Origin: Prasinococcaceae sp. CCMP 1430
Lineage: Eukaryota; Plantae; Prasinodermophyta
Assembly (NCBI GenBank): GCA_013416795.1
Contig: RQSC01001262.1
Coordinates: 8,585 to 72,584, forward strand
DNA length: 64,000 bases
Reading direction: 5' to 3'
Shown here: positions 1-64,000 of the stretch, piece after piece
Position numbering within the stretch: the first letter of the stretch is position 1
Layout: each line of letters begins with the position of its first letter
The notes under the pieces: generated by a model
The model's database searches: none
Told to the model about the DNA's origin: nothing
What the model saw: only the letters and a program-made list of their open reading frames with translations
Translations under genes and position numbers: made by a program

Positions 1-52
1 AAGACAGGAGCCTGCAAAGCTCTTAACGGCGGTTCGACTCCGCCCACGGCCT
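1..52 (+). tRNA. trnC: tRNA-Cys(GCA), 5' 19 nt cut off by window edge
   Basis: Anticodon arm with GCA, T-arm GGTTCGACT; full copy at 18730-18800 (-). Confidence 0.9.
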
Positions 53-255
53 TTCTTTCGATCACCCAAACCCTCTTTCAGAAAATCCTGGTGGTCGAGA
101 GAAAGGGTCTTCTAAAAAAAAAACATACTTGACCGCCTTTTCGGAAGCCCTTTTTTCTTGGAAAAGGTTTTTGTTTTTTCTTTCTGACAAGGAAACCCTT
201 CGTCTGACCAACAAAGAAAATCCTTCATCTTTGTTTTTCCTTTGTTTTTTTGTTT

Positions 256-885
256 ATGCCATCTACTCTTCCAATCGCTGGATTCGACCGACTTCTTTCA
301 AAACTTTCTCCTAAGGCAGCCCAAGAACTTGCGGGTGGACCTGGTCTTACCCTTGCCTATGCTCTTCCAACCTCAGTGGACGGAATCCTTCTTCAGGATA
401 CCCACCTTCAGATTCACCTTCGACCAAGTCAGTTGAAGGTTGTTCTTCGGTACCTTCGAGATGAGGAAAGTCTTCAGTACACAACGTTGACTGCGATAAA
501 CGTGGTTGATCGACCAACTGCAGCCCTCCGGTTTGGTGTGGTCTACCAACTCCTTTCCTATACCTTGGAACACCGCCTTCAAGTGATCTGTCTTGTGAAT
601 GACCATGAGTCTCTTCCGAGTGTGGTTGATTTGTATCCGAGTGCCCAATGGTCCGAGTGTGAGAACTGGGATATGTTTGGAATCCATACCTTGGATCACC
701 CAAACCTGTATCGCCTTCTCACAGACTATGGGTTTGAGGGCCATCCCTTGCGAAAGGATTACCCTCTCTCTGGGTTTACTGAGGTTCGATACGACGAAGA
801 CCTTCAACAAGTTGTGAGCACTCCTGTCGAACTCGCTCAGGAATATCGAGTCTTTGATTATGCTTCTCCTTGGAAAACCTTTTGA
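256..885 (+). CDS. nad9: NADH dehydrogenase subunit 9 (IR copy 1)
   Basis: Motifs ECENWDMFG, LLTDYGFEGHPLRKDYPLSG, ELAQEYR; first ATG at 256. Confidence 0.96.
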   Translation: MPSTLPIAGFDRLLSKLSPKAAQELAGGPGLTLAYALPTSVDGILLQDTHLQIHLRPSQLKVVLRYLRDEESLQYTTLTAINVVDRPTAALRFGVVYQLLSYTLEHRLQVICLVNDHESLPSVVDLYPSAQWSECENWDMFGIHTLDHPNLYRLLTDYGFEGHPLRKDYPLSGFTEVRYDEDLQQVVSTPVELAQEYRVFDYASPWKTF

Positions 886-952
886 AAGAGAGAACCCTTC
901 CTGAAAACAACCTTCTCAAAAAGAATTCTTGTATGGTTTTTTCCAAAAAAAA

Positions 953-1037
953 GACACATACTTGAAAATACGCGAAAGGATAGATATACTTGACTGTATG
1001 GGAAAGGATGAACATACTTGAGAATAAGCGAAAGGGG
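953..1037 (+). repeat. Three tandem copies of the dispersed ~28-bp mitochondrial repeat, abutting trnS
   Basis: CATACTTGA cores at 957, 985, 1013 (28-bp period), each followed by (G/C)GAAAGG. Confidence 0.8.
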
Positions 1038-1038
1038 T

Positions 1039-1127
1039 GGAAAAGTGGCTGAGTGGACGATAGCGCTGGTTTGCTAAATCAGTATACCGAGTCTTCGGTA
1101 TCATGGGTTCGAATCCCATCTTTTCCG
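1039..1127 (+). tRNA. trnS: tRNA-Ser(GCT)
   Basis: Acceptor GGAAAAG/CTTTTCC, anticodon arm CTGGT-TTGCTAA-ATCAG, long variable arm. Confidence 0.93.
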
Positions 1128-1154
1128 GCACCCTTTCTCTTTGACAGAGAAGGC

Positions 1155-1227
1155 GGGGGTATAACTCAGTTGGTAGAGTGTTTGCTTTGCACGCAAGAAG
1201 CCATCGGTTCGAATCCGGTTATCTCCA
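1155..1227 (+). tRNA. trnA: tRNA-Ala(TGC)
   Basis: Cloverleaf; anticodon loop TTTGCAC; G3-U70. Confidence 0.93.
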
Positions 1228-1325
1228 CTTTGGTTTCTCGGAACCGAAGGGTTTGTTTCTGAGAGACTTTTTTCAACCAAGACCTTCTTTCTCAGGGTGT
1301 ACACAGGTGAGCGTCTGCGAAAAAG

Positions 1326-1397
1326 GCCCTTATGGCTCAGTGGTAGAGCGCACCCATGGTAAGGGTGAGGCCCCGAGTTCGATCCTCGGTAAGGGCT
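1326..1397 (+). tRNA. trnT: tRNA-Thr(GGT)
   Basis: Acceptor GCCCTTA/TAAGGGC; anticodon arm CACCC-ATGGTAA-GGGTG. Confidence 0.92.
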
Positions 1398-1502
1398 CCC
1401 CCTTCTTGAAATCTTTTCTTGGGTTCAAAGGTGGATCAAAAAAGTCTTTTCTTTTAAAGACAGGGTGACTGACCTTTTCTTTGGTTTCTAAGAACCGAAA
1501 AA

Positions 1503-1557
1503 GACACAGACTTGAGGGTCTGCGCGAAGGATGGACATACTTGAGCGTCTGCGAAAA
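1503..1557 (+). repeat. Two copies of the ~28-bp repeat abutting trnV
   Basis: CAGACTTGAGGGTCTGCGCGAAGG and CATACTTGAGCGTCTGCGAAAAGG. Confidence 0.75.
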
Positions 1558-1630
1558 GGGTGCTTAGCTCAGTTGGTAGAGTGTGTCCCTTACAAGGATA
1601 CTGTCAGCGGTTCGAGTCCGTTAGCACCTA
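1558..1630 (+). tRNA. trnV: tRNA-Val(TAC)
   Basis: Cloverleaf; anticodon arm TGTCC-CTTACAA-GGATA. Confidence 0.93.
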
Positions 1631-1671
1631 CAAAAAACCTTCTTTCTCGGGAAAAAAGAAAAAAGACAGAT

Positions 1672-1750
1672 TTTTGACCCTCTGGGAAAGGATGGGTATA
1701 CTTGAGGGTCTGCGAGAAGGGTATCCATCCTTGAGCGTTTGCGAGAAGGG
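1672..1750 (+). repeat. Three copies of the ~28-bp repeat upstream of nad3
   Basis: TTGACCCTCTGGGAAAGG / TATACTTGAGGGTCTGCGAGAAGG / CATCCTTGAGCGTTTGCGAGAAGG. Confidence 0.7.
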
Positions 1751-1810
1751 AAGAAGGTGAAAGAGTCTTCCCTTTTGTTTTTTCCTCTCTCCTTTTTTTT
1801 CATCTTTTTT

Positions 1811-2161
1811 ATGGATTTTGGTTCTGTTTTTGTTCTTCTCTTGATTGCCGCTGTTCTTGCCCTTGCTATTCTTGCTGCCTCCCTTCTTGTGGGTCAACCT
1901 CGACGAGCAGACATTGATACCGAAGCTGCCTATGAGTGTGGGTTCGAGCCCTTTGATGATGCTCGAGGCCGGTTTGATATTAAGTTTTACTTGGTCGCCA
2001 TTCTTTTCATTATCTTTGATTTGGAGGTTTCCTTCCTTTTCCCTTGGGCTCTTTCTCTCAGTCACACAGGAATCTTTGGGTTTTATGTGATGATGGTCTT
2101 TCTCGGTGTGCTGACCGTGGGATTCGTCTACGAGTGGACCAAAGGTGCCCTTGATTGGTGA
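1811..2161 (+). CDS. nad3: NADH dehydrogenase subunit 3 (IR copy 1)
   Basis: [34 protein letters not shown]. Confidence 0.97.
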
Positions 2162-2190
2162 AGATTCTTTTTCCTTTCTTTTTTTGCTCG

Positions 2191-2262
2191 GGAGACGTAC
2201 TTCAGTGGTAGAAGGCCCGCCTGTCACGCGGGAGGCCGCCGGTTCGAATCCGGTCGTTTCCG
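2191..2262 (+). tRNA. trnD: tRNA-Asp(GTC)
   Basis: Anticodon arm CCCGC-CTGTCAC-GCGGG; acceptor GGAGACG/CGTTTCC. Confidence 0.92.
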
Positions 2263-2294
2263 GATGCTATAAAAAATAGAATAAAATCAAAGAA

Positions 2295-2798
2295 TCACTT
2301 CTTTTTTCCTTTTGATTTTTTGGACCCATTTGACTTTCCACTCAGGCTCTGGGCTGCGGTTTGAAAGTAAAGACTTTCAGGAAAGGTCTGTACCCCTGCG
2401 TCTGACCCGTAGGCCCCAGAAACTGCAATCGATGCTTGAAGAGGAGCTTGTCCTGCTTGTTCGAAAATTTCCTTTTGGAAAGCCTTTTTCCAAACCGCAT
2501 CAATGTCAACAATTTGAAGCTGGAAGGTGTCAAAAGCGGTTGCCAAAGCATGAACAGACTTTTGTGCATGATCCGTATGGGCTTCAAGGCTTTGTGTAAA
2601 GGTATTCATGCTGGTAAGGTCTGAACCAAGGGATTCAACTTCCAAAAGAGAAGAATCAACCTCTTGGGCAGCTCGAGTTTTCAAAAGAGTTCCAGTTGTT
2701 GGAAGAAGAGAGTGGACAGAAAATACGTAGTAGGTTCCTACCACAAGGGTAAGCCACATAAATTGGGCAGCGTACGACACAAGATCGAGTTGAGGCAT
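2295..2798 (-). CDS. atp8: ATP synthase subunit 8 (167 aa, long C-terminal tail)
   Basis: Starts MPQLDLVSYAAQFMW, the diagnostic atp8/orfB N-terminus. Confidence 0.9.
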   Translation of the reverse strand: MPQLDLVSYAAQFMWLTLVVGTYYVFSVHSLLPTTGTLLKTRAAQEVDSSLLEVESLGSDLTSMNTFTQSLEAHTDHAQKSVHALATAFDTFQLQIVDIDAVWKKAFQKEIFEQAGQAPLQASIAVSGAYGSDAGVQTFPESLYFQTAAQSLSGKSNGSKKSKGKKK

Positions 2799-2934
2799 AA
2801 GAAAAACAAAGAAAAGGGAGAAAAAACACACAAGGGGTAAAACCAGGACCCTCTTGGTCTCTGCCTTCTCGAAAGGAAAGAAGGCGCCCTCCAACGAAGC
2901 CCATACACACGGTTTTCTTGGGCCGAAGGGTGTG

Positions 2935-3017
2935 TGAGAAGAGTAGGATTCGAACCTACGAAGACTTTCGTCCGCGGATTTACAATCAGCTCCAATTGAC
3001 CACTCTGGCACCTTCTC
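2935..3017 (-). tRNA. trnY: tRNA-Tyr(GTA)
   Basis: Anticodon loop TTGTAAA, long variable arm, acceptor GAGAAGG/TCTTCTC. Confidence 0.9.
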
Positions 3018-3040
3018 GGGTGGGAAAAAAGAAAACCTTC

Positions 3041-3346
3041 TCAATCTCGCAAAAGGTTCATGTACTCTCCTCCAATAGTTCCCATCAATCGATAGTACAC
3101 CACAAGGATTGCAAGGCCAATCGCTGATTCTGCGGCAGCGACAGTCAAGACAAAGAAAGCAAAGACTTGACCTTCGACGTCATGAAGAAGGGAAGAAAGA
3201 GAAAGGAGTTGCAAATTGACTGCAAGAAGGATCAATTCAAGACAGAGAAGAACCAAAAGAATGGACTTTCGATTGAAAACAACCCCCATAACACCGATAA
3301 CAAAAAAACAAAGGGCAAGGTTCAATGCAAAAACCGGATGAAGCAT
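3041..3346 (-). CDS. nad4L: NADH dehydrogenase subunit 4L
   Basis: LLCLELILL, VLTVAAAESAIGLAILV; ATG at 3346. Confidence 0.96.
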   Translation of the reverse strand: MLHPVFALNLALCFFVIGVMGVVFNRKSILLVLLCLELILLAVNLQLLSLSSLLHDVEGQVFAFFVLTVAAAESAIGLAILVVYYRLMGTIGGEYMNLLRD

Positions 3347-3374
3347 AGAAGAAAAAAATGGAAAAAGAAAGAAA

Positions 3375-4028
3375 TCAGACCAACGGAGAGGGTCCAGTGT
3401 ACGCAGCCCAATCCATATACACACAAAGGCCCTCGACACTTGGGACGAGAAGGCCCAGCAAAAGAAGGCGAAAACACCAGGTCAATCCTTCTCGCAAAGG
3501 ACGTTGTTGAATACTCATATAATCCAAAGCGATTCCTGTGAAGGATTGTTCCAAATGAAGGGCCAAAAGAGGGTAGACCAAAAGAAAGAGCATTCCAACC
3601 AAAGGGCCAAACTTGAATCCAACAAGCCAATACAGTCCAAAAAAGAGAACCATCAAGGTCCACCCAACAAGGCCTGTCTTCGCTTGGGTATGCATCCGAT
3701 CAATTTGGCGGATTTCCCCTGGGTGGGTTGAGAGAGAAGAAGAAACCAACACAAGACCTTGGTGTGGAAGGGCCCACCAAAGAAGAAGGGCTTCAAGATA
3801 AGGAACAACCAGGGTTGGATCAAGGGTTTTGGGTTGGGCAAGAAAAAACATGTACAGGTTGACCAAGAAAATGGGAACGCTTGAGGCAACCACCGTTCGA
3901 TGCGCAAGATTCCACCACTGGCTCCGAAGGTAGGACCCATACATAAAGAGAGGACGCCAAACACTCAGTTGAGAAGATGCAACACTCTCTCGATAGGGAA
4001 GAAAAACTGGACGTAGAAAATGAGACAT
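3375..4028 (-). CDS. sdh4: Succinate dehydrogenase subunit 4-like membrane anchor, unusually long (217 aa)
   Basis: C-terminal half has HLEQSFTGIALDYM (H...I..DY SdhD motif); directly downstream of sdh3; Arg codons all CGN like other genes. Confidence 0.65.
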   Translation of the reverse strand: MSHFLRPVFLPYRESVASSQLSVWRPLFMYGSYLRSQWWNLAHRTVVASSVPIFLVNLYMFFLAQPKTLDPTLVVPYLEALLLWWALPHQGLVLVSSSLSTHPGEIRQIDRMHTQAKTGLVGWTLMVLFFGLYWLVGFKFGPLVGMLFLLVYPLLALHLEQSFTGIALDYMSIQQRPLREGLTWCFRLLLLGLLVPSVEGLCVYMDWAAYTGPSPLV

Positions 4029-4050
4029 AGAAAAAAGAAAGAAAAAACCT

Positions 4051-4623
4051 TCAGTGAGACTTTCGATCAAAGGCTGGGCCAAGGTCGTCCTGAACCATAC
4101 ATCCAGCATAGTCTGCATAGGCGTCTGAAAGTTCAAGAAGAAAGTCCAACCAGGTTCCAATCCCCACACCAAGACCAAAAAGAAAAAGACCAACACAGAG
4201 AATATACTGGGTTTTCCAAAAGTCTGGACTAAACTGGTAGGGAGTATTGAGGTACCAGTCCTCCATAAGAGAGTCGACCAGTGGGTGAATACAATGGTAG
4301 ACACAAAGGGTCCAGAGAAGGAAAACAAAGAAAGTCCCGCATACAAGACTCCCTTGGGTTGAAAGATCAAAGGAAGAAGAAAGGGTTTGAAGACTTGTAC
4401 TCTCTCGAAGACTTTCCAACCCAAAAAGAAGAGGGTTCAAAGAGGATTGAAGAACATTCGGAAGGGTCGCCCATCCAGTACTGAGAAAAAGAGGTGCCAA
4501 TCCACCGTAAAGAAAGGGAAGAAGAAGAATCACTCCCGAAATACGCATGGAAATTGAAAGAACAGACCCACGTTGGGGACTGTACACAGTAAGGTGAGGA
4601 GACAAAGGTCGTTGAAGCTTCAT
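4051..4623 (-). CDS. sdh3: Succinate dehydrogenase subunit 3 (cytochrome b560)
   Basis: N-terminal RPLSPHLTVYSPQ..S..SI.R.SG motif; VYHC His. Confidence 0.9.
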   Translation of the reverse strand: MKLQRPLSPHLTVYSPQRGSVLSISMRISGVILLLPFLYGGLAPLFLSTGWATLPNVLQSSLNPLLFGLESLRESTSLQTLSSSFDLSTQGSLVCGTFFVFLLWTLCVYHCIHPLVDSLMEDWYLNTPYQFSPDFWKTQYILCVGLFLFGLGVGIGTWLDFLLELSDAYADYAGCMVQDDLGPAFDRKSH

Positions 4624-4681
4624 ACAAAGAAAAAACGAAAAAAGGCTGACCGCCTATAGGGAAAGAAAGGGTCTTCTGGGT

Positions 4682-4754
4682 TCAGAGTGACAGGACTCGA
4701 ACCTGCGACCACTCGGTCCCAAACCGAGCACGCTACCAACTGCGCCACACTCTG
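4682..4754 (-). tRNA. trnP: tRNA-Pro(TGG)
   Basis: Anticodon arm CTCGG-TTTGGGA-CCGAG. Confidence 0.93.
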
Positions 4755-4792
4755 AAAACACATTGGTTTCCCAAGAAGGAGGTAAGACATTC

Positions 4793-4864
4793 GCGGGCAT
4801 AGATCAAGGGCTAGATTATCAGCCTTCCAAGCTGAAGATATGGGTTCGAATCCCATTGCCCGTA
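4793..4864 (+). tRNA. trnG: tRNA-Gly(TCC)
   Basis: Anticodon arm TCAGC-CTTCCAA-GCTGA. Confidence 0.93.
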
Positions 4865-4951
4865 GACTCCTTTCATTTTCACACCCACTCTTCTTTCTTT
4901 TTGAGTTTCTTTAAACACTCAAAAAAGGTCAAAAACTGAAGAAAAAACCTT

Positions 4952-5038
4952 GCTTTCCTGGTGGAATTGGTAGACACGGTAGATTCAAACTCTGCTCCCA
5001 AGTCTTTGGGGTATCGGTTCGACTCCGATGGGAAGCAC
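4952..5038 (+). tRNA. trnL: tRNA-Leu(CAA)
   Basis: Anticodon arm GTAGA-TTCAAAC-TCTGC; long variable arm. Confidence 0.9.
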
Positions 5039-5131
5039 TTCTCTCTCAAAAATCCTTCGATTCTTTTTTCTTGAAACCGAGTCAAAAGACTCTTTTTTTC
5101 TTTCTTTGGATCTTTACATTTTTTTTCTTCT

Positions 5132-6082
5132 ATGACTCTTCCTTACCCTCGTTTGCGAACCCTTCGATCTCGATCTGCTCCTGTCTTCCACACAAAAAAG
5201 CTTTCTGCAAAACTTGCACGGTTGGTTGAAAGTAAGCGTCTCGGTCGCCCACAACCATCCTTTCGAAAGCTCTCTTGGTATAAAGAGCGACTTCAAGCAC
5301 GTCAAAATGTTCGAGCCTTTTACGGGTGGATGCCAGCAACCTCTCTTGGTCGATTGATGAAAAAGGCCCGAGCACATCGACCAACCGCAGGGCCTACCTT
5401 TCTTCAAAGTCTTGAACGAATGGCCTTCATGGTTGTATATCGAGCTGGGTTTGCTCCAACACCTCGAAGTGCGCGCACCCAAGTTCGTCAGGGGTGGTAT
5501 ACTTTGAATGGAAAGGTATTGACCGCTGCGACCCGTATGCTTGATCTTGGGGATACCCTCCTTCTTCAGTCCTCCTATCATTCTGCAGCCCACGCCCACC
5601 TTCAGTGTACAAAGTATACACATACGACACAGTGGAAGGAGACCGAAAAGTCCGGCTTTCATACTGGGCTTCAACTCAGTCTTCTTGGAAATGGAGACGG
5701 AATGGTGGACCCTTCCTCTTTGGTGTGGCGTCTTCGAATGCTCAGTCTTCAAAAAAGTACACACCTTTCTTCCGGAAAGAAAGAAGGGTTTTCTCGTCTC
5801 CATACTGAAATTGGTCTTCATCAGACCTTTGTTTTGAAAGGAGATACAAGTCTTCTTCATGACAGCTGGGCTTCTCTCAAAAATCAGTCAAGCTTTTCTC
5901 CTCTTTGGTCAAAAAAAGATCGATCAACTGTTGAAAAAATCCTTCCAGGCCGATACCTTTCAGGCCACTTGGAAACCAATCCTCGGATTTTTGGACTGAC
6001 CTTGGTAAGTCCACCATCTCATTTGGTCTACCCAATGAAAGTAAACGAACGAACATTGGATCGACTCTATCACAGAAAGTGA
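5132..6082 (+). CDS. rps4: Ribosomal protein S4 (with internal insertion; may end at AGA 6074-6076)
   Basis: RQNVRAFYG, LERMAFMVVYRAGFAPT..ARTQVRQG S4 motifs. Confidence 0.9.
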   Translation: MTLPYPRLRTLRSRSAPVFHTKKLSAKLARLVESKRLGRPQPSFRKLSWYKERLQARQNVRAFYGWMPATSLGRLMKKARAHRPTAGPTFLQSLERMAFMVVYRAGFAPTPRSARTQVRQGWYTLNGKVLTAATRMLDLGDTLLLQSSYHSAAHAHLQCTKYTHTTQWKETEKSGFHTGLQLSLLGNGDGMVDPSSLVWRLRMLSLQKSTHLSSGKKEGFSRLHTEIGLHQTFVLKGDTSLLHDSWASLKNQSSFSPLWSKKDRSTVEKILPGRYLSGHLETNPRIFGLTLVSPPSHLVYPMKVNERTLDRLYHRK

Positions 6083-6146
6083 AAGATTCTTCAGTTTTCT
6101 TTTTTCACACTTTCAAAACCATTCTTTGTCTATAAAAAAATCTTTT

Positions 6147-6959
6147 ATGTCTTTGTCTCTTCTTCATGCGAAAGAGAGTTTTTCACGATTGGGATGGGCA
6201 GGGTGCACCTTTGGAACAAGTCTTTGGTGTGGAACCTTCTATGTGCATGACTTTGTTGACAGTCTTTTGCTCTTTCCTTCTTTGAGCGGGACTTCTTTTG
6301 GGTTTACTGCCCACGCACCAACTGACCTTTTTGAAGTTCTTTTCCGAGTCCTTTTTTTCTCAACTTTGTGCACCTGCCTTCCAACTCTGATCTGCTTTTT
6401 TCTTGAAGCCGCTCACCCTGGGTTGGATCAAAGTGAAACTTGGACTCTTCATTCCTTTCTTTTTTTCTTTGTTTTTGGGTTTCTTTTTCTTCTTTGGGTG
6501 GGAAAAATCCTTCTTTTGAGTACAATCTCTGGATTGGTTTTTTTGTATGGAGTGGACCAGAACCATCAAGACATACATACAGGTCTCCTTCCCCTTCTTC
6601 GAGGACTTGGGTGGATCCGTTTTCTCACGCACACCCTTTCTTTGGGCTTTTTCATCTTTCTTCTTTGTGTGTGTCTTCCCTTTCTTTTGAAAAAAACAGG
6701 ATACACAGTGATTGATGGAAAGAGTCTTCGAAAACTTTGGGCACTTGGAACCCTTGGATGTTTGAGTTTGGCTCTCCCAACCCCAGACGTTTTTCTCGGT
6801 CTTTTGGGAATCTGGATAGGCTTTCTCTTTCTCTTTGAAATCAGTCTGGGTTTTCTTTTGTACACACAGATCCGTCAGACTGTCCGAAAGACTTTCTCTT
6901 TCCAAGAAAGTAGTTTATTTATATATTTTTTATATAAGTGGGTTTCTTCTTTCGGATGA
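6147..6959 (+). CDS. tatC: Twin-arginine translocase TatC (mttB); may end at TTA 6915-6917
   Basis: H.KE...R N-terminal motif, PTDLF, six hydrophobic segments, LPTPD; ORF tail overlaps trnS(TGA) antisense. Confidence 0.8.
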   Translation: MSLSLLHAKESFSRLGWAGCTFGTSLWCGTFYVHDFVDSLLLFPSLSGTSFGFTAHAPTDLFEVLFRVLFFSTLCTCLPTLICFFLEAAHPGLDQSETWTLHSFLFFFVFGFLFLLWVGKILLLSTISGLVFLYGVDQNHQDIHTGLLPLLRGLGWIRFLTHTLSLGFFIFLLCVCLPFLLKKTGYTVIDGKSLRKLWALGTLGCLSLALPTPDVFLGLLGIWIGFLFLFEISLGFLLYTQIRQTVRKTFSFQESSLFIYFLYKWVSSFG

Positions 6960-7035
6960 AGAGGGATTCGAACCCCCGATACTTCCGTATGTCAGTTTTC
7001 AAAACTGATGCCTTCGACCACTCGGCCATTCATCC
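6953..7035 (-). tRNA. trnS: tRNA-Ser(TGA)
   Basis: Anticodon arm TCAGT-TTTGAAA-ACTGA; long variable arm. Confidence 0.92.
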
Positions 7036-7044
7036 AAATCAAGG

Positions 7045-7116
7045 TGGGTTCAGTAGGACTCGAACCTACGGCCTGTCGGTTAAAAGCCGATTGCTCTCCC
7101 ACTGAGCTATGAACCC
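7045..7116 (-). tRNA. trnK: tRNA-Lys(TTT)
   Basis: Anticodon loop CTTTTAA; acceptor GGGTTCA/TGAACCC. Confidence 0.92.
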
Positions 7117-7191
7117 TCAATAAGAGTACAATCTTTCTTTGAAGAAAGGATGGTTTTGCTTGTATGTGTACAAAAAAGAAGGAAGAAAAAC

Positions 7192-7273
7192 TACGAATAG
7201 AGGGACTCGAACCCCCAAGGCGCAAGCCACTGGTTCCTAAAACCAGCGTGTCTACCGATTTCACCATATTCGC
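7192..7273 (-). tRNA. trnL: tRNA-Leu(TAG)
   Basis: Anticodon arm CTGGT-TTTAGGA-ACCAG; long variable arm. Confidence 0.92.
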
Positions 7274-7325
7274 ATCCGGAAACTCCGGTGTCTTTGTACA
7301 AAGACAGATCCATCTTCTGAAGAAA

Positions 7326-7556
<231 letters not shown>

Positions 7557-7743
7557 TCAAAAAAAAGGTCAAGAAAGTCTCCTTCCTTAGGAAACGCCGT
7601 ACAGAAAGGGTAGAGGGTTTCTTTTCACACGAATACAAAAAAAAAGAAGAAAGACTTCTTTTCAAAAAATCATTTTTTCTCTATTAGGCGGTTACAAAAG
7701 AAAAAACCTTCTTTTCAAATCTTTCTGTTTTTTACCTTGGTTT

Positions 7744-8643
7744 TCACATTCCAAGTCGAAGAGGTCGAACCTTGGTTTTTCGCCGCTTTCGTCGTTGAGC
7801 GGGAAGACGACATCCATTATGGGGTGTTTTCTTGACAAAAAGGGTTCCAACCTTTTTAAAAGTCGGATGACTTCCTTCCTTTCGGGAAGCCTTCCAATGA
7901 CGTTGAACAACCTTCATAATCCCTGCTTGGGCTGCAGACCCAGATCGACCCGAACCAGAGAGAACCAAAAGGAAGGATTTCATTCCACCTTGAAAGGCTT
8001 CCTTGGCCATTTTCATTCCAAGAGCAAAGGCTGGGTGTGTCAGTCGTTGTTTTTGGATGAACCCAAGACTTCCAGTTGATGCATGGGAAAAGGATCGCCC
8101 CCAAATGTCGGTAATTCCAAGAAAACAGTTATTATAGACGGTTGTCACATGGAGACACCCATACGCAGGAAACCGGGTTTTTTGGTCCGGATAAAAGCGA
8201 GCGTGAAACCGGGCTTGTTCTTTATGCAAAAGATAGGTTTTTTTTCCTTCCTGTCCTTCCAAAGTAGGAAGGTTTTCTGAAAACTGAGGGTTTTGAACTC
8301 GAGCTTGTGCACTCAGAAGGATTGGAAAAACATCCTTCTTTCCCTCTGCCAAACTTTGGTTTTTCTCCGAAACAGAACCAAGAAGATTCACAGACTCTGT
8401 GTACAAGGTTTGAAGATTGGTTTGGTAGGAAGTATATGGTTTCTGGAAAGAAACCCCATACCAAGAATTCAAACGAGAGGAAGAAAGACTTCCTGAGGGT
8501 GACCATCGACGACGAAGCAAAAATCGGCGAGCCTTTTTCGCTCGGAGCCGGAGACTTTGAAAAGCAAAGAATCGAAGGTTTGCATGGTTCGAACCCTGGG
8601 CTTGGAATTTTTTTTGAAAGGATAGGTCTGAAGAAAAAGACAT
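7744..8643 (-). CDS. rps11: Ribosomal protein S11 with long N-terminal extension
   Basis: HVTTVYNNCF..TD, ASTGSLGF, TPHNGCRLP. Confidence 0.9.
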   Translation of the reverse strand: MSFSSDLSFQKKFQAQGSNHANLRFFAFQSLRLRAKKARRFLLRRRWSPSGSLSSSRLNSWYGVSFQKPYTSYQTNLQTLYTESVNLLGSVSEKNQSLAEGKKDVFPILLSAQARVQNPQFSENLPTLEGQEGKKTYLLHKEQARFHARFYPDQKTRFPAYGCLHVTTVYNNCFLGITDIWGRSFSHASTGSLGFIQKQRLTHPAFALGMKMAKEAFQGGMKSFLLVLSGSGRSGSAAQAGIMKVVQRHWKASRKEGSHPTFKKVGTLFVKKTPHNGCRLPAQRRKRRKTKVRPLRLGM

Positions 8644-8678
8644 GAAAGAAAAAAATCAAAAACAAAGAGAAAAAACCT

Positions 8679-9059
8679 TTATTTACTCACTTTTTTTCGA
8701 AAAAGATTTGTTTTCCGAAAGGTTCGAGCATTTGATCGTGTTCGTTGACCACGACAGGGAAGCCCACTTCGGTGTCGAAATCCTCGATATGAGGAGGTTT
8801 CCACAAGAGTTTGAAGGTTTTTAAAATGGGCCCGCTTCAAAGCATAGGCCCCCGGATAGAGTGCTTCTCCAAGGGCTGTCAATTGCATGGAATGTTCTTT
8901 GGAAAGTGCAGACAAAGGGAGGGTTGGAAGAACACCGAGAACTGCACAATATTTTTGTACACTTTGATGGCCGATCCCATAAAGAGATCGAAGGGCATGG
9001 TCAAGAGAGGTTGAAGAGGGAAAAGACTGGCCCAAAAGATTTGTTGTAGGTGTTGGCAT
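8679..9059 (-). CDS. rps13: Ribosomal protein S13
   Basis: YGIG, SYRGFRHRSGLPCRGQRTRSNART. Confidence 0.95.
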   Translation of the reverse strand: MPTPTTNLLGQSFPSSTSLDHALRSLYGIGHQSVQKYCAVLGVLPTLPLSALSKEHSMQLTALGEALYPGAYALKRAHFKNLQTLVETSSYRGFRHRSGLPCRGQRTRSNARTFRKTNLFRKKVSK

Positions 9060-9141
9060 ACAGCGAAAAAAGAAAGACTCACCTTTCCATAAAAGGAAAG
9101 AATTTTTTTGAAAGTTTTTTAAAGTGTAGAAAGAAAGAGAA

Positions 9142-9630
9142 TTATTTCTTTTTCCCTTCACGAAGGGTATACAAAACGCCTTCAACACGAACACCCTTTG
9201 CTTTATAAGGATCGGGTCGACGAAGGTCCCGAAGGTGAGCGCCCACAGATCCAACAATACCTGGGTGAAGACCATACAAAACAAGGGTTGTTGGACTTTC
9301 AATATGAAGCATCCAATCTTCTCCATGGGGAAGAAGAGTATCGTGAGAGTATCCAACCTTTACCCGAGTCGAACAAGGGGTTTGATCAGCTTTAAACCCA
9401 GTTCCAACAAGGTCAAAGGCTTTTCGACTTCCAACCTGAAGATGGTGAATGCTTGTTTCAAGAACACGAAGGCTTCGTGGATTGGTACACAAAAGGTTTC
9501 GCCCAGAAAGTGTAATCTCTCCTTCACAATCGACAAGAAGGGACCCGAGAGGTCCAGTGAGAAGACCATGGTGAGATCCAAACATATGAAGGCTTACATC
9601 AGGCGGAAGACTAAACACAAAGGGAGGCAT
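9142..9630 (-). CDS. rpl6: Ribosomal protein L6
   Basis: LVGTGFKA, VGYSH, RRPDPYKAKGV. Confidence 0.92.
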   Translation of the reverse strand: MPPFVFSLPPDVSLHMFGSHHGLLTGPLGSLLVDCEGEITLSGRNLLCTNPRSLRVLETSIHHLQVGSRKAFDLVGTGFKADQTPCSTRVKVGYSHDTLLPHGEDWMLHIESPTTLVLYGLHPGIVGSVGAHLRDLRRPDPYKAKGVRVEGVLYTLREGKKK

Positions 9631-9784
9631 ACGAAAGACGAAGGGTTCTCTTTGTCGGTCAGACAAAGGAGGAAAAAGAGGTCTACAAAGAATGTGTAAA
9701 AGAAAGAAAGGTTTTTTCTCTCATGCAAAAAAACAAAAATATATGAAGGTCAGAATCAAAGACCTTTCAAAGAAGAAAAGAATC

Positions 9785-10180
9785 TTATGATCCATTCACT
9801 TCAAGAAGGTGCTCCCCTCCTAGGTTCAAGATCCAAGCTTCTGTATGTGAAAGAATCCCCTGGTCAGTCGAAAGAACCTTCAGATTCCAATAGGGTGTTC
9901 CCTGATCGAGTTGGCGTGCTCGAAGGTACACTCGTTTTTGGGATTTAGAGATCCGACGAATAGTACGCAGAGCAGGTTTCCCATCCACATATCGAAGGGT
10001 TGCCACACAAAGGTTTTTTTCAAGGATCCACCCATGAAGAAGACCATGAGAGGAAAGAAGACTGAGGATTGCAGAATTTTGAGCAGTGTGCGGAAGAGAG
10101 ACCTTTGTTTGTTTCAAGGTTGCTCCTGTGCTCAGTGCGGTGACAAGAGCATCCAAAGGTTGGTGTCCAAAGTACTTCAT
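9785..10180 (-). CDS. rps8: Ribosomal protein S8
   Basis: RISK..KRVY, VLSTDQGILS..EA...LGGE. Confidence 0.92.
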   Translation of the reverse strand: MKYFGHQPLDALVTALSTGATLKQTKVSLPHTAQNSAILSLLSSHGLLHGWILEKNLCVATLRYVDGKPALRTIRRISKSQKRVYLRARQLDQGTPYWNLKVLSTDQGILSHTEAWILNLGGEHLLEVNGS

Positions 10181-10279
10181 AAAGAGAAAAGAGAGTCTGC
10201 TTCTTTGAGGGTTCAGACGAAAAAAAAAGAAAAATATGAAAAAGAAGAAAGAAAGATCAACCCAAGAAAAAGGTCTCAC

Positions 10280-10621
10280 TCAGTTTCGCTTCAAGAACCC
10301 TGGAATCTGGCCACGATTGGCAAGGCGACGAAGGCTGTGTCGACTCAACCGAGTTTTTGAAAAAACTCCACGTCCTCGACCCGTGAGTGTACATCGGTTT
10401 CGCACACGGGTTGCTGAAGTGTTGCGATCCAGAGAAGCAAGGTAAAGGCCAACCCCGTATCGATAGTCCGCTGGAAGACGAAGGTTCTTCATCAAAGACC
10501 GGAGAAGTCGACGGAAGAACCCCTGTGTACGAACCTTTTCTCGACGAAGACGGTCAGTGGTGACCTTTCCTTTTCCCGGAAGTCGAGCAATTTCATAGAG
10601 ATGAAAGCCTTTGAGTGCCAT
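10280..10621 (-). CDS. rps14: Ribosomal protein S14
   Basis: [20 protein letters not shown]. Confidence 0.95.
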
Positions 10622-10680
10622 AGTAGAAAAAATAAAGCCGGAGATTCTTTGAAGATTTTTGAAGGCTTTCTTTGAATGTA

Positions 10681-11259
10681 CCTTTGAACAGCCTTCTCAG
10701 GAAGGAGAGGAAATTGACGTTCCGTCAAATATCGATACCCCTCTTCCTTTGTTGTTGTTGGTGTGTGAATACACACTTGAAGGTAAAACCCTTCTTCCAA
10801 AAGAGGTTTCAAAGGCTCGAGTTCTGGACAAGAGTCCAAAGAATTCAAAGTAAAAGAAAGGTCGCCCTGAAGGTTCAATCCCGAAAGAGGAATTCCCTGA
10901 AAGGTTGGGTCCAAAGGGAAAAAAGTGTGGATGCATCGGGAAAGAAAGCTTTCAGCATACTCCCCCTTCAAAGAAAGTGTAAATCCAAGAAGGTCGTTTT
11001 TTCGAAGATGGAAAGAAGCATGATGATTTTCTGCTTGCGCACTTTCAGGGTAGATTCCTGTAAGAAAACTCATGAGTTTCAAAAAACGAATCCCTTTTTT
11101 TGGATCAGATGCCAAGGTTTTTTCTGTACAATGAAGAGAAACCTGGAGAGGGCCGGTCACCTTTCCAGTATTCAAAAGACTGTCGTACACGCACACAGTT
11201 TTTCCATGTGCATGAAGGCGAGACATCAAGGGGTAGGGTGTGTAGGCGTAGGGTGTCAT
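10681..11259 (-). CDS. rpl5: Ribosomal protein L5 (192 aa if AGG 10681-10683 terminates; standard-code ORF runs on to 10492, overlapping rps14)
   Basis: [25 protein letters not shown]; position rpl14-rpl5-rps14-rps8-rpl6 as in the spc operon. Confidence 0.85.
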
Positions 11260-11291
11260 AAAAAGCACAAAAAAAGAGAAGGTCAAATCTT

Positions 11292-11666
11292 TCACAAAAT
11301 TCGGGGTGAAAGACTGAGAATTTTCGTATGTTCACGCCGAAGTTCAACTCCTGCTTGTGTATGAACTCGGGTGCCCAAAGGCCCGCCTTGAGCATTCAAC
11401 AACACACAGGCGTTATACCCCTGGGTCACAGAACTTCCATCTGAACGTTGGGATGGTTTCAAAGTATTGACAATAACTGCCTTGTACATTGAACCAAGAC
11501 GAACTTTAGGGTTCTGAATCTTTGGACTCAAAGACCGAACACTCACAAGAATGGTGGCACCCACGCTTCCATATCCCTTTGGTTGGACTCCATAGACTTT
11601 GAGACACCGAACCTTTCGGGCTCCAGAGTTATCAACAACGTGTAGTCGACTGCCTGTAATGATCAT
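11292..11666 (-). CDS. rpl14: Ribosomal protein L14
   Basis: MI..GSRL.VVDNSGARKVRC, RSDGS, GTRV. Confidence 0.95.
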   Translation of the reverse strand: MIITGSRLHVVDNSGARKVRCLKVYGVQPKGYGSVGATILVSVRSLSPKIQNPKVRLGSMYKAVIVNTLKPSQRSDGSSVTQGYNACVLLNAQGGPLGTRVHTQAGVELRREHTKILSLSPRIL

Positions 11667-11707
11667 AAAGAGAAAAAAGAAAGGAAAAAAAGAAGGAAAA
11701 ACCCAGG

Positions 11708-12148
11708 TCAGTTTTCCGTTCCCCACTCGGCTTTTTTCTGAGAACGATCAATAAACCGAAGAGGGACTTTAAACTTTTCTGACAAAAGAGCACAGGCCTC
11801 CTGAGCTGCGGTCTTGGAAACCCGGCTCATTTCGAAAAGAACTTCTCCTTTTCGAACACGAGCAATCCAATGATGAGGGTTCCCTTTTCCCTTTCCCATT
11901 CGTACTTCTTGGGGCTTTCGTGTGACAAGGACGTCTGGAAAGACTCGAATATAGAGTTTTCCTTGACGCTTCAAAGTTCGGGTAATCACACGACGGGCAG
12001 CTTCAAGGGAACGAGCTGGAAGTTTACAAGGGTGGAGTGCTTGAATCCCATAAATCCCAAACATCAAATCTCCTGTGGTTGCAGTTTTCTGAAAGCTTCC
12101 CTTCATTTTCTGATATTTTCGAAAGGGTGTTCGTTTTGGTTGAAGCAT
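11708..12148 (-). CDS. rpl16: Ribosomal protein L16
   Basis: QPKRTPFRK, IRVFPD, EVRMGKGKG. Confidence 0.96.
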   Translation of the reverse strand: MLQPKRTPFRKYQKMKGSFQKTATTGDLMFGIYGIQALHPCKLPARSLEAARRVITRTLKRQGKLYIRVFPDVLVTRKPQEVRMGKGKGNPHHWIARVRKGEVLFEMSRVSKTAAQEACALLSEKFKVPLRFIDRSQKKAEWGTEN

Positions 12149-12266
12149 ACAAAAGAAAGAAAGGAAAAAGGAGGCAAAAGAAACCACACATACTTTCCCT
12201 CCATACGGGGAAAGGGTGAGAAAGGAAAAACCTTACGTACTAGAATGTTTCAAAAAAACCTTTCTT

Positions 12267-13919
12267 TCAAGAAAAAAATCTACAAAAGATTCTTTGGTGA
12301 GAAACAAAGTGGGAGGAAGGAAAGGAAGTCCAAAGAGAAGAGTCTACCTTTGATTCAAGGCTTTTTAAAAAGGGGTTTTTCTCTGTTGTATCCTTGGTTG
12401 GAGCAGTATGAATCCATACTTTTACCCCAATTGTTCCTCGTTTGGTATAGGCAAGAGACTGGCTATATCCAATCTGGGCAGACAAAGTACTCAAGGGTGT
12501 TGATCCAAACTTTTTGACAATGGTTTGTTTTTTCCCTCCACCCTGTTTTCCGAGGGGACCAGACACTCGAAGGCGGAGGCCAAGAATACGGTTTGAAAGA
12601 AGACTATCAGACCCGATCTGCCCTTTGAAACCTTCCTGAGAAAGGGAAGGTTGGGTTTTTGTGTACAAGGTCCCCAACCGACCTGTAATTGCACGAGGTG
12701 AAATTCGATGTTCAAAGGCAAGAGCGATTCCTTTCGAAAGAAGGTCAGGGTGGGCCAAAAGGTCTTTTGCTTTATGAAATCGAAGGTCCACACGTTGGCC
12801 ACTATAGGCTTCCAACCCTTGAAGGAAGACCCGAAGAGAGGGACCCCCAGAAAGACGACCAAAAGGTCGTCCAAGAACCCCACTTCCCTTTGTTTTTCGG
12901 ACGGGGTTTTGAGAACTCTCCTTCTGAGGCGGGAAAAAAAAGGAAGTATGTTGAAGAAGGGTGGTTTTTTCAGAAAGGGAAGGGTTCAACCCTTTCCAAG
13001 TCGATCCAGAGAGAGTTTCAAGACCAGTGTTTTCCAAAGGTTTCAGACCATGGAAAACCAAAGGTTTTTGAAGACTGGTTCGCATATGTTTCTGAATCCA
13101 CTGGGATCGATTTTTCAAAGATTGAAGGTAGGGTGTGTGAAGATTCTTTCCCAAGGTCAAAAGGCCCTGAAGATGAAAGCTTTCTGTTGAAAGAGAAAGG
13201 TTCGCCGTTTTTTGGACCTTTCCATACCCAAAGAGGTGGGTCGCACTCAAGGTTGAGGAAGGTGTGACAATCCGACGCAACTTACTTTCCTTTCGGTCAG
13301 CAAGGGCCGGATGAAGGGCTGTTTGGGTTGCTCGATATCCAAGACTCATTCGACCTTGTTCAGCGTCTGCAAGACAACTCAAGGCACTCAAAACACGAAC
13401 CCGGGAAACCAAAGAGCTTGAAGACTGAAGACTCTGAAGAGAACGATGGTCTTGGACACTTCCCTGTCCAAAAAGAAGAAGGGTTGCAAGTTCTCGATGA
13501 TTTCGTCCAACGTGGGCCAAAAGAGAACCTTCCTGACTTCGACGGAAAAGTGTGTGGGCCCAAAAGGTTTTGATTCGCTGGGCAGAAAAAGAGAATCCTT
13601 GGGAGTGGATTTGGTTGGAAGCCTTATTTTGCCGAGGCAACCGCCCTCGCTCTCGATTCTTTCGTCGATTCTTTGGTCGAGTGTCTTCAAAAAGAGTGTT
13701 TTTTGTATACAAAGTATCAATTCGCACACCGTTTGACCCGCGTCGAATAATCGAAGGTCCCGGAATACATTGAAGAGCCTTCAGATAGGCTTCAATCTGA
13801 AAACGAAGGCCTCGATCTTGAGCAAGAAGGGACCCAAAACCTTCTTTTCCTGTCCAAAGGGACTCGTGTTTTTGATGCAACCCAAGACGAAGAGAAAGTG
13901 GGTGGGTTTTTGATGCCAT
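12267..13919 (-). CDS. rps3: Ribosomal protein S3 with large central insertion (may end at AGA 12291-12293)
   Basis: KTHPLSLRLG N-terminus; GLRLRVSGPL, GTIGVKVWI C-terminus. Confidence 0.92.
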   Translation of the reverse strand: MASKTHPLSLRLGLHQKHESLWTGKEGFGSLLAQDRGLRFQIEAYLKALQCIPGPSIIRRGSNGVRIDTLYTKNTLFEDTRPKNRRKNRERGRLPRQNKASNQIHSQGFSFSAQRIKTFWAHTLFRRSQEGSLLAHVGRNHRELATLLLFGQGSVQDHRSLQSLQSSSSLVSRVRVLSALSCLADAEQGRMSLGYRATQTALHPALADRKESKLRRIVTPSSTLSATHLFGYGKVQKTANLSLSTESFHLQGLLTLGKNLHTPYLQSLKNRSQWIQKHMRTSLQKPLVFHGLKPLENTGLETLSGSTWKGLNPSLSEKTTLLQHTSFFFPPQKESSQNPVRKTKGSGVLGRPFGRLSGGPSLRVFLQGLEAYSGQRVDLRFHKAKDLLAHPDLLSKGIALAFEHRISPRAITGRLGTLYTKTQPSLSQEGFKGQIGSDSLLSNRILGLRLRVSGPLGKQGGGKKQTIVKKFGSTPLSTLSAQIGYSQSLAYTKRGTIGVKVWIHTAPTKDTTEKNPFLKSLESKVDSSLWTSFPSSHFVSHQRIFCRFFS

Positions 13920-13970
13920 AGAAGGAAGGAAAAATGGAAAAAAGATGGTTTTTGAAAAAGAAAAGAAGAC

Positions 13971-14264
13971 TCACTTCTTTTTCGACTGCTTTGGATGTGT
14001 TCCGGGTTTCCGAGTGTTTGCATACTCACCAAGGGTATGACCAACCATATTTTCAGTAATCTTTACTTGGAGAAAGGTTCGTCCAGTATACACCTGAAAA
14101 AGAGATCCAACAAAGGATGGAAGGATGGTTGATTTTCGACTCTGGGTTCGAATACTTTCCTGTTTTGCTTTTTGATCACCGAGACGGATTTTCTCTTCTC
14201 GAAGATTGATTGCTTCGAGAAGGTGAGGGTCCACATAGGGACCTTTCCAGCTTGAGCGTGCCAT
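13971..14264 (-). CDS. rps19: Ribosomal protein S19
   Basis: MARSSWKGPYVD, MVGHTLGEY..TRK. Confidence 0.95.
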   Translation of the reverse strand: MARSSWKGPYVDPHLLEAINLREEKIRLGDQKAKQESIRTQSRKSTILPSFVGSLFQVYTGRTFLQVKITENMVGHTLGEYANTRKPGTHPKQSKKK

Positions 14265-14272
14265 AGAATGAA

Positions 14273-14686
14273 TTAGACTGTATACAGGGGGGTTGGACTC
14301 ACAATGGAAAAGGAAAGTTCAACTCCATTTCCAGGAATATCCAAAGAACCCATCAAAACTTCCTGAAAAGCTTGAACATTGGTTCCAACTGGAAGAGTAA
14401 AACTGAGTGTTTGTGTATAGGTATGATCCTGCCATTTTTCTTGGGACTTTTTATGAACAAAGGGTCCTCGAAGAAGAGCGTGGGTGTGGAGAGAGTGTGA
14501 AGAAAAGCTTTCACAAAGAGAAAGGCCCAAGACTCCCCCTTGGTGTTCAAGACTTCGAACACAGTATGTGAGAGAAGACCGTGTTTTTGCATGCACGCGG
14601 ATTGTGCATTGGAAAAAGCAAGGTTCTTTTGTAGATGGAAGAAGGTCTTGAACCTGACGTTGATACGCTTGAAGACGAAAACTCAT
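14273..14686 (-). CDS. rps10: Ribosomal protein S10
   Basis: LLRGPFVHKKSQEKW resembles the S10 motif (V)LRSPHVHKKSREQF; position before rps19. Confidence 0.8.
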   Translation of the reverse strand: MSFRLQAYQRQVQDLLPSTKEPCFFQCTIRVHAKTRSSLTYCVRSLEHQGGVLGLSLCESFSSHSLHTHALLRGPFVHKKSQEKWQDHTYTQTLSFTLPVGTNVQAFQEVLMGSLDIPGNGVELSFSIVSPTPLYTV

Positions 14687-14838
14687 AAAAAAACAAAGAA
14701 AAAACCCAGATTCAGTGATCAGGTGTTTGAGAAAAAAAATCAAGAATCAAAAGGTTGATTTTTCTTTTTTCAGCAGAAAAAAAGAAAGACCAAAAAAGAC
14801 TTATCACGAATACTTGGAAAAACCAAAGAAAGAAAAAA

Positions 14839-16506
<1,668 letters not shown>

Positions 16507-16620
16507 TCAAAAAGATTGCAAACGCAAAAAAAAAGCTGGAAAACTCTCAAAGAAAGAGAAAAAAAATCTTACAGAAAAAAGAAGGAAAAACCGAGCAAAA
16601 AAAGAAAGGAAAAAGAATCT

Positions 16621-16971
16621 TCACCAATCAAGGGCACCTTTGGTCCACTCGTAGACGAATCCCACGGTCAGCACACCGAGAAAGACCATCATCACATAAA
16701 ACCCAAAGATTCCTGTGTGACTGAGAGAAAGAGCCCAAGGGAAAAGGAAGGAAACCTCCAAATCAAAGATAATGAAAAGAATGGCGACCAAGTAAAACTT
16801 AATATCAAACCGGCCTCGAGCATCATCAAAGGGCTCGAACCCACACTCATAGGCAGCTTCGGTATCAATGTCTGCTCGTCGAGGTTGACCCACAAGAAGG
16901 GAGGCAGCAAGAATAGCAAGGGCAAGAACAGCGGCAATCAAGAGAAGAACAAAAACAGAACCAAAATCCAT
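16621..16971 (-). CDS. nad3: NADH dehydrogenase subunit 3 (IR copy 2)
   Basis: Identical protein to 1811-2161. Confidence 0.97.
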
Positions 16972-16981
16972 AAAAAAGATG

Positions 16982-17881
16982 TTTTTTTTCCTCTCTCCTT
17001 TTTTGTTTTCCCTTCTGAGAAAGTGGAAGAAGGGAAGAGCGTTTGCGAGTTCCTACCTATGGGAAGAGCGTCTGGGAGTTCATATGGGTAGGAAAGGGTC
17101 TCCCAGTTTTTAGACAGAAAAAAGAAAAAAGGGCTCTTTCTTCCAAAAAACATCCACGATTGCCTGAGCTTGGCGACTGTCATAGGAACATTCCCTGTGT
17201 GAGATGGTTGACTCGATTCGTGGGAAAAGCGTCTGCGAGTTCATACAGGTAGGAAGCGCGTCTGGGAGTTCAGACACAGAAAAAGCCAAGAATCTTTGGT
17301 TTCTTTTCCAGTCAGTGGGACAGAAATTTTCTTTTCTGAAAAAACTAGGTGGAAACTTGGGTTCTTTTCTAAAGTTCTTCCCCCTCGGGAATGGCTCCTA
17401 GCTTGAGCCCCGGAGTGGGAATGGTACCCACGCGAGATGGTGACTCGGTATTCCCGGAAAAAGCGTCTGCGAGTGGACACATGTGGGACTCTTTCTTCCA
17501 GAACCAACTTTTTTCAGAGAGTCTTTGTTTGGGAAGCCAAGGCTCTTTGGTTTCACCTCTATTGGCCTAAGCTTGGCTACCGAAGAACGCACGTTTCGTT
17601 TGTGAGATGGTTGACTCAATATGGGGGCGGAAGAGACAGTTTCTCTTTCCCACGGCCTTTTCTACCCTAAGCTTGGGTACTATGGCTTCTGAGCCATATG
17701 ACTAAATCGTTTGGTCGCGATAGCAGGTGAGTCGGTGAAAAGGTGGGGAAAGCGAATAAGAGTTCATACAAGTAGGAAAGGGTATGTCAGTTCATATAGA
17801 TAGGAAAGCGCATAAAAGTTCATACACAGAAAAAAAACCTTTTTTGGTATGTTCTTAAGAAAAACTCTTCCAACAAAAGTC
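16982..17881. other. 900-bp mirror copy (reversed, not complemented) of 901-1800; no functional tRNAs on either strand
   Basis: 17822-17881 equals 960->901 read backwards; 17642-17701 equals 1140->1081; 17342-17401 equals 1440->1381; 16982-17041 equals 1800->1741. Confidence 0.95.
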
Positions 17882-17896
17882 GAAGGGTTCTCTCTT

Positions 17897-18526
17897 TCAA
17901 AAGGTTTTCCAAGGAGAAGCATAATCAAAGACTCGATATTCCTGAGCGAGTTCGACAGGAGTGCTCACAACTTGTTGAAGGTCTTCGTCGTATCGAACCT
18001 CAGTAAACCCAGAGAGAGGGTAATCCTTTCGCAAGGGATGGCCCTCAAACCCATAGTCTGTGAGAAGGCGATACAGGTTTGGGTGATCCAAGGTATGGAT
18101 TCCAAACATATCCCAGTTCTCACACTCGGACCATTGGGCACTCGGATACAAATCAACCACACTCGGAAGAGACTCATGGTCATTCACAAGACAGATCACT
18201 TGAAGGCGGTGTTCCAAGGTATAGGAAAGGAGTTGGTAGACCACACCAAACCGGAGGGCTGCAGTTGGTCGATCAACCACGTTTATCGCAGTCAACGTTG
18301 TGTACTGAAGACTTTCCTCATCTCGAAGGTACCGAAGAACAACCTTCAACTGACTTGGTCGAAGGTGAATCTGAAGGTGGGTATCCTGAAGAAGGATTCC
18401 GTCCACTGAGGTTGGAAGAGCATAGGCAAGGGTAAGACCAGGTCCACCCGCAAGTTCTTGGGCTGCCTTAGGAGAAAGTTTTGAAAGAAGTCGGTCGAAT
18501 CCAGCGATTGGAAGAGTAGATGGCAT
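17897..18526 (-). CDS. nad9: NADH dehydrogenase subunit 9 (IR copy 2)
   Basis: Identical protein to 256-885. Confidence 0.96.
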   Translation of the reverse strand: MPSTLPIAGFDRLLSKLSPKAAQELAGGPGLTLAYALPTSVDGILLQDTHLQIHLRPSQLKVVLRYLRDEESLQYTTLTAINVVDRPTAALRFGVVYQLLSYTLEHRLQVICLVNDHESLPSVVDLYPSAQWSECENWDMFGIHTLDHPNLYRLLTDYGFEGHPLRKDYPLSGFTEVRYDEDLQQVVSTPVELAQEYRVFDYASPWKTF

Positions 18527-18729
18527 AAACAAAAAAACAAAGGAAAAACAAAGATGAAGGATTTTCTTTGTTGGTCAGACGAAGGGTTTCCTTGTCAGAA
18601 AGAAAAAACAAAAACCTTTTCCAAGAAAAAAGGGCTTCCGAAAAGGCGGTCAAGTATGTTTTTTTTTTAGAAGACCCTTTCTCTCGACCACCAGGATTTT
18701 CTGAAAGAGGGTTTGGGTGATCGAAAGAA

Positions 18730-18800
18730 AGGCCGTGGGCGGAGTCGAACCGCCGTTAAGAGCTTTGCAGGCTCCTGTCTTACCCCTGGACCACACGACC
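18730..18800 (-). tRNA. trnC: tRNA-Cys(GCA)
   Basis: Acceptor GGTCGTG/CACGGCC; anticodon loop CTGCAAA. Confidence 0.92.
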
Positions 18801-18813
18801 ACCTTGAAGGAAG

Positions 18814-18886
18814 GGCGGATAGCGGGAATCGAACCCGCGCTTTCTATACCACAAACAGACGCTCTAACCACTGAGCTATACCCACC
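18814..18886 (-). tRNA. trnH: tRNA-His(GTG), G-1 encoded
   Basis: Anticodon arm TCTGT-TTGTGGT-ATAGA; G-1:C73. Confidence 0.9.
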
Positions 18887-19032
18887 ACAGGAGACTTCCT
18901 CTATAAACCCGGTTAACCCTATCTATGAAGGTTGCCCAGCGACCGCCCTTTGGGAAAGGATACACATACTTGAGTATACAGGAAACCCTTTCTTTGATTT
19001 TTTTCCATTTGAAGCAGAAGAAAATCAAAGAC

Positions 19033-19104
19033 TGGAGTATAGCCAAGTGGTAAGGCATCGGTTTTTGGTACCGACATGCGAAGGTTCGATCCCTTCTACT
19101 CCAG
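19033..19104 (+). tRNA. trnQ: tRNA-Gln(TTG)
   Basis: Acceptor TGGAGTA/TACTCCA; anticodon loop TTTTGGT. Confidence 0.93.
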
Positions 19105-19147
19105 TTTCTTTCCAGAAAGGATACTTCAGATATCTTCTCTTCGATCT

Positions 19148-19534
19148 ATGCCCTCTCTTCGTCAACTTTTGAAGACTGCTCCTCGAATGAAAGCCGAGAA
19201 AAAGTCTACCGTTCCAGCCTTTGAAGGGTCTCCCTTTCGGAAAGGAATCTGTCTGAAGGTGTACGTGATCAAACCAAAGAAACCAAACTCGGCCCAACGA
19301 AAGATCACCAAGGTAAAACTTTCCACAGGAAAGACTGTGTTGGCCTATATTCCAGGGATCTTTCATACCCTTCAGGAACACTCCCACGTTCTTCTTCGAG
19401 GGGGTCGAGTCAAGGACCTTCCAGGAGTGAAATACCATTGCGTCCGAGCAAAGGAAGACTTTCTTCCTGTCTTTGAACGGCGGAAAGGACGGTCGAAGTA
19501 TGGGTGTCCCCACCCAAAGAATTATCGGAAATGA
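19148..19534 (+). CDS. rps12: Ribosomal protein S12
   Basis: [28 protein letters not shown]. Confidence 0.97.
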
Positions 19535-19628
19535 GGGTCCTTCTTTATCTGAAAGATGGAGGGCTTTCTTTGTCTGTCATAGGCAAAGGGTTTTCTTTCT
19601 TTGTCATAAAGGAAGGGTTTCTCGCAAG

Positions 19629-19655
19629 GTTCAGTCTTTCTCTTGCACACACACG
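19629..19655 (+). mobile_element. 3' piece of split group I intron L2500 (5' boundary uncertain)
   Basis: Ends in omega-G (19655) directly before exon 3; GTTCAGTCTTT (19629-19639) can pair with AAAGACGAAC of the 5' piece. Confidence 0.75.
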
Positions 19656-20070
19656 CGATGTCGTCTCCCTGTGTCCTCGTGCTGCAGAAGGTGCGAAGGG
19701 TTCGGCTGTTCGCCGATTAATACAGGACGCGGATGGGTTTAGAACGTCGTAAGACAGTTTGGTTTCTACCTACCGTGAGGGTACACCCTGGACTCAGACT
19801 GAGTCCAGACGTATATGTGAGAAGCTTTCACTCTAGTACGAGAGGACCGAGTGGAACGGACCTCTGGGGTGTCTGTTGTAGTCCCACTGCAAGGCAGAGA
19901 ATCTACGTCCGGAAAGGAGAAGGGCTGAGTGCGTCTGAAGCCCGAAACCAGCTTTGACACGACATATCAGCGCTGGCGGAAGACCACCGCAGAATAGGCA
20001 AACCGTGTGTCTCGGGTACACCGAAAAGCGAGTTTGTACTAAGAAGGCTCTCTACGAGTTTTTAACCCTA
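19656..20070 (+). rRNA. rnl: LSU rRNA exon 3 (E. coli ~2501 to 3' end)
   Basis: CGATGTCG, GGCTGTTCGCC, TTTAGAACGTCGT, sarcin-ricin loop AGTACGAGAGGAC; 3' end approximate. Confidence 0.93.
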
Positions 20071-20378
20071 AGCAAAAATGTATCTTTTCTTTTTCTTTCT
20101 TCCTTTCTCACTCTCTTTTCCCAGGAAAAAAAAAGTCTCTCTATCTTTCAAAAAAAGAAGAAAAAAAGAGATCTCTTGGGATGATCTTTCCATTCTTTTC
20201 ATGATTTATGTCAACCTTTGTGAAACTTTCAGGAACACGGAACAAAACAACCCTTCTTCCTGCGTCTACCGCACCCCTTTCAATGGCCCCTTTGTGGGAT
20301 GCACCCATCCAAGACACAGAAGCCTTTGGAAAAGGAGCCTTCGGACCGATGACTGAAAACCACCGACCGACTCCTTTC

Positions 20379-21536
20379 ATGCGTCGATCAGCCTTGATCA
20401 CTCAACCAGTCTTGAGTGTGGTGAATGATCACGTGAGTGATTACCCGACCCCTTCGAATTTGACCTATATGTGGGGATTCGGATCTCTTGCAGGAATCTG
20501 CCTTGGGATCCAAATTGCAAGTGGAATCTTCCTTGCAATGCATTATACTCCCCACGTGGACCTTGCCTTTTCGAGCGTTGAGCATATTATGCGAGATGTT
20601 GAAGGAGGGTGGTTCCTCCGGTATCTTCACGCAAATGGAGCCGGAATGTTTTTCATCGTCGTCTATATTCATATTCTTCGAGGACTCTATTATGGGTCTT
20701 ACACAAGTCCACGAGAACTCGTGTGGGTTCTTGGGGTTGTCCTCCTTCTTTTGATGATTTTGACAGCCTTTATTGGGTATGTCTTGCCTTGGGGGCAGAT
20801 GTCTCTGTGGGGAGCAACGGTGATTACCAGCCTTGCATCCGTTATTCCAATTGTAGGAAATGACGTTGTTGTCTGGCTGTGGGGAGGGTTTTCCGTGGAT
20901 AACGCAACCTTGAACCGATTCTTTAGCCTTCACTACCTTCTTCCCTTTGTGATTGCTGGACTTTCTATCCTTCACATTGCAGCCCTTCACCAGTATGGGT
21001 CAAACAACCCTGTGGGAGTTCCCTCACACACAGACAAGCATCCTTTGTACCCTCTTTTCTATGTGAAAGACCTTGTGGCCTGGTTGGTCTTTGCAATTAT
21101 TTTCTCTTGCTTTGTCCATTATGCACCCAACTATTTGGGGCATGCGGATAACTACATTCCAGCAAACCCTTTGAGTACCCCTGCACACATTGTTCCAGAG
21201 TTCTACGTCCTTCCTTTTTACGCTGTTCTTCGGTCTATTCCAGACAAACTTCTTGGGGTTGTGGCAATGATTGCAACCTTTGTCTGCCTCGGACTCATGC
21301 CTTGGCTTCATACAGCATCTGTTCGATCAAACGCCTTCCGACCATTGGCAGCAATGGCGTACTGGTCCTTTGTGGCCACCGCCCTTCTTCTTGGATGGAT
21401 TGGTGCGATGCCTGTCGAGTCCCCCTACCTTGAAATCGGTCAAATTTTGACCTTTTACTTCTTTTTCTACTTCCTTGTGCTGACCCCGGTCCTTGGACGC
21501 CTTGAAAACCTCCTTCTTCGATGGAAGGTTCAATGA
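20379..21536 (+). CDS. cob: Apocytochrome b (in-frame ATGs extend to 20208)
   Basis: [34 protein letters not shown]. Confidence 0.98.
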
Positions 21537-21624
21537 AAAAGAAAGGTAGTAGATATATTTTTTATTTATCCTTCAAAGGAAAAGACAGGGAAAAAAGTCT
21601 TTTTTTTGAAAGGATGTTTTTTCT

Positions 21625-21835
21625 GTGTGCGTTCGTCTTTGGGTCGACGACCGTTTTTCTTTTTCAAGAAAAGAAAGACTCTCTCTTCTCTCTTTGTGTG
21701 TGGGTCACCCCACTTCAAAGAAAGGAAGGCGTTGAGTCGTTGAGGAAAGACCACTCTTTCCTGCGGATTGTTCGTTCTGAAGGTTCCCGCATTCTGCCTT
21801 CATCAAAGAAGGTTTCTTCTTTGCCCCGATGTGTG
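21625..21835 (-). mobile_element. 5' piece of split group I intron L2500 with intact catalytic core, no ORF (3' boundary approximate)
   Basis: Follows exon GGCACCU; IGS CAUCGGGGC; P AAUGCGGGAA, Q AAUCCGCAG, R CUCAACGACUC, S AAGAGAGAGUCU; P3 GAAGGC/GCCUUC; 6-bp P7; P8, P9, P9.1 hairpins. Confidence 0.9.
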
Positions 21836-22057
21836 AGGTGCCAAACACTTCCGTCGATTCGAGCTCTCGGGAAGTATAAGCCTGTTATCCCCGGGGTACC
21901 TTTGATCCGTTGAGCGAAGCCCCTTCCACAAGGAAACTCCGGTTCAGTATGATCGACTTTCGTCTCTGCTCGATGTGCCCATCTTACAGTCAAGCAGGCA
22001 TAGGGCATTCTCCCCACTCGCCCGGTTGCCGTCCGGGGTGAGCCTACCTTGCATACA

Positions 22058-22097
<40 letters not shown>

Positions 22098-22388
22098 CTC
22101 CACCATGCACTGTCCACAGGGTGAGAGCGCCGGTGTGTGTGGGTAGTCTCTCACTGATGCGTGTCCTCTAGGCCGCAACCTATGGATACCGCTCCTACCT
22201 AGTCTGCGCACACAGGTCCCGACACTCAATGCAGGGCTTGAGTAAAGGTCCACGGGGTCTTCTCGCCTTACCGTGAGTACCCCGCATCTTCACGGGGACT
22301 TCAATTTCACCGAGTCCATGGTTGAGACAGCTGGCCGGTGGTGACGTGATTCATGCGGGTCGCTACTTATGCGACAAGGAATTTCGCT
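21836..22388 (-). rRNA. rnl: LSU rRNA exon 2 (E. coli ~1932-2500)
   Basis: Starts AGCGAAATTCCTTGTCG; contains GACTGGGGCGG, GGATAACAGGCT; ends GTTTGGCACCT. Confidence 0.95.
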
Positions 22389-22500
22389 CGTTGAATGGAC
22401 GCGCTTTTCCATCTGAAATCTCGACAGTTTTTCCACCGAAAGACTGTCCTCCTTCATTTTCTAAAGGGGCCAATTCCATAAAGGCGGTCTCAAAAAAAAA
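22389..22500 (-). mobile_element. 3' piece of split group I intron L1931 (5' boundary approximate)
   Basis: Omega-G at 22389; AGAUUUCAGAUGG (22409-22421) complements CCACUCUGAAUCU of the 5' piece (P8). Confidence 0.75.
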
Positions 22501-22535
22501 CCGCCCTTGAAAACGGATTTTTCTTGAGAAATCCT

Positions 22536-22664
22536 TGAGCACACACCCTTTCGCTGAAGCTCAGGTATATTCATCCTTTCCCGTACGGTCAACCATGTCT
22601 ATCCTTTCCCATAGGGTCAAGTCTATGTCTTTTTTTCCATATGCTCAAGTATGGACCTCCTTTC
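22536..22664 (-). repeat. 4-5 tandem copies of the ~28-bp repeat pointing toward rnl exon 2
   Basis: Minus strand reads CATACTTGAGCATATGGAAAA / CATAGACTTGACCCTATGGGAAAGG / CATGGTTGACCGTACGGGAAAGG / TATACCTGAGCTTCAGCGAAAGG. Confidence 0.7.
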
Positions 22665-23094
22665 TTAAATAAAAAATTTTATCTCTAAGGGGTCAGAAAA
22701 GTCTGACCAAAGACTTGAGTCTCTTTTTTCTGTGGTGTGTATGATTCAAAAAAAAAAACCTTTCCTTTATGACAAACACATGTTTTCTCGCTCGCAAACA
22801 AGGGAAACCAGACCGGAGAACCCAAAGAAGGAAAGAAGCATCCGCCCCCTCCAAGAAAGCGGTCACTCAAAAGAAGAAAAAACCTCCTGAACCCTCTTCT
22901 TCTTTGGTTTTAATAAGAGTACTATAAAAAACCTGCTGTCTTTCGTTAGCATGTATGATGGAAGACTGAAGGTTTAAGGTTTTCAGTCTTTTTTTTCTTT
23001 CAAAGACTCTTGTGTTTTTTTTACGAATCCTTGAAGATTCAAACAAAACCATTTTGCTTTCTCATTCCGAGTGGAGGGTGGTTTTTTCCCTCTC

Positions 23095-24532
23095 TTTCTG
23101 GTCATCTTCCAAGGGCAGGTTCCCCTACCCTTACCTTGTTACGACTTCACTTCAGTTACTTTTGACAGGGTGGGACAGAGTTCTTTTCTTCCTCGAAAAG
23201 AGAAAAAGAAGGATGTCTGTACTTCACCTGAGAAAAATTTCCAAAGTGTGACGGGCGGTGTGTACAAGGTCCAGGTACGTGTTCACCGCGGCATTCTGAT
23301 CCGCGATTACTCGCAATTCCTCCTTCACGAGGGCGAGTTGCAGCCCCCGATCCGAACTAAGGAAGCCTTTGAGGGTTCTCTCAAGGTTTCCCTTTCGATC
23401 ACCTATTGAAGCTTCCATTGTAGCACAGGTGCAGCCCAACCCATAACGACCATAAGGACTTGACGTCATCCGCGCCTTCCTCCCCCTTCTCGAGGGCAGT
23501 CTTTTCAGTCAGAAAGAATCTGAAAAGGCGGGTTTCGCTCGTTTCTGAAATGAATCATAGGACACAAATCACGAACTGACGACAGCCATGCAGTACGCCT
23601 CATCACCAGAACTGGTGTGATGGAAGGGTTGGTAAGGTTTTGCGCGTATCATCGCATTAAGCCCCATGCTCCACTGCTTGTGTGGACCCCCGTCAATTCC
23701 TTTGAGTTTCAGCGCTGCCGCCGTACTCCCCAGGCGGTGCTCTCCGGCGTACACCTTGATCCCTAAGAATTTTTCAACCCTTAGATGGAGCACAACGTTT
23801 TCAGCTGTGGACTACGAGGGTCTCTAATCCTCTTCGCTCCCCACGCTTTCGTGCGTCAGCGTCGGTGCTGGGCCAGAAAACAGCCTTCGCCCATTGGCCT
23901 TCGACTCGAGATCACTGCATTGCACCGCTTCCTCGAGCCTTCCGTTTTCCTCTCCCAGACCCATGAGTGTGCCTTTCACCGAGCCTTTCCTCGATTCTTC
24001 CAGGGCTTTAACCCGATGAGTGCACCTCCGCCTAGACACCCTTCACGCCCAGTCATTCCGATGAACACTCGCCCCCTTCGTATTACCGCGGCTGCTGGCA
24101 CGAAGTTTGCCGGGGCTTCTCTTTTTTTCCTTCATCATAGGAGAAAGTCTTGAAGTTTACAACAGTGCGCTGTCAACCTCCTTCACGCGGTGTCGCTGCA
24201 TCAGGGTTTCCCCCAGTGTGCAAGATTCTTCACTGCTGCCCTGATTTCAGGTCTGAGCCCTTTTCAGTTCCAGTGTGGCTGATCATACTCTCATACCAGC
24301 GACGGATCATCGGCTAGGATGGGCACAAACCACCTACGACCTAATCCGAAACAGGACCCTCCAAAGGCGGATGCTTCCTTTCCAAACATTCGGGGGACTC
24401 TCTCCCTTGGTTTTTCCTTTGGGTAGTCTTCCTGTCTATTACTCACCCGGACGCCCTGAGCATTGCCCAGTCGACTTGCATGTGTTAGACGCACCGCCAG
24501 CGTTCCATCTGGGCCAGGATCAAACCCGTCCT
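23095..24532 (-). rRNA. rns: SSU rRNA
   Basis: 5' GTTTGATCCTGGC, GTGCCAGCAGCCGCGGTAA, GGAATTGACGG, GTACACACCGCCCGTC, AAGTCGTAACAAGG; ends approximate. Confidence 0.97.
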
Positions 24533-24593
24533 TTCACGAATAGTTCTTTTTTCTGGTTTTTTCTCTTTTCTCCTGTGGTCGGAGAAGAAAGAA

Positions 24594-24715
24594 AGATTCA
24601 GAGTGGACCACATAGAGTCTCTGAGGATCCTACTAGACCTTAAAGGGTCGTTGGTGTCCTGCGGGTGAAGATTCTTTCCCGCATAGAGTGGTCTGTTCGA
24701 AGGCAGCTTTGGTGT
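24594..24715 (-). mobile_element. 5' piece of split group I intron L1931, no ORF (3' boundary approximate)
   Basis: Follows exon CUAAGGU; IGS GCUGCCUU (P1 with U-G, P10 with 3' exon AGC); P4 UGCGG/CCGCA; R CUCAGAGACUC; P3 GACCAC/GUGGUC. Confidence 0.88.
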
Positions 24716-26562
24716 ACCTTAGTACTGTCAGTGATACAGCAGCCATTGGCCCGGTTTTCGATTTCCGGCAAACACCGGTCCTGTACAACGACGGGCATTG
24801 GGCACACGTCAGTCCCTATACGTCGTCTTTCGACTTTGCAGAGACCTGTGGTTTTAATAACCAGTCCCCGGCCACATTTTTCTGCGACTCCAGTCAGACT
24901 GGAGCCCTCCTTCTTGCGAACGTACGGAGTGAATTTGCCGAGTTCCTTAACCATGGGTCTCTCGACGCCTGAGTCTGTTCGACCCGCGCACCAGTGTCGG
25001 TTTAGGTACGGATACAGGGTTTTTGAACTTTTCCTGGACCTTCTTTTCTCAGACCTTTCTTCCCAAAGAAAAAACCTCAAAGAAAGAAAGCCGTCCTTCA
25101 AAAACATCCTCCATCAAAGTGAGACTTCTCTCATCTTCTTAGGATCCGTGTCTTCCACAGATGGTCAACAGTGCTGTGGAACCCGTGCGCATACGGCGAC
25201 GGGGATTGGCTCCCCGAGCCTCGTTACTCATGTCAGCATGCTCACTCCCGAGTCCTCCAGAAAAAGTATCCTTTTTCCTTCAAAGGAACACAGGACGCTC
25301 CGCTACCAGAACGAATCGTTCTCCGTCGTTTCGGTGGTGCCCTTCAGTCCCGAGTATGGTCGGCGCCAAAAAACTCATTCAGTGCGCTGGTACGCGATCA
25401 TCATAGAACGGCTGCTTCCAAGCCCATCTCCTGAATGTCTCTGTTTTCTGACTTCCTTGCGCACTCAGGGCACACTTTGGGACCTTAACGGACGGTCTGG
25501 GCTCTTCCCCTCTCGACCCTGGACCTTCGCGCCCAGAGTCTGTACAGATACCCACCCTTTGTCGGCCTTCGGAGTTTTCTTGGACTTCGTAAAGGTTTGG
25601 GCTCCCGTCATCCAACAAGTGCTCTACCTCCGAAAAGGAGTCTGGGTCTAGTCTACCTACATAGATTTCGCGGAGAACCAGCTATCACCAGGCTTGGTAA
25701 GCCTTTCACTCCTTTCCACCCCTCATCCGAGAATTTTGCCACATTCACCGGTTCGGTCCTCCATCGAAAGACTTTCGACTTCAACCTGGAGATGGAAAGC
25801 TCGCCTGGCTTCGGGTCGTACACCCCCTATACACAGAAAAGAAAGAAAAAACCCTTATCGCATACGCTCAAGAGAAAATCCTTTCTTTGAAAACCAAGAA
25901 AGAAGCCTTTGTAAACTCGGGTTTCCTCCTGCCTCCACCTTTGGGCTCAAGCCTTGGTTTTTTTTTGTACAGGTGAATCTACACTCGCTGACCCATTATG
26001 CAAAAGGTACGCCGTCACCATGTCTGGCTCCGACCGTTTGATGTGCACCAGGATTCAGGTTCTTTTCAAGTCCTCATTCTTCGGAAGAAGTCTTCCGGAT
26101 CGGTTCTTTTCACCCTTCCCTCACGGTACATCCTGCGCTATCGGTTCTTCTAGGTATCCAACCTTCAGAGGGTGGTCCCCCTGTCTTCCATCGGTGTGAT
26201 CCGATGTACTCATTCTTTTCTCTGTCGACCCAGTCTTTCCTGTACAGGGCTTTCACCTTCTTTGGCCCGGGATTCCACCACGGTTCAAGAAAAGAAGAAG
26301 GTCGACCTTCTTTGGGGTTTTTCACCAAAAAAAGAGAGGTTTGGTCCGGGGTCGATCACATCTACTGCCGGAGTCTCGGTTGATCAGTCTTCCTCGGGGT
26401 ACTGAGATGTTTCACTTCCCCCGGTGTTTGTTCTGTCTGAGCTTGTGCTCTTGGGAAATCAAAACTTTGTCGCGGTGTGCTAAAGTTTTGCCTTTCGTTT
26501 TGGTGTACGTCCCTTTCCTAGAAGACCAGGGCATCCCCCTGGTGCATCCTCTCTCTCTACGA
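24716..26562 (-). rRNA. rnl: LSU rRNA exon 1 (5' end to E. coli ~1931)
   Basis: GGATGCCCTGG near 5' end, GAAACATCTCAGTACC, GTACCTTTTGCATAATGG, GAACTCGGCAAA; 5' end approximate. Confidence 0.95.
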
Positions 26563-26585
26563 TTCCACGAATACTTTTTCAGCGG

Positions 26586-26658
26586 TAGCAGCGGTGGGGA
26601 TCGAACCCACGGCCCTAGGAGTATGAATCCTATGCTCGTACCACTGAGCTACACTGCC
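26586..26658 (-). tRNA. tRNA with CAT anticodon (elongator Met or lysidine Ile)
   Basis: Anticodon arm TAGGA-TTCATAC-TCCTA; A73; identity not decidable by eye. Confidence 0.85.
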
Positions 26659-26668
26659 AAAGTGGAAA

Positions 26669-26776
26669 GCCCTCCATCGCGGTCCCAGTCTTCCGGTACA
26701 GCGAACCTTCAGAAAAAGACGGGTCGAAAAAGGATCGTGTAGGTTTTTCTGAATGCACTGACTTCCCTAGAGGCGG
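26669..26776 (-). rRNA. rrn5: Probable divergent 5S rRNA
   Basis: CACGATCCTTTTTCGACC resembles the 5S loop-C motif CGATCCCATTCCGA; TGTAC...TGGGACC 3' motif; terminal CCUCUA/UGGAGG helix; ~108 nt; upstream of rnl. Confidence 0.55.
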
Positions 26777-26915
26777 TCTATGAAGATCTTTCTTTTGTTT
26801 TTCTGTCTGCGACCGGTTTAATGGTGACACTTTGTCCGGTCTCTTGAAAGGATTCTTTCTCTTTCGCTTTTTTCTTTAAAAAAGTCCGGTTTTGATGCTC
26901 ATCCTGTACACACTT

Positions 26916-27671
26916 ATGGTTTTCAGTCCTTTGGAACAGTTCGCCATCATTCGACTTCTCACCCTTCGGGTTGGAGGGCTCGATCTTTCCATCACAAACT
27001 CCTTCCTCATGACCGTTTTGGGGTTGAGTCTGCTTTTGGGTGCCTATGTTTACACCCTTCAAGGAACAGGAGGAAAGCTTGTTCCGACCTACACCCAGGT
27101 CTGTGTGGAGTCTCAGTATACCTTTATCAAAGGGTTGGTTGGAGACCAACTTGGAAAGGAAGGGTATCCCTACCTTTCTCTTATCTATGTGGTCTTTACC
27201 TTGATTCTGGGATGTAACCTTATCGGAATGGTTCCCTATTCCTTTACACCGACCTCCCACTTTATCTTTACCCTTGGATTGTCCCTTTCCCTCTTTATTG
27301 GGCTTGTGATTATTGGGTTCTCACGCCATGGGCTTCACTTCTTTAGCCTCCTTCTTCCTGCAGGAACCCCTCTTGGACTTGCACCCTTCCTTGTTCTTCT
27401 TGAACTGATTTCCTATGTCTTTAAGGTGATCAGTCTTGGGGTTCGACTCGCAGCAAACATGCTTGCGGGACACTGTCTTTTGAAGATTCTTGCTGGGTTT
27501 GTATGGACTATGGTTCTGAGTGGGTCACCTTTGCTTATGCTTGCGGGAAGTCTTCCCTTTGGAGCCATTGTTATCTTGACCGGAGTGGAATTCGGAATTG
27601 CAGGGATTCAGGCATACGTGTTTACTATGCTTTTCTGTATCTACCTTCAAGAGGCTTTGAACCTTCACTGA
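26916..27671 (+). CDS. atp6: ATP synthase subunit 6 (alternative ATG 26895)
   Basis: SPLEQF, NLIGMVPYSFTPTSH, SLGVRLAANMLAGH, IQAYVF. Confidence 0.97.
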   Translation: MVFSPLEQFAIIRLLTLRVGGLDLSITNSFLMTVLGLSLLLGAYVYTLQGTGGKLVPTYTQVCVESQYTFIKGLVGDQLGKEGYPYLSLIYVVFTLILGCNLIGMVPYSFTPTSHFIFTLGLSLSLFIGLVIIGFSRHGLHFFSLLLPAGTPLGLAPFLVLLELISYVFKVISLGVRLAANMLAGHCLLKILAGFVWTMVLSGSPLLMLAGSLPFGAIVILTGVEFGIAGIQAYVFTMLFCIYLQEALNLH

Positions 27672-27680
27672 GGATAGAAC

Positions 27681-27753
27681 GCGCCTATAGCTCAATGGAT
27701 AGGGCGTCGCACTTCGGATGCGAAGATTGAGGGTTCGAGTCCTTCTAGGCGTA
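27681..27753 (+). tRNA. trnR: tRNA-Arg(TCG)
   Basis: Anticodon arm TCGCA-CTTCGGA-TGCGA; the only Arg tRNA found. Confidence 0.92.
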
Positions 27754-27808
27754 GACTCCTTTCCTTTTCCCAGACCCTCAAGTGTGTGCACCCTTTTCCC
27801 AGCCTTTG

Positions 27809-27881
27809 GAGCCTGTAGCTCAGTCGGGAGAGCGCACCCTTGATAAGGGTGAGGTCCGTTGTTCGAACCAACGTAGGCTCA
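27809..27881 (+). tRNA. trnI: tRNA-Ile(GAT)
   Basis: Anticodon arm CACCC-TTGATAA-GGGTG. Confidence 0.92.
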
Positions 27882-27886
27882 GATTT

Positions 27887-27958
27887 GGAAGGATAGTTTC
27901 AATGGTAAAATGGCGGTCTCCAAAACCGGCGTTGGGGGTTCGAGCCCCTCTCCTTCTG
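27887..27958 (+). tRNA. trnW: tRNA-Trp(CCA)
   Basis: Anticodon loop CTCCAAA; consistent with TGA remaining a stop. Confidence 0.9.
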
Positions 27959-28003
27959 AAGAAGGTTCTCAGAAAGAAACCCGTCATCTGACCGAGAAAG
28001 AAG

Positions 28004-28075
28004 GCTCCCTTCGTCTAGGGGTAAGGACATAACCTTTTCGAGGTTGAAACACGGGTTCGAATCCCGTAGGGAGCA
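28004..28075 (+). tRNA. trnE: tRNA-Glu(TTC)
   Basis: Acceptor GCTCCCT/AGGGAGC; anticodon loop TTTTCGA. Confidence 0.92.
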
Positions 28076-28209
28076 GGAAAGAAAGGAAGTCTTTCTTTTT
28101 TCAGACTCTTTTTTCTGAAAAACTCAGTCTTTTTTCTTGTGTTTCCCTTTCTTTTTCTTTTGTACAGAAAGAAAGCTTCCACCAGTCTCCTTTTTCTTTC
28201 TTTGACTGA

Positions 28210-29202
28210 ATGACACTTCTTACCTTTGTCTTCCAACTTACCCAGATTCTTGGTCTTCTTCTTCCTTTGTTGATTGCGGTTGCCTACCTTACCCTTGCAG
28301 AGCGAAAGATTATGGGGGCCATGCAACGACGAAAGGGGCCGGATGTGGTTGGTCTCTGGGGGCTTTTCCAGCCCCTTGCGGATGCTTTGAAGCTTCTTGT
28401 GAAAGAGGCTGCCCTTCCTACCCTTTCAGATATTCACCTTTTTGTTGCCGCCCCAGTCCTTACCTTTATTTTTGCAATGATGGGGTGGGCTGCTCTTCCT
28501 CTTTCAGAGGATGCTGTTCTTGTGGACCTTGATCTTGGAATTTTGTATATTTTTGCAACAGGGTCTTTGGGGGTGTATGGAATCATTATTGCAGGGTGGG
28601 CATCGAACTCAAAGTATGCCTTTCTTGGAGCCCTCCGATCGACCGCACAGATGGTTTCCTATGAGGTTTCTATTGGACTTATTTTGATTTCCGTCCTTCT
28701 CTGTACAGGGTCTCTTCAAATTGCTTCTATTGTGAAAGCCCAGGAGGAAGTCTGGCTTGTCCTCCCTCTCTTCCCTATTGCTCTTCTTTTCTTCATTTCT
28801 TGTCTTGCGGAAACGAATCGAGCACCCTTTGACCTTCCAGAAGCGGAGGCGGAGTTGGTTGCAGGGTACAACGTTGAATACGGGTCTATGGGGTTTGCCC
28901 TCTTCTTTCTTGGAGAGTATGCAAACATGATTCTCATGTCTGCCCTTCTTGTCCTTCTCTTCCTTGGTGGGTGGCACCCTCCTCTTATGGTCTTTCCTTT
29001 GACCATGATTCCTGGAGGGTTCTGGTATGCAGTCAAAACCCTCTTCCTTCTTCTTGGGTATATTTGGGTTCGAGCCAGTCTTCCTCGATACCGATATGAC
29101 CAACTTATGGCCCTTGGGTGGAAGGTCTTCCTCCCTCTTTCCCTTGGATGGGTCTGTATGTTGAGTGGTCTTCTTCTTGGATTGAACGCTCTTCCAATGT
29201 AA
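28210..29202 (+). CDS. nad1: NADH dehydrogenase subunit 1 (IR copy 1)
   Basis: [37 protein letters not shown]. Confidence 0.98.
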
Positions 29203-29288
29203 ACCTTTCTTTTCCCATATGGTCAAATATGTGTCTTTTTTCCCATACGGTCAAAGAAAGAGAGGGTTTCTTTCAAAGACTGAGACAC

Positions 29289-29361
29289 GGCAGCATGGGC
29301 CAATTGGAAGGCTGCGAGGCTCATGACCTCGAGTGTCCTGGTTCGAATCCAGGTGCTGCTC
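29289..29361 (+). tRNA. trnM: tRNA-Met(CAT), initiator-like anticodon stem
   Basis: Anticodon arm CGAGG-CTCATGA-CCTCG; T-arm CCTGG-TTCGAAT-CCAGG. Confidence 0.85.
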
Positions 29362-29396
29362 TCACCTTCACCCTAGACCACCCACAGATTTTTTGT

Positions 29397-30035
29397 ATGA
29401 CTACGGTACTCTTCTATTTCCTTGGCCTTATCGGTCTTGTCTCAGCATTTTCAGTTGTCTGGGCACACAACCCTGTGCATTCCGTCCTTGCGCTGGTTGC
29501 TGCTTTCGCTGGAGGTGGATGTATCTGTCTTTTGATGGACCTTGACTTTTTTGGACTTACGCTTTTGGTTGTCTATGTAGGAGCAATTAGTGTTCTCTTT
29601 CTTTTTGTTATTATGATGTTGAATTTGAAAGAAGAAAGCATCAGTTTGAAAACAGCACCCTCTCTTCTTCTCGGATTGACTTTTATTGCTTTGTTTTACT
29701 ACATTCTTCACTCTGCCCTTATGCCAACCTTTCCAACTCCAGGAAGCCTTCCCCCTTTGGGCGGGCATATCGGGCCGGACCCACTCGGGTTGATTAACCT
29801 TCTTCCAGAAATTGAAGACCAAACAACCTTGGTCACTGTGGGAATTCAACTCTTCGGGGCAAAGATTGCGGAAGTTATGATTGCAAGTGGTATTCTTTTG
29901 GTAGCTATGGTAGGGGCTATTCACCTTACTCTTGAAAAGAATGCACACACAAAAACGCAAAACCCAGTCTCTCAGATGTTGCGAGATGCGAGTCGATCCA
30001 CTGTCAAGTATGCATATAAACCTTCTCAAGACTGA
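29397..30035 (+). CDS. nad6: NADH dehydrogenase subunit 6
   Basis: HNPVHSVL, LVVYVGAISVLFLFVIMML, LLVAMVGAI.LT. Confidence 0.96.
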   Translation: MTTVLFYFLGLIGLVSAFSVVWAHNPVHSVLALVAAFAGGGCICLLMDLDFFGLTLLVVYVGAISVLFLFVIMMLNLKEESISLKTAPSLLLGLTFIALFYYILHSALMPTFPTPGSLPPLGGHIGPDPLGLINLLPEIEDQTTLVTVGIQLFGAKIAEVMIASGILLVAMVGAIHLTLEKNAHTKTQNPVSQMLRDASRSTVKYAYKPSQD

Positions 30036-30177
30036 TCTCTCTTGAAAAGGAAATAATTAATTTTTTATTTATATTTCAGGGTCGGTTGGCTTTCCAAGAA
30101 AACCTTTTTTGTTGACCCGAAAAAAGAGAGTGAAAAGAGAAAGTCTTTGGTTTTCTTTGAAAAAAAGACCAATCTTT

Positions 30178-30981
30178 TCAGAGTCCACCCCACCAGTAAA
30201 TACTTACAAAAAGGAAGAGCCAGACAACATCGACGAAGTGCCAATACCATGCTGCGGCTTCAAACCCAAAGTGGTGTCGGGGAGTCATGTGGCCTTGAAG
30301 CTCTCGCCACATACAAACCCCAAGGAAGATAGACCCAATACACACGTGAAATCCGTGGAACCCTGTTGCAAGGAAGAAGACAGACCCGTACACCGAATCA
30401 GACATTGAAAAGGTTGCTTCCATATACTCAAGAGACTGAAGCATAGTAAAGATTGCTCCGAGTGCAAGAGTGTAAGTCAGTCCGTCTTGGGTGTTTTCGT
30501 GATCGTTATTCACAAGGGCATGGTGTGCCCAAGTGACAGAAGCCCCAGAGGTCAAAAGAATCAAGGTGTTCAAAAAGGGAACACCCCAAGGATCCAAAAC
30601 CTCGATTCCTTTTGGAGGCCACATAGCTCCAATTTCTACAGTGGGAGCAAGGCTTGAATGGAAGAAAGCCCAGAAAAAGGCCAAGAAAAACATAACCTCA
30701 CTCACGATGAAAAGAAGCATTCCCCATCGAAGGCCGGCTTGGACAGTCATAGTATGGTGGCCTTCGTAGGTTGACTCACGAACAATATCTCGCCACCATA
30801 CGTACATCACGTACAGAATGATTGCGAATCCGATGAAGAAAAGGTTTGATCCTCCCTCAAACCCGTGCATAGAAAGCACGGCTCCAATGGTGAGACACAA
30901 AGCTCCAAGAGAGGCAAAAAAGGGCCACGGACTTGGGTCCACCAGGTGGTAAGGGTGACGTTGCACTGAAGTTGATGCCAT
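30178..30981 (-). CDS. cox3: Cytochrome c oxidase subunit 3
   Basis: [33 protein letters not shown]. Confidence 0.98.
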
Positions 30982-31106
30982 TGTAAAAAGAGAAATACAC
31001 TCACAGTGTGTGGAAAAAAAGGAAAGGAAGGTTTTTGAGAAAAGAAGGAAAAGACTTTCAAACTCTCGGTCTGACCGACAAAGAAAACCATCCAAAGAAA
31101 AAAAGA

Positions 31107-31850
31107 TCAGATATCTTCCATCTTTACTCGAAGCCAGTCAACGTACTGAGGCATGGTGACAGACTCCACAGCAATCGGCATAAACCCATGGTTCATTCCA
31201 CAAATTTCACTACACTGTCCATAGAAAAGACCGACTCGATCCATGTACAGAGAAACTTGGTTCAGTCGTCCAGGAACAGCATCACACTTCAATGCAAGAC
31301 TTGGAACAGCCCAGCAATGAAGAACGTCTGCACTTGTAATAAGGACGCGAACGTGTGAGTGAACAGGAAGAACAACCCGGTTATCAACCTCAAGCAATCG
31401 AAGATCACCTGGAAGAAGGTCGTCCTCTGCAATCATATACGAATCATATACAATTGAAGTCTCGTTATCCTGAGCATAATCTGAATACTCATAGGTCCAA
31501 TACCATTGGTGACCAACAACTTTCAAAGTAATTGCCGGGTCAACCACCTCATCCATTGAGTAAAGCAATGCAAAAGAAGGCATTGCAATCAACATAAGAA
31601 TAAGACTTGGGGTCACGGTCCAAATAATTTCAAGTTCTGTTCCGTGGGTGGTTGAATCCGCACCGATACTTGTCCCTTTTACGAAGTGCATAAGACATCG
31701 AACCATAAGGAAACAAACCATAACCACAATTGCGATCAAGAAAAACATAATATCGTGGTGAAGATCATAGATCCCAGCCATTGCTGGAGATGCAGGATCC
31801 TGAAACCCATATTGCCATGGGATAGCGTGATCAGCGTACACAGTGAACAT
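31107..31850 (-). CDS. cox2: Cytochrome c oxidase subunit 2
   Basis: [30 protein letters not shown]. Confidence 0.98.
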
Positions 31851-32062
31851 CAAAAATCGAAAGAAAAAAGAAAGGAAGGTTCCTTTCTGCAAGAAAGAAA
31901 AAGAAAAAAGGGTGACGGAAGGAAAGATTTTTTGATCGAAGGCTTCCCTATGGAGGGACACACCCTTTAGTTTCAGAAAGAAAAAATCTACTTTTGTGGT
32001 CTCTTCCTTTGACACAAAGAAAGAATGTCCCTTCAAAAAGGAAAAACTCTCTCTCTTTCCTA

Positions 32063-32135
32063 TGATCGACACAGGATTCGAACCTGTGACACCAAGAGCT
32101 TCAATCTTGTGCTCTACCAACTGAGCTAGTCGATC
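32063..32135 (-). tRNA. trnF: tRNA-Phe(GAA)
   Basis: Anticodon arm CAAGA-TTGAAGC-TCTTG. Confidence 0.93.
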
Positions 32136-32194
32136 CTAAAAAAGAAATCAAAGGGTTTTTGAAGGAAAAAAGGAGGGTTTTCTACGAAAAAACC

Positions 32195-32267
32195 CGACCA
32201 AACTGGGATTCGAACCCAGAACTCCCGCATTAACAGTGCGACGTTCTACCAAATGAACTTTTTGGTC
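32195..32267 (-). tRNA. trnN: tRNA-Asn(GTT), A instead of U at position 8
   Basis: Acceptor GACCAAA/TTTGGTC; anticodon loop CTGTTAA. Confidence 0.88.
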
Positions 32268-32376
32268 GTTCTCCAAAAGGGCGGTTAACCTTGAAAAGTC
32301 TTCACATACGAAAACTTTTTCGAAAGAAGAGGAAGAAAACCCTTCGTTTCTGGCAAACAAAGAAAACCAAACCTTC

Positions 32377-34005
32377 TCATCGAAGAACAAGGGAAAGGGC
32401 AACATATTTAGCCCCAGTCAAGAAAGCTTGTGGCCAAAGACCAAACCCAAGAATAAGAAGGGTCATTCCGCCAATCAACCCTGCTTGATAGTCATCAGGG
32501 GTTTCCCATTCATGAACATCTGTGGGCTGGCCTTCAAAATACATAATACTTACAAGTCGAAGATAATAGAACGTTGAAACAACGGAAGTAAGAAGACCCA
32601 AAAGAGCAATCCCATAGGCGTGGGCTTCAACGGCTGCCATAAGAACAAGAGCCTTTGAAGCAAATCCAGCAAGTGGGGGAATCCCAGCCATGCTAAGAAC
32701 GCCAACACTGAGGCAGAAGGCCATCATTGGGTGGGTGTGTCCTAGGCCTTGAAGCTCATGCAATCGAAGAATCCGTCGGCTTTCTCCTGCACTTCGAAGA
32801 GAAAGAAGGATTCCGAACACCAAGAGAGACATACAAATATACAGACTCATGTACACAAGGGTTGCTGTATACCCGCTTTCTCCAACACAAGAAAGTGAGA
32901 GAAGAATCCATCCCACATGTCCAATTGAAGAATAGGCAAAAACCCGCTTCAACTTTGTTTGGGCAAGAGCTCCCCAGGCTCCCACAAGAAAGGAAAGACC
33001 AGCACATCCTCCGAAGAGAATACCCCAGGCTTCATACACGGAAGCTGGTGAAAGACTGAGGATTCGAAGAACCAAACTAAAGAGTGCCATCTTTGGTCCC
33101 ACCGCAAAGAAGGCTGTCACTGGTGTTGGTGCACCTTCATACACATCAGGAACCCAAATATGGAAGGGAGCAGCTCCCACTTTAAACATAAGACCGACCC
33201 CAAGACAAAGAAGTCCCATAAGAAGAGGAGTATCAAGAGTGGTCGATTCTGACGCTTGAAGAAAAAGGGAAATATCATCCAATTTTGTAAACCCGGTCAA
33301 TCCATACAGAAGACTTGCCCCAAAAAGGAAGATAGCAGATGCAAGGGCTCCAAGAACAAAGTATTTCAACCCAGCTTCAACAGAAAGCACACTCTGACGT
33401 TTTGAAGCTGCAAGAACATAGAGACACATTGATTGAAACTCAATGCAAAGGTACACCATCAAAAGGTCATTTGCTTGGACAAGAAGAATCATACTCAGTC
33501 CCGCGTACAAAATAAGAGCGTTAATTTCGTACGGAGGAAGGCGATCCAAAAAATGTGTATGGTAGGATCCCGCAAGAAGGATGGTTGCAAGGGTCGCACA
33601 AAGCAAAAGAACACTGAGGTAGGAAGCCAAAGGATCCAAACAAAGCCCTTTATTAAAAATCTCTCGATCGATCCCATCCACTCCATTCATATAAAGAGTG
33701 GCAGTCAAAAGAAGAGTGAACCCTCCAAGCAATCCATAAGGACCGCTCAAAGCCGGATACTTGTAGGATTGCGTGGTTGCAATCCATACAGCCCACATGA
33801 GAAGGAAAAGCCCCATAAGACTTAGATAGGTCTCTGGAAGGAAGTAGACCCAATCATAGTGAAAGAAAGATTCGGGATGGTCGTACCCGTGCAATCCTGG
33901 AAGACTGTGTGTTTCAGCTTGGGCGCGGGCAATTGCCAAATCTTCGGTCGGGCTCGGAAGAAAGGGGGAGAAAAATGCCAATGGTTGAGAAGAAGGGGAG
34001 TGCAT
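32377..34005 (-). CDS. nad2: NADH dehydrogenase subunit 2 (N-terminal extension; start uncertain)
   Basis: EAGLKYFVLGA, FKVGAAPFHIWVPDVY, AYSSIGH, AGIPPLAGF. Confidence 0.97.
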   Translation of the reverse strand: MHSPSSQPLAFFSPFLPSPTEDLAIARAQAETHSLPGLHGYDHPESFFHYDWVYFLPETYLSLMGLFLLMWAVWIATTQSYKYPALSGPYGLLGGFTLLLTATLYMNGVDGIDREIFNKGLCLDPLASYLSVLLLCATLATILLAGSYHTHFLDRLPPYEINALILYAGLSMILLVQANDLLMVYLCIEFQSMCLYVLAASKRQSVLSVEAGLKYFVLGALASAIFLFGASLLYGLTGFTKLDDISLFLQASESTTLDTPLLMGLLCLGVGLMFKVGAAPFHIWVPDVYEGAPTPVTAFFAVGPKMALFSLVLRILSLSPASVYEAWGILFGGCAGLSFLVGAWGALAQTKLKRVFAYSSIGHVGWILLSLSCVGESGYTATLVYMSLYICMSLLVFGILLSLRSAGESRRILRLHELQGLGHTHPMMAFCLSVGVLSMAGIPPLAGFASKALVLMAAVEAHAYGIALLGLLTSVVSTFYYLRLVSIMYFEGQPTDVHEWETPDDYQAGLIGGMTLLILGFGLWPQAFLTGAKYVALSLVLR

Positions 34006-34114
34006 AATCAACAGAAAGGGTCCACGAAACCCAGGAAAAGAAAAAAAGCCAACAGACCCTGTGTGCCTGTTTTGAAAGTCATTCTTCGGAAGAGAGTTTT
34101 TCTTCAAAACTCTC

Positions 34115-35581
34115 TCAGAGAAGGTGAGCCATCAGATGGGCCAGACTTGCATGCATAGGATTCAAAAGTGCATCTGGATAAATTCCAAAGAAAACAGCCC
34201 CACTCAAAAGAGGAAGGAGAAGAGCAAGTTCCCGCCGATTGACATCCGCATGTGCTTTGAGTGCCCAAGGCTTTGGGAGTCCAAAAATAATTCGGTTACA
34301 CACCCAGAGTTGGTATGCACCACCAAGGATCATTCCAAGAGCACCTCCAAAGGCAAGAACCGAGCTTACACTGAAACACCCGCAGAGCACCAAAAACTCT
34401 CCGACAAAGGAAACTGTTCCTGGGAGACCAATGTTTGCCATAGAAAGAAAGACAAAGATTGCTCCAAAAAGAGGCATTGTAAGGACGAGACCTCCGTAGT
34501 AGTGTACCAATCGAGTCTTATATCGGTCATACAAGGCTCCAATCATCACAAAAAGGGCAGAACTGACAAATCCGTGTCCCAACATGAGGAAAAGAGCTCC
34601 TTCAACCCCTGTCTGAGTCAAACTAAAGATTCCAAGAGTGACAACCCCCATGTGTGCAACCGAGGAATAGGCAATGATTTTCTTCAAGTCAATTTGTCGG
34701 ATGGTTGTCAAGGAAGTATACACAATAGCAGCCAAACTCAGGGTACAGACCAAGGGACTGAAGTACACACAGGCGTCTGGCAAAAGGGGAAGAGAGAGTC
34801 GAAGGAATCCGTACCCTCCGAGCTTCAGCATAATTCCAGCAAGAAAGACAGACCCTCCAGTCGGTGCCTCAACGTGGGCCTCGGGCAACCACACATGCAT
34901 AGGGACCATAGGAATCTTGACTCCAAAGGCAACAAAAAAGGCCAACCATACAAGAAGCTGGCGTTCAAAGGAGAGTTCACAATTCGCAAGAACAGTAAGG
35001 TCGGTTGTTCCCGCCTCAGTTGCCAGAAGAACAAGGGCAAGAAGCATAAGGACAGACCCAGCCAAGGTGTACAGGAAAAACATGTAGGCTGCTTGAATCT
35101 TTCGAGATCGAGATCCCCAAACCCCGATAATCACATACATTGGAATAAGGACAGCCTCGAAAAAGATATAAAACATCAAAAGATCCAAACTCAGAAAGAC
35201 TCCCAGAGTAAGGCTTTCCAAAACAAGGAAAGCAATGAAATAGTCTTTCACACCATAATTCAACGTCCATCCTGCAAGAAGGCAAAGAGGAACCAAAAGG
35301 GTGGTCAAAAGAACCAAAAAGATTGAGATTCCATCGATCCCAAGAATAAAGTTGATCCCGTATTCTTGGAGGTAAGGAAAGGTGGTCACCATTTGGTACT
35401 TCGGGGTCGCACTATTAAATTGGGTGTACACTCCAAGGGAAGCAACCAAGGTTGCACAGGACGCGCTAAGGCCAACAATTTTTTGGGTTTCCACACGGTC
35501 TGCGGGAAGAAGGAGGATGAGTCCTACACCGAGAAGGGGAAGAAAAAGCAAGACTGGTAGAAGAAACATACAAGAAAGCAA
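34115..35581 (-). CDS. nad4: NADH dehydrogenase subunit 4
   Basis: GIDGIS, FFEAVLIPM, HVWLPEAHVEAP, IAYSSVAHM. Confidence 0.98.
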   Translation of the reverse strand: MLSCMFLLPVLLFLPLLGVGLILLLPADRVETQKIVGLSASCATLVASLGVYTQFNSATPKYQMVTTFPYLQEYGINFILGIDGISIFLVLLTTLLVPLCLLAGWTLNYGVKDYFIAFLVLESLTLGVFLSLDLLMFYIFFEAVLIPMYVIIGVWGSRSRKIQAAYMFFLYTLAGSVLMLLALVLLATEAGTTDLTVLANCELSFERQLLVWLAFFVAFGVKIPMVPMHVWLPEAHVEAPTGGSVFLAGIMLKLGGYGFLRLSLPLLPDACVYFSPLVCTLSLAAIVYTSLTTIRQIDLKKIIAYSSVAHMGVVTLGIFSLTQTGVEGALFLMLGHGFVSSALFVMIGALYDRYKTRLVHYYGGLVLTMPLFGAIFVFLSMANIGLPGTVSFVGEFLVLCGCFSVSSVLAFGGALGMILGGAYQLWVCNRIIFGLPKPWALKAHADVNRRELALLLPLLSGAVFFGIYPDALLNPMHASLAHLMAHLL

Positions 35582-35649
35582 AAAGGAAAGGGTTTCTCAG
35601 TGCACCAAAAAAGGTTTGTTTTTCAAAGAAACCAAAAAAAAAAGAGAAC

Positions 35650-37671
35650 TCAGACTGCAAGTCCAAGAAGACTGATTCCTGCCAACAAAAGAGCAAAACC
35701 TTCGTCTGGACCGAATCCAAGAGAAAGAACCCCTGAAGCTGGTCCAAGAAGACTCAGAAGAAGAAGAATCAGACAAAAGGCAAGAACAGATGCGTAATGT
35801 GGAAGACTTGTCCAGGATCGAAGTCGAAGCACTGGAAGAAGAGACCCTGCACTAAACTTTGCACCCGTTGGACCAAAGACTTCAAGAAGACCTTTATCAA
35901 TGGTCTTGAAGGTCACGTGGTATCCGAAGAAAAGAGCAGTCCACCCGAAGACTTCAGCATAAATTTTATCAATAAACCATCGCTTGTTTGTGAAAATATA
36001 AAAAGTCCGAACACTCTGACTTCGAGTAAGGGCTGCCAGTGCCATCTTTCGAAGGGGACCAAGGTGTACAAGGTAGGCCAAGGTTGCGCCAAGGGTGGTT
36101 GCAATCAAAGGTGCAACCTTCGCTGAAAGCGGAACAAGCTCAGCCTCGAACCCTTGGGTCAGCCCTCCAGCAGCAACCAGAGACCCTCCCCAAAAGGGAG
36201 TCCCCAACCCAGTGAAGGCTTCTTTCAATCCTTCTGCTCCAAAAATCGAACAGGTTGTAAGAACCAACAAAGGAATAAGAATAGTCCAGGATCCTTCATG
36301 GGCAAGAAGAATACCAGCCTTTGAAGTTCGACTCTCTCCCCAGAAAACCATAAAGAGAAGGCGAAAGGAATAGTACGAAGTACAGAAGGCTGCAAAAATT
36401 CCAAGAAGGTAGGCCAGAAGTCCGGTTGCCATCCCACGGGAATAGGCAGCTTCAAGAACAAGGTCCTTTGAATAAAAGGCTCCAAGGTAAGGAAATCCAA
36501 CCAAAGCGAGACTTCCAACAACCATACATGCGTAGGTAAGAGGAAGGAGACGGGCGAGTCCTCCCATCTTTCGCATATCTTGTTCTCCTCCAATCGCATG
36601 AATCACAGATCCAGCACAAAGGAAAAGAAGGGCTTTAAAGAAAGCGTGAATGATCATGTGATAGAGAGCAACCGCGTACGCACCAACTCCTGCTGCAAAC
36701 ACCATATATCCCAGCTGACTACAGGTTGAGTAGGCAATCACTCGCTTCATATCATTCTGGGTCAGCCCAGTCACGGCTCCAAGAAGGGCGGTGGTTGCCC
36801 CTACAACGGTGGCAACCTGAAGGGCGATCGGTGCATACGCAAGAAGAGGGCTGACTCGTGCCAAAAGAAAGACCCCAGCAGTAACCATGGTCGCAGCGTG
36901 AATCAAGGCTGAAACAGGGGTCGGTCCTTCCATCGCATCAGGAAGCCAGGTGTGAAGGCCAACCTGTGCGGACTTTCCAATCGCACCAATAAAAAGAAGG
37001 CAGCCAATCGCTGTCAACGCATGAACCTCGTACCCAAAAAAGATAAGAAGGTCTTCTGCATGAAGGTGTGCAGTGCTGAAAACAGTGGCATAGTCCAAAG
37101 ACTTGAAAAGGGCATAAATCCCAAAAATTCCAAGGGCCAAACCAACGTCTCCAACTCGGTTCATAATCATTGCTTTAATCGAAGCCTTATTTGCTTGTGC
37201 CCGAGTAAACCAAAAGTTGATAAGAAGGTAGGATGCAAGACCAACACCTTCCCATCCAAGGAAAAGAATAAGAAAGTTATCCCCTGTGACCAAAAGCATC
37301 ATAAAGATAGTAAAGGTCGACAAGTAGGTCATGAAACGTGGAAGGTGGGGATCCGCACTCATATACCCAATAGAATACAAATGAACCAAGCTTGAAACCC
37401 CAGTAATCATGCAAAGCATAACCATTGTAAGGGTGTCAAAAAGGAAGCCCCATTGTGCATCAAAGGCCTCGGAGTGGACCCATCGCCCAAGAGTCAGTGT
37501 ACAAGGGGACCCACCATATCCGACCTCGTACAAACCGATAAAACTGAGAAGAGCAGAAAGGGCGACCGCAGTCGTGGTGAGAAGAGCTGTTCCTCGACCT
37601 CCCATGGCTCGTCCAAAGAAGCAGCCAAAAAGAGTTCCAAGAGTGGGAAGCAAGAGAAGAACCAGATACAT
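35650..37671 (-). CDS. nad5: NADH dehydrogenase subunit 5
   Basis: GWEGVG, GKSAQVGLHTWLPDAMEGPTPVSALIHAATMV, AYSTCSQLG. Confidence 0.98.
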   Translation of the reverse strand: MYLVLLLLPTLGTLFGCFFGRAMGGRGTALLTTTAVALSALLSFIGLYEVGYGGSPCTLTLGRWVHSEAFDAQWGFLFDTLTMVMLCMITGVSSLVHLYSIGYMSADPHLPRFMTYLSTFTIFMMLLVTGDNFLILFLGWEGVGLASYLLINFWFTRAQANKASIKAMIMNRVGDVGLALGIFGIYALFKSLDYATVFSTAHLHAEDLLIFFGYEVHALTAIGCLLFIGAIGKSAQVGLHTWLPDAMEGPTPVSALIHAATMVTAGVFLLARVSPLLAYAPIALQVATVVGATTALLGAVTGLTQNDMKRVIAYSTCSQLGYMVFAAGVGAYAVALYHMIIHAFFKALLFLCAGSVIHAIGGEQDMRKMGGLARLLPLTYACMVVGSLALVGFPYLGAFYSKDLVLEAAYSRGMATGLLAYLLGIFAAFCTSYYSFRLLFMVFWGESRTSKAGILLAHEGSWTILIPLLVLTTCSIFGAEGLKEAFTGLGTPFWGGSLVAAGGLTQGFEAELVPLSAKVAPLIATTLGATLAYLVHLGPLRKMALAALTRSQSVRTFYIFTNKRWFIDKIYAEVFGWTALFFGYHVTFKTIDKGLLEVFGPTGAKFSAGSLLPVLRLRSWTSLPHYASVLAFCLILLLLSLLGPASGVLSLGFGPDEGFALLLAGISLLGLAV

Positions 37672-37760
37672 AGTGAAAAAAAAAATGGTCTCCAAACCAT
37701 GGTTGGTTTGATTGTGTGCCACCCTCCAAAAAATCTGTGGGTGGTCTAGGGTGAAGGTGA

Positions 37761-37833
37761 GAGCAGCACCTGGATTCGAACCAGGACACTCGAGGTCATG
37801 AGCCTCGCAGCCTTCCAATTGGCCCATGCTGCC
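37761..37833 (-). tRNA. trnM: tRNA-Met(CAT), IR copy
   Basis: Reverse complement of 29289-29361. Confidence 0.85.
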
Positions 37834-37919
37834 GTGTCTCAGTCTTTGAAAGAAACCCTCTCTTTCTTTGACCGTATGGGAAAAAAGACACATATTTGAC
37901 CATATGGGAAAAGAAAGGT

Positions 37920-38912
37920 TTACATTGGAAGAGCGTTCAATCCAAGAAGAAGACCACTCAACATACAGACCCATCCAAGGGAAAGAGGGAGGAAGACCTT
38001 CCACCCAAGGGCCATAAGTTGGTCATATCGGTATCGAGGAAGACTGGCTCGAACCCAAATATACCCAAGAAGAAGGAAGAGGGTTTTGACTGCATACCAG
38101 AACCCTCCAGGAATCATGGTCAAAGGAAAGACCATAAGAGGAGGGTGCCACCCACCAAGGAAGAGAAGGACAAGAAGGGCAGACATGAGAATCATGTTTG
38201 CATACTCTCCAAGAAAGAAGAGGGCAAACCCCATAGACCCGTATTCAACGTTGTACCCTGCAACCAACTCCGCCTCCGCTTCTGGAAGGTCAAAGGGTGC
38301 TCGATTCGTTTCCGCAAGACAAGAAATGAAGAAAAGAAGAGCAATAGGGAAGAGAGGGAGGACAAGCCAGACTTCCTCCTGGGCTTTCACAATAGAAGCA
38401 ATTTGAAGAGACCCTGTACAGAGAAGGACGGAAATCAAAATAAGTCCAATAGAAACCTCATAGGAAACCATCTGTGCGGTCGATCGGAGGGCTCCAAGAA
38501 AGGCATACTTTGAGTTCGATGCCCACCCTGCAATAATGATTCCATACACCCCCAAAGACCCTGTTGCAAAAATATACAAAATTCCAAGATCAAGGTCCAC
38601 AAGAACAGCATCCTCTGAAAGAGGAAGAGCAGCCCACCCCATCATTGCAAAAATAAAGGTAAGGACTGGGGCGGCAACAAAAAGGTGAATATCTGAAAGG
38701 GTAGGAAGGGCAGCCTCTTTCACAAGAAGCTTCAAAGCATCCGCAAGGGGCTGGAAAAGCCCCCAGAGACCAACCACATCCGGCCCCTTTCGTCGTTGCA
38801 TGGCCCCCATAATCTTTCGCTCTGCAAGGGTAAGGTAGGCAACCGCAATCAACAAAGGAAGAAGAAGACCAAGAATCTGGGTAAGTTGGAAGACAAAGGT
38901 AAGAAGTGTCAT
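37920..38912 (-). CDS. nad1: NADH dehydrogenase subunit 1 (IR copy 2)
   Basis: Identical protein to 28210-29202. Confidence 0.98.
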
Positions 38913-39059
38913 TCAGTCAAAGAAAGAAAAAGGAGACTGGTGGAAGCTTTCTTTCTGTACAAAAGAAAAAGAAAGGGAAACACAAGAAAAAAGACTGAGT
39001 TTTTCAGAAAAAAGAGTCTGAAAAAAGAAAGACTTCCTTTCTTTCCTGCTCCCTACGGG

Positions 39060-39278
39060 ATCAATAAACCATCGCTTGTTTGTGAAAATATAAAAAGTCC
39101 GAACACTCTGACTTCGAGTAAGGGCTGCCAGTGCCATCTTTCGAAGGGGACCAAGGTGTACAAGGTAGGCCAAGGTTGCGCCAAGGGTGGTTGCAATCAA
39201 AGGTGCAACCTTCGCTGAAAGCGGAACAAGCTCAGCCTCGAACCCTTGGGTCAGCCCTCCAGCAGCAACCAGAGACCC
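39060..39278. repeat. 219-bp direct copy of an internal nad5 segment (35968-36186) at the mito-nuclear junction
   Basis: ATCAATAAACC...CAGAGACCC identical at offset 3092. Confidence 0.93.
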
Positions 39279-39636
39279 CCCCCGCTGCTCTCAGGCCCGC
39301 CCCGCGCCACCCGCCAACCGTTAGGGTCCAAAATAAAACCCTTAATGAGGTCTTAACCCTAACCCCAACGCCGGGCGGGACCCCCTGCGGCGGCCTTTTT
39401 TTTTGCGCGCGTTTTTCTTCGGTATTTTACGCGGCGAGATTTCGTGAGTTTGCATGTGAATTCGCGGCGTCGTTCCGGAAAAAGGCGGAAAATGCGCGAG
39501 GAAAAAACGAGCGGATAAGACGGCGCTGCGGCGGGGGTGCCACAGGGGCACGCGCTGCGGGCGGGGTGTGTGGGGGGCGAGGGGGGGGGAGGGAGCGAGG
39601 GAGGTGTGAGGGGCGCCCGCCTTTCGCGCGGTGAGG

Positions 39637-40471
39637 ATGGCCGCGCGCGCGGTGCGCGCCGCGGGCGCGGGCGCACGGGGGCGCCGGTCGGCGGCGGGGC
39701 GCGGGGACAGCAGGGGGTGCAGCGTCGCGCAGCGGGCGCGATGGGCGCAGCGGGGGTTGCAATGCTCTCTGCCGCCGCGCCCGCGCGCGCCGACGCGCCC
39801 GCGCAAACGCCAGAGGAGATACGCAAACAGATTGAGGCGCTGCAGAGCCAGCTCGACAGCCTCAAGCAGCAGACGCCCCCTGCGCTCGAGATCGCCGCCG
39901 CCGACGCAACCGCGCCAGCCGTCGAGGTGGACGCGGCCGACGCGGCCGCGCCGGCTTCCGACTCTGTCGTCTACGAGCCGCCAGCGGAGGCGCCGTACGT
40001 CGATATGAAGACGTACAAGCTCAGCGAGGACTCCGTGGAGATCATTGACGGCGTGCCCAACACCGCGGGTGGCCTCGCCGTGCAGGTGCGTGCGGCTGCG
40101 CGGCCTTGACTCGCTGGGCGTTCCGTGTGCTGCGCGGGGGCGTGCGAGGAGCGCCCGAAGAGAGAGCGCAGCGCACGTGCGCGAGGAATGGGGCTGACAG
40201 AGCGCACACCCACGTCACCTCTTGCGAACGCGTGCGTGCGCTTCCGCAGGCGGGGCTCGTCCTGGGCTTCCTGCTGCTGATCGGCACCACCGCGGGCGTG
40301 GCATACCTAAACTTTCAGGGCTGGCAGGACGAGAGGGAGATCAAGAAGATGAACGAGCAGTTTCAGTTCGACAAGGCCATCGGCGACGCCGGGCTCAAGG
40401 CCGGCGAAGGCGACTCGCAGAAGAAGCAGCGTTCGATCTCGAAGAAGGGTAGGGGATTCGGTGGGAAGTAA
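39637..40471 (+). CDS. Putative plastid/thylakoid single-pass membrane protein; 2 exons (intron 40086-40249); apparent 1-nt frameshift near 39690
   Basis: Ala/Arg-rich transit-like N-terminus, A-x-A site APARA-DAP, GT-AG intron, TM AGLVLGFLLLIGTTAGVAYL, C-terminal KKGRGFGGK. Confidence 0.55.
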
Positions 40472-40528
40472 GAGGGTTTTGGCATGTGAGCACACACACA
40501 GTTACATCGCGACGCCCTCCGTACATTA

Positions 40529-40562
<34 letters not shown>

Positions 40563-40643
40563 TGTCTTCGTCTGTTTCTCCGTCCCTGTACCCCCCCGCC
40601 CCCCCCCGTCTCTTCCTCCTCGTCTTTTTGCGTCTACTCTCAC

Positions 40644-41570
40644 TCACTTGCCCCCCTCCGCTGCGAAGCCCCTGCCGGCCCCGAAGAGCCGCGCGTACGC
40701 CTCGCCGCTGACCAGGCTGTTGCCGTCCGGCGGCGCCAGCCGCGGCGCCGACGAGGCGCGCTCCTCGGCGAGGATCGCCGCGGCGTGTGCCTTGATGCGC
40801 TCCATCTTGCCGCCGTACGCCCAGTCGTACTGGTAAGCCGTCACGAAGCTGGGCGTGCGTGTGTGTGCATGCGCGTGTCCAGGCGTGCCATGTGCGCGCC
40901 CAAGTGCATGCACGCGCAAGCGAGTAAGTGGGAGCGTGAGTGAGTGCGCGTGTGCATGCGTGCGTGTGCACACACGCGCGACACGCGCAAGTGGAGGGTC
41001 AGCCTGAGTGGGGGCCGGGAGACTGTGATGCACTCGCACGAGGTGAGGGCGGCCCAGGCTCGTCGGCCCGTTCTCGCGCAACAGGGCATGCATGGCGCCC
41101 CCGTGCCCGCCCGCGCGCCCTCTAGCACGCGCCCACCGACGCACCTGAGCGGCACGGCCGCCACTCCCCCGCCGGGCCCTTGGCCGCGCGCGATGCCGGC
41201 CGCGCCGATGAGCAGCGCCGTACACAGGCCGCAGCCCAGCCACGGCAGCAGCTCTCGCGCGCCGGCTATCTGCAGCGCCATCTGTTTGTTTTGGCGCGCG
41301 CGCGCACGCGTTCGCAGGTGTCCGCGGCGGCGACAAGCGGTATGTGCGCGTGCGCGCCAGTGTGTCAGTCCGTCACACGCACCGGCACGCGCTCGCGCGA
41401 GCTCGCGCGCGAGCACGCGGGCGCCGAGGTCACCGGCGCTACGGCGCACGCCTCTCTCTCTCTCTCTTCCCCCCCCCGCGTGCACGCACCTGCGTCTCCC
41501 TGACTTTCAGCTGCATCTCTCGCTGGCCCTCGATCATGCCCTTGGGGATGGCGCTCAGCGCGTTGCCCAT
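40644..41570 (-). CDS. PLGRKT: Plasminogen receptor Plg-R(KT)/DUF2368 family protein; exons 41570-41490, 41281-41145, 40848-40644
   Basis: Spliced product ...QREMQLKVRETQMALQIAGARELL...VPLSFVTAYQYDWAYGGKMERIK matches the family pattern as I recall it; GT-AG introns. Confidence 0.75.
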
Positions 41571-42360
41571 GGCTGGCGTGCGGCGCGGGGCCGCAGTCCA
41601 CGTGCGCGTGTGCGCGCGCGCGCGCCTGCGCCGTGTTCAGAGTGTCCACCAGAGTGCCGCACAGCAGTCAATGTCAACGGGTCCTGCGGAGCCGGGCGCG
41701 TGCGCGCGCGCGTGAGAGCGCCAACGTGCGTGAGCGAGCCAAGCAGAGGCGCCAGGCGCGCGGCGCGCGCGCTTGCGCACCCCCGCGCGAGCGCGCTCGC
41801 TACGGGCATGCCCAAGCCGTCCAGCGGGAGGTGGATGGGGTTGGTGCCCAGCCAGCCAGGCCGCACTCGCGCACCCGATCCGAACGCGCGCGCTAAAACG
41901 AGTTCGCACCGCCGGCGCGACCACCCGCTCAGGCTCGAGGCTCGAGTCCCGAGGCTCCCGCCGCGTGCGGCGCGCCGCGCGTTTCCACGCCCACCCATCC
42001 GTCCGCCCGCCCTCGGCGCACGCCGCGCGCGCGCACACCTCTGTCCCTGTACCCAGACAGGACGGCCCGCCGCCGCGCGGTTCGCGTATGGCGCGCGCGC
42101 TGCTGGCTGGCGCTGCCGTCTCATTGAACACATTGGCGGTCTAACACGTGTGTGTGTATGTGCGTGTGTGTGTGTGTTTGTGCATGTGTGTGTGTGTGCA
42201 TGTGTGTGTGCATGTGTGTGTGTGTGTATGCGTGTTTGTAGGCGCGCGCGCGTGGCCGACACACTCGAAAAGTGTGCGTGTTCTGTGCGTGCTGTCGTGA
42301 GCGTATCGAATTCACAGAAGCCGAACGTGCGGAACTCTGCGAGTAACGGCACACGCACGC

Positions 42361-42361
42361 A

Positions 42362-42423
<62 letters not shown>

Positions 42424-42438
42424 CACACACACACACAC
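42361..42438. repeat. (CA)n microsatellite; many shorter (CA)/(GT)/(GC)n tracts occur in nuclear introns and intergenic DNA
   Basis: Direct reading. Confidence 0.95.
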
Positions 42439-42578
42439 GCCGCCGCGCGGTGGGCTCCCACGATGCGGTGCGTTGATGGTTTTATTACACGTCGTTTTGC
42501 GGGTTGTATATACAGTACATGTACAGATTTTGCGGGGAGGGCACGCGCGCTCTCGCGCAGCCCCCTGCCGACGCTCCG

Positions 42579-45500
42579 CTAGTCGCTGAGGTTGAGCAGC
42601 GCGGCGACCCCGCGCAGCGTCCAGTGGTCCTCGTCCTTGTCGCTGGGGACGCGCATGTCCATGACGAAGTTGGAGCTGTGGCCCGTGGTGGCGAGCACGC
42701 CCCGGCGCTCCACCGTGCGGTAGACGGGCATGGCGTAGTGCGGCGCCGGCTGGATGTCCGCGGCCCTCATGGGCACGAGGCGCACGACGGGCATGGCGGA
42801 GAAGAGCACCTTGGCCTCCGACTCGGCGAGCATCATCGTGGACTTGTCGAAGCGCGCGCCCTCCAGGAAGAGGCCGTTGACGTAGGCGCCGTCGTCGGGC
42901 TTCTCCGCGTACGAGTCCTCGGGCATCATCTCGAAGTCCCACGAGCACGTGTCGATGGGGATGGTGTACTTGCGCGCGTAGTTCTGCATGACGCCGGTGA
43001 GGAAGGCCTGCGTGAAGAAGAAGTTGCTCAGGTTGAACATGGGCGGCGCGCCGTTCTCCAGCCACGCGTCCAGCATCGCCAGGCGCTCCATGAGGTTGGC
43101 GAAGTAGGAGCTCAGCGGCTTGAGGCTCGGGTACGACTTCTTGAGCCACAGCTCGGGCGTCCTGTTGTTGTACATGGCGTTGTACACGCCCTCCATCTCG
43201 CTGCTCATCACGCTCAGCCCCTTGAGCGCCTTCTGAACCTCCCTGAGGCTCGAGCGGATGACGCTCGTCAGCCGGTTGAAGCGCACGAGCTCCTGCACCA
43301 GCACCGAGTTCATCGACTCCTCGTACAGCACGGGAAACTTGAAGCGCGCGACCTCGAGGTCGAAGTCGGCCGGCAGGCGGCGCTCGAGGTCGGCCGCGAG
43401 CTCCCCCACGATCGACTCGGGGCTCTGCCCCCCGCCGCCGCTGCTGCTGCCCAGCGTGTTCAGGATGGAGCCGAGCATGAGGTCGACCTCCTGCTGGTCC
43501 TTGGTGATGCTCGCGTTGGCGTGCAGCCCGAACACACCGGGCGTGGGGATCTGCGGCAGCCCGCGGATGAAGCCCAGCACCGACTCGTAGTCGTTCTCGG
43601 GCGGCGCGCGATAGACGTCCGAGTCGGCCGTCAGCCGGTAGTCGGGGTCAGCGTAGATGCGCTCGGTGAAGAAGATGCGCATGATGGCCATGAGCGTGGT
43701 CCTGTCGTGGTCGTCCGTGACGCGCCCGCCGTAGTTGCACTCGCCCACGAGGTACGACAGCGCCTTCAGCGGCACCTCGTCCTGCTCGTTGATGAACATC
43801 TGCAGCTGGCGCATGGAGATCTTGAGGTCGGGGTCGTTGAAGCCATAGGGGATGTTCCAGCCGAGGGGGCCGTACTTCTTGCGCTCCTGCACGAAGGCGT
43901 GGAAGAAGCACAGCCCGAAGAGCAGCGCGCAGAAGGGGCGCACCTTGGTGCCCTCGCAGCCCAGGTAGAACTCGTCCGTCTTGACGGGGTCGGCGATGTA
44001 CGACTGCATGATGTTGGCGCGGAGCCCTGTGGGGGGCTCGTTGGTCATCTTGACGCCGTTCTGCAGAATTGCCACAGGAAAGTGCTCAGACGGGTACGAC
44101 GTGAGCCACAGCCGGAAGTCGGGGTTCGTGTTCTCCGCGGTGATGCCCTCGCAGATGCGCTCTAGCGTGGGCATCCACGACACGGCGAGGTGGCAGTTCT
44201 GCAGCACCACCCAGCCGCCGCTCTCCTGCGCCTCCGAAATGAGCTTGGCGGCGATTGGTCCCTGGCCCTGCCCCAGGCTGATGCTCTCCACCTTCTTCTT
44301 CTCCTGGTCGGCGAAGGCGAGCAGCGCGGTCATCGGGTCCGAGCCCGGCGACAGAACGAACACGAGTGGCGTTATGGCCGTCGAATCGCCGTATGACTGG
44401 GCGAGGTCGAAAGGCGGGGGCTCCACGTACTTTTGGCCGAGCTCCTCCTGCACGTAGGCGTGCACCGCGCTGGTGAGCTTGTCCGGCCGCACCGTGCGAA
44501 GCACCAGGGCGCGCTCGAACGCGTTAAGCGAGCTCTGGAGCGGCTCGGGCAGCGGCACCGTGTGCGGCGACGCGCTGTCGTAAATGCGGAAGAAGGCGTC
44601 GGGATGCTTCGCGAACACCGCGGGGTACTCGGCAAACGCCGGGAAGGCGGCGAGGCGGTTGATCTCACCCCACGCCTTGTCGGACAGCCACGCGGCGGGC
44701 TTGGGCGGCAGCTCCTTGTCGGTTGGGATGCCACCCGTCACGAAGAAGCGGAACAGGTCGGGTGACATCCTGCCCTTGTACACCTCAATGGTCTTGAGCA
44801 GCGTGAACGAGTACAGCAGCTTGTCCTTCTCGAAGAGCGACCTGCAGATCTGGCAGTACAACGAGTACTGGAAGAACGAGTTCAGCGATGCAATGCGCTC
44901 ATTCAAGTCATCGCTCTTGTCGGAGTCCGCGATGGCGTTGACAAAGAGCGCCAGGTACCAAGCCAGCGAGTACTGGTACATTGGCTCGATGTTGGCGAGG
45001 TCGGAGATGTTGAAGAAAAGTTGCGCGCTGTGGAGCGCCACGGGCTCGTAGCGCGCGCGCGTTTCGTCGATGTTCTGCTCGGTCTTGCGCGCCTGCACCT
45101 GCTTGGTGGCGATGTCGTTGGAGAGCGCCTTGGAGCTCGAGATGACGTCAATTGCCGTCTCATCCTCGAGGATGTTACCCTCAGAGCTGGACAGCACGCT
45201 GATGATCTGATCCTCGATCTCCTTGAGCTGTCGGTTGTTCTCGGCGCTCTGCACGACCAGCTCGCGCTTCTGCTCCTCGAGGTCGGGGCGCTCCTTGGCG
45301 ACCACCACGCCGAGTAGCTGTTTGGGGTCGGGGGAAGGGGCGGGGGCCGGGGATGGGGTTGTGTGGGAGGCGTCGCGTCAGTCGCTCGTTCCAAGCCCGG
45401 GGCAGCTGTTTTGGCACGCGGGCGCGCCGAGGAAGGGCCCTAAGGCCTAGCCCCGAATACGAAACCCTCACCTGATCCTGGAGCCCCTCTGGAGTAATCA

Positions 45501-48500
45501 TGAAGCACAACAGGTTGACCTTCACCGACACCTCGGGCAGGTAGTGCGGGTTGCGCAGCTTGGTGGTGACGTAGAAGCGGAAGGACTCGTCGTACTCGAT
45601 GGTTGAGTCGCCAAGGCGCATCGAGAGCGCGCCGCCGCTCTTGAAGGTCGCGCGCAGCAGCAGGTTGTCCAGGATCGGGTCGAGCTCCTCGCCGACATTC
45701 TCGAGCAGCACCGGGTAGCCGAAGCTGATCGAGTTCTCGAGGCGGCGCACGAAGTCCGAGTCGCTCAGTTTGATCACCTCCAAATTGTTCTCCTTCTCCA
45801 TGTTTGTGATCCACTTGTTCGCCTGGCCCTGCGGGTCGATCATGAGCGGCCAGCGGCGCGAGTTCTGCATCGAGATGGCGTTGTCGATGGAGAACGAATC
45901 GTTGGGTAGGCCGAATATGACCCAGTCCTGGACGAGCACCTGGTCCCCCAGCACCTTCTGCAAGCGGAACTGGTCGGCGCAGGGCACCTTCTTCTCCCGG
46001 CAAACCCCGGTCCACTGCGAGAGCGCGTCGTCGCGATACGGCATGGTGAAGGCGCCAAGGTACGCCACGTAGCCCGAGGCCAGCAGCACGTCGCCCGTCA
46101 GGCCATTGTAGTCGGCGGCCAGCTCCTTGACGATCGAGCCCCAGCGCACCTTCTCCCCGCCGAGCCCGCCGATGAGCTTCTCGGCGCGCTGGAGCTTCTT
46201 GCCGCAGAGGTCGACGTCGTCCTCCAGCTTGGCCTTTTTATCCTGCATCTCCTTCAGCTGGTCGTTGAGCGCCTGCAGCTTGGCCTCCACCTCGGCGAGC
46301 TCGGCCTTCTTCCCCGCGAGGGCCGCCTGGAGCAGCGCAAACTCCTCGTTTGCCTGCTTGAGCTTTGCCTTCTTGGGCTGAACCACCTTGGCGACGCGGT
46401 CGTAGGCCTCCATGGCGCGCACCCAGCAGCACAGACCATAGCACGCCTTGGACGCCTTCTTGACGACGTCTGGATCGAAGAGCTCGTGATCGAGGAACGG
46501 GCGGACTTTGTCGATGATCGCCGGCGGGATGTTGTCCTTGTCGTAGTCCTTGAGAGACTGCAGGAAGCCGGTGTCGCCGAGCAGCTTCTGGCTCGCCTCC
46601 CAGTAGTCATTTATCTTCTTGGAGGGGTTGGAGGGGTCGTTCTTGCGGACGGGCTTGATGCTCTGCATGATGCACACGGTCTCCATCACCACCTTTACGG
46701 CGGCTGGGGGATTCTTCATGGCCTTCACTTCGGTGATGTCCGACTTGGTCAGTGTGTTGAGCGCCTTGAGCGCCGACTCGAGCAGCGGCATGGCCACCGC
46801 CAGCTCGCTCTCGCACTCGTCCTTGATGGCCTTGGCCTCGTCGGCCTTGACGTTGGCGACGGCCTCATCGGCCTGCACTACCTCCCGGGTCTTCTCGGCC
46901 TCCTTTGAGTCGCGCTCAATGACAACGAGCAGCTCGTCGGTCTCCTTGCCGGTCTGGATCAGCACGGGGCGCAGCTCCTCGAGCTCCTTCTTCATGGTGT
47001 TGACCTGCGACTCGGCGTCCAGGAGCTTTTCGAGGCCCACCTCGTAGCGCGTCTTGAGCGTCTGCACCTCTGTGCGCTTCTTTCCGAGCAGATTCTTGTA
47101 CGTACCGATGAGCTCCAGGTAGCTCGTGGGCGTCACGTAGTAGTGCCGGCCTTGTTCAGACAGGAACCGCTTTGAGACGGTGGTTATGCTCTGGTGGAAG
47201 GTCATACACATGTCGATGACGGATGCGCGGGTGTCTTCCGAGTCCATCTCAATCTCACCCAGGAACTGAGACGCGACGCTCAGCAGCGCGTCGGCGGGCC
47301 ACTCAGAGAACCAGTCGATGGTGCAGCAATTCACCAGGCTCGGGAACATGCGCAGGCGCTCGCGGAACGAGCTGCCCACCGGCGACATGCACAACACGAG
47401 GTGCATGTTCTCCCGACACTGATTGACGAAGAAGCGGTAGAGCTCGGACGTGGTTGGCTCGATGCCCGCACGCTTGGCCCTTGGCCTGATCATCTCGAGG
47501 ATGGAGATGACCTCGTCCTTGGGGAACAGGTTAGGCACCTCGCCTGTGTTGAGGACGTTGTTGATGTCCTCGAGCATGCCGTCGTACTTAATCTGCGTGT
47601 CGGAGAAGAGGAAAACCGTCGGCTGCGCCTCCACGCCCGCCTTGCGCAGGCAGAGCGCGAGGTCCTCGCGCCACTCGACCATGGTGTACGCCTTGGTGAT
47701 CTCGATCTGGAAGAGCTCGTACTCAGCCATGAAGGTGGCGATGCGCGTGAGGCTCTGGCGGCCCGAGCCGCCAACGCCCACGAGCAACGCGTTGCCGAAC
47801 GGCAGCTTGATAATGCGGCTAATGCGTGCGATGTGTTCACACGCGTACAGGAAGAGCACCAGGTTCATTGGGCTCTTTGACGTGGCGTTGTAGTCCTGCA
47901 GCCGCTCGGACAGCACCGCCAGCATGTCCTCCTGGGAGGTGACCTCCTCGTACTTTTTGAGCTCTGCATCCGGGCTCATGAAGTCGGCGAACATGAGCCG
48001 CCGCAGCTCGTTGCCGTCCTCGGACTCGCCGAAGACCTCAGCAAAGCTCAGTTTGAAGTGACGCTCAATGGCGCCGCGGATGAAGCCGGCGAACCAGCCG
48101 CGGTCGTTGTCGTCGACGAGGCGATCGGACATCACGCGCAGGCTCTCGTGCGACCACAGCCTGACGAGCGCGGGGACGCTTGGCACCGCGCCGTGAGCCA
48201 TCGCGAGTCCCTGGAAGACCTTGGAGAGGTCGCGCAAGTTGAAGGTATAGTGGCTCTTCGAGGGCGTGGGCAGCAGCGCCTTCTGAATCTCTGTGTACGT
48301 CTCGACGGTGGCGTCGACCAACGCGCCCGCCAAGTCGCGCACGCTGTCGGCGTTCCTCGAGCGGCGGTTCCACCAGTCGGTGACGTCGCTGAAGATGCGC
48401 TTGAGGGTGGCCTCCTCGAATTCGGTGATGCCCAGCGTGTGAAAGTGTCTGATCAGGCGCGGCGTGACGAAGTTGCGTCCGCCGCCCGGCGGGCCCATGG

Positions 48501-51500
48501 CCGCCACGAGCTGAATGTCGACGAGGTTGCGGAAGGTGAGGTCCGCACGGTCGTACCAGCCGCCGTGGTCGCAGAACTGGCGCAGCAGCTCGACGGGCGG
48601 CGACGCGCCGTATGTCTCCAGCGCGGGCATGTTGAGGTCGTCGATGAAGAGGCAGCAGCGCGTGCCGAAGGCTGGGCCGAAAATACCCTTGCGGCGCTTG
48701 TCGAGCTTGGCGTCGATGATGTCCTGGATCATGTTGGCGTTCGTTTGCGCAGAGAAAGTGGAGGAGATGCTCGTCCACTTTGACTTGTCGAGATCATTGT
48801 CCAGCTTGGACTTGATATACACCGTCTTGCCCGTGCCCGTGCCACCCGCGAGGAGCACGTGGCGGTGCGACTTGATGAGGACGTCCAGGACGTAGCTGTA
48901 GCGCACGGTGTCCACCGTCTGTATGATGAGCTCGTGGAAGGGCGTCTCGACCTTGGGTGGTTCGGCGACGATGGTGTCCATCCACGGCACCCACTTGTCC
49001 TGCAGCCGGTCGAACACGTAGTCATAAACGGTGTTCTCCTCGGGAATGGGGAGCGACAGGTCGAAGCCCGGCTTGATCACGTTGACGCCCGGGCCTAGGT
49101 CGACGCTCAGCTTCTCCGGCTGGGCGCAGAGCTCGCGCAGGAACTTGTCGAAGCGCTCGCGGCCGGCGTTGTTGGTCGTGCCGCCGAGCGACCACACCAG
49201 CGAGAAGAGCATCATGCTGTCCACCTGCAGCGCGCTGAGCGCCTCCGGCTCAGCCCCATCCTTGTCGCCGCCGACGTCCTTGCCGTCCGCTCGGCGCTCG
49301 GCGAGCGCCACCAGCATGTTCATGCAGCTCACGGGCAGGTTGATATCCGACGTCGGATTAATCTCCTTGCACTCGCGGCGCACGAAGCGTACGCAGGGCT
49401 CCACGAGCCACAGAAGCAGCGCGTCGATGCGCTCGCGGTGCTCGAGGAGGTTTGCTGGGAGCGTGTTGAGCCAGCTCTGCTTGAGCGGCACCCAGCCTAT
49501 GTTCTGCGGCTCGACGTACACCATGCCGCAGCGGCTGACGGTGGCGGGCGAGGCCACCGCCAGGTCCTGCACCTCGAAGATCATGTTCATCGTGTCGCTC
49601 ATCTGCACGATCTCGCCGGACATCAGGCAGAGCTTCTTGTTGTCGTCGAGCACCGTGTTCATGTTCTCGATCCAGATGGCATCCACGGGCCCGTCGAAGA
49701 TGCACCACTTCCTGTCGGGCGACGTGTCCGTGGCGGCACCGCGGAAGGTCTTTGCGAGCACGCCGTCCTGCCACTCGTGTGACACCGGGTCGAACTCGCC
49801 GTACAGCTGGCCGATGTAGATGCTCTTTGGGTTCATGGTGAGCATGTGCGTCTTCTGCTCTCCCAGCTGGTCGCGATCGCAGAGCTTGCCGAGGGCGCCG
49901 GCGAGCATCTTCAGCATGGACGTCTTGGCGCCGTACGAGAAGCCGACGATCATCAGGCCGTGGCGCACCAGGATCATCTCGTACAACTGGTGGATCTTTG
50001 TCATGAACACCTCGGTCGTTTGCAGGTTGAGCTCCTCGGCGGTGTCGCACAGCGCCCTGTCCATCAGCTCGTAATCCTGCGCGGGCAGTTCGACGCCAGG
50101 GAACAGGTCGCTCAGGATGTTGTTGAACAGCGGAATGTCCTGCTGCAGGAACTTGGGCTCGTTGACGTCCTTGAGAGAGCGAAGCATGAGGATGTCCTCT
50201 TTCTCCTCGGGGAACTTCTGCTTGATCTCGCCGGCGGCGCGCAGCACGGAGATCACCGCGCGCATGCCGTAGTCATAGTGCGTCTGCGAGGACAGCTGCT
50301 CAGAGCAGAGGCGATAGGTCGCCACAAGCTTCCGGGCGAGCGCGCGCGCGTCAAGATAGCCGTTGCTGTACAGCAGGATCTCGGCAATCATCGCGTAGTC
50401 GGGCACCATCATCGCCACGGTGCGGAAGAGCGCCTTCAGGTTGTCTGGCAGCTCCGACCGTCCGGCGTAGCCGGGGTTCATGGTGATGAACTGCGAGCGA
50501 GAGAGCGCAGGGTACGCAGCGGTCAGCAAGACGGCTTGGAGCGGGGTGGGGTGGGATGGGGGGCGATGCCAAAGGCGCAGGAGGAAGCGCGCTCATGCGC
50601 CGCAGGCAACAAGGGGGGGCGGAAGACAGTGGGGGGGGTGGGGGGCACGGCGCGCTCGCGTGGGCTCGCTGCTGCGTACCACAGAGCATGTGTGGCGGAG
50701 CCCGAGGCGCGTCCCCTCGAACTCGAACATGGAGACGCCCTCAGCTTTCGCGCGCTGGATGGTGAGGATCTGCTGGGCGATGACGCTGAGCACCTCCAAG
50801 TCGATGCGGTTGAACTCGTCGAAGCACGCCCACGCGCCGCTGGACGCCAGCCCCTTGAAGAACTTGCCCATCGCCAAGTAGTCGAGGCCGTCTGAGCAGT
50901 TGAAGACCACGCACTGCATGGCCATCGCCTTCGCGAGGTCCTTTGATGCAATGGTTTAGGGTTGGGGTTCATGGTCTGCGTCAGCAACTGAGTCATACAT
51001 TTAAGCTTTGCTGACACGCACCGCACGCACTCCAGCACACCGCACAACACATCACCGCACCACACCGCACCACACACCACCACCTTCGGACCTTGGTTGT
51101 CTCTGTCTTGCCCGTCCCGGCCGGCCCCTCCGGCGCGCCGCCCAGATTGAGATGCAGCGCGCCCATGAGCGTGCGATAGCAGCGGTCGGTGAGCGGCGTG
51201 ATCACCAGGCGGCTGCTGTTGCCCAGGTACTCGTATCCGTATGCCATGCTGCTATTAATCATCTTCACGTTGACGACCTTGTCATCCTCCATGTAGTAGC
51301 GCAGCTGGGACTGCCAGGAGAAGTCGGTGTCGGCGGCGACGCCCTCGTCATGCATCTGCACGACGGTGTCCCTCGCATGCACATCAAGCACGACGAGTGC
51401 GCCGAGCGTCTTGCGCTCGAGCTTGGTGAGCTTGCCCCTCACACGATTCACAATGTCCATGAGATCGGCGTTGGACTTCTCGATGTACGTCTTCAGGGCG

Positions 51501-54500
51501 CCCTCGCGGATGGACTCAGTGACCTCGGCCGTCCAGTACATCTGCGTGCCGCACAGCACGATCTGGCCCGGCCACTGCAAAACCCACTCGATCCTCGGGT
51601 CCGTGGCGTATGCCTCGTAGGAGCGGTAGCACACGTCCTTGAGCGAGTCAGTCATCGCCTGCTCGCACTCGATGAGCCACTTCTCCACCTGACCGTTGGC
51701 GGCCGCCGGATTGAAGCTGCGGACGAAGTCGACCTTCTCCTTCTCCGCAGAGTACATGGCCGTGATGTCGAGGTTCTGCTGGAACTCGAGCTCGGCGATG
51801 CCTTCGAAGATCTTCTTGCAGAACGGCTGCACGCGCAGCGGGTCCTTGGTCTCCGAGAGAATCTCCAGCAGCTCGTCGTTGGACAGGAAGTAGAAGCGCG
51901 GGAAGGCGAGGCGCTTGGTCTCTAGATACTCGGAGAGGCCCTTCTGCACGACGTCGAGCAGCTTGTTGGCCTCGGTGAGGTTCTTGAGCGTCTCCTCCTC
52001 CGAGCAAGCAATGAGAACCTCCGAGTTGCGCGCGAGCTTGTCCATCATGCGGCGCCAGGTGGCATCCACGGACCGGAACTTGCGGCCCTCGATGGGCATC
52101 TGCTGCATGATGTCCTCCGAGCCGAAGATGGGCTCGAGATAGAGCCACCCCTGCTGCACCTGCAGCCACGCGTCGATGATCTCCTGCATGAGATTGAGCT
52201 TCTTATCCCACATCTTGACGCGCTCCTCGAAGGGCCCGATGAAGGGCGAGGCGCGCATGGACTGCGTCTTGACGATCTGGTCGTCGAGCAGCAGCTGGAT
52301 GTCGTCCAACCCGCGCAGAATCGACGTCCCAGTCTCGCGCCACGCCATGTACTCGAACTGCACGCCCGTCCACTCGACGAGCATCTTGTCGAGCGTCTTC
52401 TCCAGCGAATACTCCTTGGAGGCGTTCTCCGACACATCCTCGAGCACCTGCATGTGGTCCTCCAGACCCAGCTGCAGCGCGCGGGTCACGCTGAAGCTCT
52501 CGTCCGCTTTGACAGCAAAGCCCACGTTCTCGCTCATGCGCTTCCAGTGGCGGTCGCGCAGGCCCGGGTTGCGCAGCGCTGCGATCAGCGGCATGTGCGT
52601 GGCGAAGGCCGATATGCGCGTGCGCAGCTCCTCGGCGACTCTCAGAGGCTCCCCGCTGAGCGCCTTGGTGGCCTTGTACGTGACGCGCTGCCACTGCTCC
52701 AGCTCCTCGTTCATTTCCTCCGCGTTAAGGGCGGTGAAGGGCCCGTCCATCCACCCGGGCAACGCGCGGCTGAAGGCGGCGCACGTCTTCCACATGGACG
52801 CGTACGGCTCGAAGCTCTTCGACACTGCCGCGAGCTCGGGGTACTCGGTCAAGGGCATGTCAAAGATCTGCTCGCGCTGGTTGTAGAGCTCGGACAGCTC
52901 GCGCAGTTTGGTGAGGCGCGACTCGAGCTCCGACACGTAGATCATACGGTCCTCGACCTCATCTATGTCGCCCTGCGAGAAGAAGCTCTGGACCTCAGAC
53001 TCAACCGAGGTGAGGTCGGACAGCAGCTCGCGTTGGTCCGAGACGAGCTCGTCCATGAAGTGCGTGCGCCCGTCGCGTATGCGCTGCTCGCACCCCGAAA
53101 TGACCGCCACCACGCGCTTGGGCCAGTAGAGCGTCGACCAGTACAGGGAGCTGTCGTCGTCCGAGAGGGCGAACCGGTTGGCCTCGAGCATCTCGTAGAC
53201 CTCGGTAGAGCTCACAATCTTCTCCTCGAGCTCCCGCATTTCGACCTGGCACTTCTCTGAGTACTGCCGCAGCTCGTCGAGCTCCTCGGTCGTGGAGGGC
53301 ACCTTGGATAGCGTCGCCTCGATGGTCGTGTAGCGCTCGCTGATGTACGCGTTAGACCTACTCGATGCGGCCGCAACCTGCTTGAGCAGCTGGTCGGCGA
53401 GCTCGAGCGATTTGCTGCGCACGAAGTTCTTGGCTGCCGTGCAGTCGACCAGGATCATGTTGAAAGTCACCTCTGAGTCGAAGAGCTCGACGACCTGGTC
53501 GGCAAGCGCAATGTGGCGCTTGATCTCCGCCTCGGTCTCCGCCAGCGCGTGCTCCGCGGCCTCCCACTCGGCGAGGTAGTCGTCGTTGTCGAGTGAGATG
53601 AGCTCGTTGAAGGTGGCGAAGCGCTCGACCAGCCCGCGCGGGCCGCTCATGGTGGAGATGAGGATGCTCACGATGCGCGCGCGCGCGACGACGAGCGCGG
53701 GCTCGGCCTTTGGGTCGGTGACCTTCATTGGCACCGTGGGCGACGAGAGGTCCATCACTGCAGATATATGGCCGTGGATGTCCTCCACACCATCGAGGCA
53801 CGCGACGATGTTGTCAAAGCCCTCCAGCGCAGTCTCCTGCAGTTCCTCGAGCGTGGGAGAGAGCACAAGCGCGCCCTCGCGCACCTCGAGCGCGACCTCG
53901 AAGAGCGTACTCGCGCGCGTGACCTCCTCTGCCCCCGCATCATCGCCGCTGCCTGTCTGTTCCTCGGGTGCGCAATCGTACGCGCTCAAGAAATCGAGGT
54001 ACGCGTGCGCAGACCTCAGCACGACCGTGTGCACCTGGTCTGCCATCATCAGGCTGACGCTTTTGATGAAGCGGACGAAGAGGGTGCGGTCGAACTCGGT
54101 GCGCCCGTCGCCGCCGGCGTCGTCGATGCCTCGGGGCTCGGCGTACTCCTTGCCGCCGATGTCATCGATGGACGTGGCTACCCTGAACACCCAGTCGTTG
54201 CGAAGTTGCTCGGCAACGTCAGCGGCGTGGCGACGCTGCCGCGAGCCGAATTCGGCGACGGTGGTGGGCAACGGCACATCACGCAGCTCGGTGTCGACGA
54301 GGAGGTGATGGCGAATGTCCAAGTTCTCGTAGTACGCCTGCATGTTCGCCAGGAACGAGTCCTCCGCGTAGCACAGGATTCGCTCTGCAACTTCGAGCGT
54401 GAAGGCGAACTCGTCCTCATCGAAGGAAGCCACCGACGGCGTTCCGCGCTCCTGGGGCGGCGAGCGCGGCGACGGCGGGTCGACGTGCGCTGCCAGCAGC

Positions 54501-55531
54501 CTCGCGCGCTGCATCGGGTCCCGAAACATGTGTTCCACGACCCCGCGCTTCACAGCGAGGTGGTAGTCGTCGCGCACCTGCTCCATGTATCGTTCGACCA
54601 GCGCGGGCCGCTTGTGAGAGGCCTGCCAGCCCGCCAGGTACTTGACGCGCTCCGCGAAATTGTCGTCGAGCACGTCCGGATTCGCTTGCGGCTGCGCGGC
54701 GACGAAGCGCTCGAAGCGCGCGGCAGACTCCGCGCGCGCGCGAAAGCGTCGCGCGGCGGCGAGCCGCGCGCGGAATGCCGCTTGCGACTCACAGTCGAGC
54801 AGGAGGTTCAGGCGCTTCACGCGCTTGCGGAGGCCACTGCTTGTCCACTCGATATCGTACAGCTCGGTCTTCGCGTCGAAGCCCACGACTTTGCACGGCG
54901 CCCAGGTGAAGTGGCCTTCGATCGTGTAGAAGCGCGAGCGTGCGGGCACGCCGGGAGCCACGCCGGCCTCCACCTGCTCTGCTACGAGCCGTGCGGGCGA
55001 CACGAGCTCGTCCCCAGGGTCGTCGAACAGCTCGAGCGGGAGCAGTGACGCACCCGAGGCGGCGGCCGCGCCCCCCTTCACCGCGCCCTCGGTCGACACA
55101 GCGGCAATGGCAGGCCGCACGAAGCGCCCGCTGTCCTTCTCGCCGTCAGGGACCCAGCTGAGCGGCGAACTCGGCCGCCGCGCGTCATCGGCGGTGGCTT
55201 CGGCTCTTGGGTGCTCGAGGCGCTCCACCATCGCCGCCTCTGCACCGGCAGACCCCAGCGGCCGCGGAGGGAACACCCCACCGATCGTCCGCGGATCGAA
55301 GCGGGCGTCCGCGTCGGAGAGCCGTCCGGCCGCTGGCGCTGCGGTGCTGAAGCCACCGCCGATGCGCGCGCCCGGGGTGCTGCCTCGCCCGGGTGCGGCG
55401 TACGAGCCGGACGCGGCGTGCGCGCCCCCCTCGGCCACCGCGTACGTGACGGGCATCGGCACGCCAGACATTCTCACGCCGCTGGCGTCCGACTGGTACC
55501 TCGCCCATGCCTCGGAACTCTCGGCGCCCAT
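42579..55531 (-). CDS. Axonemal single-headed inner-arm dynein heavy chain (DNAH1/6-like), ~4150 aa; exons 55531(start uncertain)-51092, 50940-50680, 50490-45472, 45317-42579
   Basis: P-loops [37 protein letters not shown]; [17 protein letters not shown]; N-terminal [14 protein letters not shown] domain; C-terminal HWTLRGVA; three GT-AG introns restore the frame. Confidence 0.95.
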
Positions 55532-55779
55532 CCTAAAGGGCGGCGACGGGGAGCGCGGTGCTGCGGGCGCGTTCTCCGCAAACTCCAACGACTCGTTGTC
55601 CTCGACGACGCCCGGCGACGCGTCGCCGCCGGTGGCCGCGGGTGGCGGCTTCCCCCCCCTCCAGCTGCCCGCGAGCGACGCGTCCGCGCCATTCTGTAGC
55701 CCGCGCCGGCCGCCACGCAGCAGCGACGACACGCCGCGCGTCTCGCTGACGCCACCCGTGCCTGGTTGGCGCTGCTCAG

Positions 55780-56173
55780 GTGCTGCTGCTGCTACTCTCG
55801 GGTGGTGACACAGCCGCGTGTGATGATCCGATGCGCCAATCGCCGTGGGTTGAGCGCGTGGCCTCCTCGGGGCGAGACGGGTTCGAGTCTGTGCTGCAGC
55901 GCGGCGCGGGGGGCGCGGGGGCCGCTGGTCGCACGGTGTGGAAGACGCACGCGCCTGTCGCGCTCTCACCCTGGTCGCCGCTGCCGGCAGGTGACGGAGT
56001 GACCGCCTCTGCGCCAGGCGGCGCTGCGCCAAGCACTGGCGCGCGTGTCGTCGTCGTCGTGCGCAATCCGCTCGACGTGGCCGTATCCATGTACCACCAC
56101 ACTAAAGACTCAAGTGCGTTCGGCTGCCCGGAAATTTCGCCAGAGGAATTCGTGGAGCTCTTCCTCCGAGGAG
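55780..56173 (+). CDS. Isolated exon of a PAPS sulfotransferase-family gene (5' and 3' parts not found)
   Basis: [43 protein letters not shown]; AG before 55780 and GT after 56173. Confidence 0.7.
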
Positions 56174-56357
56174 GTGTGTGTGCGCGAACCCGCGCGCAGA
56201 GCGTGAGCGCGCGGTCTTGTGCGGACGGGCGTGTGCGTGAGCCTTCTTCATGTGCCTGGCGAGTGGCGAGAGCCAGCTGCACGCGCGCCCGCGTCGCAGC
56301 CCGCCGCGGCCTCGTGAGTATGTCGTCCCGTCCCTGACTGCCTCGCGCCATCGATCG

Positions 56358-56358
56358 N
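56358..56358. other. Single N, likely a contig join or gap
   Basis: Only ambiguous base in the window. Confidence 0.8.
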
Positions 56359-56449
56359 GCGCCGCCGCGCGGCGCGCGCGCTGTGGCGCGCGCGCGCGCG
56401 CACCGCAGCACGTCAAAACGAATGCGAGCAAACGCCCGCGAGCTCATCG

Positions 56450-56760
56450 CCCGTGGTTCAATATCATATAATTTTTAACTTAATGTCGTTCGGGCCCCAC
56501 CCCGGCCCGCTGCGGCCCCGTCGTTCCGCTTCGGGCGCGGGCGCGCGCCCGGCGGCGCGCGCGCACAGGCGTGACGGTAACCTTCAAACACACGTGTACT
56601 GTACTAACGGGCGACACCTTGAGACAGCTCGTTGACGTTAAGTCTTCTTTTCAGGAGATTTGATGTTGTTATGAGGTCGGTGCGTACGTTTTGACGTACG
56701 TTCACGCCTCGGGTTTTTTGTTGTTGTGTGTTGTGGGGGAGGGAAATGTTGCTGTTGGGT
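56450..56760. promoter_or_regulatory. AT-enriched island between divergent flagellar genes; putative bidirectional promoter
   Basis: Local GC drop (AATATCATATAATTTTTAACTTAAT etc.) between dynein (-) and ODA-DC (+) genes; inference only. Confidence 0.35.
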
Positions 56761-57323
56761 GCGCGCGCGCCCGCGCGCCAGTGGGCGCGCGCGCGGCGCC
56801 GCCGCGGACGCGGACACCGCGCGAGGCGCTGTGCGCGCCGCGCGCCTCGCGGCGCCGGCGCTGCGACGGCCGGCGCGCCTGTGTGCCCACCTCCTTTTCT
56901 GCGGGTGTTTTCCGAGCGGGAAAATTCCCAAAATTGGCGCTGTGCGCGCGCGCGCGACACACACACACGCACACACGGCGGACGTCGCCCGGCGACGCGA
57001 CGCCCTCCGTCCCCCCCCCCCCTCACCCGCCCCTGAGCAGCACCACCCCCCCTTAGACCGCCGCGCCGCGCCGTGCGGGCACCCCGGGCCGCGCGGCCCC
57101 GCCTCGGCCCGCGCGCGCGTGGGTCGTGCGAGCGCGCGCGCGCGCCCTTCGAACCTGGTCATTTCGTGGTGTGGTGTGAGTGTGTGTGTGTGTGTCTGGC
57201 TGTGTGTGCGTGCGTGGCGGGGAGGGCAGCGCTGCGGGGGCGGGGCCGAGAGCGCGAGCGTAGTCCTCCTGCGCGCCGGCCGGCGCTGACGCGGACGCGA
57301 GCGCGACGCACACGTGCGCGCAG

Positions 57324-59164
57324 AGGGCGACCGCAAGTCGTACTTGGAGACGTCGCAGTGGACCATCAAGCAGAACCGCGAGACGTTGGCCGCGTGCAAG
57401 CGCGAGAACAAGGAGCTCCGGCAGCAGATGAGCCGCCTCGTGAGGTGCGTGGCGCGTCGCTGGGGGGCGGAGGCGAGGGAGGAGGGCGCGCGCGCGCCCC
57501 GAGGCTCACCTGCGACGGCCTTCGGACGCAGGCGAGCGGGCGCGGGCGCGCGCGCGCGCGCGCGCCGCCGGCTCGGGGGACGTGGGCGCGCAGGCGACTG
57601 ACGCGCCTGCATGCACGCGCGCGCCCCGCGAAGCGAGCGCACCGGCCCGTCCGGCGAGAATGCGCCCAACCCGGACGATGTCGAGGTCGATAGCATGAGC
57701 GACGCCATCGCCGTGCTGCGCAAGCGCTACGACGACATTCGCGAGCTGGCCGCGCGCAAGATGGCCGCCGCTGAGAAGCTCATCGACGACCTCAAGGACC
57801 TTGAGAAGGACGGAAAGGCCTTAGCAGTTGACGATGACTCGCCAACCACGCGTCACATCCGCATGCTCGAGAACCGCCTCGACAAGGCGCTCGTCAAGTA
57901 CAACGAGGCGCAGTCGATCCGGCGCACGTACGAACAGATCGCCAAGCGGCTGCGCGAGCAGCGCATCGGCTTCGACAACCAGCTGGCCGCAATCGAAGGC
58001 TCGCTCAAGGCCAAGGAGCGCGACCTCAAGGAGATGGCGCTCATGGCGCAAGACGCAACCCGCGCCAAGGATGACGCCAAGGCCGAGCTCGCGACGGTGG
58101 ATGACGAGCTCGCGCGCGAGCGGGAGCGGCGCGAGAAGGACCTGGCGGAGCGGCGCACGTCGATCCGCGTCAAGCAGGAGTTGTTCGCGCGGCAGGATGC
58201 GCGGCTTGAGCGGCGGCGTGCGATCAAGCTGGAGGCGATGGGTGACCTCCCCGAGGAGGGGGAGAACAAGCTGCTCGCTGCGCCGATGGCCACGGCGCTC
58301 AAGGATGCGGCGAACGACCGGGCCCTCGCGGAGCAGCAGCGCCGGGTGAGGTCGTACGAGGAGGCCTTCAGCAAGATCAAAGAGGCGACGGGGGTGTCGG
58401 GGGCGAAGGAGGTCATCTCCAAGTTCATGACGCAGGGCGAGACGACCGCCAACCTCCACGCAATGACCAAGGACGTGCAGGCGCGCATCGACCGCCTCAA
58501 AACGAAGAAGGCCTCGCTTCGCACTCAGGTGGAGGAGATCAAGTATTCTGGTGTCGGCGGCAGCGCCTCGCGACGCCTCATTGACGAGCACGAGGCGGAG
58601 CTCGCTGACGCCGACCGCGCCTTCGAGGACGTGCGCAACAAGTACGAGCGACTCTCGCGCGTCTTGGTGGACATGAAGGCGGGCATCGGGCACCTCACGG
58701 ACAAGCTGAAGGTCATGAAGATGGACGCGCCCGCCATCCCCTTGTCGGACGACACGGTCGTCGACGTGCTGAGGCGGGCCGAGCAGAAGCTGCTGCGCTC
58801 GCTTGACGCCATCGCAGCCGCTGGGGAGGAGACCGGCGGCGACGTCGGCACGGCCGGCGGGGCGAGCGCTACGGGGGCGGGCAGCTGGGCGCTGACCGCT
58901 GGTGCGCCGGGTGCGGACCGGAGTGACGACGGCGGCATGCTGCCCGCACACAACGTGCGCGTGCTCAAGGCCGAGCCCGAGCAAAGCGATGACGACGACG
59001 ACGACAGCGGCGACGACCTCACCGGCGACGTGCCAGACCGCAACTTTGTCAAGGCCGCTGCAGAGGAGAAGGAGAGCCGCGCTGTGCGCGAGCGCCAAAA
59101 GGCGGACAAGAAGGCCGCGCTCGGCGGCGCCACCGCGGGCGCCACGCGCGCGGGCATGGCATGA
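57324..59164 (+). CDS. CCDC151: Outer dynein arm docking complex coiled-coil protein (CCDC151/ODAD3; ODA3/ODA10-like); exons 57324-57444 and 57634-59164; first exon not located
   Basis: EGDRKSYLETSQWTIKQNRET and RMLENRLDKALVKYNEAQSIRRTYEQI..RL...RIGFDNQLAAIE. Confidence 0.75.
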
Positions 59165-59867
59165 GCGGCGCCCGGCACCGCTGCGGCGCCCCTGCCGCGC
59201 ACGCGCTCCGCCGCGACCCGACCAATGTATCATAATCTACCGCAAACATTCGCACACCCACGCCCCCCTTGGCCGCCGCGTGCGCGATGGACCACGCGGC
59301 GGTCGCGTCCGTGTGCGGCGGGCGCGTTTGGCGGGCGAGAGGTGCGCGTTGTGGAGCGGCGGTGTCGGTCGAGGTTGAGTGCGAGTCATGACGAGAGCCC
59401 CTCAGTCAGGCGGGAATGGGAAGGGCGCGTCGCTCCACCCCGCGGCCGGACCGAGGCCGCGCCCGCTGCGTAGCTAGCTCGAGCACGCCCTGCAGCACGG
59501 TGCACGTGGGGCTGCGCACCCGCCCGCACCGCATTCGGCGTACATCCCCCAACCCAAAGACACGTCGATAGTTAGGGTGAGTACAGCACAGAACGTACAT
59601 GTGTGCGAGTGCGGCGTGTGGTGCGGTGTCCATAGCACGATCGAGCGCATACCGCGCCACGACCTCTGGCTAGGTGTCAGGGTTCGCCTTCGGCCCTGGC
59701 ACGGCATACGTACTGTACATACGCCGCCCGGCTGGCGTCCGGAGACGCCCCTGCCTGCTCGCCCCGCGAGCATGATGCTCGTTGCCCCATCCCCTTCCAC
59801 CCCCCCGTGGGCTATCGGCACTCACCAGCGGAAGACCCGTTTCAAGCGCCTCATCCCCGTTCTTTGG

Positions 59868-60190
59868 GGCTTTGTCACACCGGGTACGAACTGGGTACAC
59901 CGGGGGAAGCGGGCGAAGCTGCGATCCCAGGCTTTGTCACACCGGGTACGAACTACGAACTGGGTACACCGGGTGAAGCGGGCGAAGCTGCGATCCCAGG
60001 CTTTGTCAGACCGGGTACGAACTGGGTACACCGGGGGAAGCGGGCGAAGCTGCGATCCCAGGCTTTGTCACACCGGGTACGAACTACGAACTGGATACAC
60101 CGGGGGAAGCGGGCGAAGCTGCGATCCCAGGCTTTGTTACACCGGGTACGAACTGGGTACACCGGGGGAAGCGGGCGAAGCTGCGATCCC
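59868..60190. repeat. Tandem minisatellite, 5 units alternating 62 and 69 bp
   Basis: Unit starts TTTGTCACACCGGG at 59871, 59933, 60002, 60064, 60133; long units carry an extra TACGAAC. Confidence 0.92.
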
Positions 60191-60725
60191 ACGCCGGCGC
60201 AGGGTTTGCCTGCCCCGCCCCCGCCTGCGAGATATTCCTCCGCGCGCGCGATCGCATGCGTTTTGATGGCGCGCCGTTCCCCGAGCGCGCGCGCGTGCGC
60301 GTGTGTGCGCGTGTGCGCGTGTGCGCGTGCGCGTGTGCGTGTGTGCGTGTGCGTGTGTGTGTGCGTGTGTGCGTGCGTGTGCGTGTGTGCGTGTGCATGT
60401 GTGTGCAGTGTTCGGTGCCGGGTGTCCGGGCGCGGTGTGGGAGGGGTGGGAGGACGCCGCGTGTGGTGTGGGGTTGGCGAGCGAGCGGCGGCAGCGCGAG
60501 CGGGAGGGCGGACGGTTGGGTGGGGTGGGGTAGGCGGGGAGAGCTCCCTCGGATGGTGGGCATCGCCAGCGCTGCTATGGCAATGGGCGCGATGGCTCAC
60601 GGGCCCCGCTGCGCGCGTGCGGCGGCGCGTCGGGGCTGGCACGAGGTCGCGCAGTGCGCGCTCGTGCGAGTCACAGTGCGCGCCGATCGCACCTCCCCCC
60701 CCCCGACCAGTCGCCCCGCGCCATC

Positions 60726-61967
60726 ATGGCTCGCCGCCTGGTCCTGGCCGGCGCAGCGCTTGTCGCGGTGCAGCAGGCCGCCGCCGCGCCTGTCCGCTCC
60801 CTGCTCGCTGGGGACGACGCCGAGGACGCCCACGACCACGGCCACGGCAACTCGTGCGCGTGCGCGGCCGAGGAGGATGGCTGGGCCATCGACTGCTCCG
60901 ATATGGCCCCCGTCAATGCCGCGTTCGCCCACCTGGAGGCCAGCTGCTCCGATGCTCAGCTCGCGGCTGCCACCGAGGACGAGGAGGAGGAGTGCCACAA
61001 GAACTACCTGATCTTCCAGACGCACCACGACCACTGCCCGCACCACGCGCTGCCGACTGAGCTCGAGGGCGCGCTCCACGCGTACGAGCACAGCTTCGAT
61101 GACTGCTACATCGGCCGCCAGTTCGACGACCAGGCGGAGGCCTGCCCGGCCGTGGACTGCGACGACTCGGCCGCCATGCAGGCGGCGACGCAGACTCTGG
61201 AGGACTCGTGCGCCGACAGCTGCGCGAGTGACGAGTGCAAGGCGGCTATCCAGCTCGTCCTGATGGCGCACGACACCTGCGATGAGTCGAAGCTCCCGAG
61301 CAACATCGAGATCGCCCTGCACGACTACGAGGAGGTCTGCGAGGCCCATCTCTGTAACTCGGTCGCCGAGGCGTTCGATCCCATCTGCAAGGGCTTCGAG
61401 TGGACCGGCGTGTTCGCGGTGGACGACACCACCCACACCTGGCACATGCAGAAGGTCGACGGCGCGTACGCGGACCCGTCGATGAAGATTGTCATCATGC
61501 CGACCGATGCGCCCACGGAGGCGACGATGCACGCCTCCGAGACCGCCGGCAACGCGCTCATCAAGGGCGACTGCACGGTGGTTGAGGACGGCGAGACCAT
61601 GACGCCCATCGCCGCGGATGGCTCGTGCTTTGAGATGCACGTCGGCACTGGCGCCCATTCCAAGTTCACCATCGACACGGAGGGCCTCACGGGCGTGGTG
61701 TTCTTCACTGCGCACGTCCCGACCGAGTTCGAGGACACCCAGCACTACCTCACGGACTCCGCCGAGGCCGACGTCGAGCCGGTGGCGCAGGAGGGCGGCG
61801 GCGGCCACGCCCACCACGACCACGGCGACCACGGTGACGACCATGACGACCATGACGACCACGCTGACGAGGCCGAGACCGAGACCGAGTCGTCCTCGGC
61901 GAGCGCGCTCGGCGCGCCTGCCCTTGCCATCGCGGTGGTCGGCGCGACCATCGCCCTTCTCATCTGA
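60726..61967 (+). CDS. Secreted/GPI-like His-Cys-Asp-rich putative metal-binding surface protein (413 aa), intronless
   Basis: Signal peptide; two Cys/His repeats (QTHHDHC, LMAHDTC, LH.YE); FEWTGVF..YADPSM..HVPTEFE..HYL domain; His-Asp tract; C-terminal SSSASA plus hydrophobic tail. Confidence 0.8.
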   Translation: MARRLVLAGAALVAVQQAAAAPVRSLLAGDDAEDAHDHGHGNSCACAAEEDGWAIDCSDMAPVNAAFAHLEASCSDAQLAAATEDEEEECHKNYLIFQTHHDHCPHHALPTELEGALHAYEHSFDDCYIGRQFDDQAEACPAVDCDDSAAMQAATQTLEDSCADSCASDECKAAIQLVLMAHDTCDESKLPSNIEIALHDYEEVCEAHLCNSVAEAFDPICKGFEWTGVFAVDDTTHTWHMQKVDGAYADPSMKIVIMPTDAPTEATMHASETAGNALIKGDCTVVEDGETMTPIAADGSCFEMHVGTGAHSKFTIDTEGLTGVVFFTAHVPTEFEDTQHYLTDSAEADVEPVAQEGGGGHAHHDHGDHGDDHDDHDDHADEAETETESSSASALGAPALAIAVVGATIALLI

Positions 61968-62561
61968 AGCGAATCCAGCCAAGCAGATATCACATCAGCG
62001 AATCTTGCTGCCCGGGAGCGCTGTCACGTTTTCCGCCAGCCCGCTCGGGCTGCGCACAACGCGCGTGCCCGCTGCCCGCAATAAGGACAATACATTCCAA
62101 TCCGCTCCGCTCCGCGTTTCGATCGGCTCAGTGGCGCGTTTCGTTCGTGCGCTGCTTTACAGATCTGGCGCGATTGCGCGGAAAATGCGCGTGGCGTGCT
62201 GAAACGCCGGTTGCCCGTCCGTCTTCGCGTGCTGCCGTCAGCGGGACAATGCTCGCACGGTCGCGCGGCGAACGCTCCCAGCGACGGTGCCTTCGTTGCT
62301 GGCTGCTGCCCGAACAGGAAAGGGCCAGACACAGCGGTCTCAAGCGCTGGCGGCGCGCCGGTCTTCGCATGTTCGCAGACTATTGAGCCACTCTCCAAGT
62401 CTGCACGCTCTTGATTGAGGGAGCTGCTCGTCTCGCTTTCCCTCGCTCTCTATCTCTCTCTCTCTCTTCTACCGCCCTCCTCTCCGTCCGACTGCCCCTT
62501 CTCCGCGTTGATTGCGCGACCGCGGGCCGCGTCGTGTTTTTCGCGCTCCGTCGCGCCGCGC

Positions 62562-63540
62562 TCAACACGTGTCGCAGAGCTTGCAGCAGTCCACGAACGG
62601 CAAGCAGAGTGGCGCGTCTTCGCAGGCGAACATGCACGGCTGGCACAGGTCGCAGGCGATGTCAGGGCACACCGTGCAGCAGCCCTGTACGCACTCCTCC
62701 ACCGCGGTGCCGCCCAGCGACGAGAGCGCATCGCAGTTGCCCTTGCACTGGTCGCACGGTGAGGCGCAGCCCTCCCTGTCCGGACAAACCACGCAGCAGC
62801 CCTCGAAGCAAGTCTCCCTCGGGTCGGGTATGTCCAGCTGGAACGAGTCGTCTACCCCGGGCGGCAGCTCCGGGAGGACCAGCTCGGGAATCGCCTCGCA
62901 CGATTCCTCGCACGCTGCGCACGGGTCGCCCTCGACCTGCGTCGGCGAGCACTGGGTCGGGTCGGGCGCGCACACGACGCAGCAGAGCTCCTCGCACGAC
63001 GGAAGCACGAAGGATGAGTCGCCGCCGGGCAGAATTCCAGCGAGCTCCGGCGGCAGACCTGCGATGATGTCCGCCAAGTAGTCGGTGCTGGCTGAGGCTT
63101 CCGACTGCGCCTCCTCGCAGCTGGTCGTGCAGCGCTCGCAGGGGTCCACGCACACGCTGCAGAGCTCGCAGCAGCCGTTCGGATACCCCTCCGAAACGAT
63201 GCAAGAGTCGATGTCCGCGACGACGAACGTCGCGCTACCATCCTGGGAGGTAACTTCGGGTGCCGCAAGTCCGCAGTCATTGAGGCATGCGGCGCACACG
63301 AGGCCGTCGGTGGCGCACTCGGTGGGCGTCCCCGTGCAGTCGGCGCCGCCCGTGCCAGAATCCGGGACGTCCACACCTGTACCTCCGCCGGAGCTGCTAT
63401 CAGGAGTTGTGGCGTCTGGCTCGCCGTCGTCCGCGGGCACAGGCCCGCTCGCCGGCAGATCCTCGGCCCCGGCAAGCGCGGCGCCCGAGCCCACGAGCGC
63501 GAGCGCGAGCGCGAGCGCGAGCGCGGCCCGCCGGGCGCAG
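62562..63540 (-). CDS. Cysteine-rich secreted protein with repeated CxxCxxxC...CxxGCCxVC units; start codon unresolved
   Basis: Signal-like AALALALALALVGSGAALA, acidic linker, repeated Cys motifs, stop at 62562. Confidence 0.65.
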
Positions 63541-63659
63541 CGGGAGCACAGCACAATTCCAATGCGGCGATTCCAGGCAATTCCAATTCGGCAATGCGTT
63601 CCGCATGTATTCGCCTGCCTGCGAAGCGCAGGGCAACAACGTAAAAGAGGAGGAACCGC

Positions 63660-63844
63660 AACCGTCGACCCTGGTGCCTCCAGCTGACGACCCTGGTGTG
63701 TCAGTCGACCCTGGCGAAACAAATTAAAGACCCAACATACCCTAATCCGTCGACCTGGTGCCCTCATCCGTCGACCCTGGTGCGTCCGTCGACCCTGGTG
63801 CCCTCCTCCGTCGACCCTGGTATCAACCGTCGACCCCGGTGCAC
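63660..63844. repeat. About 10 copies of a CGTCGACCCTGGTG core with short variable linkers
   Basis: Direct reading; each copy carries a SalI site GTCGAC (one variant GACGAC). Confidence 0.85.
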
Positions 63845-64000
63845 CGTGTACCCGATCCGACGCCGGCGGCCCCCGCCACAGCGGCGGCCTGTCTGCAGCG
63901 CGCGCCGCCGCTCTGCTGCGCTCCCTCCCCCCCGACCCATGCAGCACTATCCCGCGCGCGCGACACACAGCGCGCAGAGCGAGCGCGCCGGCGCGGCGCG

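Follow-up and report, generated by a model that had tools for sequence, protein, structure and literature searches.

Mitochondrial genes of the CCMP1413 lineage of Prasinoderma coloniale contain no internal AGA or AGG (AGR), two of the arginine codons; these are found at gene ends, where they probably stop translation. The window analysed here, i.e. the whole stretch of 64,000 nucleotides, comprises a mitochondrial contig of this lineage (positions 1-39283) followed by a GC-rich nuclear piece. In-frame AGR codons are limited in it to the ends of three genes, rpl5, rps3 and rps4 (Table 1), and since they occur only where these genes should end, a role in termination is the probable reading. Taken as a whole, we regard it as fairly probable from the sequence comparisons that AGR has no decoder in the entire Prasinoderma clade and that translation ends at AGR in the CCMP1413 lineage. 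The preliminary description had proposed AGR as a stop or as a stalling codon with rescue-mediated termination, which is supported by the codon census, the stop positions of relatives and the divergence of haplotypes past AGR. All coordinates that it gave for terminal AGR codons were right.

Table 1. Position and evidence of the gene ends, the downstream rps14 gene and the tRNA-Arg gene discussed in the text.
Feature	Position in window	Strand	Evidence or remark
rps4 coding body, to the codon before AGA	5132..6073	+	Pfam S4, alignment through '...DRLYH'
rps4 end, AGA AAG TGA (AGA 6074-76)	6074..6082	+	kept in four haplotypes
rps14, downstream gene	10280..10621	-	Pfam Ribosomal_S14
rpl5 standard-code tail (59-nt spacer + 130-nt rps14 overlap)	10492..10680	-	codon content, absence in relatives
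rpl5 in-frame AGA, ancestral stop position	10669..10671	-	alignment to relatives' TGA
rpl5 in-frame AGG, proposed effective end	10681..10683	-	alignment to L004/P0005 TGA
rpl5 coding body (192 codons, start ATG, AGG excluded)	10684..11259	-	Pfam Ribosomal_L5_C, alignment
rps3 stretch after first AGA (second AGA 12279-81, TGA 12267-69)	12267..12290	-	haplotype variation
rps3 first in-frame AGA, proposed effective end	12291..12293	-	invariant in four haplotypes
rps3 coding body, to the codon before first AGA	12294..13919	-	Pfam Ribosomal_S3_C
trnR(ucg)	27681..27753	+	ARAGORN, Rfam; sole tRNA-Arg gene in window, reads CGN only

The mitogenome lies only partly inside the window, and both the codon census and the search for tRNA genes refer to this part. 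Among the 4,636 codons of the Pfam-matched stretches, arginine is encoded 173 times by CGN and never by AGA or AGG. The full set of 30 gene models (7,693 codons) gave the same picture with 325 CGN codons, zero AGA and zero AGG, which bears out the earlier statement that all internal arginine codons are CGN; an AGR codon at a conserved arginine position, which would speak against termination, was searched for and no internal AGR was found at any position. The two other frames of the same 30 genes contain 475 AGR triplets (approximately 31 per 1000), and at this rate the chance of finding none in frame is approximately e^-242. The gene bodies of three sister haplotypes are likewise free of AGR. 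The same is true for more divergent relatives: in eight contigs with 3,149 codons of gene bodies, there are 191 CGN codons and 0 AGR, and every gene terminates in TGA or TAA. AGR is also lacking in the real genes of another relative, which is more distant and has a GC content of 37%, so that over 10,000 codons from these lineages contain zero AGR. Hence, the ban on AGR is old and is not a consequence of base composition. Moreover, it is stricter than mere rarity, because TTA and ATA, two other rare codons, are occasionally present inside genes.

Two further assignments were considered and rejected. The translation of AGR as serine by a tRNA-Ser(GCU), or as any other amino acid, is not supported because no internal AGR exists. 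TTA was considered as a second terminator but occurs inside genes, for example at codon 518 of the window rps3 (TTT in the three sister haplotypes), after which the conserved sequence goes on, at codon 59 of rpl16 in L001 and at codon 69 of rpl5 in L002, where L003 and L006 have CTA. TTA is more likely a rare leucine codon.

The absence of AGR from gene bodies is accompanied by the absence of a matching tRNA. ARAGORN and Rfam identified 24 tRNA genes as well as a trnC copy that is cut by the window start, and none of them in this part of the mitogenome has the anticodon UCU or CCU. The published tRNA list of strain CCMP1220 agrees, as it includes trnR(ucg) and lacks trnR(ucu) and trnR(acg), so that the previous claim of a single trnR(UCG) holds for the window and for a related strain as well. 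Nevertheless, tRNA import clearly occurs in these mitochondria, since 77 threonine codons are ACA or ACG while trnT(ggu) is the sole encoded trnT, and a low-level import of tRNA-Arg(UCU) is conceivable. If so, AGR could be extremely rare arginine codons that are slowly read by imported cytosolic tRNA-Arg(UCU/CCU), rps3 and rps4 would be translated to their standard stops, and rpl5 would encode a real extension of 63 amino acids. We regard this reading as rather doubtful, because a decodable codon should appear in genes from time to time as TTA and ATA do, which is not the case for AGR, and because of the structure of the gene ends.

The only gene for which a non-standard end is strictly needed is rpl5. 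From its ATG at 11259, the frame is open through AGG and AGA until the first standard stop, TGA at 10492-10494, i.e. 63 codons after AGG. The resulting tail overlaps rps14, which starts at 10621, by 130 nt, and the calculation of the preliminary description that a termination at AGG would yield a protein of 192 amino acids and abolish this overlap is correct. The rpl5 body aligns with relatives up to '...LLPEKAVQ', the Pfam domain Ribosomal_L5_C ends 8 residues ahead of AGG, and the C-terminus lies between -6 and +9 residues relative to AGG in 54 of 55 L5 homologues. In the alignment, AGG takes the position of the TGA stop of the relative L004/P0005, and AGA that of the TGA in four other relatives (L002, L003, L005 and L006), three of which (L002, L003 and L006) read CAA/CAG TGA where the window reads CAA AGA. 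Both AGG and AGA are kept in the four close haplotypes, among which the three codons between them show 3 nonsynonymous changes. The tail itself was found in no relative by alignment and is dense in avoided codons: AGR, TTA and CTA make up 8 of its 63 codons, compared to none of AGR, TTA, ATA and CTA among the 192 codons of the body. In the downstream rps14, the codons that follow the ATG include 22 CGN but not a single AGR. Translation of AGR as arginine would be in line with the tail frame, which has no standard stop before TGA in the window or in L001. But, the tail is lacking in all relatives and rich in codons that are otherwise avoided, and 63 additional residues would put the protein far outside the usual length of L5 proteins. 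Translation of the tail in the rpl5 frame is, hence, unlikely.

At the end of rps3, the C-terminal sequence '...WTSFPSSHFV' is conserved with relatives, and in CCMP1220 and L002 the stop codon TAA is situated two codons upstream of the window AGA. In the window strain, a standard stop follows 8 codons after the first AGA. This stretch is variable at 5 of 24 sites among the four haplotypes; in L018, an indel in a T-run shifts the frame, and in L001 the second AGA is changed to ACA and the TGA to CGA. Altogether, the downstream TGA is lost in two of four haplotypes. The change of TGA to CGA in L001 means that the standard stop of rps3 is not conserved, which is difficult to reconcile with reading AGA as arginine in nearly identical haplotypes, and the stretch after the first AGA behaves as non-coding in these comparisons. 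For rps4, the situation is less clear. The relatives end with LYHN*, LYHS* or LYR*, i.e. their stops are located on the AGA or one codon after it, so that the window AGA corresponds to their last sense codon or to their stop position. The end LYHRK that results from translation of AGA as arginine is compatible with LYHN and LYHS, and the next standard stop is only two codons away. The end of rps4 is, hence, uninformative on its own, and the earlier caveat that its AGA might encode a genuine arginine was justified. The proposed examination of orthologue tails past AGR thus favoured termination for two genes, as neither the Rpl5 tail, where the relatives stop exactly on AGG or AGA, nor the Rps3 tail, where they stop earlier, is conserved, but it was not informative for rps4. 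The comparison group, named as prasinophytes before, was read as Prasinodermophyta. One haplotype has a further terminal AGR codon, in tatC.

The AGR codons are not assembly errors, because the region 6495-12419 is identical in two independent DNA runs with 0 differences. The close comparison included four haplotypes with 97.5-99.1% identity, of which three are independent metagenome haplotypes that contain the same AGR codons, and the substitutions in the genes are mainly located at third codon positions, as under purifying selection. The assembly is not free of artefacts, since the block 16982-17881 repeats 901-1800 exactly but in reversed order, and without complementation. Given the exact match of the two DNA runs and the haplotype data, the assumption that terminal AGR codons are mimicked by an assembly error, by a pseudogene or by mitochondrial DNA inserted in the nucleus has almost no probability left and is effectively refuted already.

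The sequence past the AGR codons evolves like spacer. Among the four haplotypes, 9 of 83 sites after AGR are variable versus 183 of 7,019 coding sites (Fisher p = 4e-4), and this variability does not differ from that of spacer. The divergence could alternatively reflect a dispensable tail that is translated, because the standard stops of rps3 and rps4 are near and C-terminal tails are variable among relatives anyway. Furthermore, in-frame AGR is common right after standard stops (6 of 52 codons), which makes it a typical spacer triplet. Accordingly, the mRNAs might be cut at or just before AGR, e.g. between rpl5 and rps14, in which case ribosomes would run off the end and be released by non-stop rescue, and AGR would represent the first spacer triplets that never enter the A site. 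Non-stop mitochondrial mRNAs are known from land plants and provide a precedent, and the spacer-like evolution after AGR as well as the frequency of AGR behind standard stops are in agreement with this idea. On the other hand, no stem-loop better than those of shuffled sequence was obtained by folding of the three gene ends, and no other processing signal stands out. The public RNA runs are metatranscriptomes, i.e. assembled contigs of environmental strains other than the window strain; one contig (10618-10798) crosses the rpl5 region with both AGG and AGA, in which DNA carry-over is possible. Moreover, the AGR codons at the ends of rpl5, rps3 and rps4 are retained in the four haplotypes while their neighbours change, suggesting that the codons themselves matter. 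Cleavage of the mRNA at AGR seems improbable to us for these reasons.

The codon CAA precedes the rpl5 AGG, the rpl5 AGA and the rps3 AGA, which raises the question whether a stop is made on the RNA by C-to-U editing (CAA to UAA). It is CAC, and not CAA, that precedes the rps4 AGA, and among the differences listed for metatranscriptome contigs of environmental strains, there was neither an excess of the expected change nor a difference at those CAA codons. To our knowledge, organellar C-to-U editing has no known case in green algae. A frameshift at hungry AGR codons is a related idea: reading of the sequence shows that a -1 shift at the rps3 AGA of the window reaches TAG after 4 codons. But, this TAG is lost in L001, and a nearby stop is lacking in both shifted frames (+1 and -1) of rpl5. 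Editing and frameshifting together appear highly improbable.

Termination at AGR, which we prefer, could have evolved as follows. Mitochondria of the Prasinoderma clade would have lost trnR(ucu), with trnR(ucg) left, so that AGA and AGG became codons without a decoder and selection would keep all gene bodies free of them. Within the CCMP1413 lineage, AGR would then have come to stand where rpl5 and rps3 functionally end, and also at the end of rps4 and, in one haplotype, of tatC, with translation presumably ending at AGR and not at the next standard stop. In the case of rpl5, the ancestral TGA would have been converted to AGA through one substitution, AGG would have arisen four codons upstream, and the 63-codon extension over rps14 predicted by the standard code would not be made. 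The release at AGR, which we infer from sequence, could be mediated by a rescue hydrolase that works independently of the codon (ICT1/ArfB or mtRF-R type) on ribosomes stalled with an empty A site. Alternatively, release may depend on an organellar factor whose codon recognition is relaxed. A candidate for this is mtRF2a, since TGA serves as the main stop and only the first base sets AGA apart from it. That AGA and AGG are genuine stops read by such an altered factor, e.g. an mtRF2a that is less strict at the first codon base and accepts UGA and AGA, is possible but should be regarded as tentative.

The closest known situation is found in vertebrate mitochondria, in which AGA and AGG end human MT-CO1 and MT-ND6 (NCBI table 2). 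As there, no mitochondrial tRNA gene for AGR is present in the window, AGR is absent from inside genes, and in-frame AGR stands at the ends of a few genes without a standard stop at that position; the placement is stop-like, since the rpl5 AGG and AGA coincide with the TGA of relatives and the rps3 AGA lies 2 codons past their TAA. Unlike in vertebrates, the feature would be of independent origin in a deep green-plant lineage, TGA is a stop here and not tryptophan, and only 2-4 genes are affected. Vertebrate AGR termination has been described via mtRF1, a specialised paralogue of mtRF1a; ICT1 had been proposed earlier for this release. Because mtRF1 is vertebrate-specific, the factor in Prasinoderma must differ, and the explanation by a -1 frameshift to UAG that had been proposed for human genes cannot apply here since the base before AGR is A, not U.

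Sense-to-stop changes have also been reported for green-algal organelles, with UCA/UCG in Scenedesminia and UUA/UUG in Pycnococcus (Pseudoscourfieldia) and Marsupiomonadales. As in Prasinoderma, a codon without tRNA vanished from gene bodies and then appeared at the stop positions of homologues, and those cases were inferred from C-terminal alignments of the same kind as used here. However, they concern serine and leucine codons and are correlated with mutations of mtRF1a, whereas here the arginine codons AGR are affected. Sense reassignments of AGR from arginine to alanine or methionine are known from Sphaeropleales, Marsupiomonadales and pedinophyte-derived plastids; these also begin with the loss of trnR(ucu) and the depletion of AGR, but in such lineages AGR is back at conserved alanine or methionine positions together with a new tRNA(CCU/UCU). 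Neither internal AGR nor a tRNA(CCU/UCU) gene was found here. There is also a resemblance to the unassigned codons of reduced mitochondrial genomes, which have no cognate tRNA gene and remain unused in gene bodies. A strictly unassigned codon should not occur in reading frames at all, but AGR is fixed in frame before the standard stop of rpl5, rps3 and rps4 in four haplotypes, and in rpl5 it takes the place of the standard stop.

The mitogenome paper from 2013 stated the standard code. Our literature search found no mention of AGR avoidance or AGR termination in Prasinoderma and no report of an AGR terminator in any alga; termination at AGR is so far established only for vertebrate mitochondria. 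Annotation with the standard code results in a wrong Rpl5 (255-267 aa, overlapping rps14) and wrong ends of Rps3, and gene callers give the long form of rpl5 or miss the gene altogether. If AGR is a genuine stop, this would be the first code outside vertebrates with such a meaning and a new translation table would be needed; it would also represent an early stage, in which only a few genes have switched and the substitution of TGA by AGA in rpl5 is directly visible. AGR is banned throughout the clade, but its use at gene ends has begun in one sub-lineage only, and sister lineages keep TGA at the same codon, which makes the stage unusually early and readable. Hence, the route 'unassigned first, terminator later' becomes testable in this group, namely by comparing the release and rescue factors of CCMP1413-type strains with those of the CCMP1220 type.

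AGA and AGG (AGR) are absent from the bodies of the mitochondrial genes, which were found by Pfam and whose starts were placed by homology. Neither codon occurs in the 30 full gene models (7,693 codons, with 325 CGN, one TTA, three ATA and six CTA), nor in the Pfam-matched stretches only (4,636 codons, with 173 CGN, no TTA, two ATA and three CTA). This absence is not compositional, because the two off-frames of these 30 genes contain 204 AGA and 271 AGG triplets. The preliminary description, which placed AGR only at gene ends, was right in this respect: when each gene is read under the standard code from its start to the first standard stop, in-frame AGR is met solely in rpl5, rps3 and rps4 (see table). 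It also holds that trnR(ucg) is the sole tRNA-Arg gene found in the window; the CCMP1220 mitogenome, for which the standard code was stated, likewise has trnR(ucg) as its only tRNA-Arg (Pombert et al., 2013). Slow decoding of AGR by an imported tRNA is ranked lower than termination. At least one tRNA must be imported, because the Thr codons ACA and ACG are used 77 times in the Pfam-matched stretches and the only tRNA-Thr gene has the anticodon GGU.

Features of the stretch with their positions
Feature	Position	Strand	Remark
rpl5 in-frame AGG	10681-10683	-	codon 217 (stop-to-stop frame numbering)
rpl5 in-frame AGA	10669-10671	-	codon 221 (same numbering)
rpl5 first standard stop	10492-10494	-	TGA
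rps3 in-frame AGA	12291-12293; 12279-12281	-	
rps4 in-frame AGA	6074-6076	+	
CAA preceding AGR	10684-10686; 10672-10674; 12294-12296	-	rpl5, rpl5, rps3
rps3 in-frame TTA	12366-12368	-	codon 518
tatC end	6903-6917		last codons before TTA: window AGT AGT, L011 AGG AGT, both after CAA GAA
AGR after standard stops (examples)	886-891; 4045-4050; 8673-8678; 16615-16620		TGA AGA, TGA AGG, TAA AGG
Region reproduced by two DNA runs	6495-12419		0 differences
Large-subunit rRNA gene pieces	19656-20049; 21802-22297; 24609-26561	+; -; -	
Group I intron match	21655-21888		large-subunit rRNA gene
137-codon ORF	14276-14686	-	upstream of rps19; weak Ribosomal_S10 match, E = 0.001
189-codon ORF	3378-3944	-	conserved in sister haplotypes
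Reversed block (900 nt)	16982-17881		exact reverse, not reverse complement, of 901-1800
Inverted repeat around it	1-2191; 16591-18781		
Junction	39283-39400		mitochondrial contig end, CCCTAA-type telomere-like repeat, then nuclear sequence

In rpl5, the Pfam match to the C-terminal domain of L5 stops 8 residues short of AGG. From AGG to the first standard stop the frame runs for 63 codons, which include five AGR (three further AGG besides codons 217 and 221), one TTA and two CTA and overlap rps14 by 130 nt, while none of these codons is found among the 192 preceding ones. In the database homologues of Rpl5, which come from related marine lineages resembling Prasinoderma and are 53-74% identical, the stop is always TGA, and this TGA aligns exactly with the window AGG in contig L004 and exactly with the window AGA in the four contigs L002, L003, L005 and L006. 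Since the stops of the relatives align with AGA, and CAA AGA in the window stands against CAA or CAG TGA in L002, L003 and L006, the ancestral TGA was turned into AGA by one substitution. Furthermore, in an exhaustive search 54 of the 55 L5 homologues whose alignment left at most 8 residues at the query end terminate between -6 and +9 residues from the AGG position. Judged by these alignments, a 63-residue extension of Rpl5 would be an extreme outlier. The absence of the long tail from rpl5 is a well-supported fact that is relevant for annotation.

Rps3 has a conserved motif near its C-terminus, W-T-S-x-x-x-x-H-F-V; in CCMP1220 and L002 only A and a stop come after it, in the window S-H-Q-AGA. 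Rps4 ends with LYHN, LYHS or LYR in the relatives. The corresponding sequence of the window is LYH-AGA-AAG-TGA, so that this AGA falls on their last sense codon or stop and is compatible with either reading. The Gln codon CAA, 2% of all codons, precedes three of the four terminal AGR; in rpl5 it is ancestral, the relatives having CAA before GAA and before TGA. Editing of this CAA is among the explanations that we rank lower. Among the standard stops of the window (21 TGA, 5 TAA, never TAG), the two positions just after the stop frequently hold AGR in frame, in 6 of 52 codons, the off-frame rate being about 3%; these may be an A/G-rich spacer or a back-up terminator.

The window is colinear with three metagenome contigs, L011 (99.1% identical), L018 (98.0%) and L001 (97.5%). 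AGG and AGA of rpl5, the AGA of rps4 and the first AGA of rps3 are retained in all four haplotypes. Only three codons separate AGG from AGA in rpl5, and these show three nonsynonymous changes. Behind the rps3 AGA several substitutions occurred (in L001 AGA became ACA and TGA became CGA) and a T-run indel shifted the frame in L018, so that the three versions of the frame run on to different standard stops. Frameshifting of the ribosome as an explanation of the AGR codons is likewise given a lower rank. Over the shared 8.5 kb, 9 of 83 sites are variable in post-AGR stretches versus 183 of 7,019 in coding sequence (Fisher p = 4e-4), where they lie mostly at third positions, and the post-AGR stretches did not differ from spacer. 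None of the sister haplotypes has AGR inside any gene. L011 has gained an AGG near the tatC end, two codons before the TTA named in the preliminary description, and its tatC is a fourth gene end with in-frame AGR; here L001 has AAA GGT after CAA GAA and L018 AAA GGT after AAA GGA, i.e. all four haplotypes differ.

The exclusion extends to relatives at about 75% nucleotide identity (0 AGR in 3,149 codons with 191 CGN), and in a further lineage (about 50% Rps3/Rps4 identity, 37% GC) AGR is found only in ORFs without homology. It is stricter than for a merely rare codon, since TTA and ATA, whose tRNAs are likewise missing, occur now and then inside genes; such strictness is expected if in-frame AGR ends or blocks translation. 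Apart from AGR, gene bodies nearly lack just one codon, TTA, for which there is no trnL(uaa). We rejected it as a terminator: the single in-frame TTA of the window is TTT in the three sister haplotypes with conserved sequence beyond, and TTA also occurs at L001 rpl16 codon 59 and at L002 rpl5 codon 69, in the latter case where sisters have CTA, so that it looks like a rare Leu codon.

The window is mitochondrial (43-51% GC) up to about 39283 and encodes rRNAs, 24 tRNAs and the usual set of respiratory and ribosomal proteins. Because the mitochondrial contig ends there and a telomere-like repeat and 62-70% GC nuclear sequence follow from about 39.3 kb, the window consists of two pieces joined end to end. 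Inverted repeats involve nad9-trnC, nad3 and nad1-trnM. Within an otherwise inverted repeat (1-2191 and 16591-18781) lies the reversed block, an assembly artefact since an exact non-complement reversal is biologically impossible; intact tRNA genes exist only in the 901-1800 copy, and the block is distant from the AGR-bearing gene ends. The fragmented large-subunit rRNA gene and its intron agree with what is described for CCMP1220, where the rnl introns are trans-spliced. The two ORFs listed are probably real genes, because they are kept in the sister haplotypes and free of AGR, TTA and ATA; rps10 was recorded as absent from the CCMP1220 mitogenome (Pombert et al., 2013). The named homologues of Rps4 and Rps3 from this CCMP1413-type genome are P. 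coloniale UniRef entries of only about 72% identity, which indicates that CCMP1220 (KF387569; Pombert et al., 2013) is a deeply diverged lineage distinct from the nuclear-genome strain CCMP1413. Mitochondrial lineages that diverged deeply seem to share this one species name; several more lineages are present in marine metagenomes.

AGR has no decoder gene, is excluded from gene bodies and stands at homologous stop positions beyond which coding constraint is lost. From this we infer that the ribosome would stop at AGR and the peptide be released; non-stop mRNAs arising from processing are a lower-ranked explanation. At such a terminating AGR, the stalled ribosome could be freed by a codon-independent hydrolase of the ICT1/ArfB type or mtRF-R, or a release factor with broadened specificity could act. 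A plausible candidate for such a factor is an altered mtRF2a, because 21 of 26 stops are TGA and AGA differs from TGA in the first base only. In the searchable literature, neither termination at AGR nor even its avoidance was found described for Prasinoderma or for another alga. In its logic, the pattern corresponds to the vertebrate code and to the sense-to-stop changes of UCA and UUR in algae.

What the first reader, a model, noticed from the sequence alone, without database searches (positions are those of the whole stretch)
19629..21835. Obligately trans-spliced group I intron at LSU position 2500, halves on opposite strands
Seen: rnl exon 2 (-) ends at GGCACCU (21836) and is followed by a complete group I core (P/Q/R/S, P3, 6-bp P7, P8, P9, P9.1). 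Exon 3 starts CGAUGUCG at 19656 on the PLUS strand after a G, with cob in between. The IGS CAUCG-GGGC pairs with the 3' exon CGAUG (P10) and the 5' exon (P1). AAAGACGAAC (21631-21640, - strand) and GUUCAGUCUUU (19629-19639, + strand) can form a 10-bp intermolecular helix just after P9.1. Opposite strands make cis-splicing impossible. Established (from memory): two trans-spliced rnl group I introns, broken in L8 and downstream of P9.1, were described in Prasinoderma coloniale mtDNA, so this is rare rather than new.
Basis: partly seen in the sequence, partly recalled or inferred. Interest (0 to 1): 0.75.

Follow-up and report, generated by a model that had tools for sequence, protein, structure and literature searches.

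The report
Known trans-spliced mitochondrial rRNA intron

Summary
A group I core follows on that strand (Rfam Intron_gpI, 51.4 bits against a gathering score of 50). All helices P1-P9.1 check out by coordinate. Exon c starts at C2501 (19656) on the plus strand, right after a G, and cob lies between the halves. This gene layout is the one Pombert et al. 2013 (PMC3873408) described for Prasinoderma coloniale CCMP1220. Their intron Pr.rnl.2 sits at site 2500, is broken after P9.1, and its splicing was shown by RT-PCR and sequencing. Three of their five primers match the window exactly.

The window comes from a sister lineage: cob is 94% identical in protein and about 84% in DNA. Nine independent metagenome or run-assembly contigs carry the same opposite-strand layout.

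The proposed 10-bp intermolecular helix exists (10 Watson-Crick pairs, one bulged A) but is unproven. Shuffles often give similar helices and a local hairpin competes with it. The CCMP1220-like lineage has two substitutions in its 3' strand, and I could not obtain the partner strand.

An earlier follow-up in this scan reached the same verdict on another piece of this genome. Verdict: already known, low interest.

The parts
21836..22388 (-). rnl exon b (E. coli 23S about 1932-2500); the last nucleotide, U2500, is at 21836
   Evidence: Rfam LSU matches at 21802-22297 and 22358-22388. Published primers 2 and 3 lie inside it.
21625..21835 (-). 5' piece of the group I intron (intron nt 1-211). It holds the guide sequence, P1-P9, P9.1 and the tether strand, so the whole catalytic core is on this piece.
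   Evidence: Rfam Intron_gpI, 51.4 bits. All pairs verified by coordinate. Co-fold recovers the helices. A 51-nt indel in relatives starts right after nt 211.
21824..21832 (-). Internal guide sequence ACAUCGGGG. G10-G12 pair with exon CCU (U-G wobble at the splice site). A4-G9 pair with exon c nucleotides 19656-19661 (P10).
   Evidence: The same CAUCGGGG guide occurs in cis-spliced site-2500 introns from metagenomes.
21676..21740 (-). P7, the guanosine-binding helix. Its two strands are 21734-21740 and 21676-21681: 6 bp with C97 bulged. P3' and P8 lie between them.
   Evidence: Matches the conserved segments of the Rfam alignment. Identical in window-like contigs and in the distant relative L049; low-coverage L048 differs.
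21642..21652 (-). P9.1, a 4-bp hairpin with a 3-nt loop
21631..21640 (-). Proposed tether strand AAAGACGAAC on the 5' piece
   Evidence: Exact in 13 related contigs. Not significant against shuffles.
19612..19655 (+). 3' piece of the intron. It holds the conserved lead-in, the tether strand (19629-19639), a possible local hairpin (19624-19629 with 19641-19646), a 15-nt tail and the terminal G at 19655.
   Evidence: The spacer upstream of about 19612 is rearranged in L005.
19656..20049 (+). rnl exon c (E. coli 23S 2501 to the 3' end), between rps12 and cob
   Evidence: Rfam LSU matches at 19656-19760 and 19808-20049. Published primer 1 lies at 19742-19763.
20208..21536 (+). cob, which separates the two intron pieces and converges on the 5' piece

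Best explanation
This is the ortholog of Pr.rnl.2, the trans-spliced group I intron at site 2500 of the mitochondrial large-subunit rRNA gene of Prasinoderma coloniale, seen here in a sister lineage.

How it works. One transcript, read from the minus strand, carries rnl a, rns, rnl b and then the 5' intron piece (211 nt). That piece holds the guide sequence and the entire catalytic core, P1 to P9.1. A second transcript, read from the plus strand downstream of rps12, carries at most about 44 nt of conserved intron, ending in the terminal G, followed by rnl c.

The two RNAs must associate. The core then cleaves after U2500, which sits in a U-G wobble pair in P1. The terminal G docks in P7, P10 (6 bp) aligns exon c, and the exons are ligated to give a continuous peptidyl-transferase region.

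What is shown and what is inferred. The anatomy is shown here. Conservation of the split across lineages is shown here. Exon ligation is shown by RT-PCR and sequencing in the published strain. How the pieces find each other is inferred. The 10-bp helix after P9.1 is one candidate (about 45% in my estimate). Broader spacer complementarity, a hairpin-loop contact or protein factors are the alternatives.
For: Exon ends abut exactly at Rfam LSU model positions 2526/2527. Intron_gpI scores above its gathering score. All helices, the U-G wobble, P10 and the terminal G were verified by coordinate, and thermodynamic folding recovers the helices.

A distant relative, L049, keeps P4 through two double compensatory changes. 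It replaces P5 and P8 with different sequences that still pair at the same positions. Most changes in window-like variants fall in loops L2, L5 and L6 or lengthen P9; a few break single pairs.

The layout is identical to that of Pombert et al. 2013, who showed ligation by RT-PCR and sequencing (PMC3873408). Their primers 1-3 match exactly; primer 4 has 1 mismatch and primer 5 has 3.

cob and nad1 fall in the same 90%-identity clusters as the P. coloniale proteins: YP_008999858 at 94% and YP_008999860 at 97%. Nine independent contigs hold both halves on opposite strands with cob between them. The CCMP1220-like contig L008 has the same order: rps12, 3' piece, rnl c, cob.
Against: The Rfam score is only 1.4 bits above threshold. 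P1 has only 4 bp and P5 only 3 bp.

The tether is not significant against shuffles. Its 3' strand carries two substitutions in L008, G19629 to A and U19635 to C, and the partner strand is unknown.

The mitochondrial part of the window ends at about 39.1-39.3 kb against nuclear-type DNA that encodes a dynein heavy chain. This particular copy could therefore be a chimeric join in the assembly or a very recent nuclear insertion of mitochondrial DNA.
Confidence: 0.93

Rival explanations
1. The pieces associate by something other than the 10-bp helix. Candidates are broader complementarity between the purine-rich and pyrimidine-rich spacers, a contact between the loop of a local hairpin on the 3' piece (stem 19624-19629 with 19641-19646) and the 5' tail, P10 together with docking of the terminal G, or nuclear-encoded proteins.
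For: Helices of the same size are common in shuffles, and the best co-fold of the peripheral region uses the local hairpin instead. In L008 the change G19629 to A turns a G-U pair into an A-U pair in that hairpin, while U19635 to C falls in its loop. Both changes would weaken the 10-bp helix unless compensated.

The whole spacers are more complementary than mononucleotide shuffles: z = -2.9 in the window and z = -4.5 in L008. The wrong-strand control in the window gives z = -0.07. The authors of the 2013 paper also raise accessory factors as a possibility.
Against: The helix sits exactly where conservation ends on both pieces. A 51-nt indel begins 6 nt beyond it, and the spacer upstream of about 19612 is rearranged. 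It is all Watson-Crick and is exact in 13 contigs for the 5' strand and 10 for the 3' strand. Mononucleotide shuffles overstate significance for sequences this low in complexity.
Confidence: 0.45
2. The copy in this window is not the expressed mitochondrial gene. It would instead be mitochondrial DNA joined to nuclear DNA, either by an assembly chimera or by a very recent nuclear insertion. The intron biology would then belong to the true mitochondrial genome, which has the same sequence.
For: GC content jumps from about 45% to 62-70% at about 39.3 kb. A dynein heavy chain gene lies at 42582-56032. The second repeat copy is cut off at 39061, and a short telomere-like motif lies at the junction.
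Against: The long mitochondrial ORFs appear open. Repeat copies within the window are 100% identical. Independent contigs are 99.3-99.9% identical to it.
Confidence: 0.4
3. The rRNA is never ligated. The pieces work as a fragmented rRNA held together by base pairing, as in some other algal mitochondria, and the intron halves are relics.
For: I have no RNA data for this lineage.
Against: RT-PCR products spanning both junctions were obtained and sequenced in the sister strain. The guide sequence, P7, the conserved junction segments and the terminal G are exact in every window-like contig that holds them (13 with the 5' segment, 10 with the 3'), while neighbouring spacers change.
Confidence: 0.03
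4. Splicing happens in cis, from a very long minus-strand transcript. It would run from exon b through the single-copy region into the other inverted-repeat copy, where exon c is in the sense orientation about 22.7 kb downstream.
For: Window positions 1-900 are the reverse complement of 17882-18781. The published genome has rnl inside a 14.4-kb inverted repeat.
Against: It would need a transcript of at least 22.7 kb that is antisense to cob and rps12. The two intron parts would still have to find each other through the same contacts. The distance is my own calculation and was not checked on sequence to the left of the window.
Confidence: 0.02

Closest known systems
Pr.rnl.2, the trans-spliced group I intron of Prasinoderma coloniale CCMP1220 mtDNA (GenBank KF387569; Pombert et al. 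2013, PMC3873408)
   Same: Same gene, same insertion site (2500-2501) and same break point after P9.1. Neither has an ORF. The gene order and strands are the same, and RT-PCR primers 1-3 match exactly.
   Different: The lineage differs: cob is 94% identical in protein and about 84% in DNA; rnl c together with the 3' piece is about 90% identical. In the CCMP1220-like contig L008 the last 13 intron nucleotides and two bases of the tether strand differ, and the spacers hold different repeats.
Cis-spliced group I introns at LSU site 2500 (classed IB4 in the 2013 paper), for example Nephroselmis olivacea mitochondrial rnl intron 2, and the metagenome examples L014, L016/L021 and L020
   Same: Same insertion site and the same CAUCGGGG guide sequence. 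The segments that form P7 and the junction before it are similar.
   Different: These are continuous, and some encode LAGLIDADG endonucleases according to the paper. The metagenome examples are only 129-241 nt long and have a short tail after P9 in place of P9.1 and a break.
[quoted passage not shown]
   Same: A two-piece group I intron assembled at the RNA level in a mitochondrion.
   Different: These are in a different gene. Their break lies in a loop inside the fold, so each piece carries part of the structure. Here the 5' piece carries the whole core, and the 3' piece supplies only a short tail with the terminal G.
Engineered trans-splicing group I ribozymes (reviewed in PMC6155759)
   Same: A ribozyme on one RNA recognises a second RNA by base pairing and joins the exons.
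   Different: In the engineered versions the ribozyme carries the 3' exon and attacks a substrate that supplies the 5' exon. Here the ribozyme is attached to the 5' exon and recruits the 3' exon.

Membership tests
Group I intron (Rfam RF00028) | Score at or above the curated gathering score of the covariance model | tested here: met
   51.4 bits against 50, E = 3.8e-10, model positions 1-253. The margin is small.
Group I intron (Rfam RF00028) | Core helices P3-P8, including P7 with a G-C pair at the guanosine-binding site and a bulged nucleotide | tested here: met
   All pairs verified by coordinate. Folding recovers P2-P6, P8 and P9. P4, P5 and P8 are kept through changes on both sides in L049.
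Group I intron (Rfam RF00028) | U-G wobble at the 5' splice site in P1, a terminal G, and P10 with the 3' exon | tested here: met
   U(21836) pairs with G10. G19655 precedes exon c. P10 has 6 bp.
Group I intron (Rfam RF00028) | Self-splicing or splicing activity | not testable with these tools
   Ligated rRNA was shown by RT-PCR only in strain CCMP1220.
Ortholog of Pr.rnl.2 (P. coloniale) | Insertion between 23S positions 2500 and 2501 | tested here: met
   Exon ends fall at Rfam LSU model positions 2526/2527, which correspond to U2500/C2501.
Ortholog of Pr.rnl.2 (P. coloniale) | rnl a and rnl b separated by rns on one strand; rnl c on the other strand between rps12 and cob | tested here: met
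   Searches compared with the paper's text.
Ortholog of Pr.rnl.2 (P. coloniale) | Break between P9.1 and the 3' end, with no intron ORF | tested here: met
   The 5' piece ends after P9.1 plus about 17 nt, and the 3' piece has at most 44 conserved nt. The region's only long ORFs are on either strand across rRNA and intron sequence, with no Pfam family recorded for those called.
Ortholog of Pr.rnl.2 (P. coloniale) | Sequence identity to GenBank KF387569 across the intron | tested here: inconclusive
   KF387569 is not held in any collection I could read. The CCMP1220-like contig L008 covers only the 3' piece (about 90% identity together with rnl c).
Subgroup IB4 | [quoted passage not shown] | not testable with these tools
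   The subgroup is taken from the paper; no subgroup models were available.
Trans-spliced intron | The halves are transcribed separately and a ligated mature RNA exists | not testable with these tools
   Opposite strands are shown in the window and in nine contigs. Separate transcripts and ligation were not tested in this lineage.

The most novel reading that the evidence does not exclude
The 3' transcript is recruited by a 10-bp helix formed just after P9.1, acting together with P10. This would make the intron a natural two-RNA ribozyme: the 5' transcript carries the complete catalyst and the 3' transcript supplies only a tether, a 15-nt tail and the terminal G. The main text of the 2013 paper does not mention this helix; I could not see its figures. 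The split layout is shared by at least two Prasinoderma lineages whose cob genes differ by about 16% in DNA. A third lineage (L049) may share it too. The two substitutions in the tether strand of the CCMP1220-like lineage give a ready covariation test.
Probability: 0.4. Interest if true: 0.3.

Novelty: already known. Interest (0 to 1): 0.12.

Why it matters
[quoted passage not shown] It was published in 2013 with RNA proof, so finding it again adds little.

- The split is conserved in a sister lineage and in ocean metagenomes.
- The functional intron is bounded to 211 nt on the 5' piece plus at most 44 nt on the 3' piece.
- The core is supported by covariation with a more distant relative.
- There is a clear, cheap test of how the two RNAs pair.

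Tried and rejected

2. Getting the CCMP1220-type 5' piece for a covariation test of the tether.
- The cob cluster gave L008, which stops 205 nt past cob inside spacer repeats.
- A metagenome pattern scan for exon end plus guide sequence returned only window-like Prasinoderma contigs, cis-spliced site-2500 introns and chance matches.
- An 18-mer from the intron core found only chance matches in the viral and prokaryote collections.
- A protein search with the spurious ORF antisense to the intron found only L048 (window-like, low coverage) and L049 (a distant lineage).
- I ran no further search on this.

3. Thermodynamics of the tether. Duplex and co-fold predictions are dominated by low-complexity GAAAG/CUUUC runs and do not single out the helix.

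4. Rfam. Two Rfam calls on several loci at once failed internally. On L049 alone Rfam reports only LSU rRNA and no group I match, probably because of large inserts in P6 and P9.

5. Wrap-around. I rejected the idea that the window is the published 54.5-kb circle wrapped around. There is no 14-kb repeat inside the window, and the last 25 kb is nuclear-type DNA.

Full report
WHAT THE WINDOW IS. Positions 1 to about 39,200 have 43-49% GC. They carry 24 tRNA genes, one SSU rRNA gene, a three-piece LSU rRNA gene and mitochondrial protein genes. From about 39,300 onward GC is 62-70%, and a dynein heavy chain gene occupies 42582-56032 on the minus strand, so this part is nuclear-type DNA.

The LSU pieces are:
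- rnl a, 24609-26561 (minus strand)
- rnl b, 21836-22388 (minus strand), with rns (23097-24535, minus strand) between a and b
- rnl c, 19656-20049 (plus strand), lying between rps12 (19076-19534) and cob (20208-21536)

CHECKING THE OBSERVATION. Exon b ends ...UUUGGCACCU, with the final U at 21836 (Rfam LSU model position 2526, E. coli U2500). Exon c begins CGAUGUCG at 19656 (model position 2527, C2501), directly after G19655. The exons therefore abut to the nucleotide.

Rfam's group I model matches 21655-21888 on the minus strand at 51.4 bits, just above its gathering score of 50. I numbered the intron from 21835 and checked every proposed pair by script:
- P1: exon CCU plus C1 pairs with G9-G12, with a U-G wobble at the splice site
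- P2: 7 bp
- P3: 7 bp with one bulge
- P4: 5 bp
- P5: 3 bp
- P6: 7 bp
- P7: 6 bp with C97 bulged and the G98-C159 pair
- P8: 9 + 5 bp, closed by a GUGA loop
- P9: 7 bp, closed by a GAAA loop
- P9.1: 4 bp
- P10: 6 bp between intron nt 4-9 and exon c 19656-19661

An unconstrained two-strand fold recovers P2, P3, P4, P5, P6, P8 and P9.

IT IS THE PUBLISHED INTRON. [quoted passage not shown] Pr.rnl.2 sits at 2500-2501 and is broken between P9.1 and the 3' end. RT-PCR with sequencing of the products showed a contiguous rRNA. That is the layout seen here.

Their primers 1, 2 and 3 occur exactly once each in the window, at the expected places and orientations: 19742-19763 (minus), 21929-21950 (minus) and 22299-22320 (plus). 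Primer 4 has one mismatch and primer 5 has three. The tRNA set also fits their gene table, including trnL(caa), trnR(ucg) and trnT(ggu).

WHICH LINEAGE. The window's cob and nad1 fall in the same 90%-identity clusters as the P. coloniale proteins (YP_008999858/AGW52205 and YP_008999860). They are 94% and 97% identical, not 100%. An ENA contig, L008, encodes a cob that matches the CCMP1220 protein at 436 of 438 residues. L008 is only 84% identical to the window in cob DNA, and 90% in rnl c together with the 3' intron piece.

The window is therefore a sister lineage of the published strain. The nuclear-type flank, at about 69-70% GC, is in line with the 69.8% reported for P. coloniale CCMP1413 (PMC7455551). 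I cannot name the strain.

CONSERVATION OF THE SPLIT. Nine independent contigs, from Tara and JGI metagenomes and Logan run assemblies, are 96.5-99.9% identical to the window. All hold both intron pieces on opposite strands with cob between them. L008 shows the same order (rps12, 3' piece, rnl c, cob) in the CCMP1220-like lineage.

In the window-like contigs most substitutions fall in loops L2, L5 and L6, or turn a C-A mismatch into U163-A182, which lengthens P9. A few break single terminal or distal pairs: G35, G80, G123 and G126.

A more distant contig, L049, has an rnl b-like exon followed by a 5' intron piece. It shares the guide sequence and the segment that forms P7 and P3'. P4 is kept through two double compensatory changes (G-C to A-U, twice). 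P5 and P8 are replaced by different sequences that still pair. P6 and P9 are much enlarged. No exon c follows within the remaining sequence after P7 (about 140 nt). This gives support for the fold that does not depend on the marginal Rfam score.

BOUNDS OF THE FUNCTIONAL INTRON. On the 5' piece, several relatives carry a 51-nt insertion immediately after intron nt 211 (window 21625). That is 6 nt beyond the proposed tether strand. On the 3' piece, the spacer upstream of about 19612 is rearranged in L005, while everything from there to exon c is exact in 10 contigs. The 5' transcript therefore carries the whole catalyst, and the 3' transcript contributes at most 44 nt.

THE 10-BP HELIX. AAAGACGAAC (21640-21631, minus strand) and GUUCAGUCUUU (19629-19639, plus strand) do form 10 Watson-Crick pairs with A19633 bulged, at -8.0 kcal/mol for the isolated duplex. 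Its position is attractive: directly after P9.1, at both conservation boundaries, and 16 nt before the terminal G.

The helix is not established, for four reasons:
- The spacers are low in complexity. With dinucleotide-preserving shuffles, a helix of at least 10 bp in the same restricted zone arises in 397 of 2000 trials with G-U pairs allowed, and in 34 of 2000 with Watson-Crick pairs only. Anywhere in the two spacers it arises in 493 of 500 and 125 of 500 trials respectively.
- The best co-fold of the peripheral region instead uses a local hairpin on the 3' piece (19624-19629 with 19641-19646). The tether solution lies 1 kcal/mol higher.
- Both strands are invariant within the window-like lineage, so there is no covariation there.
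- In L008 the 3' strand reads AUUCAGCCUUU. G19629 to A would break the pair with C205 but turns a G-U pair into an A-U pair in the local hairpin. U19635 to C would break the pair with A200 but lies in the hairpin loop.

Whether the CCMP1220 5' piece compensates (AAAGGCGAAU) is the decisive point. I could not obtain that sequence.

As a weaker hint, the whole spacers of the two transcripts are more complementary than mononucleotide shuffles. The z-score is -2.9 in the window, against -0.07 for the wrong-strand control, and -4.5 in L008, where palindromic repeat units of about 20 nt occur in both spacers. The paper also notes repeats shared by the two intergenic regions. The paper's main text describes the break only as lying between P9.1 and the 3' end and does not mention such a helix. 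I could not see its figures.

CAVEATS.
- 'Cis-splicing impossible' is true within one repeat copy. Window 1-900 is the reverse complement of 17882-18781, and the published genome has rnl inside a 14.4-kb inverted repeat. The other copy would therefore place exon c on the same strand roughly 22.7 kb downstream. That figure is my own calculation and was not checked on sequence to the left of the window.
- The second repeat copy is cut off at 39061 and the sequence then runs into nuclear-type DNA past a short telomere-like motif. This copy may sit in a chimeric scaffold or be a very recent nuclear insertion. The long mitochondrial ORFs appear open, and independent contigs are 99.3-99.9% identical, so the sequence represents the mitochondrial genome either way.

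EARLIER NOTES IN THIS SCAN. A follow-up agent working on another piece of the same genome also identified this as the published Prasinoderma intron. Another noted mitochondrial DNA flanked by nuclear-type sequence. I reached the identification independently, from the paper and its primers, before reading those notes.

VERDICT. Interest is low. The only open point is how the two RNAs associate.

Noticed in passing
window 39062-39400: Mitochondrial-type DNA (45% GC) changes to nuclear-type DNA (62-70% GC) here. The second copy of the nad1-trnM repeat stops at 39061 inside trnE. A short telomere-like motif (AACCCTAACCCC, with TTAGGG nearby) lies at about 39320-39370. This is either an assembly chimera or a very recent, large nuclear insertion of mitochondrial DNA.
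   Followed up: partly
window 42582-56032 (-): Three long ORFs together encode a dynein heavy chain (Pfam DHC_N2, AAA_6, AAA_7, AAA_8, MT, AAA_9, Dynein_heavy and Dynein_C). At 62-64% GC, this stretch is lower than the roughly 69-70% of its flanks.
   Followed up: partly
window 1-900 with 17882-18781, and 28061-29395 with 37727-39061: Two inverted-repeat pairs, each 100% identical. They do not reproduce the published 14,364-bp repeat. Either the repeat is only partly represented in this scaffold or it is arranged differently in this lineage.
   Followed up: partly
window 20208-21536 compared with P0004 and L008: The window's cob is only 94% identical in protein, and about 84% in DNA, to the cob of P. 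coloniale CCMP1220. Most protein differences lie in a variable N-terminal extension of about 47 residues. This suggests clearly separate, possibly species-level, lineages within Prasinoderma.
   Followed up: partly
L016:1637-1765 and L021 (same sequence); L014; L020: Cis-spliced introns at LSU site 2500 in AT-rich metagenome contigs, with the same CAUCGGGG guide sequence but only 129 nt (L016/L021), 223 nt (L020) and 241 nt (L014) long. The 129-nt one seems to lack P9 altogether, which is very small for a group I intron.
   Followed up: no
L049:1-400 (-): A third, more distant lineage with an rnl b-like exon and a site-2500 5' intron piece. P6 and P9 are greatly enlarged, and no exon c follows in the remaining sequence after P7 (about 140 nt), so it may also be split. 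Non-rRNA sequence precedes the start of the exon, as at site 1931 in Prasinoderma.
   Followed up: partly
L008:60-240 and L008:2300-2490: In the CCMP1220-like lineage both spacers next to the intron pieces are filled with near-palindromic repeat units of about 20 nt (GCGAAGAGGTTCTTCTCGAG type). The contig breaks inside them. They probably correspond to the dispersed repeats the 2013 paper reports near the break points.
   Followed up: partly
window 19761-19807: About 47 nt inserted in rnl c between Rfam LSU model positions 2632 and 2653. It looks like a lineage-specific expansion (a hairpin GGACUCAGACUGAGUCC) rather than an intron.
   Followed up: no
window 22389-24608: The other trans-spliced intron, Pr.rnl.1 at site 1931, has rns between its halves on the same strand. 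It is covered by a separate finding in this scan.
   Followed up: no
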